DNA of 63,930 nt, counting the filler, from Octopus bimaculoides (Eukaryota), in assembly GCF_001194135.2 (NCBI RefSeq). It is 4 parts of 4 records of this genome, joined end to end, with 100 filler letters (N's around TTAATTAATTAA, not from the genome) between each part and the next. Parts side by side here need not be neighbours in the genome. Positions count along the whole stretch, not along the records: positions 1 to 30,863 come from NC_068981.1; 3 more parts are not named here. One strand, 5' to 3'. Positions within the stretch are counted from its first letter, which is position 1, and each line of letters begins with the position of its first letter. This document shows positions 1 to 63,930 of the stretch, in pieces. The notes beneath the pieces were generated by a model that was given only the letters and a program-made list of their open reading frames with translations, searched no databases and had not been told where the DNA came from. A program made the position numbers and the translations under genes.

Positions 1-199
1 CTTTATTAACCATCAGGTTGACAAAAAGAGGGGACGATACGAGGACAGACACTGCAAACATTGGGGTCAGAGTATCGAATGAGACGAAACATATGAATAA
101 ACAATTAAAATATATACAATAAAATGAGAATGAGAGATTTGCAAAAAATCAAGCGGAGGACGCGATCGACCCCACAAACCACATACTCACACTGAAGAT

Positions 200-790
200 T
201 TTGCTTTGCCTTTTTTTGTTCTCATTTAGACAGGTTCTTTTACTCGCAACATACTTGCTACAGACTTCCATCTTTTACGAAACACATTTTGCGACAGGCA
301 TTTCTTCTCCAGCCTTATTTTCCGTTTCATGTGAGAAAACGAAAAAGTCGATTAACTCGAGACTGGAGATGAACATGCCTGTTGTAATTCCTTTCACTCT
401 CGTCTTCCATACTACCTCTTTCGCAACAACAACTACCGAGAGAAAACAGGCTCGCTCCTCCTAATTCAGTGGTGGTGGGGCCGAACGATCTTAATTACAG
501 ATTCGCTCGACAGCTGTACTCTTCTCGAATGATACAGCAGGTGTTCGATATAAGCCCAGAGTTCAGTCACCTTGGGGCATTGCACAGTCGCGTGCAGGAC
601 AGTTTCACTGTCCTGCTCGCATCTTGCACAAACTGGCGAAGGCGCACAGCCATGTCTAAAGAGCTTATCTCGAACCGGTAAAGTTCCTCTGTAATATTGC
701 CAGGCCTGTCCATAGGCCCCGGCCCAAATGTTCTTTGGAATAGGTTGGCCAGTTGATTTTCGTCGAAGCCTAGCCTGAACAGTCAACGGC
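200..790 (-). mobile_element. Tx1/L1-type LINE, decayed 3' end of ORF2 (zf-RVT region)
   Basis: Minus ORF 466-786 reads LPVRDKLFRHG..SPVCARCEQDSETVLHATVQCPKV..LW, a CxxC...H...C motif typical of L1/Tx1 ORF2 C-termini. It continues after a frame break as EERACFLSVVVVAKEVVWKTRVKG. Confidence 0.75.
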
Positions 791-1010
791 CATTCAACAA
801 AATGTTTGTAGATATGTATATATCTTTTTTTTTATATATGTGTATATATGTATAATTTTACTTTATATATGTTATTTTATATCTTTTAATTGCATATCTT
901 TTACTTTCCTTTATACAATATTATTTATATGTAATTCTTATCCATACATCGTACCTTTTGTATTTATTTATTTATTTTTAGTTTTATTTTATTTTTTATT
1001 TTTTTATATT

Positions 1011-1069
<59 letters not shown>

Positions 1070-1639
1070 NNNNNNNNNNNNNNNNNNNNNNNNNNNNNNN
1101 NNNNNNNNNNNNNNNNNNNNNNNNNNNNNNNNNNNNNNNNNNNNNNNNNNNNNNNNNNNNNNNNNNNNNNNNNNNNNNNNNNNNNNNNNNNNNNNNNNNN
1201 NNNNNNNNNNNNNNNNNNNNNNNNNNNNNNNNNNNNNNNNNNNNNNNNNNNNNNNNNNNNNNNNNNNNNNNNNNNNNNNNNNNNNNNNNNNNNNNNNNNN
1301 NNNNNNNNNNNNNNNNNNNNNNNNNNNNNNNNNNNNNNNNNNNNNNNNNNNNNNNNNNNNNNNNNNNNNNNNNNNNNNNNNNNNNNNNNNNNNNNNNNNN
1401 NNNNNNNNNNNNNNNNNNNNNNNNNNNNNNNNNNNNNNNNNNNNNNNNNNNNNNNNNNNNNNNNNNNNNNNNNNNNNNNNNNNNNNNNNNNNNNNNNNNN
1501 NNNNNNNNNNNNNNNNNNNNNNNNNNNNNNNNNNNNNNNNNCCACTGAAAATTATTCATCTGCACAGGTACTTCCTGTACTCCAAATCTTAGTAAAATCA
1601 TTCAACTGGTTGGTTGGCAGAAACCTAAAAATGCACTTG

Positions 1640-2145
1640 TAACTTACTCTAAAATGTCTCAAACAGAATCAGTAAATGGCAGAAAAGGCTTGAGAATGTC
1701 AAGGGAACAGGTCTGACTTGACAGGTGTCCCAGTGTATCACAGGCTGGATCCGGTCGTCATCCTGCCACTGTGGTCAAATAATCTCCAAGAAAAAGTAAA
1801 GATAAACATCCTTTGAATTTTGGTTGCTGGAACGTGTGCACACTTCTTGATGATAATTTCAACAAGAGGCCAGAAAGGCATACTGCACTTATTGCATGCG
1901 AGCTCAAGAAATATTCCCTTGATATAGTTGCGCTCTCTGAAACTTGTCTCTCTGGTGATGGTCAAGTAAATACTTATGGATATACTATCTTTTGGAGAGG
2001 CCTACCTAAGGGTCAGCGTAGAGAATCTGATGTTGGGTTTGCTCTCAAGAATTCATTAGTATCCTCCATTGCAGAGCTTCCAAGTGGCATATCTGAACGG
2101 ATCATGTTAAGTTGTATTAAACTGACAAAAGGTAGGTTTCTTACC
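1640..2145 (+). mobile_element. RTE (BovB-like) LINE 5' fragment with start of APE endonuclease
   Basis: LNFGCWNVCTLLD...RPERHTALIACELKKYSLDIVALSET...GYTIFWRG...VGFALK matches RTE-clade endonuclease motifs and is paralogous to 8837-9298. Confidence 0.85.
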
Positions 2146-4700
2146 TACAAGGAGTCAGCCCTTTCATCAATGCACATTGGAAGATCCAATTCATTGAGGA
2201 TTGGGTTGGTAACCATCCACACCACATCCCTTTCTTTATTCTTACTGAGATCCACCTTGACAACTCCCTCTTGGGAGCCGAAGTGAAAGTGAGGAATTTC
2301 ACAACCATGCCTCAACAGCATTAAGTGCTTTGTTCAACAGTGTCATTCTAGTAACGTACATATGATTTGGAGATTTTAATCTACCCTGTGTTGATTGGTC
2401 TACAAATAGTATAAAACCAGGCACTCCCACCTCTCGACTTTATGAATGAGTTTTTTCTTGTCCCAACTTGTCCTTGCACCAACAAGATATCAGAACATTT
2501 TAAATCCTTCTTTCAGACCATGACATGGTTCTCTGTAACCTGAGATTCCACCAGCCGAAAGCTAATCCTAGTGACCTGTCTCCAGCCCACCCAATTGATA
2601 ACATGGATCTCTATAATGCTAACTGGGATGCAACCATGAACGAGCTATCATATGTTGACCGGTCTTCCACACATGCATACACCTCCTCCAGCATCAAAAC
2701 ATCTTGGCAGATCTTTGTAGACACTGGCAGAAACATATGTGCAAAATACATCCCACCAAGATCTGTGAACAAAACTAAGTGCAGAATTTCCCAAAACAGA
2801 AAAACTATTATCAGAAAAATAAAAAGAACAAACAAAAAAATTAACAAACTAAAATACTGCTAACATCCACGCATATATTCGACGGCTATCGCCCTGCTCG
2901 AACCAAAAATAAATAACCTCCAATAATATATGAAGACTGTCATCAATAACCAAAGAACAGCTGAGGAGAACTGGACCATTGAGAAAATCAAACTCAACCC
3001 CAAAATGTTCTTACCTTTTGCGATAAAACACAAGGTCACTGCCTCTACTGTTGGCCCTCTAATTGATGAAAACGGCACTCTCCAAGATAATCCCCAAACC
3101 GTGAGTGAGATACTGCTGAAACAATACTGCTCTGTTTTCAGCAATCCTGATATGGCCGATCTGGGCTGTATCAGTGATGTTAATCCCCAACACATTATAC
3201 CGGACATAACGTTTGGAACCTCTAATGTCTTAGCGGCAATAAACGAAATTAAACACAATTCAGCAATAGGCCCTGATAGGTTCCCTGCTTGTGTCCTGAA
3301 GGTGTGTCAACACCAACTTGCATTTCCTGTTGCTAATCTGTGAAGGAACTCACTGGATGCTGGCTATACTCCTGAAAACTTCTGTCTCAGTCTGTTGTAC
3401 CAGTTTTCAAAAAGAGAAACAAGTCCTTTGTAGTGAACTACCAATCGATCTCACTCACTTCTCATATCATCAAGGTATTTGACAGGGTGGTGAAATCACG
3501 AATAACCCTCTTTCTTGAAAGTAACAGACTGCTGAACCCCCAACAAACATAGGTTTCGTAATAGAAGGAACTGCCTAACGCAGCTCATGTATCATTTTGA
3601 TGACATTTTGATGACATTTTGAAAGCTTTGGGAGAGAGCTCCAATACCAATGTCATCTACCTTGGTTTCAGCAAGGTCTTTGGCAGGGTTGATCATAAGA
3701 TTCTCTTGAAAAAACTATCCAGCATTGGTGTCTCTGGAAAGTTACTACAATGGATCAAGTGTTTCCTGACAGTCAGAACCCAACACGTTGTAGTCGAAGG
3801 AGTAAAATCAAGTCCAGCCAAAATCAGTAGTGGTGTTCTACAAAGCACTGTGTTGGCCCACTTCTTTTCATCATCTACATTAATTATATTACTGACATCA
3901 TCAAGCATAGCAACAATAGAATCTTTGCAGACGATTCCAAGCTCCAGAAGGTCATCAATGAAGTGGGTAACCGGACATGCCTTCAGTCAGACCTACTGGC
4001 AGTCGTCAAATGGACGGAAAAGAACAATATGCTGCTGAACGAGGACAAGTTTTAGTTAATCCAATTCGGAAAAGAGGATACCCTAAAACTCCCACTTGGG
4101 AGTAATTGTGGACAACAGCATAAGCCGGGCCGCTCATATAAGCAGCAAAGTTGACATGGCCTGCAGAATGCGTTCCTGGATTCTCAGAACCTTCCAGTCG
4201 AGAGGTATCCACACCATTATCCTTCTCTTCTCCACTTTTGCCCGACCCCACCTTGAATGCTGTTGTCTCCCCATACGAAACAAAGTATCATGAAAGTTGA
4301 AGCACCTCAAAGGTTAATCACAAAACCGATAGGTGGCGTGACAGGCCTTGACAATTGGAGTCGACTAGAAAAGTTCAAGCTTTATTCTCTCCAACGTTGC
4401 TGTGAGCGCTACATCATCTGCATGATGAGGAAAATATTCCATCAGCATCGCCCAAATGATGTTGGCATCACCTTTACGATACACTCAAGGCTTGGGCTCC
4501 GTGCTATTCGCTCACAACATAAATTGCACTCGCATCTCATAACAATACGGCACAGTTATTTCTCCTCAGTTGGCCCCGCTCTGTTTGATATTACATCAAA
4601 ACACATTAAAGCAGAGACAGCCCCCATAAAGTTCAAGAAATCTTTGGACAAATTCCTTCAAGAAATCCTGGATAAACTTCCTATACCTTGATAGGAGAGG
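2146..4700 (+). mobile_element. CR1/L2-group LINE ORF2 (APE + RT), heavily frameshifted
   Basis: Recognisable motifs in order: FILTEIHL (~2230), GDFNLPCVDW (~2370), AIGPDRFPACVLK, VPVFKK...YQSISLTS, VIYLGFSKVFGRVDHKILLKKL, SGVLQSTVL, FADDS (~3925), and the C-terminal LEKFKLYSLQR...FKKSLDKFL. Confidence 0.85.
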
Positions 4701-4778
4701 AACACAGAAATAAACAGGGAGAGAAAATTGAAAAAGGTTTAGTGGTTAGCGATATATCCTGGCGAATGCCGGACAGAG

Positions 4779-4825
<47 letters not shown>

Positions 4826-4893
4826 CCACAGATGAGATTCAGAGTATAGAAGACACTTGGTAGCACTCAAATTATTCAAACTTGGAATCCGCT

Positions 4894-5017
4894 GTCTGTA
4901 CGGAGGATCAAATACGCGGGGTCAAGAATGGGTATAAGAGGAATCAAGTTAATCTGCTCAACTTCATCCTTCTTATAGCCATTCTTTACCCCCGATGAAT
5001 TGATCCCCTGCAAAGAC
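4894..5017. repeat. Imperfect ~124-bp inverted repeat (hairpin), MITE-like
   Basis: GGGGTCAAGAATGGGTATAAGAGGAATCAAGTT (4918-4950) pairs with AACTTCATCCTTCTTATAGCCATTCTTTACCCC (4960-4992) around a 9-nt loop. Weaker pairing extends out to GTCTGTA / CAAAGAC. Confidence 0.7.
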
Positions 5018-5049
5018 ATAGGAGTCTAAGTTTGAATCATTTGATCGAT

Positions 5050-5404
5050 GTGGCTGGTTGGTAAATAGCTTACTTACCAACCACATGGTTCCGAATTCAG
5101 ACCCACTGCGTGGCACCTTGGGCAAGTGTCTTCTACTATAGCTTCGGGCCGACCAAAGCCTCGTGAGCGGATTTGGTAGACGGAAACTAACAGAAGCCCG
5201 TCGTATATGTGTGTGTGTGTGTGTGTGTCCCAACATCGCTTGACAATAAATGTTGGTATGTCTACGTCCCCGTAACTTAGCGGTTCTGTAAAAAACACCG
5301 ATAGGATAAGTACTATTCTTACAAAGAATAAGTCCTGGGGTCGATTTGCTAGTCTAAAGGCGGTGCTCCATCATGGCTGCAGTCAAATGATTGAAACAAG
5401 TAAA

Positions 5405-5408
<4 letters not shown>
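5050..5408 (+). mobile_element. tRNA-derived SINE, family 1 (CORE-like centre)
   Basis: Pol III A/B-box-like head (TGGCTGGTTGG...GGTTCCGAATTC), then GGCACCTTGGGCAAGTG resembling the CORE-SINE motif, a (TG)n linker, and a tail ending CAGTCAAATGATTGAAACAAGTAAAG. The tail recurs at ~33765, 53790 and 59720. Confidence 0.85.
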
Positions 5409-5444
<36 letters not shown>

Positions 5445-6497
5445 TAAAACAGTCTGATTCAGCCGCGTGCAACTTAACGTTTCGAAAGTTTCTTACAGAA
5501 TCCTAGCTTATTGATCTCAGGCTACCTGAGCCTGATGAGCAAAATCAAAAAGACGGAGGTTGTGACAGCTGCAAAAAATTTCATTGTGGAGGCAGTAATT
5601 TCCTAAAAGGGTGGTCATATTGAGTGATAAATATTTTTGTTGTAATAAATGTTACATTAAAATTTATCTGCTACCATTATTTTGATATTTATAACCGGTT
5701 TTATGCATCGTAAAATTGTCTCAATTTATCTTTATATAACCTATATAGTACCTATATAAATAGGGCTAATTGAGCTGTTTCCCTGGAAGATTGAAAAAAA
5801 ATAATGAGCAACCTTAATCCATTTTCGAACTTTATTGGATTTTCATCAGAGGCGTCTACATCAATTTGGCCAATCCCTCAAAAGCAAGCAGCCGATCTGT
5901 TTATATACTCAATATAACTTCTACTAAATGTGTTGAGTGCGTGTTTCTTTCGTTTGTCCACTCACCAGTGGGACAGACAGATACACAGGTTTGTGTGTGT
6001 GTGTGTCCATTTGTATAAACACACACATACATGAGTACTTACATCCATCCATCCAAGCATTACTTACAAAAGTATTTACATACAATTGTAGTATACGTGC
6101 GACATACAAGCACAAATTCAGACAGACATAAATACATTCATACACCTGCGATCATGCGTACATATATACACATTATTGGAGCCCTTAGTTATATACAACT
6201 AACTATTTGAGTACCAGCCTTTAGAAAGTGAGCTTCACAAAGCCAGAAAGGATCCAGTTGACTAGGAAATCACAATTACAAATCATTAATTGAACGGTGG
6301 AAATATATAAAGCATAGCAGAAGTTGAGCATTATATATGCACAATAAACACACGTGTAGACGTACAAACATATGTCTACGTACACATGAATAGGTCAAAC
6401 ATACGCATCCATACATGCATACACACGCTGTCATGCAAACTCATAGATACGTGCACAGAGAGATAGCTAGATAAACAGATAGACATACAGACAGACT

Positions 6498-6548
<51 letters not shown>

Positions 6549-6621
6549 GGATAAATACATGGATGGATGAAGGGATACATGTATGCATACATACACACAA
6601 ACATCCGTACGCACATACATA

Positions 6622-9600
6622 AATATAATGGCCGTCCACTCGTGACCGAGGAAGACCATTCCTGATCTTTAGGAACATTGTGCGCTCTATGACTAACTTA
6701 TATTTTGCATTTGCGGCTCCGGTGATGGCTAATGAGCCCTGCTCTTGACAAGCATACACGACTACAAACATTGCAAACCAAGCTTTCCCCATTCACTAAA
6801 CTAGCGGTGCGCTTTCGAGCAGCACGCTTAAATTCTTCATGCAGAATATGTGCGCTCTCAAAGGTATTGACCCCCTCCTTAACCTGCTTCCTCCATCTGT
6901 AGCGATGACAGGCATTGCTCTCCCAGTCAGTCTCCTGCATATCACAGGCTTTTAATGAGGACTTGACACAGTCCTTAAATCGTAGCCTTGGTTTCTACCG
7001 GGGTCTCTTTCCACTAACAAGTTCCCCATAGAGCATCTGTCCAACGTAACCGTGCTTGTGCACCATCACCTCAATACTCAAGATATCAGCTGTCTTCAGG
7101 ACTTGTGTGTTTGGAGTTTTTAAGGTCCAGCCAACATTCAGGATGTGTCTCAGACATCTCTGATGAAAGCGTTCAAGGACCCTTACATGACGTTTGTAAA
7201 GGGTCCATATCTCACATGAGTAAAGGAGCGATGTCAGTACACATACACAGTACACATCAATCTTTGCTTTGCGATGACATGCTGAGACCAGACACGAGAC
7301 TGAAGAAACCAGAAGGAATCAGTTGCTCTCTCCAACCTGAAAGATATTTCATTATCCAGGGAGCAAGAACGGCTGGGTGTGCTGCCCAGGTAGACAAACT
7401 TTTCTACCACTTTCAGAATTGTTCTTTCAACCGAGACAGCTGGTTCCACATGTGGATTTCCTGGTGCAGGCTGGAACATTACAACAGTCTTATCCAGGCT
7501 AATACTGAATCCAAATGTCTTGCAAGAAGCAGAAATACGATTCTTAAGTATTTGCATGTCATCCACTGTATGAGTGACTAAGTCACAGTCATCTGCATAA
7601 AGAAGGTCACGAATAAGAGAACGGAAAACTTTTGATCTGGCAGCAAATCGGCGCAGATTTAGGAGGCGGCCAGACGTCATTTACGAGATACGCATTCAGG
7701 CGGCTAAGAAGAATATTTGCCAGAACCTTACCAGTAGCTGATAAAGCAATACCTCCGTAGTTACCACACATTGTTCTGACTCCTTTTCCTTGAAAGAGAG
7801 GAAGAATAATTGCATCGTTCCAGTCCTTAGGCATTGCACCATCCCTCCAGACTACACCAATAAGATCATGAAGGGACAGTGTGATATAATCACCACCAAA
7901 TTGCAAGACCTCAGCACAAATTCCATTCCTTCTAGGTGCCCTACTAAGATTCAATTTATTTATTGATGTCATTAGCTCATCTATTAAGGGCGTAGAATTT
8001 AAGGAGCCAATGATAGGTTTTTGGGGCATAGTATCAATCACTGTTTCATCCACAACTGACTCATGTTTTAGGAGTTCAGAGAAGTGTTCAGTCCAGTGAC
8101 CTGTGACTTCTGTTGATTTAGTAAACAGAGTAGAAGACTCCTTGGAAAGCAAAGGAGGTGATGCAGAGTTCTTATGCCCATAAACTTGCTTCATAAGATG
8201 GTAAAGCATCTTGCTGTCACTCGCATCAGCAGCAGCCTGAACATCACAAACAAGATCATCTCACCTAGTGTTCTGCATCTTCCTGAGAGATCGCTGCAGT
8301 AGTGATTTAACACTGCTATAGTGTGAAAGTGCTAGATTTCGCTGCACAGCTGAAAATCCTCTGTGCAGCAATACATTGTGGGCATGGCGTTTTACAACCA
8401 ATAGTCGTATATCCCAGTGTTTCAGCAGCACATTGAAGAACTTGGTCTCGAAAATCTTCCCATACTGTAGTATTTTCAATGCTGGAGAAGCGAGTCTGAA
8501 GCTCTTTCCTCAACACAGCATCATATATCTTGTGGACATTCAGACGCCGAGGAATGTCAACTGGCACTCTTCTCTCTTTCACTCTTATCATCATCCGGAA
8601 CTTTGCTCGTACCAGACTGTGGTCTGTCTAGCATTCCGATCCATGAAAGGACTTGATATTACAAATGTTATAGATGTCACGCATGCAGATGTTGACCAGC
8701 AAGTGCCAAACTTTAGACTTTGGATGCATCCACGTTGTTGTGTGATCACCTTTGTGCATAAAATGAGTGCTTGCGATATAAAGTCAATGTCCATCGCAAA
8801 GCTCTAGCAGTATGAGACCATTGCTATTCATTTTCCCTACACCAACTTCTTAACGATATCAGATCGAACTGCAAAGCCAACACCAGCATCTCTGCTCTCC
8901 TCCTTCTGTTTCTCCTTCCAAAAAAAGATGTATCCACCTCCTACTTCCTCAAACTGACCATTACTTTCTATACAAGTCTCTGAAAGGGCAGTTATATCAA
9001 TGTTATAACGGTTCAGCTCGCGCGCAACAAGTGCAGTGCGTCTTTCAGGCCTACAGTCAGTCTTGTTATCCAACTGAGTGCGCACATTCCAACATGAAAC
9101 GTTCAAGTTCCATCCAGATTTTGTAAAAAAAAAAAGTCTCTTTGTATTTCGAGCACAGGGTGGACATCCGTCAGTCGCGCTAAACTGACCAGATACAGAA
9201 AGACAGGCAATTTTTGGTTCATCTTTTCTAGAACATCCCCGGCCTCCGGATGAACAGTGCCCTCTCCAAATGGAGCTGCTCAGACACCCATGCAGCAACC
9301 GAATCCTATCGCTGACTTGGGCGACAAGGAGACGACTTTATATCTAGCATGGGCCACCTACGTGCAGGTCGCTGACAACATGCTTCCAACCTGTCAGATC
9401 TGCATGCTTCGCCACCTTCCCATCGCCGCAGGACTTCTGGATAAAAATAAAATAAATATATACTAAAAATAAAGACACATATATACTGAAAATAACATAA
9501 ATATATATAGGGGAAATAGCGGCACAAACCGAGCAGAGGTCAGCAATGGCAGAGTTTTAGGTTCAATAAGGCTTGCACGACACCTCATAGGCCCTCTCCA

Positions 9601-10062
9601 CGTTATTGATATTATCCAGAGACAAGCCAGAGCGAGATGTCTGGCGCCAATATGAGTCGCAGGCTCAGGGGTGTGGGAGCACCATGATCTCTAGCACAAA
9701 CCAAAGATCCCTAAAATGTCCAGTGCCATTCCCTGCATATCTGGTTTTATATCAGAGTGACCTTCGCCTAGAGACATACTTTAACAGAAGCTAAGGTGTA
9801 CCTCACACCCAGTGGTCTTCTAGCACGCCGGATACCATCCGGGAATTTCTGCGTGCGATTGCTACATAGCCATTAAGCTAGCACTAGGTTCGTCTGACCT
9901 TTCAACAGGTCTTGTTTTTAATCCTGCTGGGTTTCTAGCAACCCTCCTCACCAAGATAGCCTGGTGGGGATGCCGGTTTAGTGTTGACAATCCGACCATG
10001 CAACAGGTTGTGCTGGATTCCATATTACCAGTAGCACTTGTGAGAGCCTCATAAGTGACCTG
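6622..10062 (-). mobile_element. Near full-length decayed RTE (BovB-like) LINE, ~3.4 kb
   Basis: On the minus strand: 5' UTR, APE (WNVRTQLD..RPERRTALVARELNRYNIDITALSET), RT (NYGGIALSATGKVLANILLSRL; RDLLYADDC; EKFVYLGS; LLYSCEIW) and the C-terminal CNVCSRVCLSRAGLISH. It has many stops, frameshifts and an RT-internal deletion. Confidence 0.92.
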
Positions 10063-10070
10063 ATATAGAT

Positions 10071-10079
10071 ATACATACA

Positions 10080-10113
<34 letters not shown>

Positions 10114-10126
10114 CATACATACATAC
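10071..10126. repeat. (ATAC)n microsatellite, 5' flank of the R4/Dong cluster
   Basis: Direct reading of ~14 ATAC units. Confidence 0.95.
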
Positions 10127-11554
10127 GTTCAATAAAACAATGGCCCACAGTGTGTTTGCAGTACCAGCACTCATACCAACATTTGGACTACTTGATTGGA
10201 CGCTTGATGAGATCTGAGCCATTGATGTGAAAACCCGAAAAATACTTTCCGCATAAACAGTCACGTAGACCGCCTCTACCTAAAACGTAAACGAGGCGGC
10301 AGTGGCTTAATATCGATCCAAAATGCCTTTGAATGTCGTATTATATCCCTTCGACAACATCTTTTAACTACCAAGTCTTGAAGTGCATCCCTTGACCAAG
10401 TTTGCATACATGAGGTTGTTAACATCATAAGATTTGGAAGGCAGCTCCTTGAGCAAAATTCCTTGTCTGATAACTTAGAATACATGCCCAAAGAAGTCAC
10501 ACGACTCTACCACAACGTATCATCAGATGAAAGGATGAGACTATATGAGCAGAATTCTATGCATGGATATGTTAGTAGAAAGCTCCGAGATGATAGTAAC
10601 ATCGATCATCAAAGCAGTTGATCATGGACCAATAGCCGGATTACTACCTACAACTTTGAAGGGTATGCGTTTGTAATCCAGGAACAAGTAATATCAACCA
10701 AATACCTGAGGCACAAAAGGGATAGAAATGCAGGAAAGGCAGTGAAATGTAATAAACGATGCAGGCTTTGTGGAGTCAACACCGAAGATATCACCCACAT
10801 CATAAGCAGTTGTCCGAAAATGTCATCACGGTATTATCTACCTATGAGACGTGATGTAGTTAGGACCCTATAATGAAATCCGTCGGAAGGATAACCCTGG
10901 AGACAAAGAAATAAGAACCCACAATATGGCAGAAGCCATAGCCAATCATAATAAAAAGGAGTACTGATGGAATATCCAAGTGAAGACCTCCATAAAATGT
11001 AAGCACAACAGACCTGATATAATGGTTTGGGATAGGGAAGAGAAACTGTGCACAGTTGTGGAAATTAGCTGCCCGGCAGGTGTTAACAATAAGCTGAAAA
11101 TTAGTGAAAAAGAGAACACCTATACTGAGTTATTGAGAAATCTGCAGCTACTCTATCCATATTACAAGTTCAGGTTTATACCAGTAATTATTGGGGCCCT
11201 GGGATATGTAACACACTGCCTAAATATCAATCTTGAAAAATTAGGCTTCTCAAAACCAGAAAGGAGAAAGCTAATTCGAAGACTACTGACCCAATCCATC
11301 ACTGGAACTGTAAAAATCTGTAAAACTTTCCAGAAGTTTATCATTTGGATATATATGAGCATGTCTAGATATGCAACTATATGTATGAGAATAAATACTT
11401 AAAATAAAACATACAAATCGGCACCGATACATACATACAAACGAAAATACCACGTTGTTGATATTGAAATTCCAATGAAGAAGCCTTGAATCTCTGTTAG
11501 AAACTGACTCTTTCTCTATTGGCAAGAAATCTTGAAATAAAACTGAACAATGAC
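10127..11554 (+). mobile_element. R4/Dong-clade non-LTR retrotransposon, copy A (5'-truncated, subfamily 1)
   Basis: FAVPALIPTFGLLDWT..IDVKTRKIL, VDRLYLKRKRGGSGL, zinc knuckle CRLCGVNTEDITHIISSC, RLE motifs HNRPDIMVWDREEK..VEISCP..EKENTY..PVIIGALG; the 3' UTR ends AACTGAACAATGAC-ATAC. Confidence 0.9.
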
Positions 11555-11558
11555 ATAC

Positions 11559-14500
11559 GTATTACAGAGAACTCGAAGTGACAAGTCGCGTATTTGGCGT
11601 GGGAGTCAATTTATCGAAAATACGATAAATACTATCTCCAACTTTGGAGCCTTGTTAAATAACTGGTTAATCTTCAGATGAATTAACAGAGGGAGCCTTT
11701 TATTCACGCTCGTAGTGATTTTCGACTGAAACTTGAATTTAGCATGCAGAGAGTTACTATAAACAACATGGCTGGACACAATAACAACGACACAACCGAG
11801 GAATAGAACGAAAACAACTGCTCAGTAGGTAAGCAAATTCTTTGTAGCTCCTACAGAAGAAACCATAATTACAAAACTCATTTCTCTTATGAATTGAATA
11901 CTGATTTATTTAACTGCTACAAGAAAACGAAACAAAACCCCGCTGTTGATTATATGATCGATTGAAATCATACTGGGACGATCTGCGTCCAGAATTAAAT
12001 CATTTTACTGCGAAGCAACTATGTCGACAAGCAAAATTTGTAGAACATAGAAAGAGGGTTAGTAACTGTAACTTTATTAAAAAATCGAAAATTCACCTTT
12101 TTCCCAACTATATAAACAAAATCGAAAGCGTGAATGATGCAAGACCACCAGGTGGTTGCTTGCCACATTCCAACAGATTCTATAGTGCCTGCCAGCCAAG
12201 CTACATTACTGGTACAGTAACTGACCACTGTTTCCCTACTATGGCTATGGTTAATATCAGGCAGAACTGCAACGATTATTGTAGTAGTAATGGTAGTCAG
12301 GGTTATATACCGGTGAAATGTGCCCTTGCTGAAATTTTCCGAGAAAAAATAACTTTGTCTTTGAAGTACTCTCTCAAGGAGAAAGTATTCTCTACCAAAG
12401 TAAGAAAAAAAAACATCAGATACGGTAATAAAAGCTGTTAACGAAATTGGTGATGAGTATTTACAGTAGTGTGACGAACCCATTTTCTGGCAGATTAACG
12501 CCTGTCTATATGCTCTGGCTACTACTGTAATGCAATACATGAATGACATTCAAAAAGTAAACAAAACCGAAACAACAAAGAAAGTACTATCATAGGTTTT
12601 GAAAACAGAGAAAAAAACTGGTTTACGGAAGACCATCAGTCATGTAACGATGCTTATTGCGTGCAAACAAGCAAATCACTGTACGTCCCATCAACAGAAA
12701 ATAAAGGAGATAGAAATGATGTTTAGAGACAGCAAAAAGAGGACACTCACTTGCAAACTGATTCCCCTCAAGCGGGAGTTAAAAGCTGTCAGTGAAACTC
12801 CGACATCAGAAGAGAATAACCGAGAGAACAATAAACAAATATTTGACCGGAACCAGGCAGAGACATGAGAGGAGGAGCAGTGAACATCGCAGGAACTCCT
12901 TCACGAGAAGACATAGACTCTGTTCTGTGGCTGGAAAAAATCCGAAGAAGTTATTGCTCCTGTGATACACCCAAAACATACAACATTGATGGTGAAACTC
13001 TTGCAACTGTGATCCAGAAACTCCAGGACGCAAAAGCGCCTGGAAGAGACTTGATCGTTGGATATTGGTACAAAAAGCTAACCTTCTACTGGCCATATTT
13101 TATCAATCTGTATCAGCAATCTCTCAATGGGAACCACACTGGTTAGCTCTGGCAGAGACAAAATTGATCCCCAAGTGCAGAACCACATACATGGCAAAAA
13201 AACTACCGGCCAATTCCATGCCAGAGCTTAATGTATAAGATATATACAGTATGTTTAAACCTCTTCCTCCAGGACCATTGTGAAACCAATAACATCATCA
13301 CAGCAGAACAAGCAGCTGGAATGAAGGGAGTCTGGAGATGTGCTGAGCAATTGTTAATCCACAAAACTGTGATGTCAGAGGTTCGAGAGCATAGGAGGAA
13401 CCTAGTTTCAATGTGGCTAGTCTACAAGAAAGCCTTTGACTCTGTTCCCCACTTATGGATGCTAGAAGCCCATCAACTTGCTAAAGTTCCAGTGAGCATA
13501 GTCAAAGTCATAGCTGATCTGACTTCAACTTGGGACACCATCTTGAAATTAAACATAAAGAGTGACTGTATTATCACTGATACAATACAGTATCGCAAAG
13601 GCATATTACAAGGGGACAGCTTCTCTGTGATGTTGTTTATACTTTCTGTAAACTCCTTGTCATTCATGTTAAGGAAGTCTGAAGGATATCTCACTGGTTC
13701 ACAAGGAAACAAAAATAACAAAATTACACACTGTTTCTTTGTGGATGACTTGAAACTTTATGCAAAGAATATGCACAAGATGAAAAAAAAGAGCTTTAGT
13801 CTAGTTACATTTTCAAAGGATGTAGGGTTGGAATTTGGTCAGGATAAATGTTGTTATATGATTGTGATAAGGGGGAAACCTCTAAACCAGACTAATAACA
13901 TCTCCATCAATGATTTGACTGTTTCCCCTATATCTGACAAGGAATATTACAGGTATCTAGGGGTGGATGAATGCAACATCTTTTAACTACCAACTCATGA
14001 AGTGCATCCCTTCACCAAGTTTACATACACGGGACTGGTAATATCATGAGACTTGGAAGGCAGCTCCTTGAGCAACATTCTTTGTCTGATAACCTAAAAT
14101 ACATGCTCAAAACGTCGCACGACTCTACCACAATGTGTCATCAGATGAAAGGATGAGCCTATATTACGCAGGGATATATTAGTAAAAATCTCTGAGTTGA
14201 TAGTAATATTGATCATCAAAGCAGTCTATCATGGACCAATATCCGGATTACTACCTACAACTTTGAAGGGTATGCGTTTGCAATCCAGGAACAGGAAATA
14301 TCAACCAAATACCTGAGGCACAAAGGGGATAGAAATACAGGAAAAGCAGTGAAATGTGACAAACTATGCAGACTATGTGGAGTCAACACCGAAGATGTCT
14401 GCCACATCATAAGCAGTTGTCCGAAAATACCATCACGGTGTTATCTACCAATGAGACGTGAGGTTGTAGCTAGGACACTCTATAATGATATCCATCGGAA

Positions 14501-15185
14501 GGATAACTCCGAGGACAAAGAAATTAGAACCCACAATATGGTAGAAGCCAAAGCCACTCATAATAAAAGGGAATGCTGGTGGAATATAAGCACAACAGAC
14601 CTGATATAATGATTTGGGATAGAGAAGAGAAAATGAGCGTAGTTGTGGAAATTAGCTGCCCAACAGATGTTAACACAAAGCTGAAGAACAGTGAAAAAGA
14701 GAACACCTGTGCTGAACTATTGAGAAATATGCAGTTACTCTATCCAGATTACAAGTTCAGGTTTATTATACCTGTAATTATTGGGGCCCTAAGATATGTA
14801 ATACACTGCCTAAATACCAATTTTGAGAAATTAGGCTTCTCAAAACCAGAAAGGAGAAAGCTAGTACTGTAAAAATTTGTAAGACTTTCTAAAAGTTTAT
14901 CATTTAAGTATATATGAGCATGTCTAGATATGTAAGTATATGTATGAGAATACATACATAAAAAAAACATACACATTTGTACGTATACATACATGCGTAC
15001 ATACATACATACATACATACATACATACATACATGCAAATATACAAACATACATACATACATACATACACACAAAAATTACCCAGTTGTTGATGTTGACA
15101 TTCCAATGAAGGAGCCTTGGATCTAGGTTAGAAACCGGCTCTTTCTCTATTGGCAAGAAATCTTGAAAGAAAACTGAATAATGAC
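11559..15185 (+). mobile_element. R4/Dong-clade element, copy B (apparently full length with internal deletion, subfamily 1)
   Basis: ~210-nt 5' UTR, ATG at ~11768, N-terminal FSYELNTDLFNCYKK..DYM..LKSYWDDLRPE..TAKQL (resembles the R4 N-terminal domain), KAPGRDLIVGYWYKKL, RT at 13231-13986, CRLCG knuckle at ~14370, RPDI-type RLE at ~14600; the 3' end AATGAC runs into (CATA)n. Confidence 0.92.
13231..13986 (+). pseudogene. Reverse transcriptase domain of R4/Dong copy B (degenerate)
   Basis: EQAAG, WLVYKKAFDSVPH, KGILQGDSFSVMLF, FFVDDLKLY, GLEFGQDKC, YRYLGV; flanked by frameshifts and stops. Confidence 0.92.
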
Positions 15186-15287
15186 ATGCATACATACATA
15201 CATACATACATACATACATACATACATGCATACATACATACATGCATACATACATACATACATACATACATACATACATACATACAT

Positions 15288-15772
15288 AAAAGACCGGATG
15301 AAGGTCATTTGATGCTCTAAACTTAGCCTAACAATAGACACCCCTCCATCCTTCCGTTATATTATTGAAAAGCATGTAGACATAAGTACTGATTGTGAAG
15401 AAAATCACTTAGAATTCAGTTTTCTTCCACCTGTGACTCTAACAATATAACCTGTTTTGAATGTTATTTATTTCACACAAAATAACACTAAACATGTATA
15501 TGCAAATTATTTACTTTTAATTAGAGCAACAGAAAAAATACGAATTTCCAACACTTTTATTTACTTTTTGAAAGACTCTTACAATTTACCAATTGCACCA
15601 TGATAAATCTGTTTCTAGAATGTAATTTTGTGGTACCCACTTTCCTTTGTTCGCTAATCACTGGCTATTTTGTTTAATGATTAATCTGGTCATATATTCA
15701 TGATTACCAAGTTGATGTTGCCTAGATGCTAATGTTTAGAGGCAGAGTTTTTTTTTAATAAAATTAAATGAA
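15288..15772. repeat. ~485-bp non-coding unit bounded by (CATA)n on both sides, copy 1
   Basis: Aligns by eye along its length with 16649-17372 (roughly 85% identical). Both copies start AAAAGACCG right after (CATA)n and end AAC-ATACATAC. Confidence 0.85.
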
Positions 15773-15798
15773 CATACATACATACATACATACATACA

Positions 15799-15829
<31 letters not shown>

Positions 15830-16648
15830 GAGACAAAGAGAGAAAAATCGAATTCACAAGACCCTTTATTATTCACTGTAATCGTTTCGATCCATTGTGC
15901 ATCGGTCCCTCACGGGTNNNNNNNNNNNNNNNNNNNNNNNNNNNNNNNNNNNNNNNNNNNNNNNNNNNNNNNNNNNNNNNNNNNNNNNNNNNNNNNNNNN
16001 NNNNNNNNNNNNNNNNNNNNNNNNNNNNNNNNNNNNNNNNNNNNNNNNNNNNNNNNNNNNNNNNNNNNNNNNNNNNNNNNNNNNNNNNNNNNNNNNNNNN
16101 NNNNNNNNNNNNNNNNNNNNNNNNNNNNNNNNNNNNNNNNNNNNNNNNNNNNNNNNNNNNNNNNNNNNNNNNNNNNNNNNNNNNNNNNNNNNNNNNNNNN
16201 NNNNNNNNNNNNNNNNNNNNNNNNNNNNNNNNNNNNNNNNNNNNNNNNNNNNNNNNNNNNNNNNNNNNNNNNNNNNNNNNNNNNNNNNNNNNNNNNNNNN
16301 NNNNNNNNNNNNNNNNNNNNNNNNNNNNNNNNNNNNNNNNNNNNNNNNNNNNNNNNNNNNNNNNNNNNNNNNNNNNNNNNNNNNNNNNNNNNTAGATGCA
16401 CACACTAACTCTATCGTATATTTACAAACTGCAGAACAGTTTTAAACAAAAGTCTTGTCACTTAATCAACAACTGGCTTGAACTCCATGAAGAACTTTAT
16501 ATGATTATACGTCCTTACACGCACGCGCACACCCGCACTCGTATGCGCAAACACAGACACACATACATACATACCTACATACATACATATATGCATGCAT
16601 ACATACATACATGCATGCATACATACATACATACATACATACATACAT

Positions 16649-17372
16649 AAAAGACCGAATAAAGCTCATTTGATGCTCTAACCTTTTAGCATATCCGGCC
16701 TAAATATTCTCCCTGTTCAAATATTCCACCTGTTCAAAATGGTAAGAGCTGGCCTGTTACGCCTACCCTACAATGTCATTCTAAAAATAAATCATATCAT
16801 CGAAATCATGAGGCTATAAGATAATGCATGATTAATTCAAAACAATATGAATAAATAAGCTTTACGTGTGACAGAAAAATCTGAATGCTAAAGGGCTAGG
16901 CATAGCTTAACAATAGATACCCACCCCCATCCTTCCGTTATATCATCGAAAAGCATTTAGACATAAGTAATGATTGTGAAGAAAAACACTTAAAATTCAG
17001 TTTCCTTCCATCCACCTGTGGCTCTAACAATACAACCTGTTTTTTAATGCTATTTATTTCACACAAAATATCACTAAACACTATATGCAAATTATTTACT
17101 TTTAATTAGAGCAACAGAAAAATGTAAATTTTCAACACTTTTATTCGTCCTTTTTTAAAGACTGTTACAATTTATCAATTGCACCATGATAAATCCGGTC
17201 CTAGAATGTAATTCTGTGGTACCCACTTCCCTTCGTTCACTAATCACTGGCTATGTTGTTTAATGATTAAGTTGGTCATCATATATTCATGACTACCGAG
17301 TTGGTGTTGCCTAAATTCTAATGAAAGAGCTTTTGTTTCAATACTGGAGAAATTTTTTGTTATAAAAGTAAA
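16649..17372. repeat. Same unit, copy 2, carrying a MITE insertion
   Basis: Homologous to 15288-15772 except for a ~220-bp insertion at 16679-16899. Confidence 0.85.
16679..16899. mobile_element. MITE with short TIRs (possibly piggyBac-type, CCYTT...AAGGG ends)
   Basis: Terminal inverted repeats TAACCTTTTAGCAT / ATGCTAAAGGGCTA. The element is absent at the homologous position (~15330) of copy 1. Confidence 0.75.
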
Positions 17373-17440
17373 CATACATACATACATACATACATACATA
17401 CATACATACATAATACGTCAAAACATACATACATGCATAC

Positions 17441-18224
17441 AAAAACCCGAAAAATACTAACAAGCACACAATTTCCACATAAGCAGTGACGCGGGGCGCC
17501 TCTACCTAAAAGGATATCTACCAATGAGACATGATGCTGTAGCTAGGATACTCTGTAATGAAATCCGTCGGAAGAGTAAGCCCGAGGACAAAGAAATAAG
17601 AACCCACAATATGGTAGAAGCCATAGCCACTCATAATAAAAATGAATACTGGTAGAATGTACCAGTGAAGACCTCAATAAAATGTAAGCACAACAGACCT
17701 GATATAATGATTTGGGATAGGGAAGAGAAACTGTGCACAGTTGTGGAAATTAGCTGCCCAGCAGATGTTAACATACAGCTGAAAATTAGTGAAAAAGAGA
17801 ACACCTATAATGAACTATTGACAAATCTACAGTTACTTTATCCATATTACAAGTTCAGCTTTATACCAGTAATTATTGGGGCCCTGGGATATGTAACACA
17901 CTGCCTAAATACCAATCTTGAAAAATTAGACTTGTCAAAAGCAGAAAGGAGAAAGCTAATTCGAAGACTACACATCCAATCCATCATTGGAACAGTAAAA
18001 ATTTGTAAAACTTTCCAGAAGTTTATCATTTAAATATATATGAGCATGTCTAGATATGCAACTATATGCAAGAGAATACATGCATAAAACATACAAATCT
18101 GCACATACATACATACATACATACATACAAAAATACCTTGTTGTTGATGTTGAAATTCCAATGAAGGTTAGAAACCGATTCTTTTTCTATTGGCAAGAAA
18201 TCTTGAAGTAAACTGAATAATGAC
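17441..18224 (+). mobile_element. R4/Dong copy C (5'-truncated, internally deleted, subfamily 1)
   Basis: KTRKILTS..RLYLK is joined directly to YLPMRHD, followed by HNRPDIMIWDREEK..PVIIGALG..KICKTFQKFII*. The 3' UTR ends TGAC-ATACATAC. Confidence 0.9.
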
Positions 18225-18249
18225 ATACATACATACATTTAAGTATATG

Positions 18250-19811
18250 CAGTCGTCCTCAAAATTATTCATACCTTTGTTAATTTTTGTGATTTTTTTA
18301 TTTTTATTTTGGTGATGAAATGAATCCATCTTGTCAAGTTTGTTTATGAGTTATATGTGACCAACAAATGAAAGAATAACAACAATACACGATTTTGGAA
18401 ATTCTTCATTTCAGGGATATTATATTCATGAATTTTCAAAAAATGCCATATTCAAAATTTTTCATACTCTAGGTTTACTGAGTCCAATATCTTTCTTTAA
18501 TAGTCAATAGCACAGCCTTTGTGTTTTTTTATGAATGCTTCTAGACGATTCTTGTACGTGTCCACAAGCTTCCTGCGTGTCTCTAGTGGAATGTTGGCCC
18601 ACTCTTCCTTGGCAAAAGCCTCGAGCTGGGTCAGTTTGGTTGGTTTCCTAGCCATCACTCTGGTCTTCAAGTTTCGCCACAAGTTCTCGATCGGATTCAG
18701 GACAGGGCTCTGACTTGGCCATTCTAGGACGTTGACATCTTTCTCCTTGAACTATTTCTTCACTGCCTTGGTGGTATGTTTCGGATCATTGTCCTGCTAG
18801 TACTTCCAGTTGTGGCCGAGTTGGAGCTTCTCAGCGGATTCCTTCACGTCTTCATCAAGGATCCTGATGCAATTCTCCTTTCTCATGATTCCGTGTACCT
18901 TGACAAGGTTCCTTGTGTCACTAGAAGAGAAGCATCCCCATAGCGTTATGTTTCCACCACTATGGACCGTAACACCTTCGTCCCTGCCTCGCCAAGCGTT
19001 TCAATTAGGGCCCTGGTTGTGGTCCGGTGGTTGTTGTTGACCTCTCGGCAGATTTTTCTGGCAAGTTTGGGAGACACTTTAGGTTTCCTNNNNNNNNNNG
19101 TGTACCTTGACAAGGTTCCTTGTGTCACTAGAAGAGAAGCATCCCCATAGCGTTATGTTTCCACCACTATGGACCGTAACACCTTCGTCCCTGCCTCGCC
19201 AAGCGTTTCAATTAGGGCCCTGGTTGTGGTCCGGTGGTTGTTGTTGACCTCTCGGCAGATTTTTCTGGCAAGTTTGGGAGACACTTTAGGTTTCCTGCCA
19301 CGCTCACTGAAGTTTTTAACAGTGTTGAATCTCTTGTACTTGTCGATTATGCTCTGGACGGTTGCCACAGGGACATCATACTGCTTTGAAATGGCCTTGT
19401 AACCTTTTCCTTCACTGTGGGCACACACAAGACGCTAACGTAGGTCCTCACTGAGCTCCTTCTTCTTGGCCATGATGATCAGAAACTGAGAATGACTAGA
19501 ACCCTTTTCCTCTATTTATATGTTATTTATACTCTATTTATACTCTTCCGGAAATAACTATAGGACAAAGATTAGCATATTCACAGGAAGTGAAAACAGG
19601 AGTATAAATAATTCTGAACATGTGCAAAAAAAAATCTATGGTTCTTATCTATTATTATGCAAATGAAGTTTAACTAACTCATATGTGGATTTGTGCATAG
19701 CAACAGGTAGACAAAAGATACACAGTAAGTACCAACATAATAGCTTACAAATGAAGAATCTAAAAAAGAATGCTAGTTTCAATGGAGTATAAATAATTTT
19801 GAGGACGACTG
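18250..19811 (-). mobile_element. Tc1-family DNA transposon with IR/DR-type ends, internally deleted
   Basis: TIRs CAGTCGTCCTCAAAATTATTCATAC (18250-18274) and GTATAAATAATTTTGAGGACGACTG (ending 19811), with inner repeats of the same motif at ~18451-18470 and ~19599-19619. The right end is followed by TA. Length includes a ~200-bp assembly duplication. Confidence 0.92.
18497..19473 (-). pseudogene. Tc1 transposase remnant (D34E spacing retained, first catalytic D deleted)
   Basis: MAKKKELSEDLR*..GKGYKAISKQ..RGRKPK (paired-like domain), QDNDPKH followed 34 residues after the D by E in WPSQSPVLNPIEN, and C-terminal EEWANIP; contains in-frame stops. Confidence 0.9.
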
Positions 19812-20091
19812 TATGCACAAGTCTCGACATGCAACTATATGCATGAGAATACATACATAAAACAAAACATACGTATCTGCACATGCACTAATTCCAAATA
19901 CTACACATATACATGCGTACATGCAAAAGATACCCTGTTGATGTTGAAAGTCCAATGAAGGAGCCTTAGATCAAGGTTGGAAATCAGTTATTTCTCTATT
20001 AAGAAGAAATCTTCAAATAAAACTGAATAATGACATACATACATACATACATACATACATACATACATACATACATACATACATACATACA

Positions 20092-20120
<29 letters not shown>

Positions 20121-20123
<3 letters not shown>

Positions 20124-21191
20124 AGGAAATCCGTCGGAAGGATAATCCCGAGGACAAAGAAATAAGAATCCACAATATGGTAGAAGCCATAGCCACTCAT
20201 AATAAAAAAGAATACTGGTGGAATGTCCCAGTGACGACCTCAATAAAATGTAAGCAAAACAGACTTGATATAAGGATTTGGGATAGAGAAGAGAAACTGT
20301 GTGCAGTTTAGCTGCCCAGCGGATGTTAACATAAAGCTGAAGATCAGTGAAAAAGAGAACACCTATACCGAACTATTGAGAAATCTGCAGTTACTCTATC
20401 CATATTACAAGTTCAGGTTTATTATACCTGTAATTATTCTTTTCTACTCTAGGCACGAGGCCTGAAATTTTGGGTGAGGAAGCCAGTCGATTAGATCGAC
20501 TCCAGTACGCAAGTGGTACTTAATTTACCGACCCCGAAAGGATGAGAGGCAAAGTCGACCTCGGCGGAATTTGAACTCAGAACGTAAAGATAGACGAAAT
20601 ACAACTAAGCATTTTGCCAGGCGTACTAACGTTTCTTATTTCTTTACTACCCACAAGGGACTACATACAGAGGGGACAAACAAGGACAGACAAAGGGATT
20701 AAGCCGATTACATCGACCCTACTGCGTAACTGGTACTTATTTAATCGGCCCCGAAAGGATGAAAGGCAAAGTCGACATCGGTGGTATTTGAACTCAGAAC
20801 GTAGCGGCAGACGAAATACCGCTAAGCATTTCGCCCGGCGTGCTAACGTTTCTGCCAGCTCGCCGCCTTATTCCTATAATTATTAGGGCCCTAGGAGAAT
20901 ATGTAACACACTGCCTAAATATCAATCTTGAGAAATTAGGCTTCTCAAATCCAGAAAGGAGAAAGTTAATTCGAAGACTACAGAGTCAATCCATCACTGG
21001 AACTGTAAAAATCTGTAAAACTTTCCAGAAGTTTATCATTTAAAGCAAAACATATAAATCTGCATACATAAATACATACATACATACCCTGTTGTTGATG
21101 ATGAAATTCCAATGAAGGCGCCTTGGATCTAGGTTCGAAATCGGCTCTTTCTCTATTGGCATGTAATCTTGAAATAAAACTGAACAATGAC
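20121..21191 (+). mobile_element. R4/Dong copy E (5'-truncated, subfamily 1), interrupted by a SINE dimer
   Basis: EIRRKDNPEDKEIR..YWWNVP..KCKQNRLDIRIWDREEK; resumes after the SINE with IIRALG..KICKTFQKFII*. Ends AACAATGAC-ATACATAC. Confidence 0.9.
20439..20869 (-). mobile_element. Head-to-tail dimer of tRNA-derived SINE family 2, with target-site duplication
   Basis: Head AAGGCGGCGAGCTGGCAGAAACGTTAGC and body GAGTTCAAAT..GTCGACTTTGCCTTTCATCCTTTCGGGG occur twice. TSD CCTGTAATTATT (20427-20438) / CCTATAATTATT (20873-20884). Confidence 0.9.
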
Positions 21192-21203
21192 ATACATACA
21201 TAC

Positions 21204-21476
21204 TTCATAGTCTGGATATAAAAGCTAGAGATTTCGAAGCAGTTGTCCATAGATATCCTCTTTTTCTTTGATTTTCAAAGAGATATTTATATCTGCAGGG
21301 CATCTGACCTCTGTGAATGGTACATACCTTTGCCCCTTGTCCTAAACAACATTATCCGGCCTGTTATGTTCACATCTGACAGAAGTTTTGATAAGAATAT
21401 TCCACCAGTATTCCTTGAATTGGTATTTATAAATGTATTCCACAACAGAGGGATTTTCTAAGTTTATTTCAGGGCA
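21204..21476 (-). mobile_element. Inverted fragment of R4/Dong subfamily 2 (RLE region)
   Basis: Reverse complement of 21838-22110; the minus ORF reads CPEINLENPSVVEYIYKYQFKEYWWNI..CEHNRPD. Confidence 0.88.
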
Positions 21477-22397
21477 AGCACTCAGCATACAGAAAACGAC
21501 TATGCATGAGTATGTTGCCCGGAAGCTTGAAGAAGGCAGTAGAATTGACACGAAGCACAGCCTCTCCTGGACACAAGACCACTACATCACATCACACTTT
21601 GAAGGCTATGCATTTGCAATCCAGGAACAGGAGATTGCCACAAAGTACTTGGTGAACAAGAGTGACAGTGACGCTTTTGCAATCCCATGGTGCAACCGCA
21701 AGTGTAGGTTATGTCATGTTTCTGTGGAAGACATCACGCATGTGACTAGCAGCTGTCCTAAGATGCCATCACGGTATTACCTCCTCATGAGGCACGATGT
21801 TGTTGCTAAAACAATTTACAATACCATCTGCAAAAAAGACTGTCCTGAAATAAACTTAGACAATCTCTCTGTTATGGAATACATTCATAAACACAAACTC
21901 AAGGATCACTGGTGGAATATTCCCACTAAAACATTTGTCAAATGTAAACATAACAGGCCGGATATTGTTGCTTGGGATAGAGGGGCAAAGGTATGAATCA
22001 TCATAGAGGTCAGCTGCCCTGCAGATATATATATCTCTTTGAAAATCAAAGAAAAGAGGATATCTATGGACAACTGCTTCGAAACCTCCAGATTCTATAT
22101 CCAGGCTATGAATTCATATTCATACCAATAATAATTGGAGAACTAGGTTTTGTTAGTAAATGCTTGAAGGAGAATCTGAATAAACTGGGATTTTCAGAAA
22201 GAGAAATCGACCGGCTGATTCGTACATTACAAGTGCAATCTATCAGTGGAGCAGTAAAAATATGCAAGAATTTTCTCAAGTTCCAAATGTGAATTTGTCT
22301 GTGTTAACTACAGCCCAAAGATGGAGCCTTGTATCTTTCTTGGAAACTGGGTACCTCGTCGGTGGAAGATTTATAATAATTAAAAAATAAAAGTGAC
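21477..22397 (+). mobile_element. R4/Dong copy F (subfamily 2, 5'-truncated)
   Basis: HFEGYAFAIQEQEIATKY, CRLCHVSVEDITHVTSSCP, HNRPDIVAWD..EVSCP, FIPIIIGELG, KICKNFLKFQM*. A different 3' UTR ends AAAAGTGAC-ATACATAC. Confidence 0.9.
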
Positions 22398-22699
22398 ATA
22401 CATACATGCGGAGCAAAAGAAACTGACACGCATCTTCGAAGTCCAATCTATTATAGCACAGTGAAAATTTACAAAATATTTCGAAAATTCTCAATCTTAG
22501 ATTCTTTAAATGAATATATACGCATATGTAAAATGTAAGCTTTATATTCGGTATCACATGCTTTACTAATTTCGTAAGAGCAACAGTACAGCACATGCAA
22601 GAGAAAACATATTTACTGTATATCTTGATGACGTGAGTGTTCGGAATGTCAAAGGTGTTTTAAAAAATCTCAAAAACAGTGATTTCTCTTGTGAATGGG

Positions 22700-23190
22700 T
22701 ATCGATCAGGAACACTGACTATTTTCAGTAATGACGCAGTGAAAACAACAGCTGAAGAAGATCCGCGTTAATGTATCGGAGACTTATCCCGGAGGCTTAA
22801 TATACCTTGGTCCATTGCGCAAGGTCATCTTAAGCATATTGGGTAAGTGTATAGAGAAGGGAAGTGGAACCTCATAAGCTATTCCTCGAGTATAAAGTAG
22901 TGCGTTCTACAACATAACCCAAGAAAAGATAAATTCATTTGGCTAACTCCATGCTCTGTATTCACCGGACCTTACTCCATCAGATTTTCACTTATTCAGA
23001 GCACTTGAACACTTTACCTATGGAAAAATATTCAGAAGCAGGGATGATGTCGAAACTGAACTCCAAATATTTTTTCTCTTCTTAAGAACCTGATTCTCCA
23101 TCTCCACCTCACTCACGAAGAATCAGAAAATTGATTCCGAGGTGGGAAAACATTATTACTTACAATGACAATTATATTTTGAATGAATAA
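22700..23190 (+). mobile_element. Mariner transposase relic, internally deleted
   Basis: A WVPHEL-like motif (..GKWNLISY/EPHKL, frameshifted) and YSPDLTPSDFHLFRAL (~22957); N-terminal VKTTAEEDPR..LSRRLNI..GHLKHIGK. Confidence 0.8.
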
Positions 23191-24069
23191 AAGTATTTAC
23201 GATCTGAAATTCTACATTAATGTTTGGTACTCATAAGATTATTCCTTTTTTGCTTTTGTTAAGGAAGTCAATAAGGTGTATTATCGACTCACCAACACAC
23301 CTGCGTTTTTTTTTCTTTGTTGTTTGTTTTGGGAGTTTTTTTTCACAAATTCTGGGTCGGTTGCGTCAGACGACACGCCTAAGGAAAACATTTTACACAC
23401 CGTACAACATCCGCTTTAATAAAACTTTATTGTAAATTATTTGCAACATTATTCTAACCGGCTTAAAGTAAATATCACTTTTGAGATTTGAAAATAAGCG
23501 TGAGTCACCTATCTATTCTCAATCAGTTAATGTTTCTACCGAAATAAAACCACGATTAAATGAATAGTGTGTTTGCTGACAGACATAACCCAAGACTCCA
23601 CGTTTCTCATTCTGTCACGTACATTAAATCAATACTCTTAACCAGGATTTTTGTAATTACTAAATAGACCCAGAATATCATCTGAAAATAGTCACAATGA
23701 GTAAATAACTGATCGTGACTGTAAGTAGAGGAAACACTGTAAATTGATGAATGTTTTACAAGTTTGCAACGCTGAGTTTAAACCTCGTGATTTATTACTC
23801 GGAGAGATGGAACTTACCAGGCTGAGTATACCGCCATACGCTAGTAGAAACCTATCACTCCCACTCATCTATAGCTTGTGGAACACATGCATGCTGAATA
23901 TAACCCTTTTTTTTTTTTTTTGTATGATAAATGTTTGCAAAACTAAGATGTAAGACTTTTATGGCATGGGTAAATGAACTGTGGAATTCTTAAATGCATT
24001 ATCAACGCAAGTAACGTGAAATAGGTTGCAAAAAAATTACGCTTCTTAGCTACAAACCTAGCGCGCTCA

Positions 24070-24123
<54 letters not shown>

Positions 24124-24774
24124 TTTATCTTTCTAAATACGTTTTTCACAGAGTATATCAATGTTTCTGCCCCAAATGCCAACAGTTACACAAAATATGA
24201 AACAAATATTACGAGCCTCATATTTTAAATACTTTTCTGAGTGTCATGTTTTCCCACTGTCACATGATCCATTTAATTTTCTAACTGTGTTATTTTTTTT
24301 ATAACACTTCAGACGATATTAGATACTTGATTAAAATCAGAAACATACTTTTCTCTTCTCATTATTAATTCACTGTAGCATATTCTATTGAAATCCTTTG
24401 GCACATGATCAACACACAGAAAAGAATGAATAGCGTCATTGAAGCTTTCCTAAATGGCATCACGATTATATTTTGTGTATAATTTAGTCAAGAGGAAAGG
24501 GATGTGGTAATGATCTTCATATGCCCTTGACATATTTAAGGAAAAAATTGTGGAAAACATTATTACAAAGGGTTGGTTTTCTGAAGAGGAATTGATTAGT
24601 GCAGGCCCTGAGGGGAGTCACTAGTTAGGAGTGACGAGAGAAGAAAAAGGTGTCGCGAATGGCTCCAGAAGGAGGCGGTATGCCACTAGCTTATTCAAAA
24701 GAATAGAAGGAGGTGTAAAAAATTAAAATAGCTGGATTTCAATCAGAATTCCCGACCGTGAATTTCCGGTTGTT

Positions 24775-25095
24775 TGATCAAATGAATTTGAGCTGTCTGC
24801 TCGTCAAATTATTGCTTGAATGCTTGAGTATTCCACACACGTACATACTGCTAACGAAACTCTCAAGCAGAATCAGATCAGCGTGACACAGAGTGTGACA
24901 AAGCTGGCACTTTGAATGACTTGTACAATTTCTTCGACGGCCTTCCACACAGTTTCTGTTAACCCAATTTCCTTCACAAAGTTTGGGTCGACCCAATGCT
25001 ATCGTAAAAAAAGAAAGTACTTGTTCAAGATGCCACTCAGAGATATCGAATCAGGAACCTCGAGGGTGTGAAGCAAGCTTCCTATTAATCATTTG
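24775..25095 (-). mobile_element. Degenerate tRNA-derived SINE (family-1 head and centre, alternative tail)
   Basis: Reverse complement of the family-1 head/centre (compare 5060-5190) followed by a different 3' region. Confidence 0.6.
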
Positions 25096-25338
25096 ACCAT
25101 GATGTATCGACAGAAAAGCCGTTGTAGTAGCAGTAGAGTAGGCCAAGTTGAAACACATTGCGTCTTTGGGTCAGAAGTTAGAATGTGTTAGTGCAAAGAT
25201 AAATTCATTACGGTATTAAGTTACATCACTTTACTTTCAGGCTTAAGCGTCAGGTTTTGCCTTTTCCTCGATCGACAAAATACCAGTAATAAAAGGCGGT
25301 TGTCTCATTTCTGACCTTATGCTAATCATCACCACCAT

Positions 25339-25520
25339 TAAGTCGTTGAGCTGGAAGGATCGTTATTGCGCCGGGCAAAATTCTTAGCGGCATTTCGTCC
25401 GTCTTTACGTTCTGAGCTCAAATTCCGCCGAGGTCGACTCTACCTTCATCCTTCTAGGGTCAATAAAATAAGTACCAGTTGAATACTGGGGTTGACGTAA
25501 TCGGCTTAGACCCTCTCCCG
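25339..25520 (+). mobile_element. SINE family 2
   Basis: CTGAGCTCAAATTCCGCCGAGGTCGAC...AATAAGTACCAGT body shared with 20439-20869. Confidence 0.85.
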
Positions 25521-25577
25521 AATCAAACAGACATGATGGATCAGTTAATATGCAACTTCATTTTTCCTTGTCTATTA

Positions 25578-25638
<61 letters not shown>

Positions 25639-25931
25639 GTTCTGGGGACGATGTGATCGACTTACACCCTCCCCACATATTTTGGGCCGTGTGCCTATGG
25701 CAAAGATTATTATCATTCAGTAGTCATATTTTTATCACGTGCTTTCACTGCACTACTAAGTGCAGCTCTTTGTGCCTTGGGTATGTGCTGTGGTTTGTCA
25801 TGATGCTCTTATTTTTACTGTATTGAAAGTGTTTTACGTAGGATGTGTGCGGTGCCTAGTAGTGCTAATTTCTGTATGCTATAAGAGAGCTAGTGCCTGG
25901 TATTGAATCAGGGAATTTATTGTTGTTGTTC

Positions 25932-25970
<39 letters not shown>

Positions 25971-25977
25971 TTGTTAT

Positions 25978-26180
25978 AAGGGCGGCCAGCTGGTAGAATC
26001 GTTAGCACGCCGGGCAAAATGCTTAGCTACGTTCTGAGATCAAATTCCGCCGAGGTCGACTTTGCCCGTTCTTCTTTTCGGGGTTGATAGATTAAGTACC
26101 AGTGAAATGCTGGGCCGATGTAATCGACTATCCCACTCTCCACAAATTCCAGGCCTTGTGCCTATAATAGAAAGAATTAT
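25978..26180 (+). mobile_element. SINE family 2
   Basis: AAGGGCGGCCAGCTGGTAGAATCGTTAGCACGCCGGG head plus the family body; tail GGCCTTGTGCCTATAATAGAAAG. Confidence 0.88.
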
Positions 26181-26201
26181 TATTATTTATTATTATTATC
26201 G

Positions 26202-26239
<38 letters not shown>

Positions 26240-26976
26240 ATCACTGTTATTATAAGGGCGGCGGGATCTTTTTTAAAACGGGGGCCACATTTTTCATTAA
26301 TGTTTTACGTAGTGTTTTTGGTACCGAAAGACTTTCAAACTTCGTATACTTATCTATTTTGTGTTATAGAACAGAAAAATACTTTTGTATTCGAATTTAT
26401 TTCATGTAAAAAATTGTCTTATTTCGATAATTTCAACCANNNNNNNNNNNNNNNNNNNNNNNNNNNNNNNNNNNNNNNNNNNNNNNNNNNNNNNNNNNNN
26501 NNNNNNNNNNNNNNNNNNNNNNNNNNNNNNNNNNNNNNNNNNNNNNNNNNNNNNNNNNNNNNNNNNNNNNNNNNNNNNNNNNNNNNNNNNNNNNNNNNNN
26601 NNNNNNNNNNNNNNNNNNNNNNNNNNNNNNNNNNNNNNNNNNNNNNNNNNNNNNNNNNNNNNNNNNNNNNNNNNNNNNNNNNNNNNNNNNNNNNNNNNNN
26701 NNNNNNNNNNNNNNNNNNNNNNNNNNNNNNNNNNNNNNNNNNNNNNNNNNNNNNNNNNNNNNNNNNNNNNNNNNNNNNNNNNNNNNNNNNNNNNNNNNNN
26801 NNNNNNNNNNNNNNNNNNNNNNNNNNNNNNNNNNNNNNNNNNNNNNNNNNNNNNNNNNNNNNNNNNNNNNNNNNNNNNNNNNNNNNNNNNNNNNNNNNNN
26901 NNNNNNNNNNNNNNNNNNNNNNNNNNNNNNNNNNNNNNNNNNNNNNNNNNNNNNNNNNNNNNNNNNNNNNNNNNNA

Positions 26977-27155
26977 AAATGCTTAGCGGCATTTCGTCCT
27001 TCGATACGCTCTGAATTCAAATTCCGCCGAGGTCGACTTTGCTTTCATCTTTTCAGGGTCGATAAAATAAGTTCCAGTAAAACACTGAGGTCGATGTAAT
27101 CGACTATCCCCCTCCCCACAAATTCTAGGCCTTGTGCCTATAGTAGAAAGGATTA
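26977..27155 (+). mobile_element. SINE family 2 (head lost in gap)
   Basis: GAATTCAAATTCCGCCGAGGTCGACTTTGC..GTCGATAAAATAAG body and the family tail. Confidence 0.85.
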
Positions 27156-27864
27156 TTATCATTATTCGTACTGGTTGGACGTGCATCGCATCGTTCGTAA
27201 GTTTATCTGTTTATTTGTGTCTTCAAAGGTTGTCTATTACTAAAATGTTGTCACAAAACATTTGTTAAAGCCACCAGTACTACATAGGACTGGTTGGTTT
27301 ATTTGTTCGCGCCCCTTTGGAAGCACAAGTTCGAAATTAAATATTTTCAATTCTGTTTTGAAAAATAATTTTTTAAAAACAAACATGGCGATGTCTGTCT
27401 GCCTTGTCTACTGTCGTGAAAGACGTCAAGGGTAGCTCTAATAGAGAGTTACAACCCTCGCCCACACCTTCACATGAAGGGGAGGTGAACACTCATCAAG
27501 TCTAAAGTCCAACAAAACAAGAAAACAACAACTCTATCAAGAACATTATCACCACCAACTCCATCACCACCACCACCAATACCATCACCACCACCACCAA
27601 CACCAACACCATCACTACCACCATCAACACCATCACCACCACTACCACTGCAATACACAAAACACAAAATAACAATAACGAAATCACGGCAACACATGTG
27701 GCAACAGCAACGTAAATGTAATTAACAATAACATCAATAACAAGAAGAACAGCAATACATTCGTAGCAACGGTTGCCAAAGGAAATGAGCTGTTTAGTAT
27801 AAACATTTTAGCAAAAGACCTATGTCTGACTCAATCGGCCAAATTAATCAAACCTAGGAAGTCA

Positions 27865-28065
27865 TAGGCTGCCGAAACACTAGCGGTATTTCGTCAGTCT
27901 CTACGTTCGTTCTGAGTTCAAATGCCGTCGGAGTTGACTTTTCCTTTCGTCCTTTTGGAGTCGATAAAATAAATACTAGTTAAACACTGGGGGGTCGATA
28001 TAATCGATTTACCCACTTCCTCGCAATTACTGGCCTTGTGCCAAAATTTGAAACCAATATATAAA
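27865..28065 (+). mobile_element. SINE family 2
   Basis: GAGTTCAAATGCCGTCGGAGTTGAC..GTCGATAAAATAAATAC body; tail GGCCTTGTGCC. Confidence 0.8.
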
Positions 28066-28069
28066 TGCG

Positions 28070-28852
28070 TATCGACAAACACCAAACGGCCGGAGCCAGT
28101 GAGTCGGACTGACTTAGAGTGAGCACTGAAGGAAGTAAAGCCCGACATACAGCACATCGCGAGGGCCAAGCAACTTACGGGCATTTCAGTGATCTTTAAG
28201 AGTGAAACTCTGATCATCAAGCACTCCGTGGTACCCTGTCGAAGCGATAAATATGTTCCCCATCCATCATATTTAGGAAGAAGGGCGGCAAGGGTTAAGA
28301 TCTAAGTCACCTCACAAGAGATGAATATGCAGTGGATGTTAACCTGCACCTTCCTTGAAGGAAGTAACAGCCTCCTGGCGGTGAATCGAATCCATCGTGA
28401 AAAATAGTCTGGGATCAGAGTGGGGGTACTACTCCACATAAAACCAGATAATATCCAAAAGATCCCAGAGCTCATTCGCCTTCCGGGATGGGTAGAGTTG
28501 CATGTTATGGTTGAGGGCAGAAGGCCTCGTTGCCATCTGAAAGCTTTCTGTCCTCAGCAGACGACAGGGAACCACAGGACCGCCTTACTTCCAGCACCAG
28601 GTCCCCCAAAACTACAACAAAACAGACAGTGAACAACAACATCTACAACAACAACAACAATAACAACAACAGCAACCTCAACAACAAGAACAGCAAAACC
28701 AGCAACTGGTGGAGAAATACCAACAACAGCAACACTAATAACACTAACAACACCACAACACCAGAAGCAGAAGCACCACCACCATTTTCAACAGTAGAAA
28801 GAAAAGTAACGGACACCAAAAACACCCAAGGACTCTGCCAACGTATCTTTCC

Positions 28853-28902
<50 letters not shown>

Positions 28903-30595
28903 NNNNNNNNNNNNNNNNNNNNNNNNNNNNNNNNNNNNNNNNNNNNNNNNNNNNNNNNNNNNNNNNNNNNNNNNNNNNNNNNNNNNNNNNNNNNNNNNNN
29001 NNNNNNNNNNNNNNNNNNNNNNNNNNNNNNNNNNNNNNNNNNNNNNNNNNNNNNNNNNNNNNNNNNNNNNNNNNNNNNNNNNNNNNNNNNNNNNNNNNNN
29101 NNNNNNNNNNNNNNNNNNNNNNNNNTACGAAGGGAAAATGAAGGAGGACCCCAAAAATAAAAAAAAGAAAAGAAAACGCTAAAACATCATGTCTCACATC
29201 AACACAACATACCAAAATAAAACGAAAACGCACCCTCAACAAACACAGAAAATTCTACCGCAACCCCAACCCTTCCAGTACCACAATCATCAACATATCC
29301 ACTGCTACCACCACCAGCACCACCAACACTACCACAGCCGCATCAGTCCACTAAAAGAAACACACGCATCAGCAACAACCAACCACACTGACACCAAACT
29401 TCGTGCTAGTGAGGAGGGCAAACGAAGAATTGATGGCTTTCCTAACACGAAGTAAGGATGTCGAGACAGAGTGGAGGGGGGTGATTTTCGGCACCAGCAC
29501 TTATTAAGTGCCATAAACATTAATGATGGTGCGTATGTCACTGGAAACTAACAAAAACATTAGGGAAGGCTTCCTTCATGATGTGGGAACCCCTAATGTG
29601 AAATCCCCGACTAGGATTTTAAGAAGGTTTTCAAAGGAACCCCAGTCAGATGTAGAGGTCGAACAATTTGACTTCCAAAAGCACCCGGAGGAGAAATAGC
29701 CCCACATTTTTCTCTTCTCTTCCCAGTTACTGTGACAGGTTTATAGGTGGTTTGTATTAAATACACGTGACTGGAGTCACCCTGGAAGCAAGGTCGCCAG
29801 CCAAACGACCTCAGGTTACTAGCCATAGATGTGACAGCCATCAGCGAGACCAGGACACACACACACACACACTAGCCTCTGTCTTTGACGACTTTGAGAT
29901 CTACACATCTTTTAGTCGGCCTGGAATGGTAGGTGGGGGACAGTGCCGTTTAGGGGAGGCCTGAATCTCGAAATACGGAGTATCTTCCTGGACCCGGAAG
30001 CTAGGTTGGTGGTCCTAGTCGTGAACAGTATTGAAGATGGTGCTTTTAGACTAGTCATTGTGCACGCCTCGACTGAGGAGGAGCTACCGAATTCTTTCAG
30101 GTGTTTGGAGGTTTTCTTGAGACGTCCCTCGCTTTAGTGCTAATGGACGATAGGAACGCATTCTTAGATGCACCTCTGGACTGCGAGGCTTGCAAATAGA
30201 AGAGGAGGCTGTAGAAAACTCACAAACGAGCTCAATTGGCTGACAGGTACCGTCTGGGCTTCCTGAAAGCGCCAATATGGACATGGGTAAATAGTCAGAG
30301 CCCCGGATACAGGAAACTGAATGCGTCTTTCTCGGTGCATCAAACCTTCAGAGACCGGTTTAGCAAGTTAGTCCATCGAAGTTGACGGATGCAATCACCA
30401 ACAACCGTTGGTGGACATCCCTCAAAAGGGCTATTAGTAAAGAAATAATAATAGAGAAGTCTAGTGTAGAGAAAGACCTAGTTAGGAAGCTAGAAGAGAT
30501 ACGTAGAAAAGGCATAGCGATCGACGTACAGGCAGCGAGATTGGCTCTGGACCAATTCTTCAGCGCCAAGCATGAAGGTTGTGTTGTCAGAGTTA
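28070..30595 (+). mobile_element. Tx1/L1-type LINE 5' half (ORF1-like region plus APE endonuclease), decayed
   Basis: ORF1-like HVMVEGRRPRC..LKAFCP (collapsed zinc knuckle). ORF2-like IDVTAISETR, DPEARLVVLVV..FRLVIVHAS, LVLMDDRNAFLD (GDxNA-like) and linker NNRWWTSLKRAI..AKHEGCVVR. Gap and microsatellites lie inside. Confidence 0.7.
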
Positions 30596-30675
30596 CTGTC
30601 ACTTGTCTTAGTTTCGTCCTTTCCATTTTGTTTTCGGTTTTTGTGGCCAATAAAGAAAAGATTATTATTATTATG

Positions 30676-30722
<47 letters not shown>

Positions 30723-30907
30723 CATCATCATCATCATCATCATCATTATTAAATGACGTGACAGAACCATTACCGCGCCAGACAAAAGTGCGGTGAAAAC
30801 GGCTATTTGCCGGTCAAATATTTCACAAACATATTTGACCTTATCTCTCGGTCTCTCTTTATCNNNNNNNNNNNNNNNNNNNNNNNNNNNNNNNNNNNNN
30901 NNNNNNN

Positions 30908-30919
30908 TTAATTAATTAA
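30908..30919. other. Artificial scaffold linker TTAATTAATTAA between N runs (also at 53715-53726 and 56945-56956)
   Basis: The identical 12-mer appears three times, each time embedded between N runs. Confidence 0.9.
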
Positions 30920-30963
30920 NNNNNNNNNNNNNNNNNNNNNNNNNNNNNNNNNNNNNNNNNNNN

Positions 30964-31088
30964 TCTCACGCACAGCCCATTTCCAAAGGTCTCGGTCCGT
31001 AGTCATCGCCTCGGTGAGGCCCAATGTACGAAGGTCTTGCCTCACCACCTCAGCCCAGGTCTTCCTGGGCCTACCTCTTCCACGGGTT

Positions 31089-31090
<2 letters not shown>
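30964..31090 (-). mobile_element. RTE/RTEX-type LINE ORF C-terminus fragment
   Basis: [41 protein letters not shown] shorter related piece lies at ~42665-42706. Confidence 0.8.
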
Positions 31091-31123
<33 letters not shown>

Positions 31124-31178
31124 CATATATCTATACATATATCTATTTATACACACACACTCATGTATTTGTATATTG

Positions 31179-31219
<41 letters not shown>

Positions 31220-31308
31220 GAGAATGTACGAAAAAACAACAACAGACGGGGACAGGTGGTGTAAATAACAAAAGGATGTATTAGTATGACGCTCGGGAAT
31301 ACGGAAAG

Positions 31309-31345
31309 TCTTTGACGTTTCAAGCTACGCTCTTCAACAGAAAGA
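31309..31345 (-). ncRNA. Minimal type I hammerhead-ribozyme-like motif (Penelope type), variant core
   Basis: Minus strand UCUUU-CUGUUGA-A-GAGC-GUA-GCUU-GAAAC-GUC-AAAGA: 5-bp stem I, 4-bp stem II, GAAA, palindromic ACGU stem III and a GUC cleavage triplet. The core is CUGUUGA rather than CUGANGA. Confidence 0.7.
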
Positions 31346-31885
31346 ATACGGAGACAAGGAGAAAAACACGGAGAAAAAAAATTGAATAGTGTCCAGTCAA
31401 CGGTCAATCATAATAATGGCTGATATATATATATATGAATACACACCCACGCATCCACATACATTGTTATATCTGTCTGTACCTGCACACATATGTGTGT
31501 ATGTATATATATATATATGTGTGTGTGCATGATTGCACACACATACACATATACATATAAATATACATTGTAAGTTTTCCTTTGTCATTTGCTTTTGTTA
31601 TAGTCTATATTGGTCTGCAGATTTATTTATTTGTTGATGTCAATTTGTAAATATTGAAGTAATAAAAATAAAAGGCTGTCATGTCATGTATTTATACGAC
31701 ATGTCATAAGGCCATGTTGCTTCAAAGTTAAATATATGCATGCACACCCACACGCACACAGAGTTGCACATGCATGTGCACACACTACACATACACACAT
31801 GTACAGAGACTGGTAATCAGATATTTATATATATAAGTATCTATTAATATATATATACATATATATAATGTATGTATATATGTTT

Positions 31886-31918
<33 letters not shown>

Positions 31919-33603
31919 GTGTAAAGAGAGAGAGAGAAAGAGAGAAACGATAGATAGATAGATATAGATAAAGATATGTATATATATGTATGTATGTGTG
32001 TGTGTATATATATATATATATGTATATACACATATATATATGTATATACANNNNNNNNNNNNNNNNNNNNNNNNNNNNNNNNNNNNNNNNNNNNNNNNNN
32101 NNNNNNNNNNNNNNNNNNNNNNNNNNNNNNNNNNNNNNNNNNNNNNNNNNNNNNNNNNNNNNNNNNNNNNNNNNNNNNNNNNNNNNNNNNNNNNNNNNNN
32201 NNNNNNNNNNNNNNNNNNNNNNNNNNNNNNNNNNNNNNNNNNNNNNNNNNNNNNNNNNNNNNNNNNNNNNNNNNNNNNNNNNNNNNNNNNNNNNNNNNNN
32301 NNNNNNNNNNNNNNNNNNNNNNNNNNNNNNNNNNNNNNNNNNNNNNNNNNNNNNNNNNNNNNNNNNNNNNNNNNNNNNNNNNNNNNNNNNNNNNNNNNNN
32401 NNNNNNNNNNNNNNNNNNNNNNNNNNNNNNNNNNNNNNNNNNNNNNNNNNNNNNNNNNNNNNNNNNNNNNNNNNNNNNNNNNNNNNNNNNNNNNNNNNNN
32501 NNNNNNNNNNNNNNNNNNNNNNNNNNNNNNNNNNNNNNNNNNNNNNNNNNNNNNNNNNNNNNNNNNNNNNNNNNNNNNNNNNNNNNNNNNNNNNNNNNNN
32601 NNNNNNNNNNNNNNNNNNNNNNNNNNNNNNNNNNNNNNNNNNNNNNNNNNNNNNNNNNNNNNNNNNNNNNNNNNNNNNNNNNNNNNNNNNNNNNNNNNNN
32701 NNNNNNNNNNNNNNNNNNNNNNNNNNNNNNNNNNNNNNNNNNNNNNNNNNNNNNNNNNNNNNNNNNNNNNNNNNNNNNNNNNNNNNNNNNNNNNNNNNNN
32801 NNNNNNNNNNNNNNNNNNNNNNNNNNNNNTTATTTCAGATAATATTCAGGGTCAAGTTTTATTGGTTATTCAATAAAGTCAGTCATTCGAAAAGGTTCCT
32901 CATTAAAAGAAATCACAACAAAAGCAACAAACAATTAAGCAAAAAAAAAAAAGAAAAGCAATAATTATAATAATAGCAATAATAATAATAATGATAATAA
33001 TAATAATAATGCTCCTTTAACAAAATTGATATCATTGTTATGAAGTGTGTGCATTGTTTAATTTTGGTAACGATAACAACAGTTACAACATTATCAAATC
33101 AACGACAATAGCAAGAACAAAAACAACAACACAAACAGTTTGAAAAATGTTGCCAAAATGTTGATAATGATTTTGCTAAGAACTTGCCAATATCAGATAT
33201 TGAAAAGAAAGACTCCGGCATAGAAATTGGCAGAAAAAGTGAAAGCTGCCAAAAATATATTCTAGTCATTTGGTAGCATGAAAAGCAGAATGTGTAGTAG
33301 ACTTATATACTAAACCGAATGATGCCAAATTTAGTACAAAATAAAGCAGGTAAAAAGAACCAAAGTTTCTATATTCTGGCCTGGAAAATAAGGGAAAATT
33401 ATGTATTTGATTTACAGAAAGTTTGGGAGTGTTCCTAAAACAAAAAGAAAAAAAAAGAAAATAAGTAAATAAATCAAAAGAATTAATGATAAGAGAGGTA
33501 AAACGAAAGTCTTCAGTTACATACATATATAGATGTATGTACACATGTGTGAATATAAACATACATACATATATATATGTGTGTGTGCGTGTGCGTGTGC
33601 GTG

Positions 33604-33711
33604 TGGAGGCGCAATGGCCCAGTGGTTAGGGCAGTGGACTCGCAGTCTTAGGATTGCGGTTTTGATTCCAAGACCAGGCGTTGTGAGTGTTTATTGAGTG
33701 AAAACACCTAC
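33604..33711 (+). mobile_element. tRNA-derived SINE head, family 3
   Basis: A-box TGGCCCAGTGG (33615-33625) and degenerate B-box GGTTTTGATTCC; no intact cloverleaf, so a SINE rather than a tRNA gene. Confidence 0.7.
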
Positions 33712-33764
33712 ATTGAATAGTGTAGTCAATCCCATGTTCGTGTGAACGTGAATCATCTTTTATT

Positions 33765-33972
33765 CTTTTATTCTTTTACTTGTTTCAGTCATTTCACTGT
33801 GGCCATGCTTGAGCACTGCCTTTAGTCAAGCAAATCAACCCCAGGATTTATTCTTTGTAAGCCTAGTACTTATTCTATCGGTCTCTTTTGCTGAACTGCT
33901 AAGTTACAGGGACGTAAACACACCAGTATCGGTTGTCAAGCAATGTTGGGTGAGGGACAAACACAGACACAT

Positions 33973-34007
<35 letters not shown>

Positions 34008-34028
34008 TATATACATACATATATACAT

Positions 34029-34068
<40 letters not shown>

Positions 34069-34218
34069 CATGGGCTTCTTTCAGTTTCCATCTACCAAAT
34101 CCACTCACAGTTTCCATCTACCACATCCCTAACCCTAACCCTATAGCAGAAGAAAGATACTTGCCCAAGGTCCCAAGCAATGGGACTGAACCCGGAACCA
34201 TGTGGTTGGTAAGCAAGC
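33765..34218 (-). mobile_element. SINE family 1, full length
   Basis: Reverse complement of the 5050-5408 organisation (head, CTTGGGCAAG centre, (CA)n linker, tail). Confidence 0.88.
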
Positions 34219-34845
34219 TACTTACCACACAGCCACTTCTGTGTCTGTAAATAGATTAGGTCATTAAGGACATTCTGCTCCCCACCCCCCGCCAACGTAT
34301 TGTTGACAGTGATGTTATTATAGTAGAGCAAAGGACACATCCACCCTGTATCATCATACGATACACATCCATTTGCTATCATCTGTTGTTATGTTTATAA
34401 GATTACAATAGAGTACTACCCCTACCCGCCACCCCACCCCCCACGCCCACTGACATTTCAAAGCAATATTACAATAGAGTACACCTCTATATCCTCACCA
34501 TATCAATTTTCTTTAATTAAACTCAACCATCTTAGATTTAATGTTCAATAAAATACATCATAAATATCTCTTTAAGGAATTCCTCTCACAGAAAATTAAC
34601 ATGTATTCTCCTCCTTTTCCTCCTCCTCAGGCTCCTCCCCCCACTCCACCGCCATCACCAATACTACCTCTTCCATCTCCTGCTATTCCTGTATAATGTG
34701 GCAGAGAGAAGTGTGTTTCGTAGTAGTGAAGTGCATCTTGTAATAGTAATAAACGAACCACTTAAATGAAGCTCCTTTTCCTTTGTTGTTTTCCTTTTCC
34801 TTACCTTTATGGCTATTTTCACGTTAATATTAATATTAATTCCCT

Positions 34846-34935
34846 GAAAGGCGGCGGGCTGGCAGAAACATTAGCACGCCGGACGAAGTGTGTAGCTGTC
34901 TGTCTTTAAATTCTGAGTTCAAACTCTGCTGCAAG
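34846..34935 (+). mobile_element. SINE family 2 head fragment
   Basis: AAAGGCGGCGGGCTGGCAGAAACATTAGCACGCCGG...CTGAGTTCAAAC. Confidence 0.75.
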
Positions 34936-35169
34936 TTAATATTTTCCCCATGACCAGACATGCTTTTTCTATGGAAGATTGACAATGAAGGACACTGCTT
35001 GTAGACCGGTGACACTCATTTACAACTATCACATGGTATCAAAGTAAGAAGACAATAACACACCCCAACACAGTTTTTGTGTGTGTGTGTGTATATATAT
35101 ATAAATAAAAAAATAAGGCTTAGAGTTAAAGACCCCTTTCAGTCACGAATGAGCATAGGATTGTAGTGG

Positions 35170-35625
35170 ATTATCATCATCAACATCGTCGTCATCATCG
35201 CTGTTGTCGTTTAACGTCCGCTTTCCATGCCGGCATGGGTCAGACAGTTTGACGGAGGTCTGGAAAGCCAGTGGCTGCATCAGGCTCCAATCCAATCCAG
35301 CAAAGGTTCTACAGCTGGATGTCCTTCCTAACGCCAACCACTCCGAGGGTAGGGTGCTTTTTACGTGCCACCGGCATGAGAGCCAAATAAACAGTACTGG
35401 CATTGGCCAAGCTTGAATAGTGCTTTTTACGTGCCACCGGTGTGGGAGCCAATCAGGCAGCACTGGCAACGACCACGCTCGAATGGTGCTTTTTATGTGC
35501 CACCAGCACGGGACCAGTCAGCTGGCAATAAACACTAAGACTCCTGCTCAAAGTACCTCACGGTGGTACCGAACCTCAAACCACACAGTTACTAAGTGAG
35601 CTATTTAACCATGTAGCCATGCTCG
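35170..35625 (-). mobile_element. SINE-like family 4 with internal subrepeats and (GAT)n tail
   Basis: tRNA-like head at ~35540-35620 (minus), three GTGCTTTTTACGTGCCACCGG-like subrepeats and CTACAGCTGGATGTCCTTCCTAACGCCAAC; homologous to 42040-42560, 48505-48670 and 49745-49990. Confidence 0.75.
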
Positions 35626-36461
35626 TGCCTAGCTTTGCATAAGGACAAAAACAGAAATAAATGGATGCCAAACAAAAGAAAAATGAATGAATACTAAATA
35701 GTTGGGTTTTCTGTGTTTNNNNNNNNNNNNNNNNNNNNNNNNNNNNNNNNNNNNNNNNNNNNNNNNNNNNNNNNNNNNNNNNNNNNNNNNNNNNNNNNNN
35801 NNNNNNNNNNNNNNNNNNNNNNNNNNNNNNNNNNNNNNNNNNNNNNNNNNNNNNNNNNNNNNNNNNNNNNNNNNNNNNNNNNNNNNNNNNNNNNNNNNNN
35901 NNNNNNNNNNNNNNNNNNNNNNNNNNNNNNNNNNNNNNNNNNNNNNNNNNNNNNNNNNNNNNNNNNNNNNNNNNNNNNNNNNNNNNNNNNNNNNNNNNNN
36001 NNNNNNNNNNNNNNNNNNNNNNNNNNNNNNNNNNNNNNNNNNNNNNNNNNNNNNNNNNNNNNNNNNNNNNNNNNNNNNNNNNNNNNNNNNNNNNNNNNNN
36101 NNNNNNNNNNNNNNNNNNNNNNNNNNNNNNNNNNNNNNNNNNNNNNNNNNNNNNNNNNNNNNNNNNNNNNNNNNNNNNNNNNNNNNGGTGGTGGTATGGT
36201 GGTGGTTGTGGTGGCGGCGCCGGTCGTTGTGGCGATAGTGGTGGTGGTGGTGGTGATGATGGTGACAGTCATGGTCATTGTGGTAGTAGTGGCGTTGTTG
36301 TTGGTGGTGATGGCGATGGTGGCGGTTGTAGCGGTTGCGATGGCAGTTGTAGTGGTGATGTGTTTAGAGTGTGTGGTATGCATGTTTCATGCGGTGGTTA
36401 GAAAATGTTGATGTGTGTGTGTGTGTGTGTATGTATGTGTGTGTATGCTTGTGTATGTGTA

Positions 36462-36496
<35 letters not shown>

Positions 36497-36574
36497 ATGC
36501 ATGTGACTGTGTCTGTGTGTTCATTTGAACGATTTGGCATGAGTTTACATATATATATCTGGTGTATCTGATGT

Positions 36575-37020
36575 GTGTGTTTATTGGGACATATATGCTG
36601 GTGTACAGGCACATGTTTGTGTGTGTGTGTATATGTGTGTGTGTGTACAGGCTTATGTTTGTGTGTGTGTGTATGTGTGCAGGCACATGTTTATGCGTGT
36701 GTGTGTTTACAAGCACATGTTTCTGTGTGTGTATGTGTGTGTACAGGCACATGTTTGTGTGTGTGTGTGCGTATGTATGTGTGTACAGGTACATGTTTGC
36801 ATGTGTGTGTATGTATGCAGGCTTTTGTTTATGTGTGTGTATGTGCACAGGCACATGTTTATATGTGCGTTTGTACTGACACATGTTTGTGTGTATATGT
36901 GTGCAGGCACATGTTTATGTATGTGTGTGCAGGTGCATGTTTATGTATGTGTATGAGTGTGTGTGTTTATGTGTGCATGTGCAGGCACATGTTTGTGTGT
37001 GTGTGTATGACAATGTACAT
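36575..37020. repeat. GT-rich minisatellite with recurring TACAGGCACATGTTT core
   Basis: About a dozen units of roughly 30-40 bp made of (CA/TG)GGCACATGTTT plus (GT)n. Confidence 0.8.
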
Positions 37021-37095
37021 TTGAGTGATCTGGTGTGTGTTTGCATGCACCTTTGTATAGAGGTACCTATATGCATTTATTTGTGTGTCATGCAC

Positions 37096-37149
<54 letters not shown>

Positions 37150-37679
37150 GTGTGTATGTGTGTGTGTGTGGCTGTTGGAATGACATGATGTGCTTCGTGG
37201 TGTATTTTAATTGATTTCTTATATGTGTATTTTCATTGGAAACTGTATTTGTGGGGCTTCTGTGTGTCTGCCTATTCATAGAAATGCATTAATATGTGTG
37301 CATTTGTGTTTTACTCCTTATGTGTGCGTGTGTATTTATGTATCTATATGTAGGCCAGATATATTCATGTATTTGTGTGTGTGTGTGTTTGTTAGCTCGG
37401 CTTCTGTGTGTGTGTGTGTGCACACCTGTTGGTGTGTGTGGTTGTATATGTGTATGTGTGCAGGTACAAGTGTATGTATGAGTGTATGCATGTGTGTGTC
37501 TATATATCTATACATAAGACAGATACATTCATGTGTGTGTGTGTGTGTGTGTGTGGTTGTGCACCTGTGTGTGTGGTTGTGCATGTGTGGTTGTTTATGT
37601 ATCTATACACAGACCAGATATATTAATGTGTGTGTGTTTGCATGTGCTTATGCATCTATACGTAGACCAGATATATTTG

Positions 37680-37715
<36 letters not shown>

Positions 37716-38987
37716 CTTTTATGCATCTTTTGAGATTGTATGATGGCAGTTGATGTGTGAATTTATTAAAAAGGAAGGAAAGAAAGATATTTGTTTTTTT
37801 CTTTTGCTGGTTGTTTTTGATAGCAAGCTATTTTTGATGTGATTTATTGAATGGCTGTATGGTCATTTATTTGGGACATGAAGGGGATATTTCTGCCAAG
37901 TGAGTTTGGGGGATGGGATGTCACTCTTACATTATTGCTCATTCAGGCAAGAAATATTATTTGAAAAGAAATAAAAAGCAACAGAAAAAGAAAATACAAT
38001 ATTCTACTGACATTTCATGATACTCTTGGAATGTTGTCATCATGATATTTAAGGATGTATTTGCATATGTGGAGGCACGAAGAAATGAATTCTATGTACT
38101 TATTCAATGTTCTGGTCTGGTGTTCCAGGATTGCAAGCCTTTCTGGGGTAAATAGCCTACAGAGTGTATTTGATTGTGTTTGTATTTGATTGTAAGCTGA
38201 TGGTTTATTGAACAGTTACCATTTGACGATATTGTTATTTTATAAAAATTGGATATATGTAGCTAGTCTTCTATCCAATCTTCCTTGCTATGTTGTCCTA
38301 AAGGTATAATAATGTTTCTTCTTAAATTAGTTACTTGTCATTCGTATATAATCAAAGTGTTTTGGTTAATGTTATATTTGACAGTAGCTTTGTATATAAC
38401 TGACTAGGCATACATTTCCATTATTGGTTTGGGTTTAGTGGTTCAAATTATTCTTCATTTTCTAGTGATTAATGGATGCTAGAGTTTTGGAGAAGTTTGT
38501 TGGTTTTGAGTTAGATTGGGTTAATGGTTTTCCTGCCCATATGTCCAGAGGAAAGTAGATTCATATAAGCTAGAAAAAGGTTTTGTCCATTAATGTTGTT
38601 ACAGGCTTTGATTATGGTGGATTAAACCATGTGTATTTTTTTGCTTTCTTTTGCATTTCTTCCTGTTGAATTATGTGTATATGTTATTTAATAGTTTCTT
38701 TGAAACCATTAGCTAATAGAGAAATGTTTTATATATTCACTATCTCATCCACGATACTACACACTGATCTGAGCAAATGCATCTCAGCTATCTCATAATG
38801 TGATGACTATTTGTATATATGTCTATGTGTGCTTTTAAATATTTGTGTGTGTGTGTATATACATATATAGCCTCATCATCATTTTATGTCTGCTTTCCAT
38901 GCTGGCATGAGTTATATATAAGGCTAAGCGCTTTATGGATGTGAAACCATTGGTCACTGTATAACCAGTCATATAATTAACTTCCTG

Positions 38988-39023
<36 letters not shown>

Positions 39024-39040
39024 TATATATATACAGCGAT

Positions 39041-39305
39041 ATAGCCAGGGGCTTCCTATCGTTAATGAAGAAACATTTCCCTAGAGGCCATAAGTATCAC
39101 AAACTCTTCAATCCCCATGTCAAGGTATTCTACTCCTGCTTAGACAACATCACATCTAACATCGCACACATCAACAGATGTAAGAACGCACCCGCACAAC
39201 GCCAACCTGCAACCTCCGAAACCCTGCCACCTGCCCTCTAGGAGGGTCCTGCCTCTCAAGGGCTGTAGAATACAGAACCACCCTCACACCATCAGAGGGC
39301 ATCAC
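39041..39305 (+). mobile_element. Penelope-like element fragment (RT-to-GIY-YIG linker)
   Basis: IARGFLSLMKKHFPRGHKYHKLFNPHVKVFYSCLDNI..HIN, then after a frameshift CPLGGSCLSRAVEYRTTL. This matches the Penelope KHFP..HKIFN..KVSYSC..CPL.G.CL pattern. Confidence 0.8.
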
Positions 39306-40399
39306 TAGGCAATTCACATTCATATACACATGCACCTGTACATGTACATGCATGTACAATGCACACTTATGTGTGCATATGCTCATGTGCATATGTACAT
39401 AGACATAAATGTGTGTGCATGTCCCTGTGTGTGTGCGTGTGTGTGTTTGTGTGCCAATGTGTGTATATGTATATATGTACGCATGTATGCATCTCTGCTA
39501 TTCTCTCCACGCTCGTCTTCTCACAGTAATAAATCCTCTTTTGCCTTGCAAGCTACAAGGTACCTCACTGGTGATGGTGCCATGAAGAATTCACCGAGTG
39601 TACTGAGTAAAAGCCGATTAGCGTCAAGATCAGAGTTCCAGGCATAGGAACCACACCAAATCTCATATATCAGAACTGTTCCTCTAATATGTTTGATCCT
39701 GCCAAACCATCCAACCTAAGCCTGCATTGAAAGCGGATGTTAGATGCAGCTATTGCCAATGATACACTCACACACACACATGCACACACACACACACATA
39801 CACACACATTTATCATACAAGAGCAAGAAGCAGGAAGGAATGAAATCACAAGATTTTCAATGAATGAACATGAAAGGGGGGTTGAGAAAAGGCCAAAACT
39901 GATTTGTTTTTTTTTTTTCCTGTCTAATATGGTATATGGCAAGTTTAGACAATCCCATGCCAGTATGAAAACGAGAATTCAAATTCTAATACTGCTGCTA
40001 TTGCTGCAACTGAAAATGATGATGATGATGATGATAATTGTAATTGTAGTTGTTAGTTGTTCTTTTGAACCCGGCCAGCCCTTATCGGACAGATTTACGT
40101 TCAAAAATATTCCAACACCAGCTATCTAATCTTCTATTAAATAAAATATATAGTTTGTGTGTGTGTGTGTGAGACTAAATTATTCAATGTAGTCATTTAC
40201 CAGAAACAATAGTGTCAGATAGGGTGGAAATTTGGCTGCTATTTCTTGTAGGTTGAACATCCATGTACAGGTTCCCATCTTCGGTTCATAGTTTATTACC
40301 GTTTATATACAGTGCAGATGAAACTTAATCAGATAATTGAATATAACCGTGTCAAAAATGCCATATACATGGTACGAAGCATGAAATAGCTAATTATTA

Positions 40400-41060
40400 T
40401 CATGGATATAAACCTTTCAAATAATGATATTTAAGGTGCTACAAATTATGTTATTTAAACACCATAATCATGATATTTACACTTGGAACATTGGTACAAG
40501 AATAAAATTATGGTATATAAATGCTATAAACTGTGATATTTAGATAATATAAATAATGATATTTAAGTATACAATATTGGTAATAAAGAACTGAATTATG
40601 ATATATATGCACTACAAACTTTGAAATTTAGGCAAACAAAATTATGTTACATTTACACTACAAACTATAATATTTGGGCACTGAAAATTATGGCATTTAA
40701 GAATGAAATGTTGGTAGCTTAGAACTGAATATTGGTATATAAGCTCTATGAACCATGGTTTTTAAGCATAAAATTTTGGTACTTAACTACCAAATTATAA
40801 TTTATAATTACTACAAGTCTTGGAAATTAAGTACTATAAATTGTAGCATTTCAGAACTGCAAACTATTGTATTTAAGTGTCAAATTATAGTATTTAAACA
40901 TCGTAATACCATTATTTAGTTTTTATAATTATGTTATTTAAGGAAAAATATTTATGTTAATAATGTACCAAATTACAATAAATAAGCACCAGATTAATGT
41001 AATTTGCATCAAATTTGCATCAAATTTGCATCAAATTATAGTATTTACACCAACTTCTTT
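40400..41060. repeat. Cryptic, highly diverged AT-rich tandem repeat with a 21-23 bp period
   Basis: Successive units such as TATGGTATATAAATGCTATAAAC / TGTGATATTTAGATAATATAAAT / TATGATATATATGCACTACAAAC; approximate consensus TATGGTATTTAAGCACTACAAAT. Confidence 0.7.
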
Positions 41061-41546
41061 GTTTATTTGTTTGCTTCCCCGCTTCTGAGTTCAAATGCTG
41101 TCCCAGGAAGACTGTAATATTCATATCTCCTGTGCTGATAAAGTAAATACAATCACTCCACAGTGCTTGCTGTCATCAATAGTTATTTCTTCGAAATATT
41201 TGGCATCATGCCCAAATAAGGAATCAATACACACACACACACACATATACATGTGTGTGTGTGTTTCTCCGTGTGTATGTGTCAGAATGTATGTATGAGT
41301 TTGTGAGTGTTCATGCTTGTCTATGAGTATATGAGTGTGTGTGTAGCGGTAGAAGTGTGCCTGTATAGTTAAATGTATATATTGATTCAAAAGAAATACA
41401 TAAACACATTTATATAGACATACACATAGACATATTTACATATATATATACACATATGAATACAGGAATGCACAAATAGATGAGCTTGTATCCATCTATG
41501 CATATACATAGATATATATACAAGAACACATACCTACATATATATA

Positions 41547-41594
<48 letters not shown>

Positions 41595-41688
41595 NNNNNN
41601 NNNNNNNNNNNNNNNNNNNNNNNNNNNNNNNNNNNNNNNNNNNNNNNNNNNNNNNNNNNNNNNNNNNNNNNNNNNNNNNNNNNNNNNN

Positions 41689-41751
<63 letters not shown>

Positions 41752-41855
41752 GAGGCATGTATATATATATATATATATATATATAGGTATATATACATGA
41801 GTGTGCATGTAGTAGTGTACATATACAGACATGCATACATGTACGCATGCATATA

Positions 41856-42032
41856 CATACACCCACATATATACATTTACAATCACATTATTGGACAGTA
41901 TCCACCTATTATCTTGACAGCTATTATGGTATAAAACATAAAACTTTGAGAAACAATAAACATTTCTACCAATAATATATATCGGTTTTCATTATCTTTT
42001 ATACATACATCACCACTTAATGTTCTACTATC
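41856..42032 (+). repeat. Left arm of a ~177-bp inverted repeat (partner 44603-44782)
   Basis: TTATTGGACAGTATCCACCTATTATC..AAACTTTGAGAAACAATAAACATTTCTACCAATAAT..CACCACTTAATGTTCTA is the reverse complement of 44603-44782 with few mismatches. Confidence 0.9.
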
Positions 42033-42039
42033 AACATCA

Positions 42040-42560
42040 TCCTCATCCTCATCATCGTTTAATGTCTGCTGTCCATGCTGGCATGGGCTGGATGGTTTGA
42101 TTGAGGACTAGCGAGCCAGAGGTTGCACCAGGCTCAATCTGATCTGGCAAAGTTTCTACAGCTGGATGCCCTTCCTAATGCCAACGACTCCAAGAGTGTA
42201 GTGGGTGCTTTTTACGTGCCACCAGCATGAAGGCCAGTCAGGCAGTTCTGGCAATGACCATGCTCGCGCTCAAAAGGTGTTTTTACATGCTACCTGCATG
42301 AGAGCCAATCCGGTGGCACTGGCAACAACCTCGCTCAAATGTTGTTTTTCACGTACCATCGGCGCATGATCCAGTAAGGCGACACTGGCAACGATTACGC
42401 TTGAATGGTGCTTTTCACATGTCACTGGCATGGAGCTAGTCCATGATCCTGGCAACAATCACGCTCAGATGCGCTTATAAAGTTCCACTGGCACAAGTGC
42501 CAATCAGGCAGTACTGTCATCGGCCATGTCAGCGATTTTGATTTGTTTACACTTCGCAAG
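42040..42560 (-). mobile_element. SINE-like family 4 with an expanded subrepeat array
   Basis: (CAT)n tail and TTTCTACAGCTGGATGCCCTTCCTAATGCCAAC, followed by ~6 GGTGCTTTTTACGTGCCACC..GGCACTGGCAAC units of ~55-60 bp. Confidence 0.8.
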
Positions 42561-42732
42561 CAAAGTCTATTGTCGAATGAATGAGGGGTATTCATAAGTG
42601 GGCTGGTTACACCCGCTGGCATAGGCCATGGGCTATGGTCTCACATGGTTTGTTGGGTCTTCTGAAGCACAGCATATCTCCAAAGGTCTCGGTGAGGCCC
42701 AATGTTTGATTAGATTCTTACATATGTGTGTG

Positions 42733-42782
<50 letters not shown>

Positions 42783-43555
42783 TGAGTATGTATAAATATA
42801 TAAGAAAATGAGACAACAATGAAATAAACAATTATCATGAGTTTCATTAGCTTATGGTTGTTTCTGCTGTAGGATGCAGTGGACAGCCTGAGTTACACCT
42901 TATAGCTTCATCAGAACTTTAAATATGAAGTGGAATTTATCTGGGTATTTATCTGTGAGACAGGAAAGAACAACAAAAGGAAATAAAAAGGGAAGTTGAA
43001 ACAGCAAATATACTCTTGACTATGTGCAGAGGGTATTTGAGAGTGTACAGAGGGGATTCTTATGCTGGGGTCAAGTTGGAAGAAGCAGACATAGCATCTT
43101 CTTGCTATAGAAAAGATACAGAACTAAAAATATTTGAAAATGCATTTGGAGTCTTTACATAAGATGCAGCTGTCATCCATGTTGTTTGGTGATTCATTCA
43201 CTGGTCTTATGCAGTGTTTTATTTTTGGCACAACTCTCATAGTCATTCTGTCCCGTGATCTTTTTTCCTCACGCACATCATCAATCAACCAAACTGTTTC
43301 ATAAGAGATGGCAATTTTCCTCGTGATCACTCGATAAGAATATGCAAATAATCAAATTCCATTCGGTGCAGAGATGAATACACACACAAATTTGAAAATC
43401 ATAATATTGTGAAACCAGTTAAATACATGGAAATAAATCATTTTAAGGAATACGAAACCATTTTTAAAAATTTCTATTTTTTTCTCCTTTTATAAAAGAA
43501 AAAGTTCTATTTATCTGTACACACACGCACATATGCATACATATATATGTGTGTA

Positions 43556-43592
<37 letters not shown>

Positions 43593-44430
43593 TATGCATA
43601 TTGAGTTCACTGGGACTTCAATTTTGCCATATTCAACCAGTGTGCTTGTATGAGCCACCTATGGGCCCATACAAGCAGACAAGTTTGCTTCAACCAAAAA
43701 TATATAATAAATTTTTCTCTACAACTAGTATTGGGCCATTTATAATTGTGTGTGCGCATGTGCTTGTGTGTGTTTATCATCCTCTGCACCACTCCACTTA
43801 TAGACACCACTCTGAAATCCTTTAAGTATATGCCCTGACACATCTTCATCACCAACATCGCCCCATCTCTCTCTCTTTCTCCCTGCTTTCTCATTTTTTT
43901 TTTTCCAAATGGTCTAGCCATATATCTCCTCTACAGCATGATATCTGTCTTTGTTCCTCTATCATATTCTGTGAGAGTGAGAGAGAGTTACACAAGGTCT
44001 CACACCCACAAAGCCAAAGCCATGTGGACAGCTCGTCAGACTCAATATGAATACAAAATTTTAAAATATCTGCATCCTAGAAGTGAGGAAATGCTCAGAA
44101 CTCAAGGAATACGAAAATATGTTAATGAGGACAGGTTATTTCCCGTTAATCAGAAGGGAGAAAAAAAACAAAACAAAACCCCTTATAGACTCAGAAAGGC
44201 CTAACAAGTAAATTTGGAGATCCAATTTTCTTTGTAAGTAGTGCTTGAAGTGGATATATTCAGAAAACAGTGCTTTCTGGCTGCTGAATGCGCCAGGCCT
44301 CTTATAGTCCTTAAGAACTTTGGTTCTCTCCACAATGCAGATCTTGCAACAGCCGTTATATGTGTGTGTGTGTGTGTATATAGATAGATAGATAGATATA
44401 TACATAGATTTTATACATATGCATACATGC

Positions 44431-44482
<52 letters not shown>

Positions 44483-44602
44483 AGCCAGGTTAGAAAACGG
44501 GCCTTTGATGATGATGATGTTGATGATGATGAGACACACACTCTCCCACACACACACACACAGGCACAAGCATATGTATATATATATATGTACCAGTATG
44601 TA

Positions 44603-44782
44603 GATAATAGAACATTAAGTGGTGATGTATGTATAAAAGATAATGAAAACCCGATATCTATATTATTGGTAGAAATGTTTATTGTTTCTCAAAGTTTTAT
44701 GTTTTATACCATAATAACTGTTAGGATAATAGGTGGATACTGTCCAATAACATGATTGTAAGTGTATATATGTGGGTGTATG
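44603..44782 (-). repeat. Right arm of the inverted repeat
   Basis: See 41856-42032. Confidence 0.9.
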
Positions 44783-44984
44783 CATATAGATGCTTGTATG
44801 CTATACATGTATAATTATATATGTATGTATGTGTATATGTGTGTATGTTATGCAAATGTAATGTACAGATATGAATATGTGGGGATATGATATTGGGAAC
44901 ATGAGTGGGAGGTGGGGGTCTTTATCTTCTAAATATATTTTCGCTTTGCAATTTATCTCGTTCTTTAGAAGTTTCTCTGTTTAG

Positions 44985-45170
44985 GTTTGGCTGTATGGTT
45001 ATAAATTTTGTTTTTTGAAACTACGTGGTTTTGGGTTCAATACCCACCACATTTGGCAATTTGACCATATTTTTGTTTTCTTTTTTTTTTATATTATAGC
45101 CACAAGCTGACCAAAGCCTGTGAGGGAATATGGTAGATGGGAAAAAATTTAAATAAGGCCCATCTCACAC
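44985..45170 (+). mobile_element. Degenerate SINE family 1
   Basis: Head TTTGGCTGTATGG..GGGTTCAATACCC and centre TATAGC..GACCAAAGCCTGTGAG..GGTAGATGG. Confidence 0.65.
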
Positions 45171-45225
45171 ACACACACACACACACATGTAATTGCATAC
45201 ACGCCCCCCCACCCCACATGCACAC

Positions 45226-45258
<33 letters not shown>

Positions 45259-45262
<4 letters not shown>

Positions 45263-45399
45263 CGGTGAGCTGGCAGAAGCGTTAGCATGCTGGGCGAAAT
45301 GCTTAGCGGTATTTCGTCTGCCACTACGTTCTGAATTCAAATTCCACGTGGTCGACTTTGACTTTCATCCTTTCGGGGTCAATTAAATAAGTACCAGTT
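45259..45399 (+). mobile_element. SINE family 2 (truncated by gap)
   Basis: GGCGGTGAGCTGGCAGAAGCGTTAGC..GTCGACTTTGACTTTCATCCTTTCGGGGTC. Confidence 0.88.
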
Positions 45400-46353
45400 N
45401 NNNNNNNNNTGGTAGAAATGTTTATTGTTTCTCAAAGTTTTATGTTTTATACCATAATAACTGTTAGGATAATAGGTGGATACTGTCCAATAACATGATT
45501 GTAAGTGTATATATGTGGGTGTATGCATATAGATGCTTGTATGCTATACATGTATAATTATATATGTATGTATGTGTATATGTGTGTATGTTATGCAAAT
45601 GTAATGTACAGATATGAATATGTGGGGATATGATATTGGGAACATGNNNNNNNNNNNNNNNNNNNNNNNNNNNNNNNNNNNNNNNNNNNNNNNNNNNNNN
45701 NNNNNNNNNNNNNNNNNNNNNNNNNNNNNNNNNNNNNNNNNNNNNNNNNNNNNNNNNNNNNNNNNNNNNNNNNNNNNNNNNNNNNNNNNNNNNNNNNNNN
45801 NNNNNNNNNNNNNNNNNNNNNNNNNNNNNNNNNNNNNNNNNNNNNNNNNNNNNNNNNNNNNNNNNNNNNNNNNNNNNNNNNNNNNNNNNNNNNNNNNNNN
45901 NNNNNNNNNNNNNNNNNNNNNNNNNNNNNNNNNNNNNNNNNNNNNNNNNNNNNNNNNNNNNNNNNNNNNNNNNNNNNNNNNNNNNNNNNNNNNNNNNNNN
46001 NNNNNNNNNNNNNNNNNNNNNNNNNNNNNNNNNNNNNNNNNNNNNNNNNNNNNNNNNNNNNNNNNNNNNNNNNNNNNNNNNNNNNNNNNNNNNNNNNNNN
46101 NNNNNNNNNNNNNNNNNNNNNNNNNNNNNNNNNNNNNNNNNNNNNNNNNNNNNNNNNNNNNNNNNNNNNNNNNNNNNNNNNNNNNNNNNNNNNNNNNNNN
46201 NNNNNNNNNNNNNNNNNNNNNNNNNNNNNNNNNNNNNNNNNNNNNNNNNNNNNNNNNNNNNNNNNNNNNNNNNNNNNNNNNNNNNNNNNNNNNNNNNNNN
46301 NNNNNNNNNNNNNNNNNNNNNNNNNNNNNNNNNNNNNNNNNNNNNNNNNNNNN

Positions 46354-46439
<86 letters not shown>

Positions 46440-47192
46440 CATACCATATCATCAGAGTAAGCAATGAAGGTGGAGAGAAGAGGTGAAGGAAGAGGAGGGG
46501 AGGAAAAAAGAGAAGCATGAGGATGGAGAAGGAGAGGGAGCAGAATGAGGAGGAGAGGAAGTGAGAGGAGGAAGAGAAGATGGAGTGAGAGGAAGAAGAT
46601 GAGAAGGAACAAGAGGAAGAGGAGGAGTGAGAAGGGGATGTGGTTGTTGATGGCGTGAGTGTTGATGGCAGTGATGTTGGCAATGATGTTAATGACCATA
46701 ATCATGATGACGGCAGCGGTGGCGGTGGTGGTAGTGGTGGTGGTAGCAGCGTTAATGATGATGATGATGATGATGACGATGACGACGACATTGGCGACAA
46801 CTGCTATGATTATGATATATAGACTCTCCTACAGTCGATATCCCGGTAGTAAATAGTGATTTTTGCATATATGCTACATGTATAGGTATAAAAAGATAAA
46901 ACACACACACACACACACACAAGAGAAAGAGAGATTTATGCATACAACAATTCTGGTATTCTACAATACATTCTTCCTAATCACAGACAATTTTTACCGA
47001 TCCATCAAACTGTCATTTGTGTGCCTGAAAGTCAAGATGGCAAAACTCCCCAAGAGTATATGTAATTTTCCGTGTCTATTAAAATTCTGATATTGTTTAC
47101 AGAATTCTAAATATTATCAATCTTATATATTCTTCCAGTATCGCCTAAAATTGGTTCTATGTTCTTCATTGTGAAAGAATCTGTAGAGAACT

Positions 47193-47600
47193 TTCTTATT
47201 TCTTTATTGCCCACAAGGGGCTAAACATGGAGGGGACAGACAAAGGGATTAAGTCGATTACATCGACCACAGTGCGTAACTGGTACTTAATTTATCGACC
47301 CCAAAAGGATAAAATGCAAAGTAGACCCCAGCGGCATTTGAACTCTGATCGTGAAGACAGACGAAATACTGCTAAGCATTTTGCCCGGCGTGCTAACATT
47401 TCTTATTTCTTTATTGCCCACAAGGGGCTAAACATAGAGGGGACAAACAAGGACAGACAAAGGGATTAAGTCGATTACATCGACTCCAGTGTGTAACTGG
47501 TACTTAATTTATCGACCCTGAAAGGATGAAGGGCAAAGTTGACCTCTGCGGAATTTGAACTCAGAACGTAAACACAGACGAAATACCGTTCAGCATTTTG
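47193..47600 (-). mobile_element. Head-to-tail dimer of SINE family 2
   Basis: Two units joined at GCTAACATTTC|TTATTTCTTTATTG (~47402), the same junction as at ~20635. Confidence 0.88.
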
Positions 47601-48504
47601 CCGGTTCACCATTGATGATGAGGTCAACAATGATGATGATAATGATGACAATAATCAGGGTGATGAGGATGATGAAGATGATGATGATGACGACAATGAC
47701 AGTGGTGGCATGGTGGTGATGATGATGNNNNNNNNNNGAGGGGACAAACAAGGACAGACAAAGGGATTAAGTCGATTACATCGACTCCAGTGTGTAACTG
47801 GTACTTAATTTATCGACCCTGAAAGGATGAAGGGCAAAGTTGACCTCTGCGGAATTTGAACTCAGAACGTAAACACAGACGAAATACCGTTCAGCATTTT
47901 GCCGGTTCACCATTGATGATGAGGTCAACAATGATGATGATAATGATGACAATAATCAGGGTGATGAGGATGATGAAGATGATGATGATGACGACAATGA
48001 CAGTGGTGGCATGGTGGTGATGATGATGATGGTGGTGGTGGTAGTGATGATGATGATGATGAGGATGATGATAAGCTGATGAGGATGATGATGAATAAGA
48101 TGGCGATGATTGATGATTGTTGGTCGATGATTGATGATATGCTTGAGTACAGGCGATGGTGGAGGTCCCAACATTATATGGGGAACAGGTAATAGGGAAG
48201 GGAGGGGGCAGACGGACAGGGAGACAGGCAGACAGGCAAGCAGACAGGCTGCAATTGTAAAGATTGATTAGGGTTAAGCTTGGATGACTGATGATTCGTG
48301 AGTTTGGGAAGATAGAGGGATGCAGAAGACTGCAGTGGGACTGGCATAGGACTGTGGAGAGGGACAACAGCAGGGGAAGTGAGATGGAGGGAACATGTGT
48401 ACACTTGCGCCTCCTCGTCTTGACAGCACACATGATAGTCGTAAATGAGTGTCATTGTCATACAAGCGGTGTAGTTCATTTCTGATATTCTGCAGAAAAA
48501 TGTT

Positions 48505-48670
48505 TGGTGACAGGGAACCATTACCTTGCTTGGAAACTGATGGAGTTTTGTGACAGGAAGAGCATCCAGCTGTAAAAAAAAAATTAAATAAAAAACTTCA
48601 TCGATGAAGTCTATCCACCCTATGCAAGCATGGAAGAGCAGATGTTCAAAATGATGATGATGATGATGAT
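48505..48670 (+). mobile_element. SINE-like family 4 tail
   Basis: GACAGGAAGAGCATCCAGCTGTAAAA..GCAAGCATGGAAGAGCAGATGTT followed by (GAT)n. Confidence 0.7.
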
Positions 48671-48828
48671 TGAGAAATCTTGAAATAAGGANNNNNNNNN
48701 NNNNNNNNNNNNNNNNNNNNNNNNNNNNNNNNNNNNNNNNNNNNNNNNNNNNNNNNNNNNNNNNNNNNNNNNNNNNNNNNNNNNNNNNNNNNNNNNNNNN
48801 NNNNNNNNNNNNNNNNNNNNNNNNNNNN

Positions 48829-48859
<31 letters not shown>

Positions 48860-49744
48860 AGGAGCAGGGTAATGAAGGGAGAGAGAAACAGAGATTTATA
48901 TAAGGTTAATTTGTACCCCACTCCCACACACGAAAAATATCCAAATATTGATGGAAATATTTTTATAGAATTTCATAAATCTTTTGTTAAGATAATTACC
49001 AAATCTAAAGTTAAAAATGTCAAATTACTGAAATATATTCGGAACAAAATTACTGAATGAGTAATTAAGAATTATACATGGCAAGGGTGGTAGGGGTAGG
49101 GTTGGTGGCAGTTGTGGTGATGGTGGTGGTGGTGGTGGAGATAACTGGCAAATTGGAACTATAATCATCGTCATTGTCATCATCATCATCATCATCATTG
49201 CCGTCGTCATTGTCATTGTCATCCTCCTCATCACTTTTATCATCACATCAATATTGTCATTAACAGCTGTACAACCTCCACTGTCATCGTTATCTTCCCT
49301 GTCAATATCCTCATCAACATCACCATCACCATTACCATCATCATCATCATCATCATCACCATCATCATCATTATTCTCCTCCTCCTCCTCCTCCTCCTCA
49401 CCACCACCACCATCATCATCATCACCGTCATCATCATCATACTTCAATATTTCAACCATGACCCCCCCTTCTTGTTTCCCCACCCCTTCTAACCCAGATA
49501 ATTTCTTCTCTGGACATTGATTATATGCAGCATATGAACATTATGCATAAATGACATGCCCCATAAACTTATGCTGGGTTCCCTCATTATACAGATATAT
49601 GTGCATTGCCCATATTTATAACACATGGTTCACAGGAAAATTGCATATATATACATGTGTGCCAAAATCTGTGAAATTCTACAATTATGTGCACATACTC
49701 ATACACAAACATAATGCATAATGCAGGTGTATGTGTGCATGTGT

Positions 49745-49990
49745 GTGTATCATCGACATCATCATCATCATCATCATCATCATTGTCGTCATCCTTGTTT
49801 AATGCCCATTTTCCATTCTGGCATGCGTTGGATGGTTTGACAGGAGCTGGCCATCTGGGGCACTGTACTTACTCCGTTTGGGGCATGGTTTCTACAACTG
49901 GATGCCCTTCCTGATGCCAACCACTTTACAGAGTATGCTGGGTGCTTTGTACGTGCTACCGGGCACAGGTGCTTCTATGCAGCACCAACA
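49745..49990 (-). mobile_element. SINE-like family 4 tail
   Basis: (CAT)n then TTTCTACAACTGGATGCCCTTCCTGATGCCAACC. Confidence 0.7.
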
Positions 49991-50223
49991 CACTAGCACC
50001 TATATATATAAATGCACATATATGTATTTGTGAATATATATATATATATATATATAGGTAAGTGATAGGCTTGCCTCGATCCTTCAGGGGTAGTCTGAAG
50101 CAGCCAAGCAACCAGGGGATGTTTAAATCCGGAGGCACTCCTGGGGATCACCTGTATGGGTACCGTCTTGGGAAGAGGGTATCCAGAGGCAGGTAATTTA
50201 TTGCTTAAACCGTAGTTTATAAT

Positions 50224-50377
50224 TATATTTATGTGGAGAATGGAGCAACAAATACAAGAAAAAGCAATATTGATGGACTAGTTAGCCATTGTTTTATTAC
50301 GTAATAAAACAACGGCTAACTAGTCCAGCAATATTGCTTTTTCTTGTATTTGTTGCTCCATTCTCCACATAAATATA
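50224..50377. repeat. 154-bp near-perfect palindrome with no spacer
   Basis: 77-bp arms centred on TTATTAC|GTAATAA (50300/50301), with only two mismatched pairs. Confidence 0.95.
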
Positions 50378-50599
50378 TATATATATATATATATATATTT
50401 GAATAAAAGAAGAGTAAAAATATCGCTTGCCAAAGGCGAAAGTGAAAGCTTCAAAAACCACCAATCCTATGATAAATGCACACACCAGCAATACAATGAA
50501 AACTTTAAAAAATAGGCCTACCTTCAGGATGGAATATGAAGGCAGCTAATACATATCCCAATATCAATTGACTTCATGCTGTGCATGAGAAAACATGCT

Positions 50600-50700
50600 T
50601 TGCAATCATCAGTTGGAGACACTTGCCTAGAGTGCTACACAGTGGAACTGACCCCAGAGTCATGTCGTTGGGAAGCAAGCTTCTTACCACACAGCCACGC
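50600..50700 (-). mobile_element. SINE family 1 head fragment
   Basis: GACACTTGCCTAGAGTG..AAGCAAGCTTCTTACCACACAGCCAC. Confidence 0.7.
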
Positions 50701-51988
50701 TTGAGATAGAATGCAAATTTGTTCAAGAGGCAATGCTGGGAAGTGGGATTGAAACCTGGAGTTCATAATTCAAAATTGCAAAGCAAGTTTATTAACCATT
50801 TGGCTATCATTCTTTTAAATGGTTAATCTAAAATCTCCAATGCTAAATAATCTTGGCATTACAAGAAAAGTTCCATATGCCACATAAATCAATTCTTATT
50901 AACTATCAAATCAATATTATTTTCGTAAATATATTCGATGTTAAATTTTTGACTGCAGCTTAATAAATTATCTGATAATTTTATTAAATAAGATTTGTTA
51001 AATATGATTGATGCAACAAGCTTTAATATTCTGAATTATAATTAAGATTTCTGTTATTTTTTTTGGTTGTTTCTGTTTTTATTTTTTATTTTTATCACTT
51101 ACTTAGTATAAACATGTACAAAAGCTTTATCAGCAACAACAACAAAAGTGACGACAACATCAACAATAACAATAATAATAATAAATAATGATTTCCATAA
51201 TAATTATGATAATTGTAATATTTTAAAAAGGATTGATGTAACTTTTCCCAAAGGTAAACAGTCAAGACGAAGAGCGCGATTCGATTGTAAGATATTTTAT
51301 AAGTTGAACGATATTTCAACAGTATGTCTGTTTTTGTCAAGTTCAAAATAAGATGTGATAAAAATTCAAAATTACAGAAATTTAAACGTAAAGTATGAAC
51401 GAGAGCAACCTGTGTCCACATGTTGATGGAATGACATCATCAGATTTTAAGTTACAATTTTATAACAGGATGAAAGAAAAAGACAGTAAAATATAGAAAA
51501 AAGATGACAGAAAAAAGGAAAGAAAAAGAGCGAAAGAAGAATATTTAATAATTGTAATAGTAATAATAATAATGATGATGATAATGATTTAATTTTAAGC
51601 TAATTAAATTAATTTACATTTAGTGTAGTTATTACAGTTTCGAAAAGCTATCATTGTCGGGGAAGTTGTAAATCAGCTGTTTTTGTTGTTGTTAGCTCCT
51701 GGTATAATTTAAATTAGCATATCAACGATCAGATGGATTCCAGCCATGACCAGTTGGTCCATAATTTTTTTTTTTTCTTCTTTGTGGTTTTAGCAGCGAT
51801 TCCCGAATCTCAGTGTCTGTTCAAATTCTGGCTTTGTAAATAGGCACTGGGCTTACCAAAATACACACATGCACACACACACACACACACAAACAGTTAG
51901 ATGGATAAATACACAGAAACATGGAATGCATAATACGCTTTCTAATTTTTTCTCTCTCTCTCTCATGCCATCTCTCTCTCTCACTCTA

Positions 51989-52024
<36 letters not shown>

Positions 52025-53447
52025 TTTCTCTCGCACTCCCATTATGTTTCACCATCTCTCTTCTATTGTTCCATCACTCTCTCTCTCTCTGTCTCTCTCC
52101 TATTGCTCCATCACTCTCTTTCTATCCTGTTGCTCTGTCTCCTTTTCTGTCTCTCTCTCTCTCTCTCTGTCTCTTTTTCCATTTCTCTCTCCATCTCTCT
52201 CTCTCACCATTTCTTGTACATTTTCAGGAGTCTCCCATCAGTGTCTCTCTCCGCTTTCCTCTCTTATCACTCTATCAGTGTACCTCCCGCCCTCAATCAC
52301 TCACCTTCTCTCTGTGTCTACCTCTCTCTTTCTCTCCCTCTCCACCTCTCTTCTCTCTCTGTTTCTCATTCCATTTCTCCTTCATCCTCTCCATCACCTC
52401 TACCTTCCATGCTACAAATAGACAATATAAGATATTCTTCTGAAAGCAATTAAGACTTTTTTTGTAGACTTGACCGCCCCCTCCCCCACCACACACAAGC
52501 TAATTAGTCACCCATCCACCCACCCAGACGTCCAAGCCTCGTTTACCATGAAACAATGCAAGCACACACAAACACACACACAAACACACACACACACACA
52601 TGCACATGAGCACACACATACACACACATGTACAGGTGCCCACTAACGCCAACACAAACATCTTCCCCACACATTGCACTCCCTCACACTACCACCAGCA
52701 GCCGTGCCTCTGTCATCCTCATTAGCACCACCACCATCACCATCTCTCTCTCTCTCTCTCTCTAGTCACATATGTATTTGTGTGTGCTTCTGTACATGTG
52801 TGTGTGTGTGTGCACATGTGTGTGTGTGTTACAAAACGTTCTGTGTCTGGTTTAATTCGATGACGACCACGGCCACCACCACCACTACACAGGACCTCCC
52901 CACCTCAACAGCATCATCATCATCATCATCATCATCACCGTCAGCATCGTCAACACCACCCTAGTCTTAAAAACCACCTCCGCCACCATTCCGTACCAAT
53001 AACAAAGTTTGCTATGACTAGAAGAACTACCACCCCCACCTCCACCACCGTCTCTACTAAATAACAGCACCATTGACAAACACAATCGCCATGACCACCA
53101 CCACGGAGTGGCAATGAGTCATTATAAAACAATTTGAATTCAGTTTTATAATTGGTAATGGTGGTGGTGGTGGTGGTGGTGGTGGTGGTGGTAGGGATGA
53201 TGGTGGTGGTGGTAGTGAGGGTAGAGAGTGCTGGGGTGTTTAGGAGGCAGGGAGTGGGCATGGTGACGCGGTGGTGGGGATTCTGGTTGGAAACCAATAG
53301 CCTATATTTGTGAGTGTATAGATTGATTTACTGTGTACATGTGTTCCTACATATATCTATAGAGAGAGAGAGAGAGCGATGGAAAGAGAGAAAGAGATAT
53401 ATATATATGTATGTACATAGACATATATATATATCTATATATATATA

Positions 53448-53478
<31 letters not shown>

Positions 53479-53622
53479 GTCGGTATGAATGTCTGTATGC
53501 TTGTGTGTATTGATGGATGGATGTGTGTATGTATGTATATACTGTACTTATGTTGAGTTCTGTTTCCTGTGTTTGTAAAACCAAAACTATAAGTATAAAT
53601 GACGTAATATAGTGTATGTCTG

Positions 53623-53670
<48 letters not shown>

Positions 53671-53789
53671 NNNNNNNNNNNNNNNNNNNNNNNNNNNNNN
53701 NNNNNNNNNNNNNNTTAATTAATTAANNNNNNNNNNNNNNNNNNNNNNNNNNNNNNNNNNNNNNNNNNNNATATATATATATATGTGCA

Positions 53790-54002
53790 TGTATATGCAT
53801 GTGTGTCTTTGTTTGTCCCTCCCCCATCGCTTGACAACCGATGCTGGTGTGTTTACATCCGCGTAACTTAGCAGTTCAGCAAAAGAGACCGATAGAATAA
53901 GTACTAGACTTACAAAGAATAAGTCATGGGGTTGATTTGTTCGACTAAAGGCAGTGCTCCAGCATGGCCACAGTCAAATGACTGAAAATAGTAAAAGAGT
54001 AA
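53790..54002 (+). mobile_element. SINE family 1 tail
   Basis: CATCGCTTGACAACCGATGCTGG..TAAGTACTAGACTTACAAAG..CAGTCAAATGACTGAAA. Confidence 0.85.
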
Positions 54003-54199
54003 ATGGATATATATATATATGTATGTATGTGTGTGTATGTATGTATGTGTATGTATGTATGTGTGTATGTATGTATGTATGTATGTGTATGTATGTTTAT
54101 GTATGTCTGTATGTATGTGTATGTATGTATGTATGTATATGTACGTATGTGTTAGGACATAGGGTTTGTCACCTAGTTTTCATGGTATATAAGTGACTG

Positions 54200-54375
54200 A
54201 AATCACAACATTCACCCCTGGATGGGATGCCAGTCCTTTGTAGGTTTACTCACTTGCAGCTGAGTGAACTGGAGGGGCAGTGGGGAAAAGGGAGTCTTTT
54301 TGTTCAAGAACACATCACACTGCCCAGTCTGTGAATTGAAACCTCAATCTCATGATTGTGAATGCAGCACCCTAA
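54200..54375 (-). mobile_element. tRNA-derived SINE (family-3-like head), degenerate
   Basis: Minus-strand head GATTAGGGTGCTGCATTCACAATCATGAGATTGAGGTTTCAATTC resembles 33604-33711. Confidence 0.55.
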
Positions 54376-54377
54376 TC

Positions 54378-54548
54378 CCATGGTCCTCAACCCTTTTAAT
54401 ATCTGAGCCAGGTCCAAAACCTGGTTTTCTCCTTTCTTAGGGGCTGCACCTGACATAAAGCAAAACACAAGTCAATTAATCAAGGGTTGCCAGAAGGATT
54501 CCTGAGGACCACATGTGGCCCTGGGTGTCATGGTTGAGTATCGTTGCC
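54378..54548. mobile_element. Possible hAT-type MITE relic
   Basis: Ends TGGTCCTCAACC / GGTTGAGTATCG with a subterminal palindrome GACCACATGTGGCC, an arrangement I associate with hAT MITEs; degenerate. Confidence 0.4.
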
Positions 54549-55809
54549 CTAGCCATTGCTCTGGACTGGTTACTCCAGGTGCAAAATTCTTAGGGGCACA
54601 AAGTTTTAGGAGCACAAAGTAAAACAAAAAACATAAATAAANNNNNNNNNNNNNNNNNNNNNNNNNNNNNNNNNNNNNNNNNNNNNNNNNNNNNNNNNNN
54701 NNNNNNNNNNNNNNNNNNNNNNNNNNNNNNNNNNNNNNNNNNNNNNNNNNNNNNNNNNNNNNNNNNNNNNNNNNNNNNNNNNNNNNNNNNNNNNNNNNNN
54801 NNNNNNNNNNNNNNNNNNNNNNNNNNNNNNNNNNNNNNNNNNNNNNNNNNNNNNNNNNNNNNNNNNNNNNNNNNNNNNNNNNNNNNNNNNNNNNNNNNNN
54901 NNNNNNNNNNNNNNNNNNNNNNNNNNNNNNNNNNNNNNNNNNNNNNNNNNNNNNNNNNNNNNNNNNNNNNNNNNNNNNNNNNNNNNNNNNNNNNNNNNNN
55001 NNNNNNNNNNNNNNNNNNNNNNNNNNNNNNNNNNNNNNNNNNNNNNNNNNNNNNNNNNNNNNNNNNNNNNNNNNNNNNNNNNNNNNNNNNNNNNNNNNNN
55101 NNNNNNNNNNNNNNNNNNNNNNNNNNNNNNNNNNNNNNNNNNNNNNNNNNNNNNNNNNNNNNNNNNNNNNNNNNNNNNNNNNNNNNNNNNNNNNNNNNNN
55201 NNNNNNNNNNNNNNNNNNNNNNNNNNNNNNNNNNNNNNNNNNNNNNNNNNNNNNNNNNNNNNNNNNNNNNNNNNNNNNNNNNNNNNNNNNNNNNNNNNNN
55301 NNNNNNNNNNNNNNNNNNNNNNNNNNNNNNNNNNNNNNNNNNNNNNNNNNNNNNNNNNNNNNNNNNNNNNNNNNNNNNNNNNNNNNNNNNNNNNNNNNNN
55401 NNNNNNNNNNNNNNNNNNNNNNNNNNNNNNNNNNNNNNNNNNNNNNNNNNNNNNNNNNNNNNNNNTATATATATATATGTATGTATGTATGTGTATATAT
55501 AGCAATATGAAAGTGGAGGGGATTAATAGCCGGTATTCATCAACTTGCAGACATTGTATTGTGTCAATTTACCTGTTTATTTGTTTACTAAGAGGACAAT
55601 AATAACAATATACAAACCCATGTGACATATTATGTCATATCAGTAATTATAAAAATGACATATAGTGGCATATAGTGACAGAAAATGGTAAAATAACTTT
55701 TTACCCGCACCCATTTATTGGTAATGTAATTGCCATGCAATGAAAAAACACTAGTGTAATAATAATTGGGTATTCTTCCAGCAGTATATTGGATAGATAT
55801 TATCCCTTA

Positions 55810-56015
55810 GTGGGGATCACGACACAAAAGTCAGCTGGAAAAATCATGGCGACTGTCTTTTGGGATGCTCAAGGTATCACTCTGGTTGATTTCTTGCCAA
55901 AAGGAAAAACAATAAACTCATAATAAGCGTCATTTTGATGTATGATACCTGTTCCTGTGTTGGTAATTATACCTGTCCTAAACAAAATGGCATTACTTTT
56001 TGACTCACCCTCGTA
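55810..56015. mobile_element. Mariner relics: transposase piece (+, 55810-55920) abutting a terminal piece (-, 55921-56015)
   Basis: KSAGKIMATVFWDAQGITLVDFLPKGKTINS on the plus strand; a mariner-type terminus TACGAGGGTGAGTCAAAAAGTAATG on the minus strand at 55991-56015. Confidence 0.8.
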
Positions 56016-56199
56016 TATTAATTCTTTAACTGAATAATTAAATTTAGGGGTCATTCTAGTGATGAAGTTAATTATTCACTGAAAAAGTAGAACCGATATT
56101 TTCTGCTTCTGCAATACTGTAGGAGATACGGTTTTCATGCCCACCACAAGAAATATTTGATTGTTAGCTCTGTAAAGGAATATTTAATGAAATATGTTG

Positions 56200-56240
56200 A
56201 AGAAGGAGGAGGAGGAGGAGGAGGAGGAGAAGGAGAAGAA

Positions 56241-56299
<59 letters not shown>

Positions 56300-56410
56300 A
56301 GAATTGAAGAAGATGAAGAATTGAAGAAGAAGCAGAATTGAAGAAGAAGAAGAAGAAGAAGAAGAAGAAGAAGAAGAAGAAGAAGCAGAATTGAAGAAGA
56401 AGAAGAAGAA
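56200..56410. repeat. Compound (GGA)n/(GAA)n microsatellite with periodic GAATT/GCAGAATT interruptions
   Basis: Direct reading. Confidence 0.9.
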
Positions 56411-57191
56411 AATCTGAAAATTGTGTTTTGGAAAGGTTTTTTTTTTCAAAGCTGTTGGCCAAGAACCCACTTTCGATAGTTAACAAGTAATAAAATCTTG
56501 ATCAGATATATCGTCTTTCTGCATTCATAGGATGAACAGGTAGGGGCAGGGTGGAGTAAAGCATGAGTTCTGGGTTTTTTTCATGAGTTGAACGTTTTCA
56601 ATTCTCTTTGGTTGATGAATGTCAAGTTCGTTTCACTCCCTGCTCTATAAATGTCAAGTAAAATGATACGGACATCACTGTATAACATTTCACTCCTGCC
56701 GTACAGCAATACACCAGTTGACACCATACGCCCCACAAACACACATGCACGCACGCACAGAGTTTTGTGTAACTTTCACCTTTGACCCTAAAATCTTGTG
56801 GTAAAAAAAGGTTACCTACATCTAGATGCCAGGTAGTAGTAGTAGTAGTGGTAGTAGTAGTGGTAGTAGTAGTAGTGGTAGTAGTAGTGGTAGTAGTAGT
56901 NNNNNNNNNNNNNNNNNNNNNNNNNNNNNNNNNNNNNNNNNNNNTTAATTAATTAANNNNNNNNNNNNNNNNNNNNNNNNNNNNNNNNNNNNNNNNNNNN
57001 GGTGGTGGTGGTGGTGGTGGGTTTTGTTGTTGTTCTTGCTGTTATTCTTGCTGTTAGTGGTGGTGGTGGTGGTGTTAATGACGGTGTTGTTGTTATTACA
57101 GTTGTTGCCGTCATTATTGCTGCTCCTGTTGTTGTTGTTGTCTCAGTGATTGTAGCATTTACAGTTGCTGCTGTTGTCGAGGCTATTGTTG

Positions 57192-57220
<29 letters not shown>

Positions 57221-57222
<2 letters not shown>

Positions 57223-57312
57223 GCTTAGCAACATTTCGTCTGTTTTTATATTCTGGGTTCAAATACCGCCGAGGTTGACTTTGCCTTTCATCCTTTTGCG
57301 GTCAATAAATTA
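57221..57312 (+). mobile_element. SINE family 2 fragment following (ATT)n
   Basis: TGCTTAGCAACATTTCGTC..GGGTTCAAATACCGCCGAGGTTGACTTTGCCTTTCATCC. Confidence 0.8.
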
Positions 57313-57664
57313 AGCATCAAGGAAACATTGGAGTTGTTGGAGCTCCTGGAGTCTTGCATGCATATCGGGCTTGCTACCTGCAGCCTTCGGTACCATGTTA
57401 TCCGTTCTTTTCAGCCATCTAAAACTTTCCTGATTATTCTGGCGGAGGCAAACCTTTTGGAACAGTTCTACTGGGCAGTCTATTCCAATTTCTTTTATAT
57501 CCCCCCTCCCCTGATACTGTTCCTAAGGACCCAACAATAATTCGCACTATCTTCACCTTCTTCATTTCCCATAGCCAGGCTATTTCGTACTTAAGAGGGT
57601 TATATTTATCTCTCTTTTTGCCTTCCTTCTTGTCTATTCGTGGGTCAAAGGGGCATGCAACATT
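57313..57664 (-). mobile_element. R4/Dong-clade 3' fragment, third family (RLE C-terminus plus 3' UTR)
   Basis: NVACPFDPRIDKKEGKKRDKYNPLKYEIAWLWEMKKVKIVRIIVGSLGTVS..IKEIGI..LFQKVCL..ARIIRKVLDG* (two frameshifts; stop at 57411-57413). Confidence 0.85.
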
Positions 57665-57718
57665 ATATATATATAGTTAATATAGCATATGTGGTGCACC
57701 TTATTATTATTATTATTA

Positions 57719-57755
<37 letters not shown>

Positions 57756-57899
57756 GTTATTTTCTTCTTTCTTCAAATTTTCTTCCATTTCTTGCCGAGT
57801 GTTTTCCGTACACCTAGGGCAGAGAAGCTCATTGTATGCATTCCCAGTTTACACACGCAAATTCGCAGGTAAAATATGTATTTAAAAAGAAATTAATAA

Positions 57900-58077
57900 A
57901 TAGTAGGTTCCTTAGGGATTTGAACTCTCATTCAATCTTTTCTTTAAATTCATTACTATTGTCCTTGTTCATTTTTCTGTCAAAGAAGAATGCTTTCCAT
58001 CTCATACTATCTATGAAAGAACTTGTGTTTCCGGTTAGTTATTTCAGGTACTCCTTTATCCCGGCATTAGTGTATCC
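57900..58077 (-). mobile_element. Penelope-like element, N-terminal ORF fragment
   Basis: IKEYLK*LTGNTSSFIDSMRWKAFFFD..EFKS resembles the EY..LI.KT..FI.RMRWKA.FF..GFKS motif upstream of the Penelope RT. Confidence 0.65.
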
Positions 58078-58862
58078 TTGAATGAAACACCCAGTGTAAT
58101 TCTTTCCAGCCTTAGGCGACGTTCCGATAGCGACTTTATTCCTTTATTCAGTACGATTCAGACAATAACTCTATAACGCGCTTTTAAAAGCTCATCCTGT
58201 TACTGGCTGCCCGCATATCACTCAACAGTAGAATATTTTCCAAGACTGGATAACCATGTGAAACGTTGCTATTCTATAGAATTAATATAAGAATAAGAAT
58301 AATATAACACGAGGATGGAAAATATTAGGCCTTAATAGCAAAGCACAACATTTGTTTCTGCACCGTACACCAACTTTAAGTTGCTGAGTTTATATATATA
58401 CATCATTATAGAATCATTACATAATTAGATATTTTTCAGCAATTGCTGTATGCATGTGCTTTCTCGGGTGAAATGCAATTAAACAAAGTCGGATTTTAAA
58501 AAATTTTCTCAGATATACCATGTCTATTTTTTTTCCACTAGTCAGTTCATTAGATTCCGGGCGACGCACAGTTGTAGGGACAGAAAAACAAAAGCAAAAT
58601 CAAATACAAAAGTAATATCACAATAATATTGCCAACAATAATAACAATAACAGCATAAAGGCGACCACACATAATATATAGTATGCATATATGTGCCTAA
58701 ATATATCACATGTTAGTATGTATATATATATATATATATATATATAATGTTATATTATATATATATACCCGTAGATATATGCATATATACACTTAATTAC
58801 ACGTATACATACATATATATGAATGTCTATCTGTATGTGTGTATGTATATATATATGTATAA

Positions 58863-58914
<52 letters not shown>

Positions 58915-58987
58915 GAGATAGATATATAGATAGACATATATACATACATATATACATAAATATATACATACATATGTACACACACAT

Positions 58988-59029
<42 letters not shown>

Positions 59030-59031
59030 GC

Positions 59032-59064
<33 letters not shown>

Positions 59065-59719
59065 TGCATGTATGTGTGTATGTATGCAGGTATGTATGTA
59101 TGTATGTTCTTGGAGAAGAGGAATCCAATTGCCGCGATCGAAGCTATGATACTAGCAATAAATGATGTGGAGATTATAAAGTGTTGATATCGGCTGACAG
59201 GCACAATGGCAATAAATGTCATTGGTGATTGTTCTCTCGACTAAAATGGGCGATATTTTTTTTATTATGAGCACCAGTACGTGAGTGTGTGTGACAGAGA
59301 GCCAGACAGATCGACAGACAGACAGATCGACAGACAGACAGATCGACAGACAGACAGATCGACAGACAGACAGAAAGACAATAGTGGTTTATTGAGAGAG
59401 AAGGTTGTGGATTTTTTGTGTGAAGGTTATGGAAACATGTAGCCCGGATCTTATCTACTCCATTCCTTAATTCTTGTATGTATATGTATGCATGTATGTA
59501 TGTATGTACACATACACACAAACATATATATAATATATTACAGTAATGATAGTATAGTTTCATAACAGTCAATGAATATTATCAAATGGTTTCATGCAGA
59601 CAACCTTCCAGAAGTAGAGGGGTAAATCAATTCGGTACATGGATGTTGTGTGTGTGCGTGTGTATGTGTGTGTGTATGTGCGTGTTTGTGTGTGTGTATG
59701 CGTGCGTGTGTGTGCGTGC

Positions 59720-59953
59720 GCACGCAACTTTACATCTGTGCTTGTCGCTCCATTACCGCTTGACAACAAATGTTGGTTTGTTTACGTCTGCGTAACATAG
59801 CCGTTCCGTAAAAGAGACCCATAGAATACATGACTTTAAAAAAAAAAAAAGAAAGAACAAGCAAGCACTAGGGTCGATTTCCTCAGCTAACTATCCTACA
59901 AGGCCGTGCTCCAGCATGGCCGCAGTCCAATGACTGAAAACAAGTAAAAGATA
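59720..59953 (+). mobile_element. SINE family 1 tail
   Basis: CGCTTGACAACAAATGTTGG..GCTCCAGCATGGCCGCAGTCCAATGACTGAAA. Confidence 0.8.
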
Positions 59954-61049
59954 ATTGTATTTTTCTCTCTCTTTTATATCGATATAGTGTGAGTCAAGGG
60001 ATTATCTAGCAGATAGTCGCTCCCACAATGGTTCATTTCAGTATGAAGAGATGGCAGATACGAAAACGTGCTGTTGCCATCGTGTATACCATAATTGACT
60101 AACTTGGAATATTTTCTGGACATTAAAGGAAATATTTATGGAAGCAATGCCTCATAGCAACTCATATGGAATTCACTAAAATGGAAAATGATCAATGTAT
60201 GATGCATGATGTTTGTGGCTCACCCACCAGCTCGCTTCTACCAGCTTATCTATCTATCAATCTAACAATCTATCTTCCTCTCCCGTCTTGTTCATATGTG
60301 TCCGTGAATGTGGGTGTATATAGAGTATATATATATATATNNNNNNNNNNNNNNNNNNNNNNNNNNNNNNNNNNNNNNNNNNNNNNNNNNNNNNNNNNNN
60401 NNNNNNNNNNNNNNNNNNNNNNNNNNNNNNNNNNNNNNNNNNNNNNNNNNNNNNNNNNNNNNNNNNNNNNNNNNNNNNNNNNNNNNNNNNNNNNNNNNNN
60501 NNNNNNNNNNNNNNNNNNNNNNNNNNNNNNNNNNNNNNNNNNNNNNNNNNNNNNNNNNNNNNNGAGGGAGGGAGAGAGAGAGGGGGGAGGGAGGGAAGGA
60601 GAGAGAGAGAGATACATATGTGTGTGCATATATATATATATATATATACACCACACACACACACACACACATACACACACATACACACATGCTTCTTGTG
60701 TATGCGTAGTTTGAGTTTGGGACAGAATAATTGCAAGGACTTTTTCTACCTTTCTGTACACCAAAGTTTACATCGGTTTCCATCCTTTGAATGCGTGTGT
60801 ACGTGCATGTATGTGTTTATGCGCGTGCGCACGTGTGTGTGTATATGTGTGTGTATGTCTTTGTGTGTGTTAGGTGTGTTTATATGCATGCATATTGATA
60901 CGAGGATGAATCATTGAATATTTGCAATGTATTTACAATGGTCTCTTGTTAACAGGTAAATTAGTTGAGGGATGCTTGCGCATCACTTAACTTGGTCTCT
61001 CTCTAGATCTGCGATGACGGCTTGAATTTCAAGTACCACTTTATTTCTT

Positions 61050-61505
61050 GCTGAACTGGCAGAATCATTAATGCGTCTGACAAAATGCTTAGCGGTATTT
61101 CTTTCTGACTCTTTAGGGTTCTGAGTTCAAATTCCACCGAGGTTGACTTTCCCTTCCAACATTTTTGATGTCGATAAAATAAATACCACTTGTGCACCAG
61201 GGTTGCCCGTAATCGACTTACCCACTCCCTTACAACTGCAGGTTTGTACCTATATTTGAAGCCACTATAATGTTAACCATTAAAGTGGCGGGCTGGCAGA
61301 ATCGTAAGTGCGTTGGATAAAATACTTGGCGGCATTTTTTTCGACTCTTTGCACTCTGAGTTCAAACACCGCCAAGGTCATCTTTGTCTTTCATTCTTTC
61401 AAAGGCAACTAACATACATGCAGTTATGCATACATAATGTCGACTAAATCACTCTCCCTAAAACTGCTGGACTTTGTGCTACAGCCATTATCACGTTAAC
61501 CATTG
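61050..61505 (+). mobile_element. Two adjacent degenerate SINE family 2 copies
   Basis: Heads CTGGCAGAATC at ~61054 and ~61294; both copies end GCCA(C/T)TAT..GTTAACCATT. Confidence 0.75.
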
Positions 61506-63507
61506 CGGCTTTGTTTTTGTTTATTTTTAAGCAGAACAGCTTTCAATGATCTGTTTTTTCTAGAACTAAAGTGTATCAAAGACCGAAATTCCTCAAAGGA
61601 TTTCAGTAAAATTTGGAAAGATGTTTCGCCACTACGGACATATTGTTAGAATGCAGCAGGAAAGAATCACAACGTGAATTCTTCAAACTGAACCAACCCA
61701 CAAGTGACCTTGTTGTCGACCACTAACATGGCGTTTGGATAATATCTATAGTTACAATTGGTCACACATGAGAATCCAGTGAGAAAGTCTAATGATGGTT
61801 GCTCTTGATATGATCTTACGGAGAAGATACCAGAGGACTCTAAGCCCGCAACCTTCTCATGAACAGTGGATGGTAGCAATGGATGAAAATGGACGAGTAG
61901 ATGGATGAAATGAATAAACAGACAGACTGACGTACGAACGGAGTGTTTAAGAGTCAACGGAGCTTTCTACATGTGGCTCATCTCTCAACCGAAAACATGT
62001 AAACATGTGATGGCAGGGCGGGGCTTAAAGAGCATATGCGAAGATGGATGAAGTGTGCTGAAAAGTAAGAATCTATCTATGTTAGAGAATGATCTACTTG
62101 TACTTTTAAGATCGCAACTGATATTGTAATATATACACATTAGAAAGAATGAAAGAAAAACAGACCTCTGAACACTACCCTACTTTAAAGCAATAAGTAA
62201 GCCTTTCTCTTTCGAGAGAGGGAGAGAGAAGTTTTAACAATGAAAATAGAACATACATACGTTGATGGAATGAAGAGGCTGAGTGTTCCAAGAGAACGGT
62301 AGAGTGAAATACTTTGAGGAGCAAAGGGGGAGAAGCAGCGGAAAAAAAGGAAAGTTAAGTACAGTAGAACAAGGGTTATTTTTTGAGAACATAAATAAAA
62401 AATCGGGAAAAGGGCGAAGAATAAAAGGAGAAAGAGAGAAAAGGAGGGAATAAACCTGGAATTTGATAGATGAGGGGAGCATAGGTTAAAAAGAACGAGA
62501 CAGGCGATAAAAAGAAAGAGGCAAGCGATAGAGAAAATATACGTTGGGGATGGCGCGAAAGGGGAAAAAAACGATGTATGTATGTATTTATGCCTGTATA
62601 TATGTATTATGTAAGGGGTGTGGTAGGTGTACGTTGTTCAGCGGGTGGAAGGTTTATGCTGAGGCAAAAGAGCAAACAGAGAAATCAATACATTTATCAA
62701 ATGAATATCATAGGATTTTATTATATCGATTCGAAGTGGAAAATATTGTTTTGCTGTTGGTCTGGTTGTTGTTGTTTTGTGTTGACTTTGGTGAGTTTTT
62801 CCTGTGAGTATACACACAAACACAAACGCACACACGTATATATCTACATATATANNNNNNNNNNNNNNNNNNNNNNNNNNNNNNNNNNNNNNNNNNNNNN
62901 NNNNNNNNNNNNNNNNNNNNNNNNNNNNNNNNNNNNNNNNNNNNNNNNNNNNNNNNNNNNNNNNNNNNNNNNNNNNNNNNNNNNNNNNNNNNNNNNNNNN
63001 NNNNNNNNNNNNNNNNNNNNNNNNNNNNNNNNNNNNNNNNNNNNNNNNNNNNNNNNNNNNNNNNNNNNNNNNNNNNNNNNNNNNNNNNNNNNNNNNNNNN
63101 NNNNNNNNNNNNNNNNNNNNNNNNNNNNNNNNNNNNNNNNNNNNNNNNNNNNNNNNNNNNNNNNNNNNNNNNNNNNNNNNNNNNNNNNNNNNNNNNNNNN
63201 NNNNNNNNNNNNNNNNNNNNNNNNNNNNNNNNNNNNNNNNNNNNNNNNNNNNNNNNNNNNNNNNNNNNNNNNNNNNNNNNNNNNNNNNNNNNNNNNNNNN
63301 NNNNNNNNNNNNNNNNNNNNNNNNNNNNNNNNNNNNNNNNNNNNNNNNNNNNNNNNNNNNNNNNNNNNNNNNNNNNNNNNNNNNNNNNNNNNNNNNNNNN
63401 NNNNNNNNNNNNNNNNNNNNNNNNNNNNNNNNNNNNNNNNNNNNNNNNNNNNNNNNNNNNNNNNNNNNNNNNNNNNNNNNNNNNNNNNNNNNNNNNNNNN
63501 NNNNNNN

Positions 63508-63541
<34 letters not shown>

Positions 63542-63930
63542 GTGTGTATGTATGTGTGTTTGTATCTGTTTTCTTGAATGTGTGCCGTATTTGTGTGAAT
63601 GTGTGTGAGTGTGTGTGTGTTTATGTGTGTGTTTATGTGTATGTTTGTGAATGTGTGTGTGTTTATTTGTGGTTTATCTGGTAATTAAATATTTCTAAAG
63701 AAATACATGCTATAATGGCCGTCTGGTAGACATAAAAAAAAATATACAAATAAAACAAACTCTTTTTAATTTTTAAATATTAAAACGTAAAATTATGTTT
63801 GGGCATGTGTGCATATAAACATTTATGTATGTGTAAATATCTGCATGTATATACACACATACATACAGACATACATGCATACATACATATATACATGTGT
63901 GTGTCTATATATATAAACATGCATGTATAT

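What the first reader, a model, noticed from the sequence alone, without database searches (positions are those of the whole stretch)
10071..22410. Cluster of six co-oriented R4/Dong retrotransposons apparently targeting (TACA)n microsatellites
Seen: copies A-F are all on the plus strand, each starts in or right after a CATA-repeat tract, and each ends at TGAC followed by ATAC/ATGC-CATA repeats (11551, 15182, 18221, 20031, 21188, 22394). This holds for two subfamilies with otherwise different 3' UTRs. The window has many other CATA, TA and CA tracts, but these copies are confined to ~12 kb. Known: R4-clade elements carry an RLE and can be site-specific (R4 in nematode rDNA, Dong in (TAA)n). 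Inference: a lineage specific for a tetranucleotide, inserting repeatedly beside earlier copies. I do not recall a (TACA)n-specific R4 family, but cannot check the databases.
Basis: partly seen in the sequence, partly recalled or inferred. Interest (0 to 1): 0.78.

Follow-up and report, generated by a model that had tools for sequence, protein, structure and literature searches.

The report
Microsatellite-targeting Dong-like retrotransposon array
A 12-kb stretch of an animal (probably cephalopod) genome holds six dead, same-direction copies of a Dong-like jumping gene. It and its relatives in other genomes insert into (ACAT)n or (ACTT)n four-letter repeats instead of the (TAA)n repeats known for Dong, so this is a natural change of target within a known family.

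Summary
Six 5'-truncated or degraded copies of one LINE family lie on the + strand between 10128 and 22395. All six end at TG followed by (ACAT)n, and all start directly after an (ACAT)n tract.

The elements carry a reverse transcriptase, a CCHC knuckle and a restriction-like endonuclease. They form a 98-100% supported clade next to (TAA)n-flanked Dong-like elements.

Relatives fetched from at least seven other assemblies, one of them Argonauta hians, carry the same tetranucleotide on both flanks: (ACAT)n or, in sister families, (ACTT)n. This also holds for 5'-truncated copies and for copies with no older copy upstream. They often form the same head-to-tail arrays.

A covarying 3'UTR stem-loop is shared across the clade and was found again in copies not used to define it.

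Best reading: a Dong-like lineage retargeted from (TAA)n to tetranucleotide microsatellites, with each insertion renewing its own target. No paper found describes this target for Dong/R4; Repbase and Dfam could not be checked.

Caveats: all window copies are dead, the linkage of A-B with C-F rests on a scaffold gap, and clade assignment lacks named reference sequences.

The parts
10071..10126 (+). (ATAC)14 tract at the 5' flank of copy A. No family 3' end lies upstream of it.
   Evidence: TRF. Covariance model R1 gives no hit upstream.
10128..11552 (+). Copy A. It is 5'-truncated at about aa 751 of a 1158-aa relative. It holds the thumb region, the CCHC knuckle (about 10760-10813), the restriction-like endonuclease ORF (10980-11402; RPD...VVEIS motif) and the 3'UTR. 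Tail: ACATAC at 11553-11558.
11559..15183 (+). Copy B, the longest copy. Order of parts: 5'UTR; degraded N-terminal Myb-like region (about 11840-12080); reverse transcriptase (12859-13974); a deletion of about aa 721-831; CCHC and endonuclease (14349-14872); an internal (ACAT)n tract in the 3'UTR (14985-15073). It has many stops and frameshifts.
   Evidence: (RVT_1, E 1.3e-15).
15184..15288 (+). (ACAT)26 tail of copy B.
   Evidence: TRF.
15289..15771 (+). U1, an unclassified repeat unit with (ACAT)n on both sides, followed by (ACAT)14 at 15772-15828. It is 87.5% identical to U2.
15829..16552 (.). Spacer that holds the assembly gap 15918-16392. It is not LINE sequence and is unique in the window.
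16553..17441 (+). Imperfect (ACAT)24 (16553-16649), then U2 (16650-17371, with an extra 217 nt at 16686-16902), then about 17 ACAT units (17372-17441) that form the 5' flank of copy C. A 40-nt block (30 of 40 identical) that ends about 38 nt before U2's 3' end matches the LINE 3'UTR. U2 has no stem-loop.
   Evidence: (0 of 500 shuffles).
17442..18222 (+). Copy C. It is 5'-truncated, has an internal deletion, retains aa 979-1157 and has a 15-nt deletion in the stem-loop region. Tail: (ACAT)4 at 18223-18238.
18239..20032 (+). Copy D, 3'UTR only (18239-18250 plus 19812-20032). It is split by a nested DNA transposon.
   Evidence: (D14).
18251..19811 (-). Nested Tc1/Sleeping-Beauty-like DNA transposon with terminal inverted repeats and an internal deletion. 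It holds the 10-N gap and the 197-nt assembly duplicate.
   Evidence: D13; HTH_SB, E 1.5e-13.
20033..20121 (+). Perfect (ACAT)22. It is both the tail of D and the 5' flank of E.
   Evidence: TRF.
20122..21189 (+). Copy E. It is 5'-truncated at about aa 1003 and interrupted at 20441-20870 by an unclassified 430-nt insert with a 12-nt target duplication. Tail: (ACAT)3 at 21190-21201.
   Evidence: (D16).
21202..22395 (+). Copy F, a second subfamily. 21204-21476 is an inverted copy of 21841-22112. The direct part covers aa 901-1157 plus the 3'UTR. Tail: (ACAT)3 at 22396-22407.
15111..15141 (+). Conserved 3'UTR stem-loop, shown here for copy B. The same element lies at 11480-11510 (A), 19960-19990 (D), 21117-21147 (E) and 22323-22353 (F).
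   Evidence: Out-of-sample hits in L086 and L087.

Best explanation
The cluster is a graveyard of independent insertions of a Dong-like LINE into one (ACAT)n microsatellite locus. This LINE type has a reverse transcriptase followed by a CCHC knuckle and a restriction-like endonuclease, and no AP endonuclease.

Shown:
- The domain architecture.
- The head-to-tail array.
- The cognate tetranucleotide on both sides of every copy, here and in relatives.
- The family-specific motif: ACAT or ACTT, against TAA in the neighbouring clade.
- A covarying 3'UTR stem-loop.

Inferred, by analogy with R2 and Dong:
- The protein binds the 3'UTR stem-loop of its own RNA.
- An N-terminal three-helix Myb-like domain reads the repeat DNA.
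- The endonuclease nicks the (ATGT)n strand.
- The (ACAU)n 3' tail of the RNA pairs with the nicked strand and sets the register.
- Target-primed reverse transcription then copies the RNA, often incompletely, which gives the 5' truncations.

Each insertion leaves (ACAT)n on both sides. The target is therefore renewed and later copies land beside earlier ones in the same orientation.

All six copies are now inactive. They carry stops, frameshifts and deletions, and two hold nested insertions.
For: Architecture.
- Pfam RVT_1 matches copy B.
- A profile of the family aligns to solved R2 proteins (9nl3, 9dou; E about 3e-52) across the reverse transcriptase, thumb, CCHC and endonuclease regions.
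- Full-length relatives have a single ORF of 1130-1200 aa with no AP-endonuclease or zinc-finger Pfam hit.

Flanks in the window..

Flanks in relatives.
- ACAT type: L001 has (TACA)66 at the 5' side and (ACAT)23 at the 3' side. L002 has (CATA)41 at the 5' side. L085 (Argonauta hians) has (ACAT)14 at the 5' side and an ACAT/ACAC tail. L086 has two copies separated by (ACAT)231.
- ACTT type: L003, L004, L005, L006, L084 (three copies) and L087 (three copies).
- Sources.
- One assembly (ERZ25878469) holds both an ACAT-type family (L001) and an ACTT-type family (L084). The motif therefore goes with the family and not with the genome.
- More distant relatives (about 29% aa identity) carry (TAA)n.

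Trees. The tetranucleotide clade has 98-100% support and the (TAA)n clade 93-100%.

Stem-loop.
- 85% of cells are paired, against 69% in shuffles (0 of 500 reach the observed value).
- 9 of 10 pairs show compensatory changes.
- Slid controls give 18-48% paired.
- The model finds the stem-loop out of sample in four new copies, on the right strand and at the right place.
- Over 240 kb of the window and other loci it otherwise matched only the 13 sequences it was built from, plus one weak hit (E 0.25) in copy B's 5'UTR.

N-terminal domain. It can be aligned with that of the (TAA)n-type relatives.
Against: - No biochemical evidence exists for this family, and every window copy is dead.
- The window has no free (ACAT)n tract, so preference over background cannot be measured here.
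- Four of the six 5' tracts in the window are simply the tails of the preceding copy.
- Rfam found no HDV-like ribozyme at the 5' ends.
- The Foldseek search of the N-terminal model gave no significant hit.
- ACAT and ACTT types are not cleanly separated in the tree.
- Flank duplications in L001, L084 and the window (U1/U2) show that processes other than simple insertion also shaped these arrays.
- The join between A-B and C-F crosses an assembly gap.
Confidence: 0.8

Rival explanations
1. The (ACAT)n is only an element-encoded 3' tail and insertion is not targeted. On this reading the cluster arose by chance, or because the region tolerates insertions.
For: Many LINEs end in short tandem repeats. 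In the window, four of six 5' tracts are the tail of the copy upstream.
Against: - 5'-truncated copies start directly at the tract: A, C and E here; L003, L084 copy 2 and L086 copy 1 elsewhere.
- Solitary or first-in-array copies have long 5' tracts with no family 3' end upstream: A, L001, L002, L003, L085.
- All family fragments and all ACAT tracts of the window coincide.
Confidence: 0.05
2. The array grew mainly by segmental duplication or unequal crossing-over between (ACAT)n tracts, and not by repeated insertion.
For: - U1 and U2 are 87.5% identical and sit on either side of a spacer.
- L084 has a 687-nt block repeated on both sides of a copy at 95% identity.
- L001 has (GATA)n plus a 58-nt block on both sides.
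Against: - The six LINE copies have six different 5' ends, different internal deletions and two subfamilies. They are not copies of one another.
- Duplication may explain U1/U2 but not copies A-F.
Confidence: 0.08
3. Targeting is driven by pairing of the RNA tail with any nick or free end in a matching repeat, and not by sequence-specific recognition and cleavage by the protein. Older copies' tails would then be the main landing sites.
For: - Tails and targets are identical, so the data cannot separate the two mechanisms.
- Arrays are common.
- L001 looks as if it was primed in a near-cognate (GATA)n tract.
Against: - Related families in one genome keep different motifs.
- The N-terminal domain differs between the (TAA)n and tetranucleotide clades in its third helix. 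This fits protein-level recognition, but it is only a correlation.
Confidence: 0.2
4. The co-orientation and clustering of all six copies is partly an assembly artefact, because A-B and C-F are joined across a gap of estimated length.
For: The gap at 15918-16392 has unique, untestable flanks. A second gap in the region is a clear assembly artefact.
Against: Each side alone is already an array: A-B on the left and C-D-E-F on the right. Contiguous long-read contigs of other species show the same arrays (L084, L086, L087).
Confidence: 0.1

Closest known systems
Dong (Bombyx mori), DongAg and DongBg: R4-clade LINEs specific for (TAA)n
   Same: - Single ORF with a reverse transcriptase, then a CCHC knuckle, then a restriction-like endonuclease.
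- N-terminal Myb-like region without zinc fingers.
- Insertion into a microsatellite that also forms the tail, with head-to-tail arrays.
- (TAA)n-flanked relatives form the neighbouring clade (PMC3812793, PMC7998251).
   Different: - The target is a tetranucleotide, (ACAT)n or (ACTT)n, and not (TAA)n.
- Only about 29% aa identity to the (TAA)n-flanked relatives.
- No HDV-like ribozyme was detected.
Waldo (WaldoAg1/2, WaldoFs1): R1-clade LINEs specific for (ACAY)n
   Same: Essentially the same microsatellite class is used as target (PMC3812793).
   Different: Waldo is an AP-endonuclease-type element of the R1 clade. The elements here have a C-terminal restriction-like endonuclease and no AP endonuclease. 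The shared target is convergent.
R2 (28S rDNA-specific; solved structures 8gh6, 9dou, 9nl3)
   Same: The reverse transcriptase, thumb, CCHC and endonuclease core can be aligned at E about 3e-52. The mechanism is presumably the same: binding of the 3'UTR RNA, then target-primed reverse transcription.
   Different: The N-terminus has no zinc finger. The target is a microsatellite and not rDNA. The tail is a tandem repeat.
R4 (nematode 28S rDNA)
   Same: The same clade as Dong according to the literature, with the same architecture.
   Different: R4 targets rDNA.
Other microsatellite-specific LINEs: Kibi (TC)n, Koshi (TTC)n, Mino (AC)n, Togen (TG)n and some HERO families
   Same: The same strategy of using a simple repeat as a safe landing site (PMC3812793, PMC4640811).
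   Different: They belong to different clades (R1 clade, NeSL-related, HERO) and use different motifs.

Membership tests
[quoted passage not shown] | LINE-type reverse transcriptase | tested here: met
   RVT_1 matches copy B at E 1.3e-15 and relatives at E 1e-22 to 1e-31.
[quoted passage not shown] | CCHC knuckle and PD-(D/E)XK restriction-like endonuclease C-terminal to the reverse transcriptase; no AP endonuclease | tested here: met
   The family profile aligns to R2 structures through CRxC...H...C and the KPD / (D/E) / K motifs. The motifs are visible in copies A, B, C and F. No Exo_endo_phos hit in full-length relatives.
[quoted passage not shown] | N-terminal Myb/SANT-like domain without zinc fingers (PMC7998251) | tested here: inconclusive
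   A conserved block of about 75 aa can be aligned with the N-terminus of (TAA)n-type relatives. The AF2 model has three helices and pLDDT 78. Foldseek gave nothing significant and Pfam gave no hit.
[quoted passage not shown] | Groups with the R4 and Dong reference sequences in a reverse-transcriptase phylogeny | not testable with these tools
   No named R4, Dong, HERO or NeSL sequences could be fetched. As a proxy only, the family is the neighbouring clade to elements flanked by (TAA)n, the Dong signature.
[quoted passage not shown] | Target is (TAA)n (Dong) or a 28S rDNA site (R4) | tested here: not met
   The flanks are (ACAT)n here, and (ACAT)n or (ACTT)n in close relatives. This is the point of difference.
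[quoted passage not shown] | HDV-like self-cleaving ribozyme at the 5' end (PMC3774820) | tested here: inconclusive
   Rfam at E<=1 found none in copy B or in the eight full-length or nearly full-length relatives searched. Such ribozymes are poorly caught by covariance models.
Waldo / R1 clade, (ACAY)n-specific | N-terminal AP endonuclease | tested here: not met
   There is no AP-endonuclease domain. The endonuclease is of the C-terminal restriction-like type.
R2 clade | N-terminal zinc finger(s) plus Myb domain, and a 28S rDNA target | tested here: not met
   No zinc-finger hit in the N-terminus. The flanks are microsatellites. R2 aligns only from the reverse transcriptase onward.
NeSL/Utopia/Togen group | N-terminal zinc fingers and, in NeSL, a cysteine protease domain | tested here: not met
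   No such Pfam hits in six full-length proteins. Phylogenetic exclusion was not tested.

The most novel reading that the evidence does not exclude
This is an undescribed and widely spread sub-clade of Dong-like elements that moved from (TAA)n to tetranucleotide microsatellites. It has at least two targets, (ACAT)n and (ACTT)n, which coexist in one genome. All members share one covarying 3'UTR stem-loop. The clade would be a natural series of retargeted R2-superfamily integrases. Its N-terminal domains and RNA tails could show how the target is read. Second-strand cleavage in a neighbouring tract might also explain the 0.1-0.7 kb flank duplications.
Probability: 0.45. Interest if true: 0.6.

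Novelty: new variant of a known kind. Interest (0 to 1): 0.5.

Why it matters
Site-specific LINEs of the R2 superfamily are being developed as tools for gene insertion, and how they choose their target is only partly understood.

A clade whose members differ mainly in the microsatellite they use ((TAA)n, (ACAT)n, (ACTT)n) offers a natural comparison. It could locate the determinants of specificity in three places: the N-terminal Myb-like domain, the endonuclease and the RNA tail.

The finding also explains part of the origin and clustering of ACAT-type microsatellites in these genomes. It warns that such microsatellite markers sit next to repeated DNA.

The general strategy, a LINE living in a simple repeat, is already known. 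This is an extension of it and not a new principle.

Tried and rejected
- Rfam scans for an HDV-like ribozyme gave only microsatellite-driven microRNA false matches.
- RNAalifold on the last 110 nt of the window copies alone gave a weak structure. The stem-loop became clear only after relatives were added.
- Foldseek on the N-terminal model gave no significant match, so "Myb-like" rests on the literature and on helix pattern.
- The listing of cluster members, tried in order to name source organisms, timed out.
- An exact look-up of a window ORF to find the source record found nothing. The species therefore stays unknown; the only named relative is from Argonauta hians.
- BLAST of U1, U2, the gap flanks and B's 5'UTR against all fetched loci found nothing.
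- ARAGORN found no tRNA-like part in the insert in copy E.
- The covariance model did not pick up the similar-looking hairpins of the (TAA)n-type 3'UTRs. Their homology is seen by eye only.
- I tried by hand to fit an HDV-like fold to the 5' ends of L004 and L005 and gave up without a convincing fit.
- Seven literature searches found no (ACAT)n- or (TACA)n-specific LINE with a restriction-like endonuclease.
Full report
**1. What is in the window**

Reading 9.5-23.2 kb together with TRF, repeat finding, self-BLAST and tblastn with a full-length relative gives this order, all on the + strand:

- (ATAC)14, 10071-10126
- Copy A, 10128-11552
- Short tail
- Copy B, 11559-15183
- (ACAT)26
- Repeat unit U1, 15289-15771
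- (ACAT)14
- Spacer holding the 475-N gap
- Imperfect (ACAT)24
- U2, 16650-17371
- About 17 ACAT units
- Copy C, 17442-18222
- (ACAT)4
- Copy D, 18239-20032, split by a minus-strand Tc1/Sleeping-Beauty-like transposon at 18251-19811
- (ACAT)22
- Copy E, 20122-21189, with a 430-nt insert at 20441-20870
- (ACAT)3
- Copy F, 21202-22395
- (ACAT)3

Family coding sequence occurs nowhere else in the window. All 20 perfect (ACAT)>=3 tracts lie inside the cluster and all read ACAT on the + strand.

**2. The gaps**

The 10-N gap at 19090-19099 is bracketed by an exact 197-nt direct repeat inside the nested DNA transposon. Removing one copy gives a continuous transposase reading. This is an unmerged overlap and does not touch the LINE copies.

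The gap at 15918-16392 lies in spacer that matches nothing else. Continuity across it cannot be tested, so the linkage of A-B with C-F depends on the scaffold. Each side is an array on its own.

**3. What the copies are**

- Copy B has a Pfam reverse transcriptase.
- Copies A, B, C and F show CRLCx10Hx4C followed by KHNRPDI...VVEISCP.
- A profile of 20 full-length relatives aligns to solved R2 proteins (9nl3, 9dou, 9nl2; E 3e-52 to 6e-46). The alignment runs through the reverse transcriptase, thumb, CCHC knuckle and restriction-like endonuclease.
- Full-length relatives are single ORFs of 1130-1200 aa with no AP endonuclease and no zinc finger in the N-terminus.
- Their first 75 residues or so form a conserved block...RRNRDYS..F.WT.ELN.DL..CY..A....GYMKR.K.LWD..HPE...F..K.LR.QA..I.KK. 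It is predicted as three helices with pLDDT 78.
- This block can be aligned with the N-terminus of (TAA)n-flanked relatives. That fits the Myb/SANT-like domain reported for R4/Dong (PMC7998251). The fold search was not significant.

The six window copies are all dead. They have different 5' ends:

| Copy | 5' end / extent |
|---|---|
| A | aa 751 |
| B | near full length, but lacks aa 721-831 |
| C | about aa 785, then a deletion to aa 979 |
| D | 3'UTR only |
| E | about aa 1003 |
| F | aa 901 |

They are 78-96% identical to each other, so they are old and independent insertions. F is a second subfamily.

**4. Target or tail?**

The window cannot decide this alone, because most 5' tracts are the tails of the copy before. 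I therefore fetched relatives.

*ACAT-type relatives*

- L001 is a full-length element, with its coding region in two overlapping frames, between (TACA)66 and (ACAT)23.
- L002 has (CATA)41 at its 5' end.
- L085, from Argonauta hians, is a full-length copy with (ACAT)14 at the 5' side and an ACAT/ACAC tail.
- L086 has two different families in tandem, arranged (ACAT)23 / copy / (ACAT)231 / copy / (ACAT)8.

*ACTT-type sister families*

- L003: (TTAC)30 at the 5' side and (CTTA)7 at the 3' side.
- L004: the motif on the 5' flank.
- L005: the motif on both flanks.
- L006: the motif on the 3' flank.
- L084: three co-oriented copies.
- L087: three copies.
- Sources.

L001 and L084 come from the same assembly. 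Two related families in one genome therefore keep two different motifs.

5'-truncated copies (L003, L084 copy 2, L086 copy 1; A, C and E here) abut the tract directly at their truncation point. First-in-array or solitary copies (A, L001, L002, L003, L085) have no family 3' end upstream of the tract. These facts are what targeted insertion predicts. A mere encoded tail does not predict them.

**5. Relationship to Dong**

In the metagenome scan, relatives at about 29-32% identity carry (AAT)n, which equals (TAA)n, at the 3' end. They also carry it at the 5' end where that end is visible. This is the Dong signature (PMC3812793, PMC7998251).

Neighbour-joining trees separate a tetranucleotide clade (98-100% bootstrap; it includes the window) from the (TAA)n clade (93-100%). 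Within the first clade, ACAT and ACTT types are not resolved.

I could not obtain named R4, Dong, HERO or NeSL sequences. Clade membership is therefore inferred from architecture and from this proxy.

**6. A shared RNA element**

About 30 to 135 nt before the tail (40-80 nt in the copies used to define it), all families have a stem-loop. Its layout is a 4-bp outer helix, UU, a 6-bp inner helix, a 5-nt loop, then the return strands with one unpaired C.

On 13 sequences:
- 85% of cells pair, against 69% in shuffles (0 of 500 reach this).
- 9 of 10 pairs show compensatory changes.
- Slid controls give 18-48% paired.

I chose the structure by eye from these same sequences, which favours it. So I built a covariance model and searched loci fetched afterwards. 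It found the element in four new copies (L086 copy 1 and L087 copies 1-3) on the + strand, just upstream of each tail, at E 3e-6 to 7e-5. In 240 kb of other sequence it otherwise matched only the 13 sequences it was built from, plus one weak hit (E 0.25) in copy B's 5'UTR.

By analogy with R2, this is the likely binding site for the element's protein.

**7. Mechanism**

Shown: the architecture, the flanks, the arrays and the stem-loop.

Inferred:
- The protein bound to the stem-loop RNA recognises the repeat through its N-terminal domain.
- It nicks the (ATGT)n strand.
- The (ACAU)n RNA tail pairs with that strand.
- Reverse transcription follows, and each insertion regenerates the target on both sides.

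A weaker alternative is that tail pairing alone drives the choice.

**8. Comparison and novelty**

The open literature I could search lists these microsatellite targets (PMC3812793, PMC4640811):

| Element | Target |
|---|---|
| Dong | (TAA)n |
| Waldo (AP-endonuclease type, R1 clade) | (ACAY)n |
| Mino | (AC)n |
| Kibi | (TC)n |
| Koshi | (TTC)n |
| Togen | (TG)n |
| Some HERO families | microsatellites |

Octopus genome papers report abundant and recently active Dong-R4 families but say nothing about their target (PMC13282606, PMC8967140). I found no report of an (ACAT)n- or (ACTT)n-specific Dong-like element. Repbase and Dfam may well hold these families.

I rate this a new variant of a known kind, of moderate interest.

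**9. Unexplained**

In three places the sequence upstream of a 5' tract recurs downstream of the 3' tract:
- L001: (GATA)n plus a 58-nt block.
- L084: a 687-nt block at 95% identity.
- The window: U1 and U2 around the spacer.

Possible readings are long target duplications caused by a second nick in a neighbouring tract, non-autonomous passengers, or local duplication. All three remain open.

Noticed in passing
window 18251-19811 (- strand): A Tc1/Sleeping-Beauty-like DNA transposon with terminal inverted repeats is nested in copy D. It has an internal deletion of the catalytic-domain start. It also holds a 197-nt exact duplicate around a 10-N gap, which is an assembly artefact.
   Followed up: partly
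window 20441-20870: A 430-nt insert lies in copy E. It is made of two units of about 150 nt that are 84% alike, and it is flanked by a 12-nt direct repeat (CCTGTAATTATT / CCTATAATTATT). It looks SINE-like, but ARAGORN finds no tRNA part.
   Followed up: partly
window 21204-21476 versus 21841-22112: The 5' part of copy F is an inverted duplicate (83-95% complementary) of an internal part of the same copy. This could be a 5' inversion or snap-back formed during reverse transcription, or a second, inverted fragment.
   Followed up: partly
window 15289-15771 and 16650-17371: U1 and U2 are 87.5% alike and share the same first base, and each has (ACAT)n on both sides. U2 has an extra 217 nt. A 40-nt block that ends about 38 nt before U2's 3' end resembles the LINE 3'UTR, but U2 has no stem-loop. 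They could be non-autonomous passengers, a long target duplication or a local duplication.
   Followed up: partly
window 14985-15073, 11427-11440, 18103-18129, 21063-21085: The main subfamily carries a second, internal (ACAT)n tract inside its 3'UTR, about 110 nt before the end. Its length varies from about 3 to 22 units between copies. Copy F lacks it.
   Followed up: no
L001 2167-2503 and 6766-6870: (GATA)n plus a 58-nt block occurs both upstream of the 5' (TACA)n and downstream of the 3' (ACAT)n, at about 93% identity. This may be a long target duplication primed in a near-cognate (GATA)n tract.
   Followed up: partly
L084 5700-6386 and 11029-11708: A 687-nt block (95% identity) is repeated on both sides of one element copy. 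Each block ends in (CTTA)n.
   Followed up: partly
window 8837-9298 (- strand): A fragment of an unrelated AP-endonuclease-type LINE (Exo_endo_phos, E 5.5e-6) lies just upstream of the cluster.
   Followed up: no
window about 22700-23200 (+ strand): By eye this region translates to the C-terminal part of a mariner-type transposase, with stops. It was not checked with a profile.
   Followed up: no
L008, L009, L013, L015-L019, 3'UTRs: By eye, the (TAA)n-flanked relatives have a hairpin of similar layout (outer helix, two unpaired bases, 6-bp helix, loop, C) in their short 3'UTRs. The covariance model did not detect them.
   Followed up: partly
window 1070-1541, 26440-26975, 28903-29125: Three further assembly gaps lie outside the finding.
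   Followed up: no
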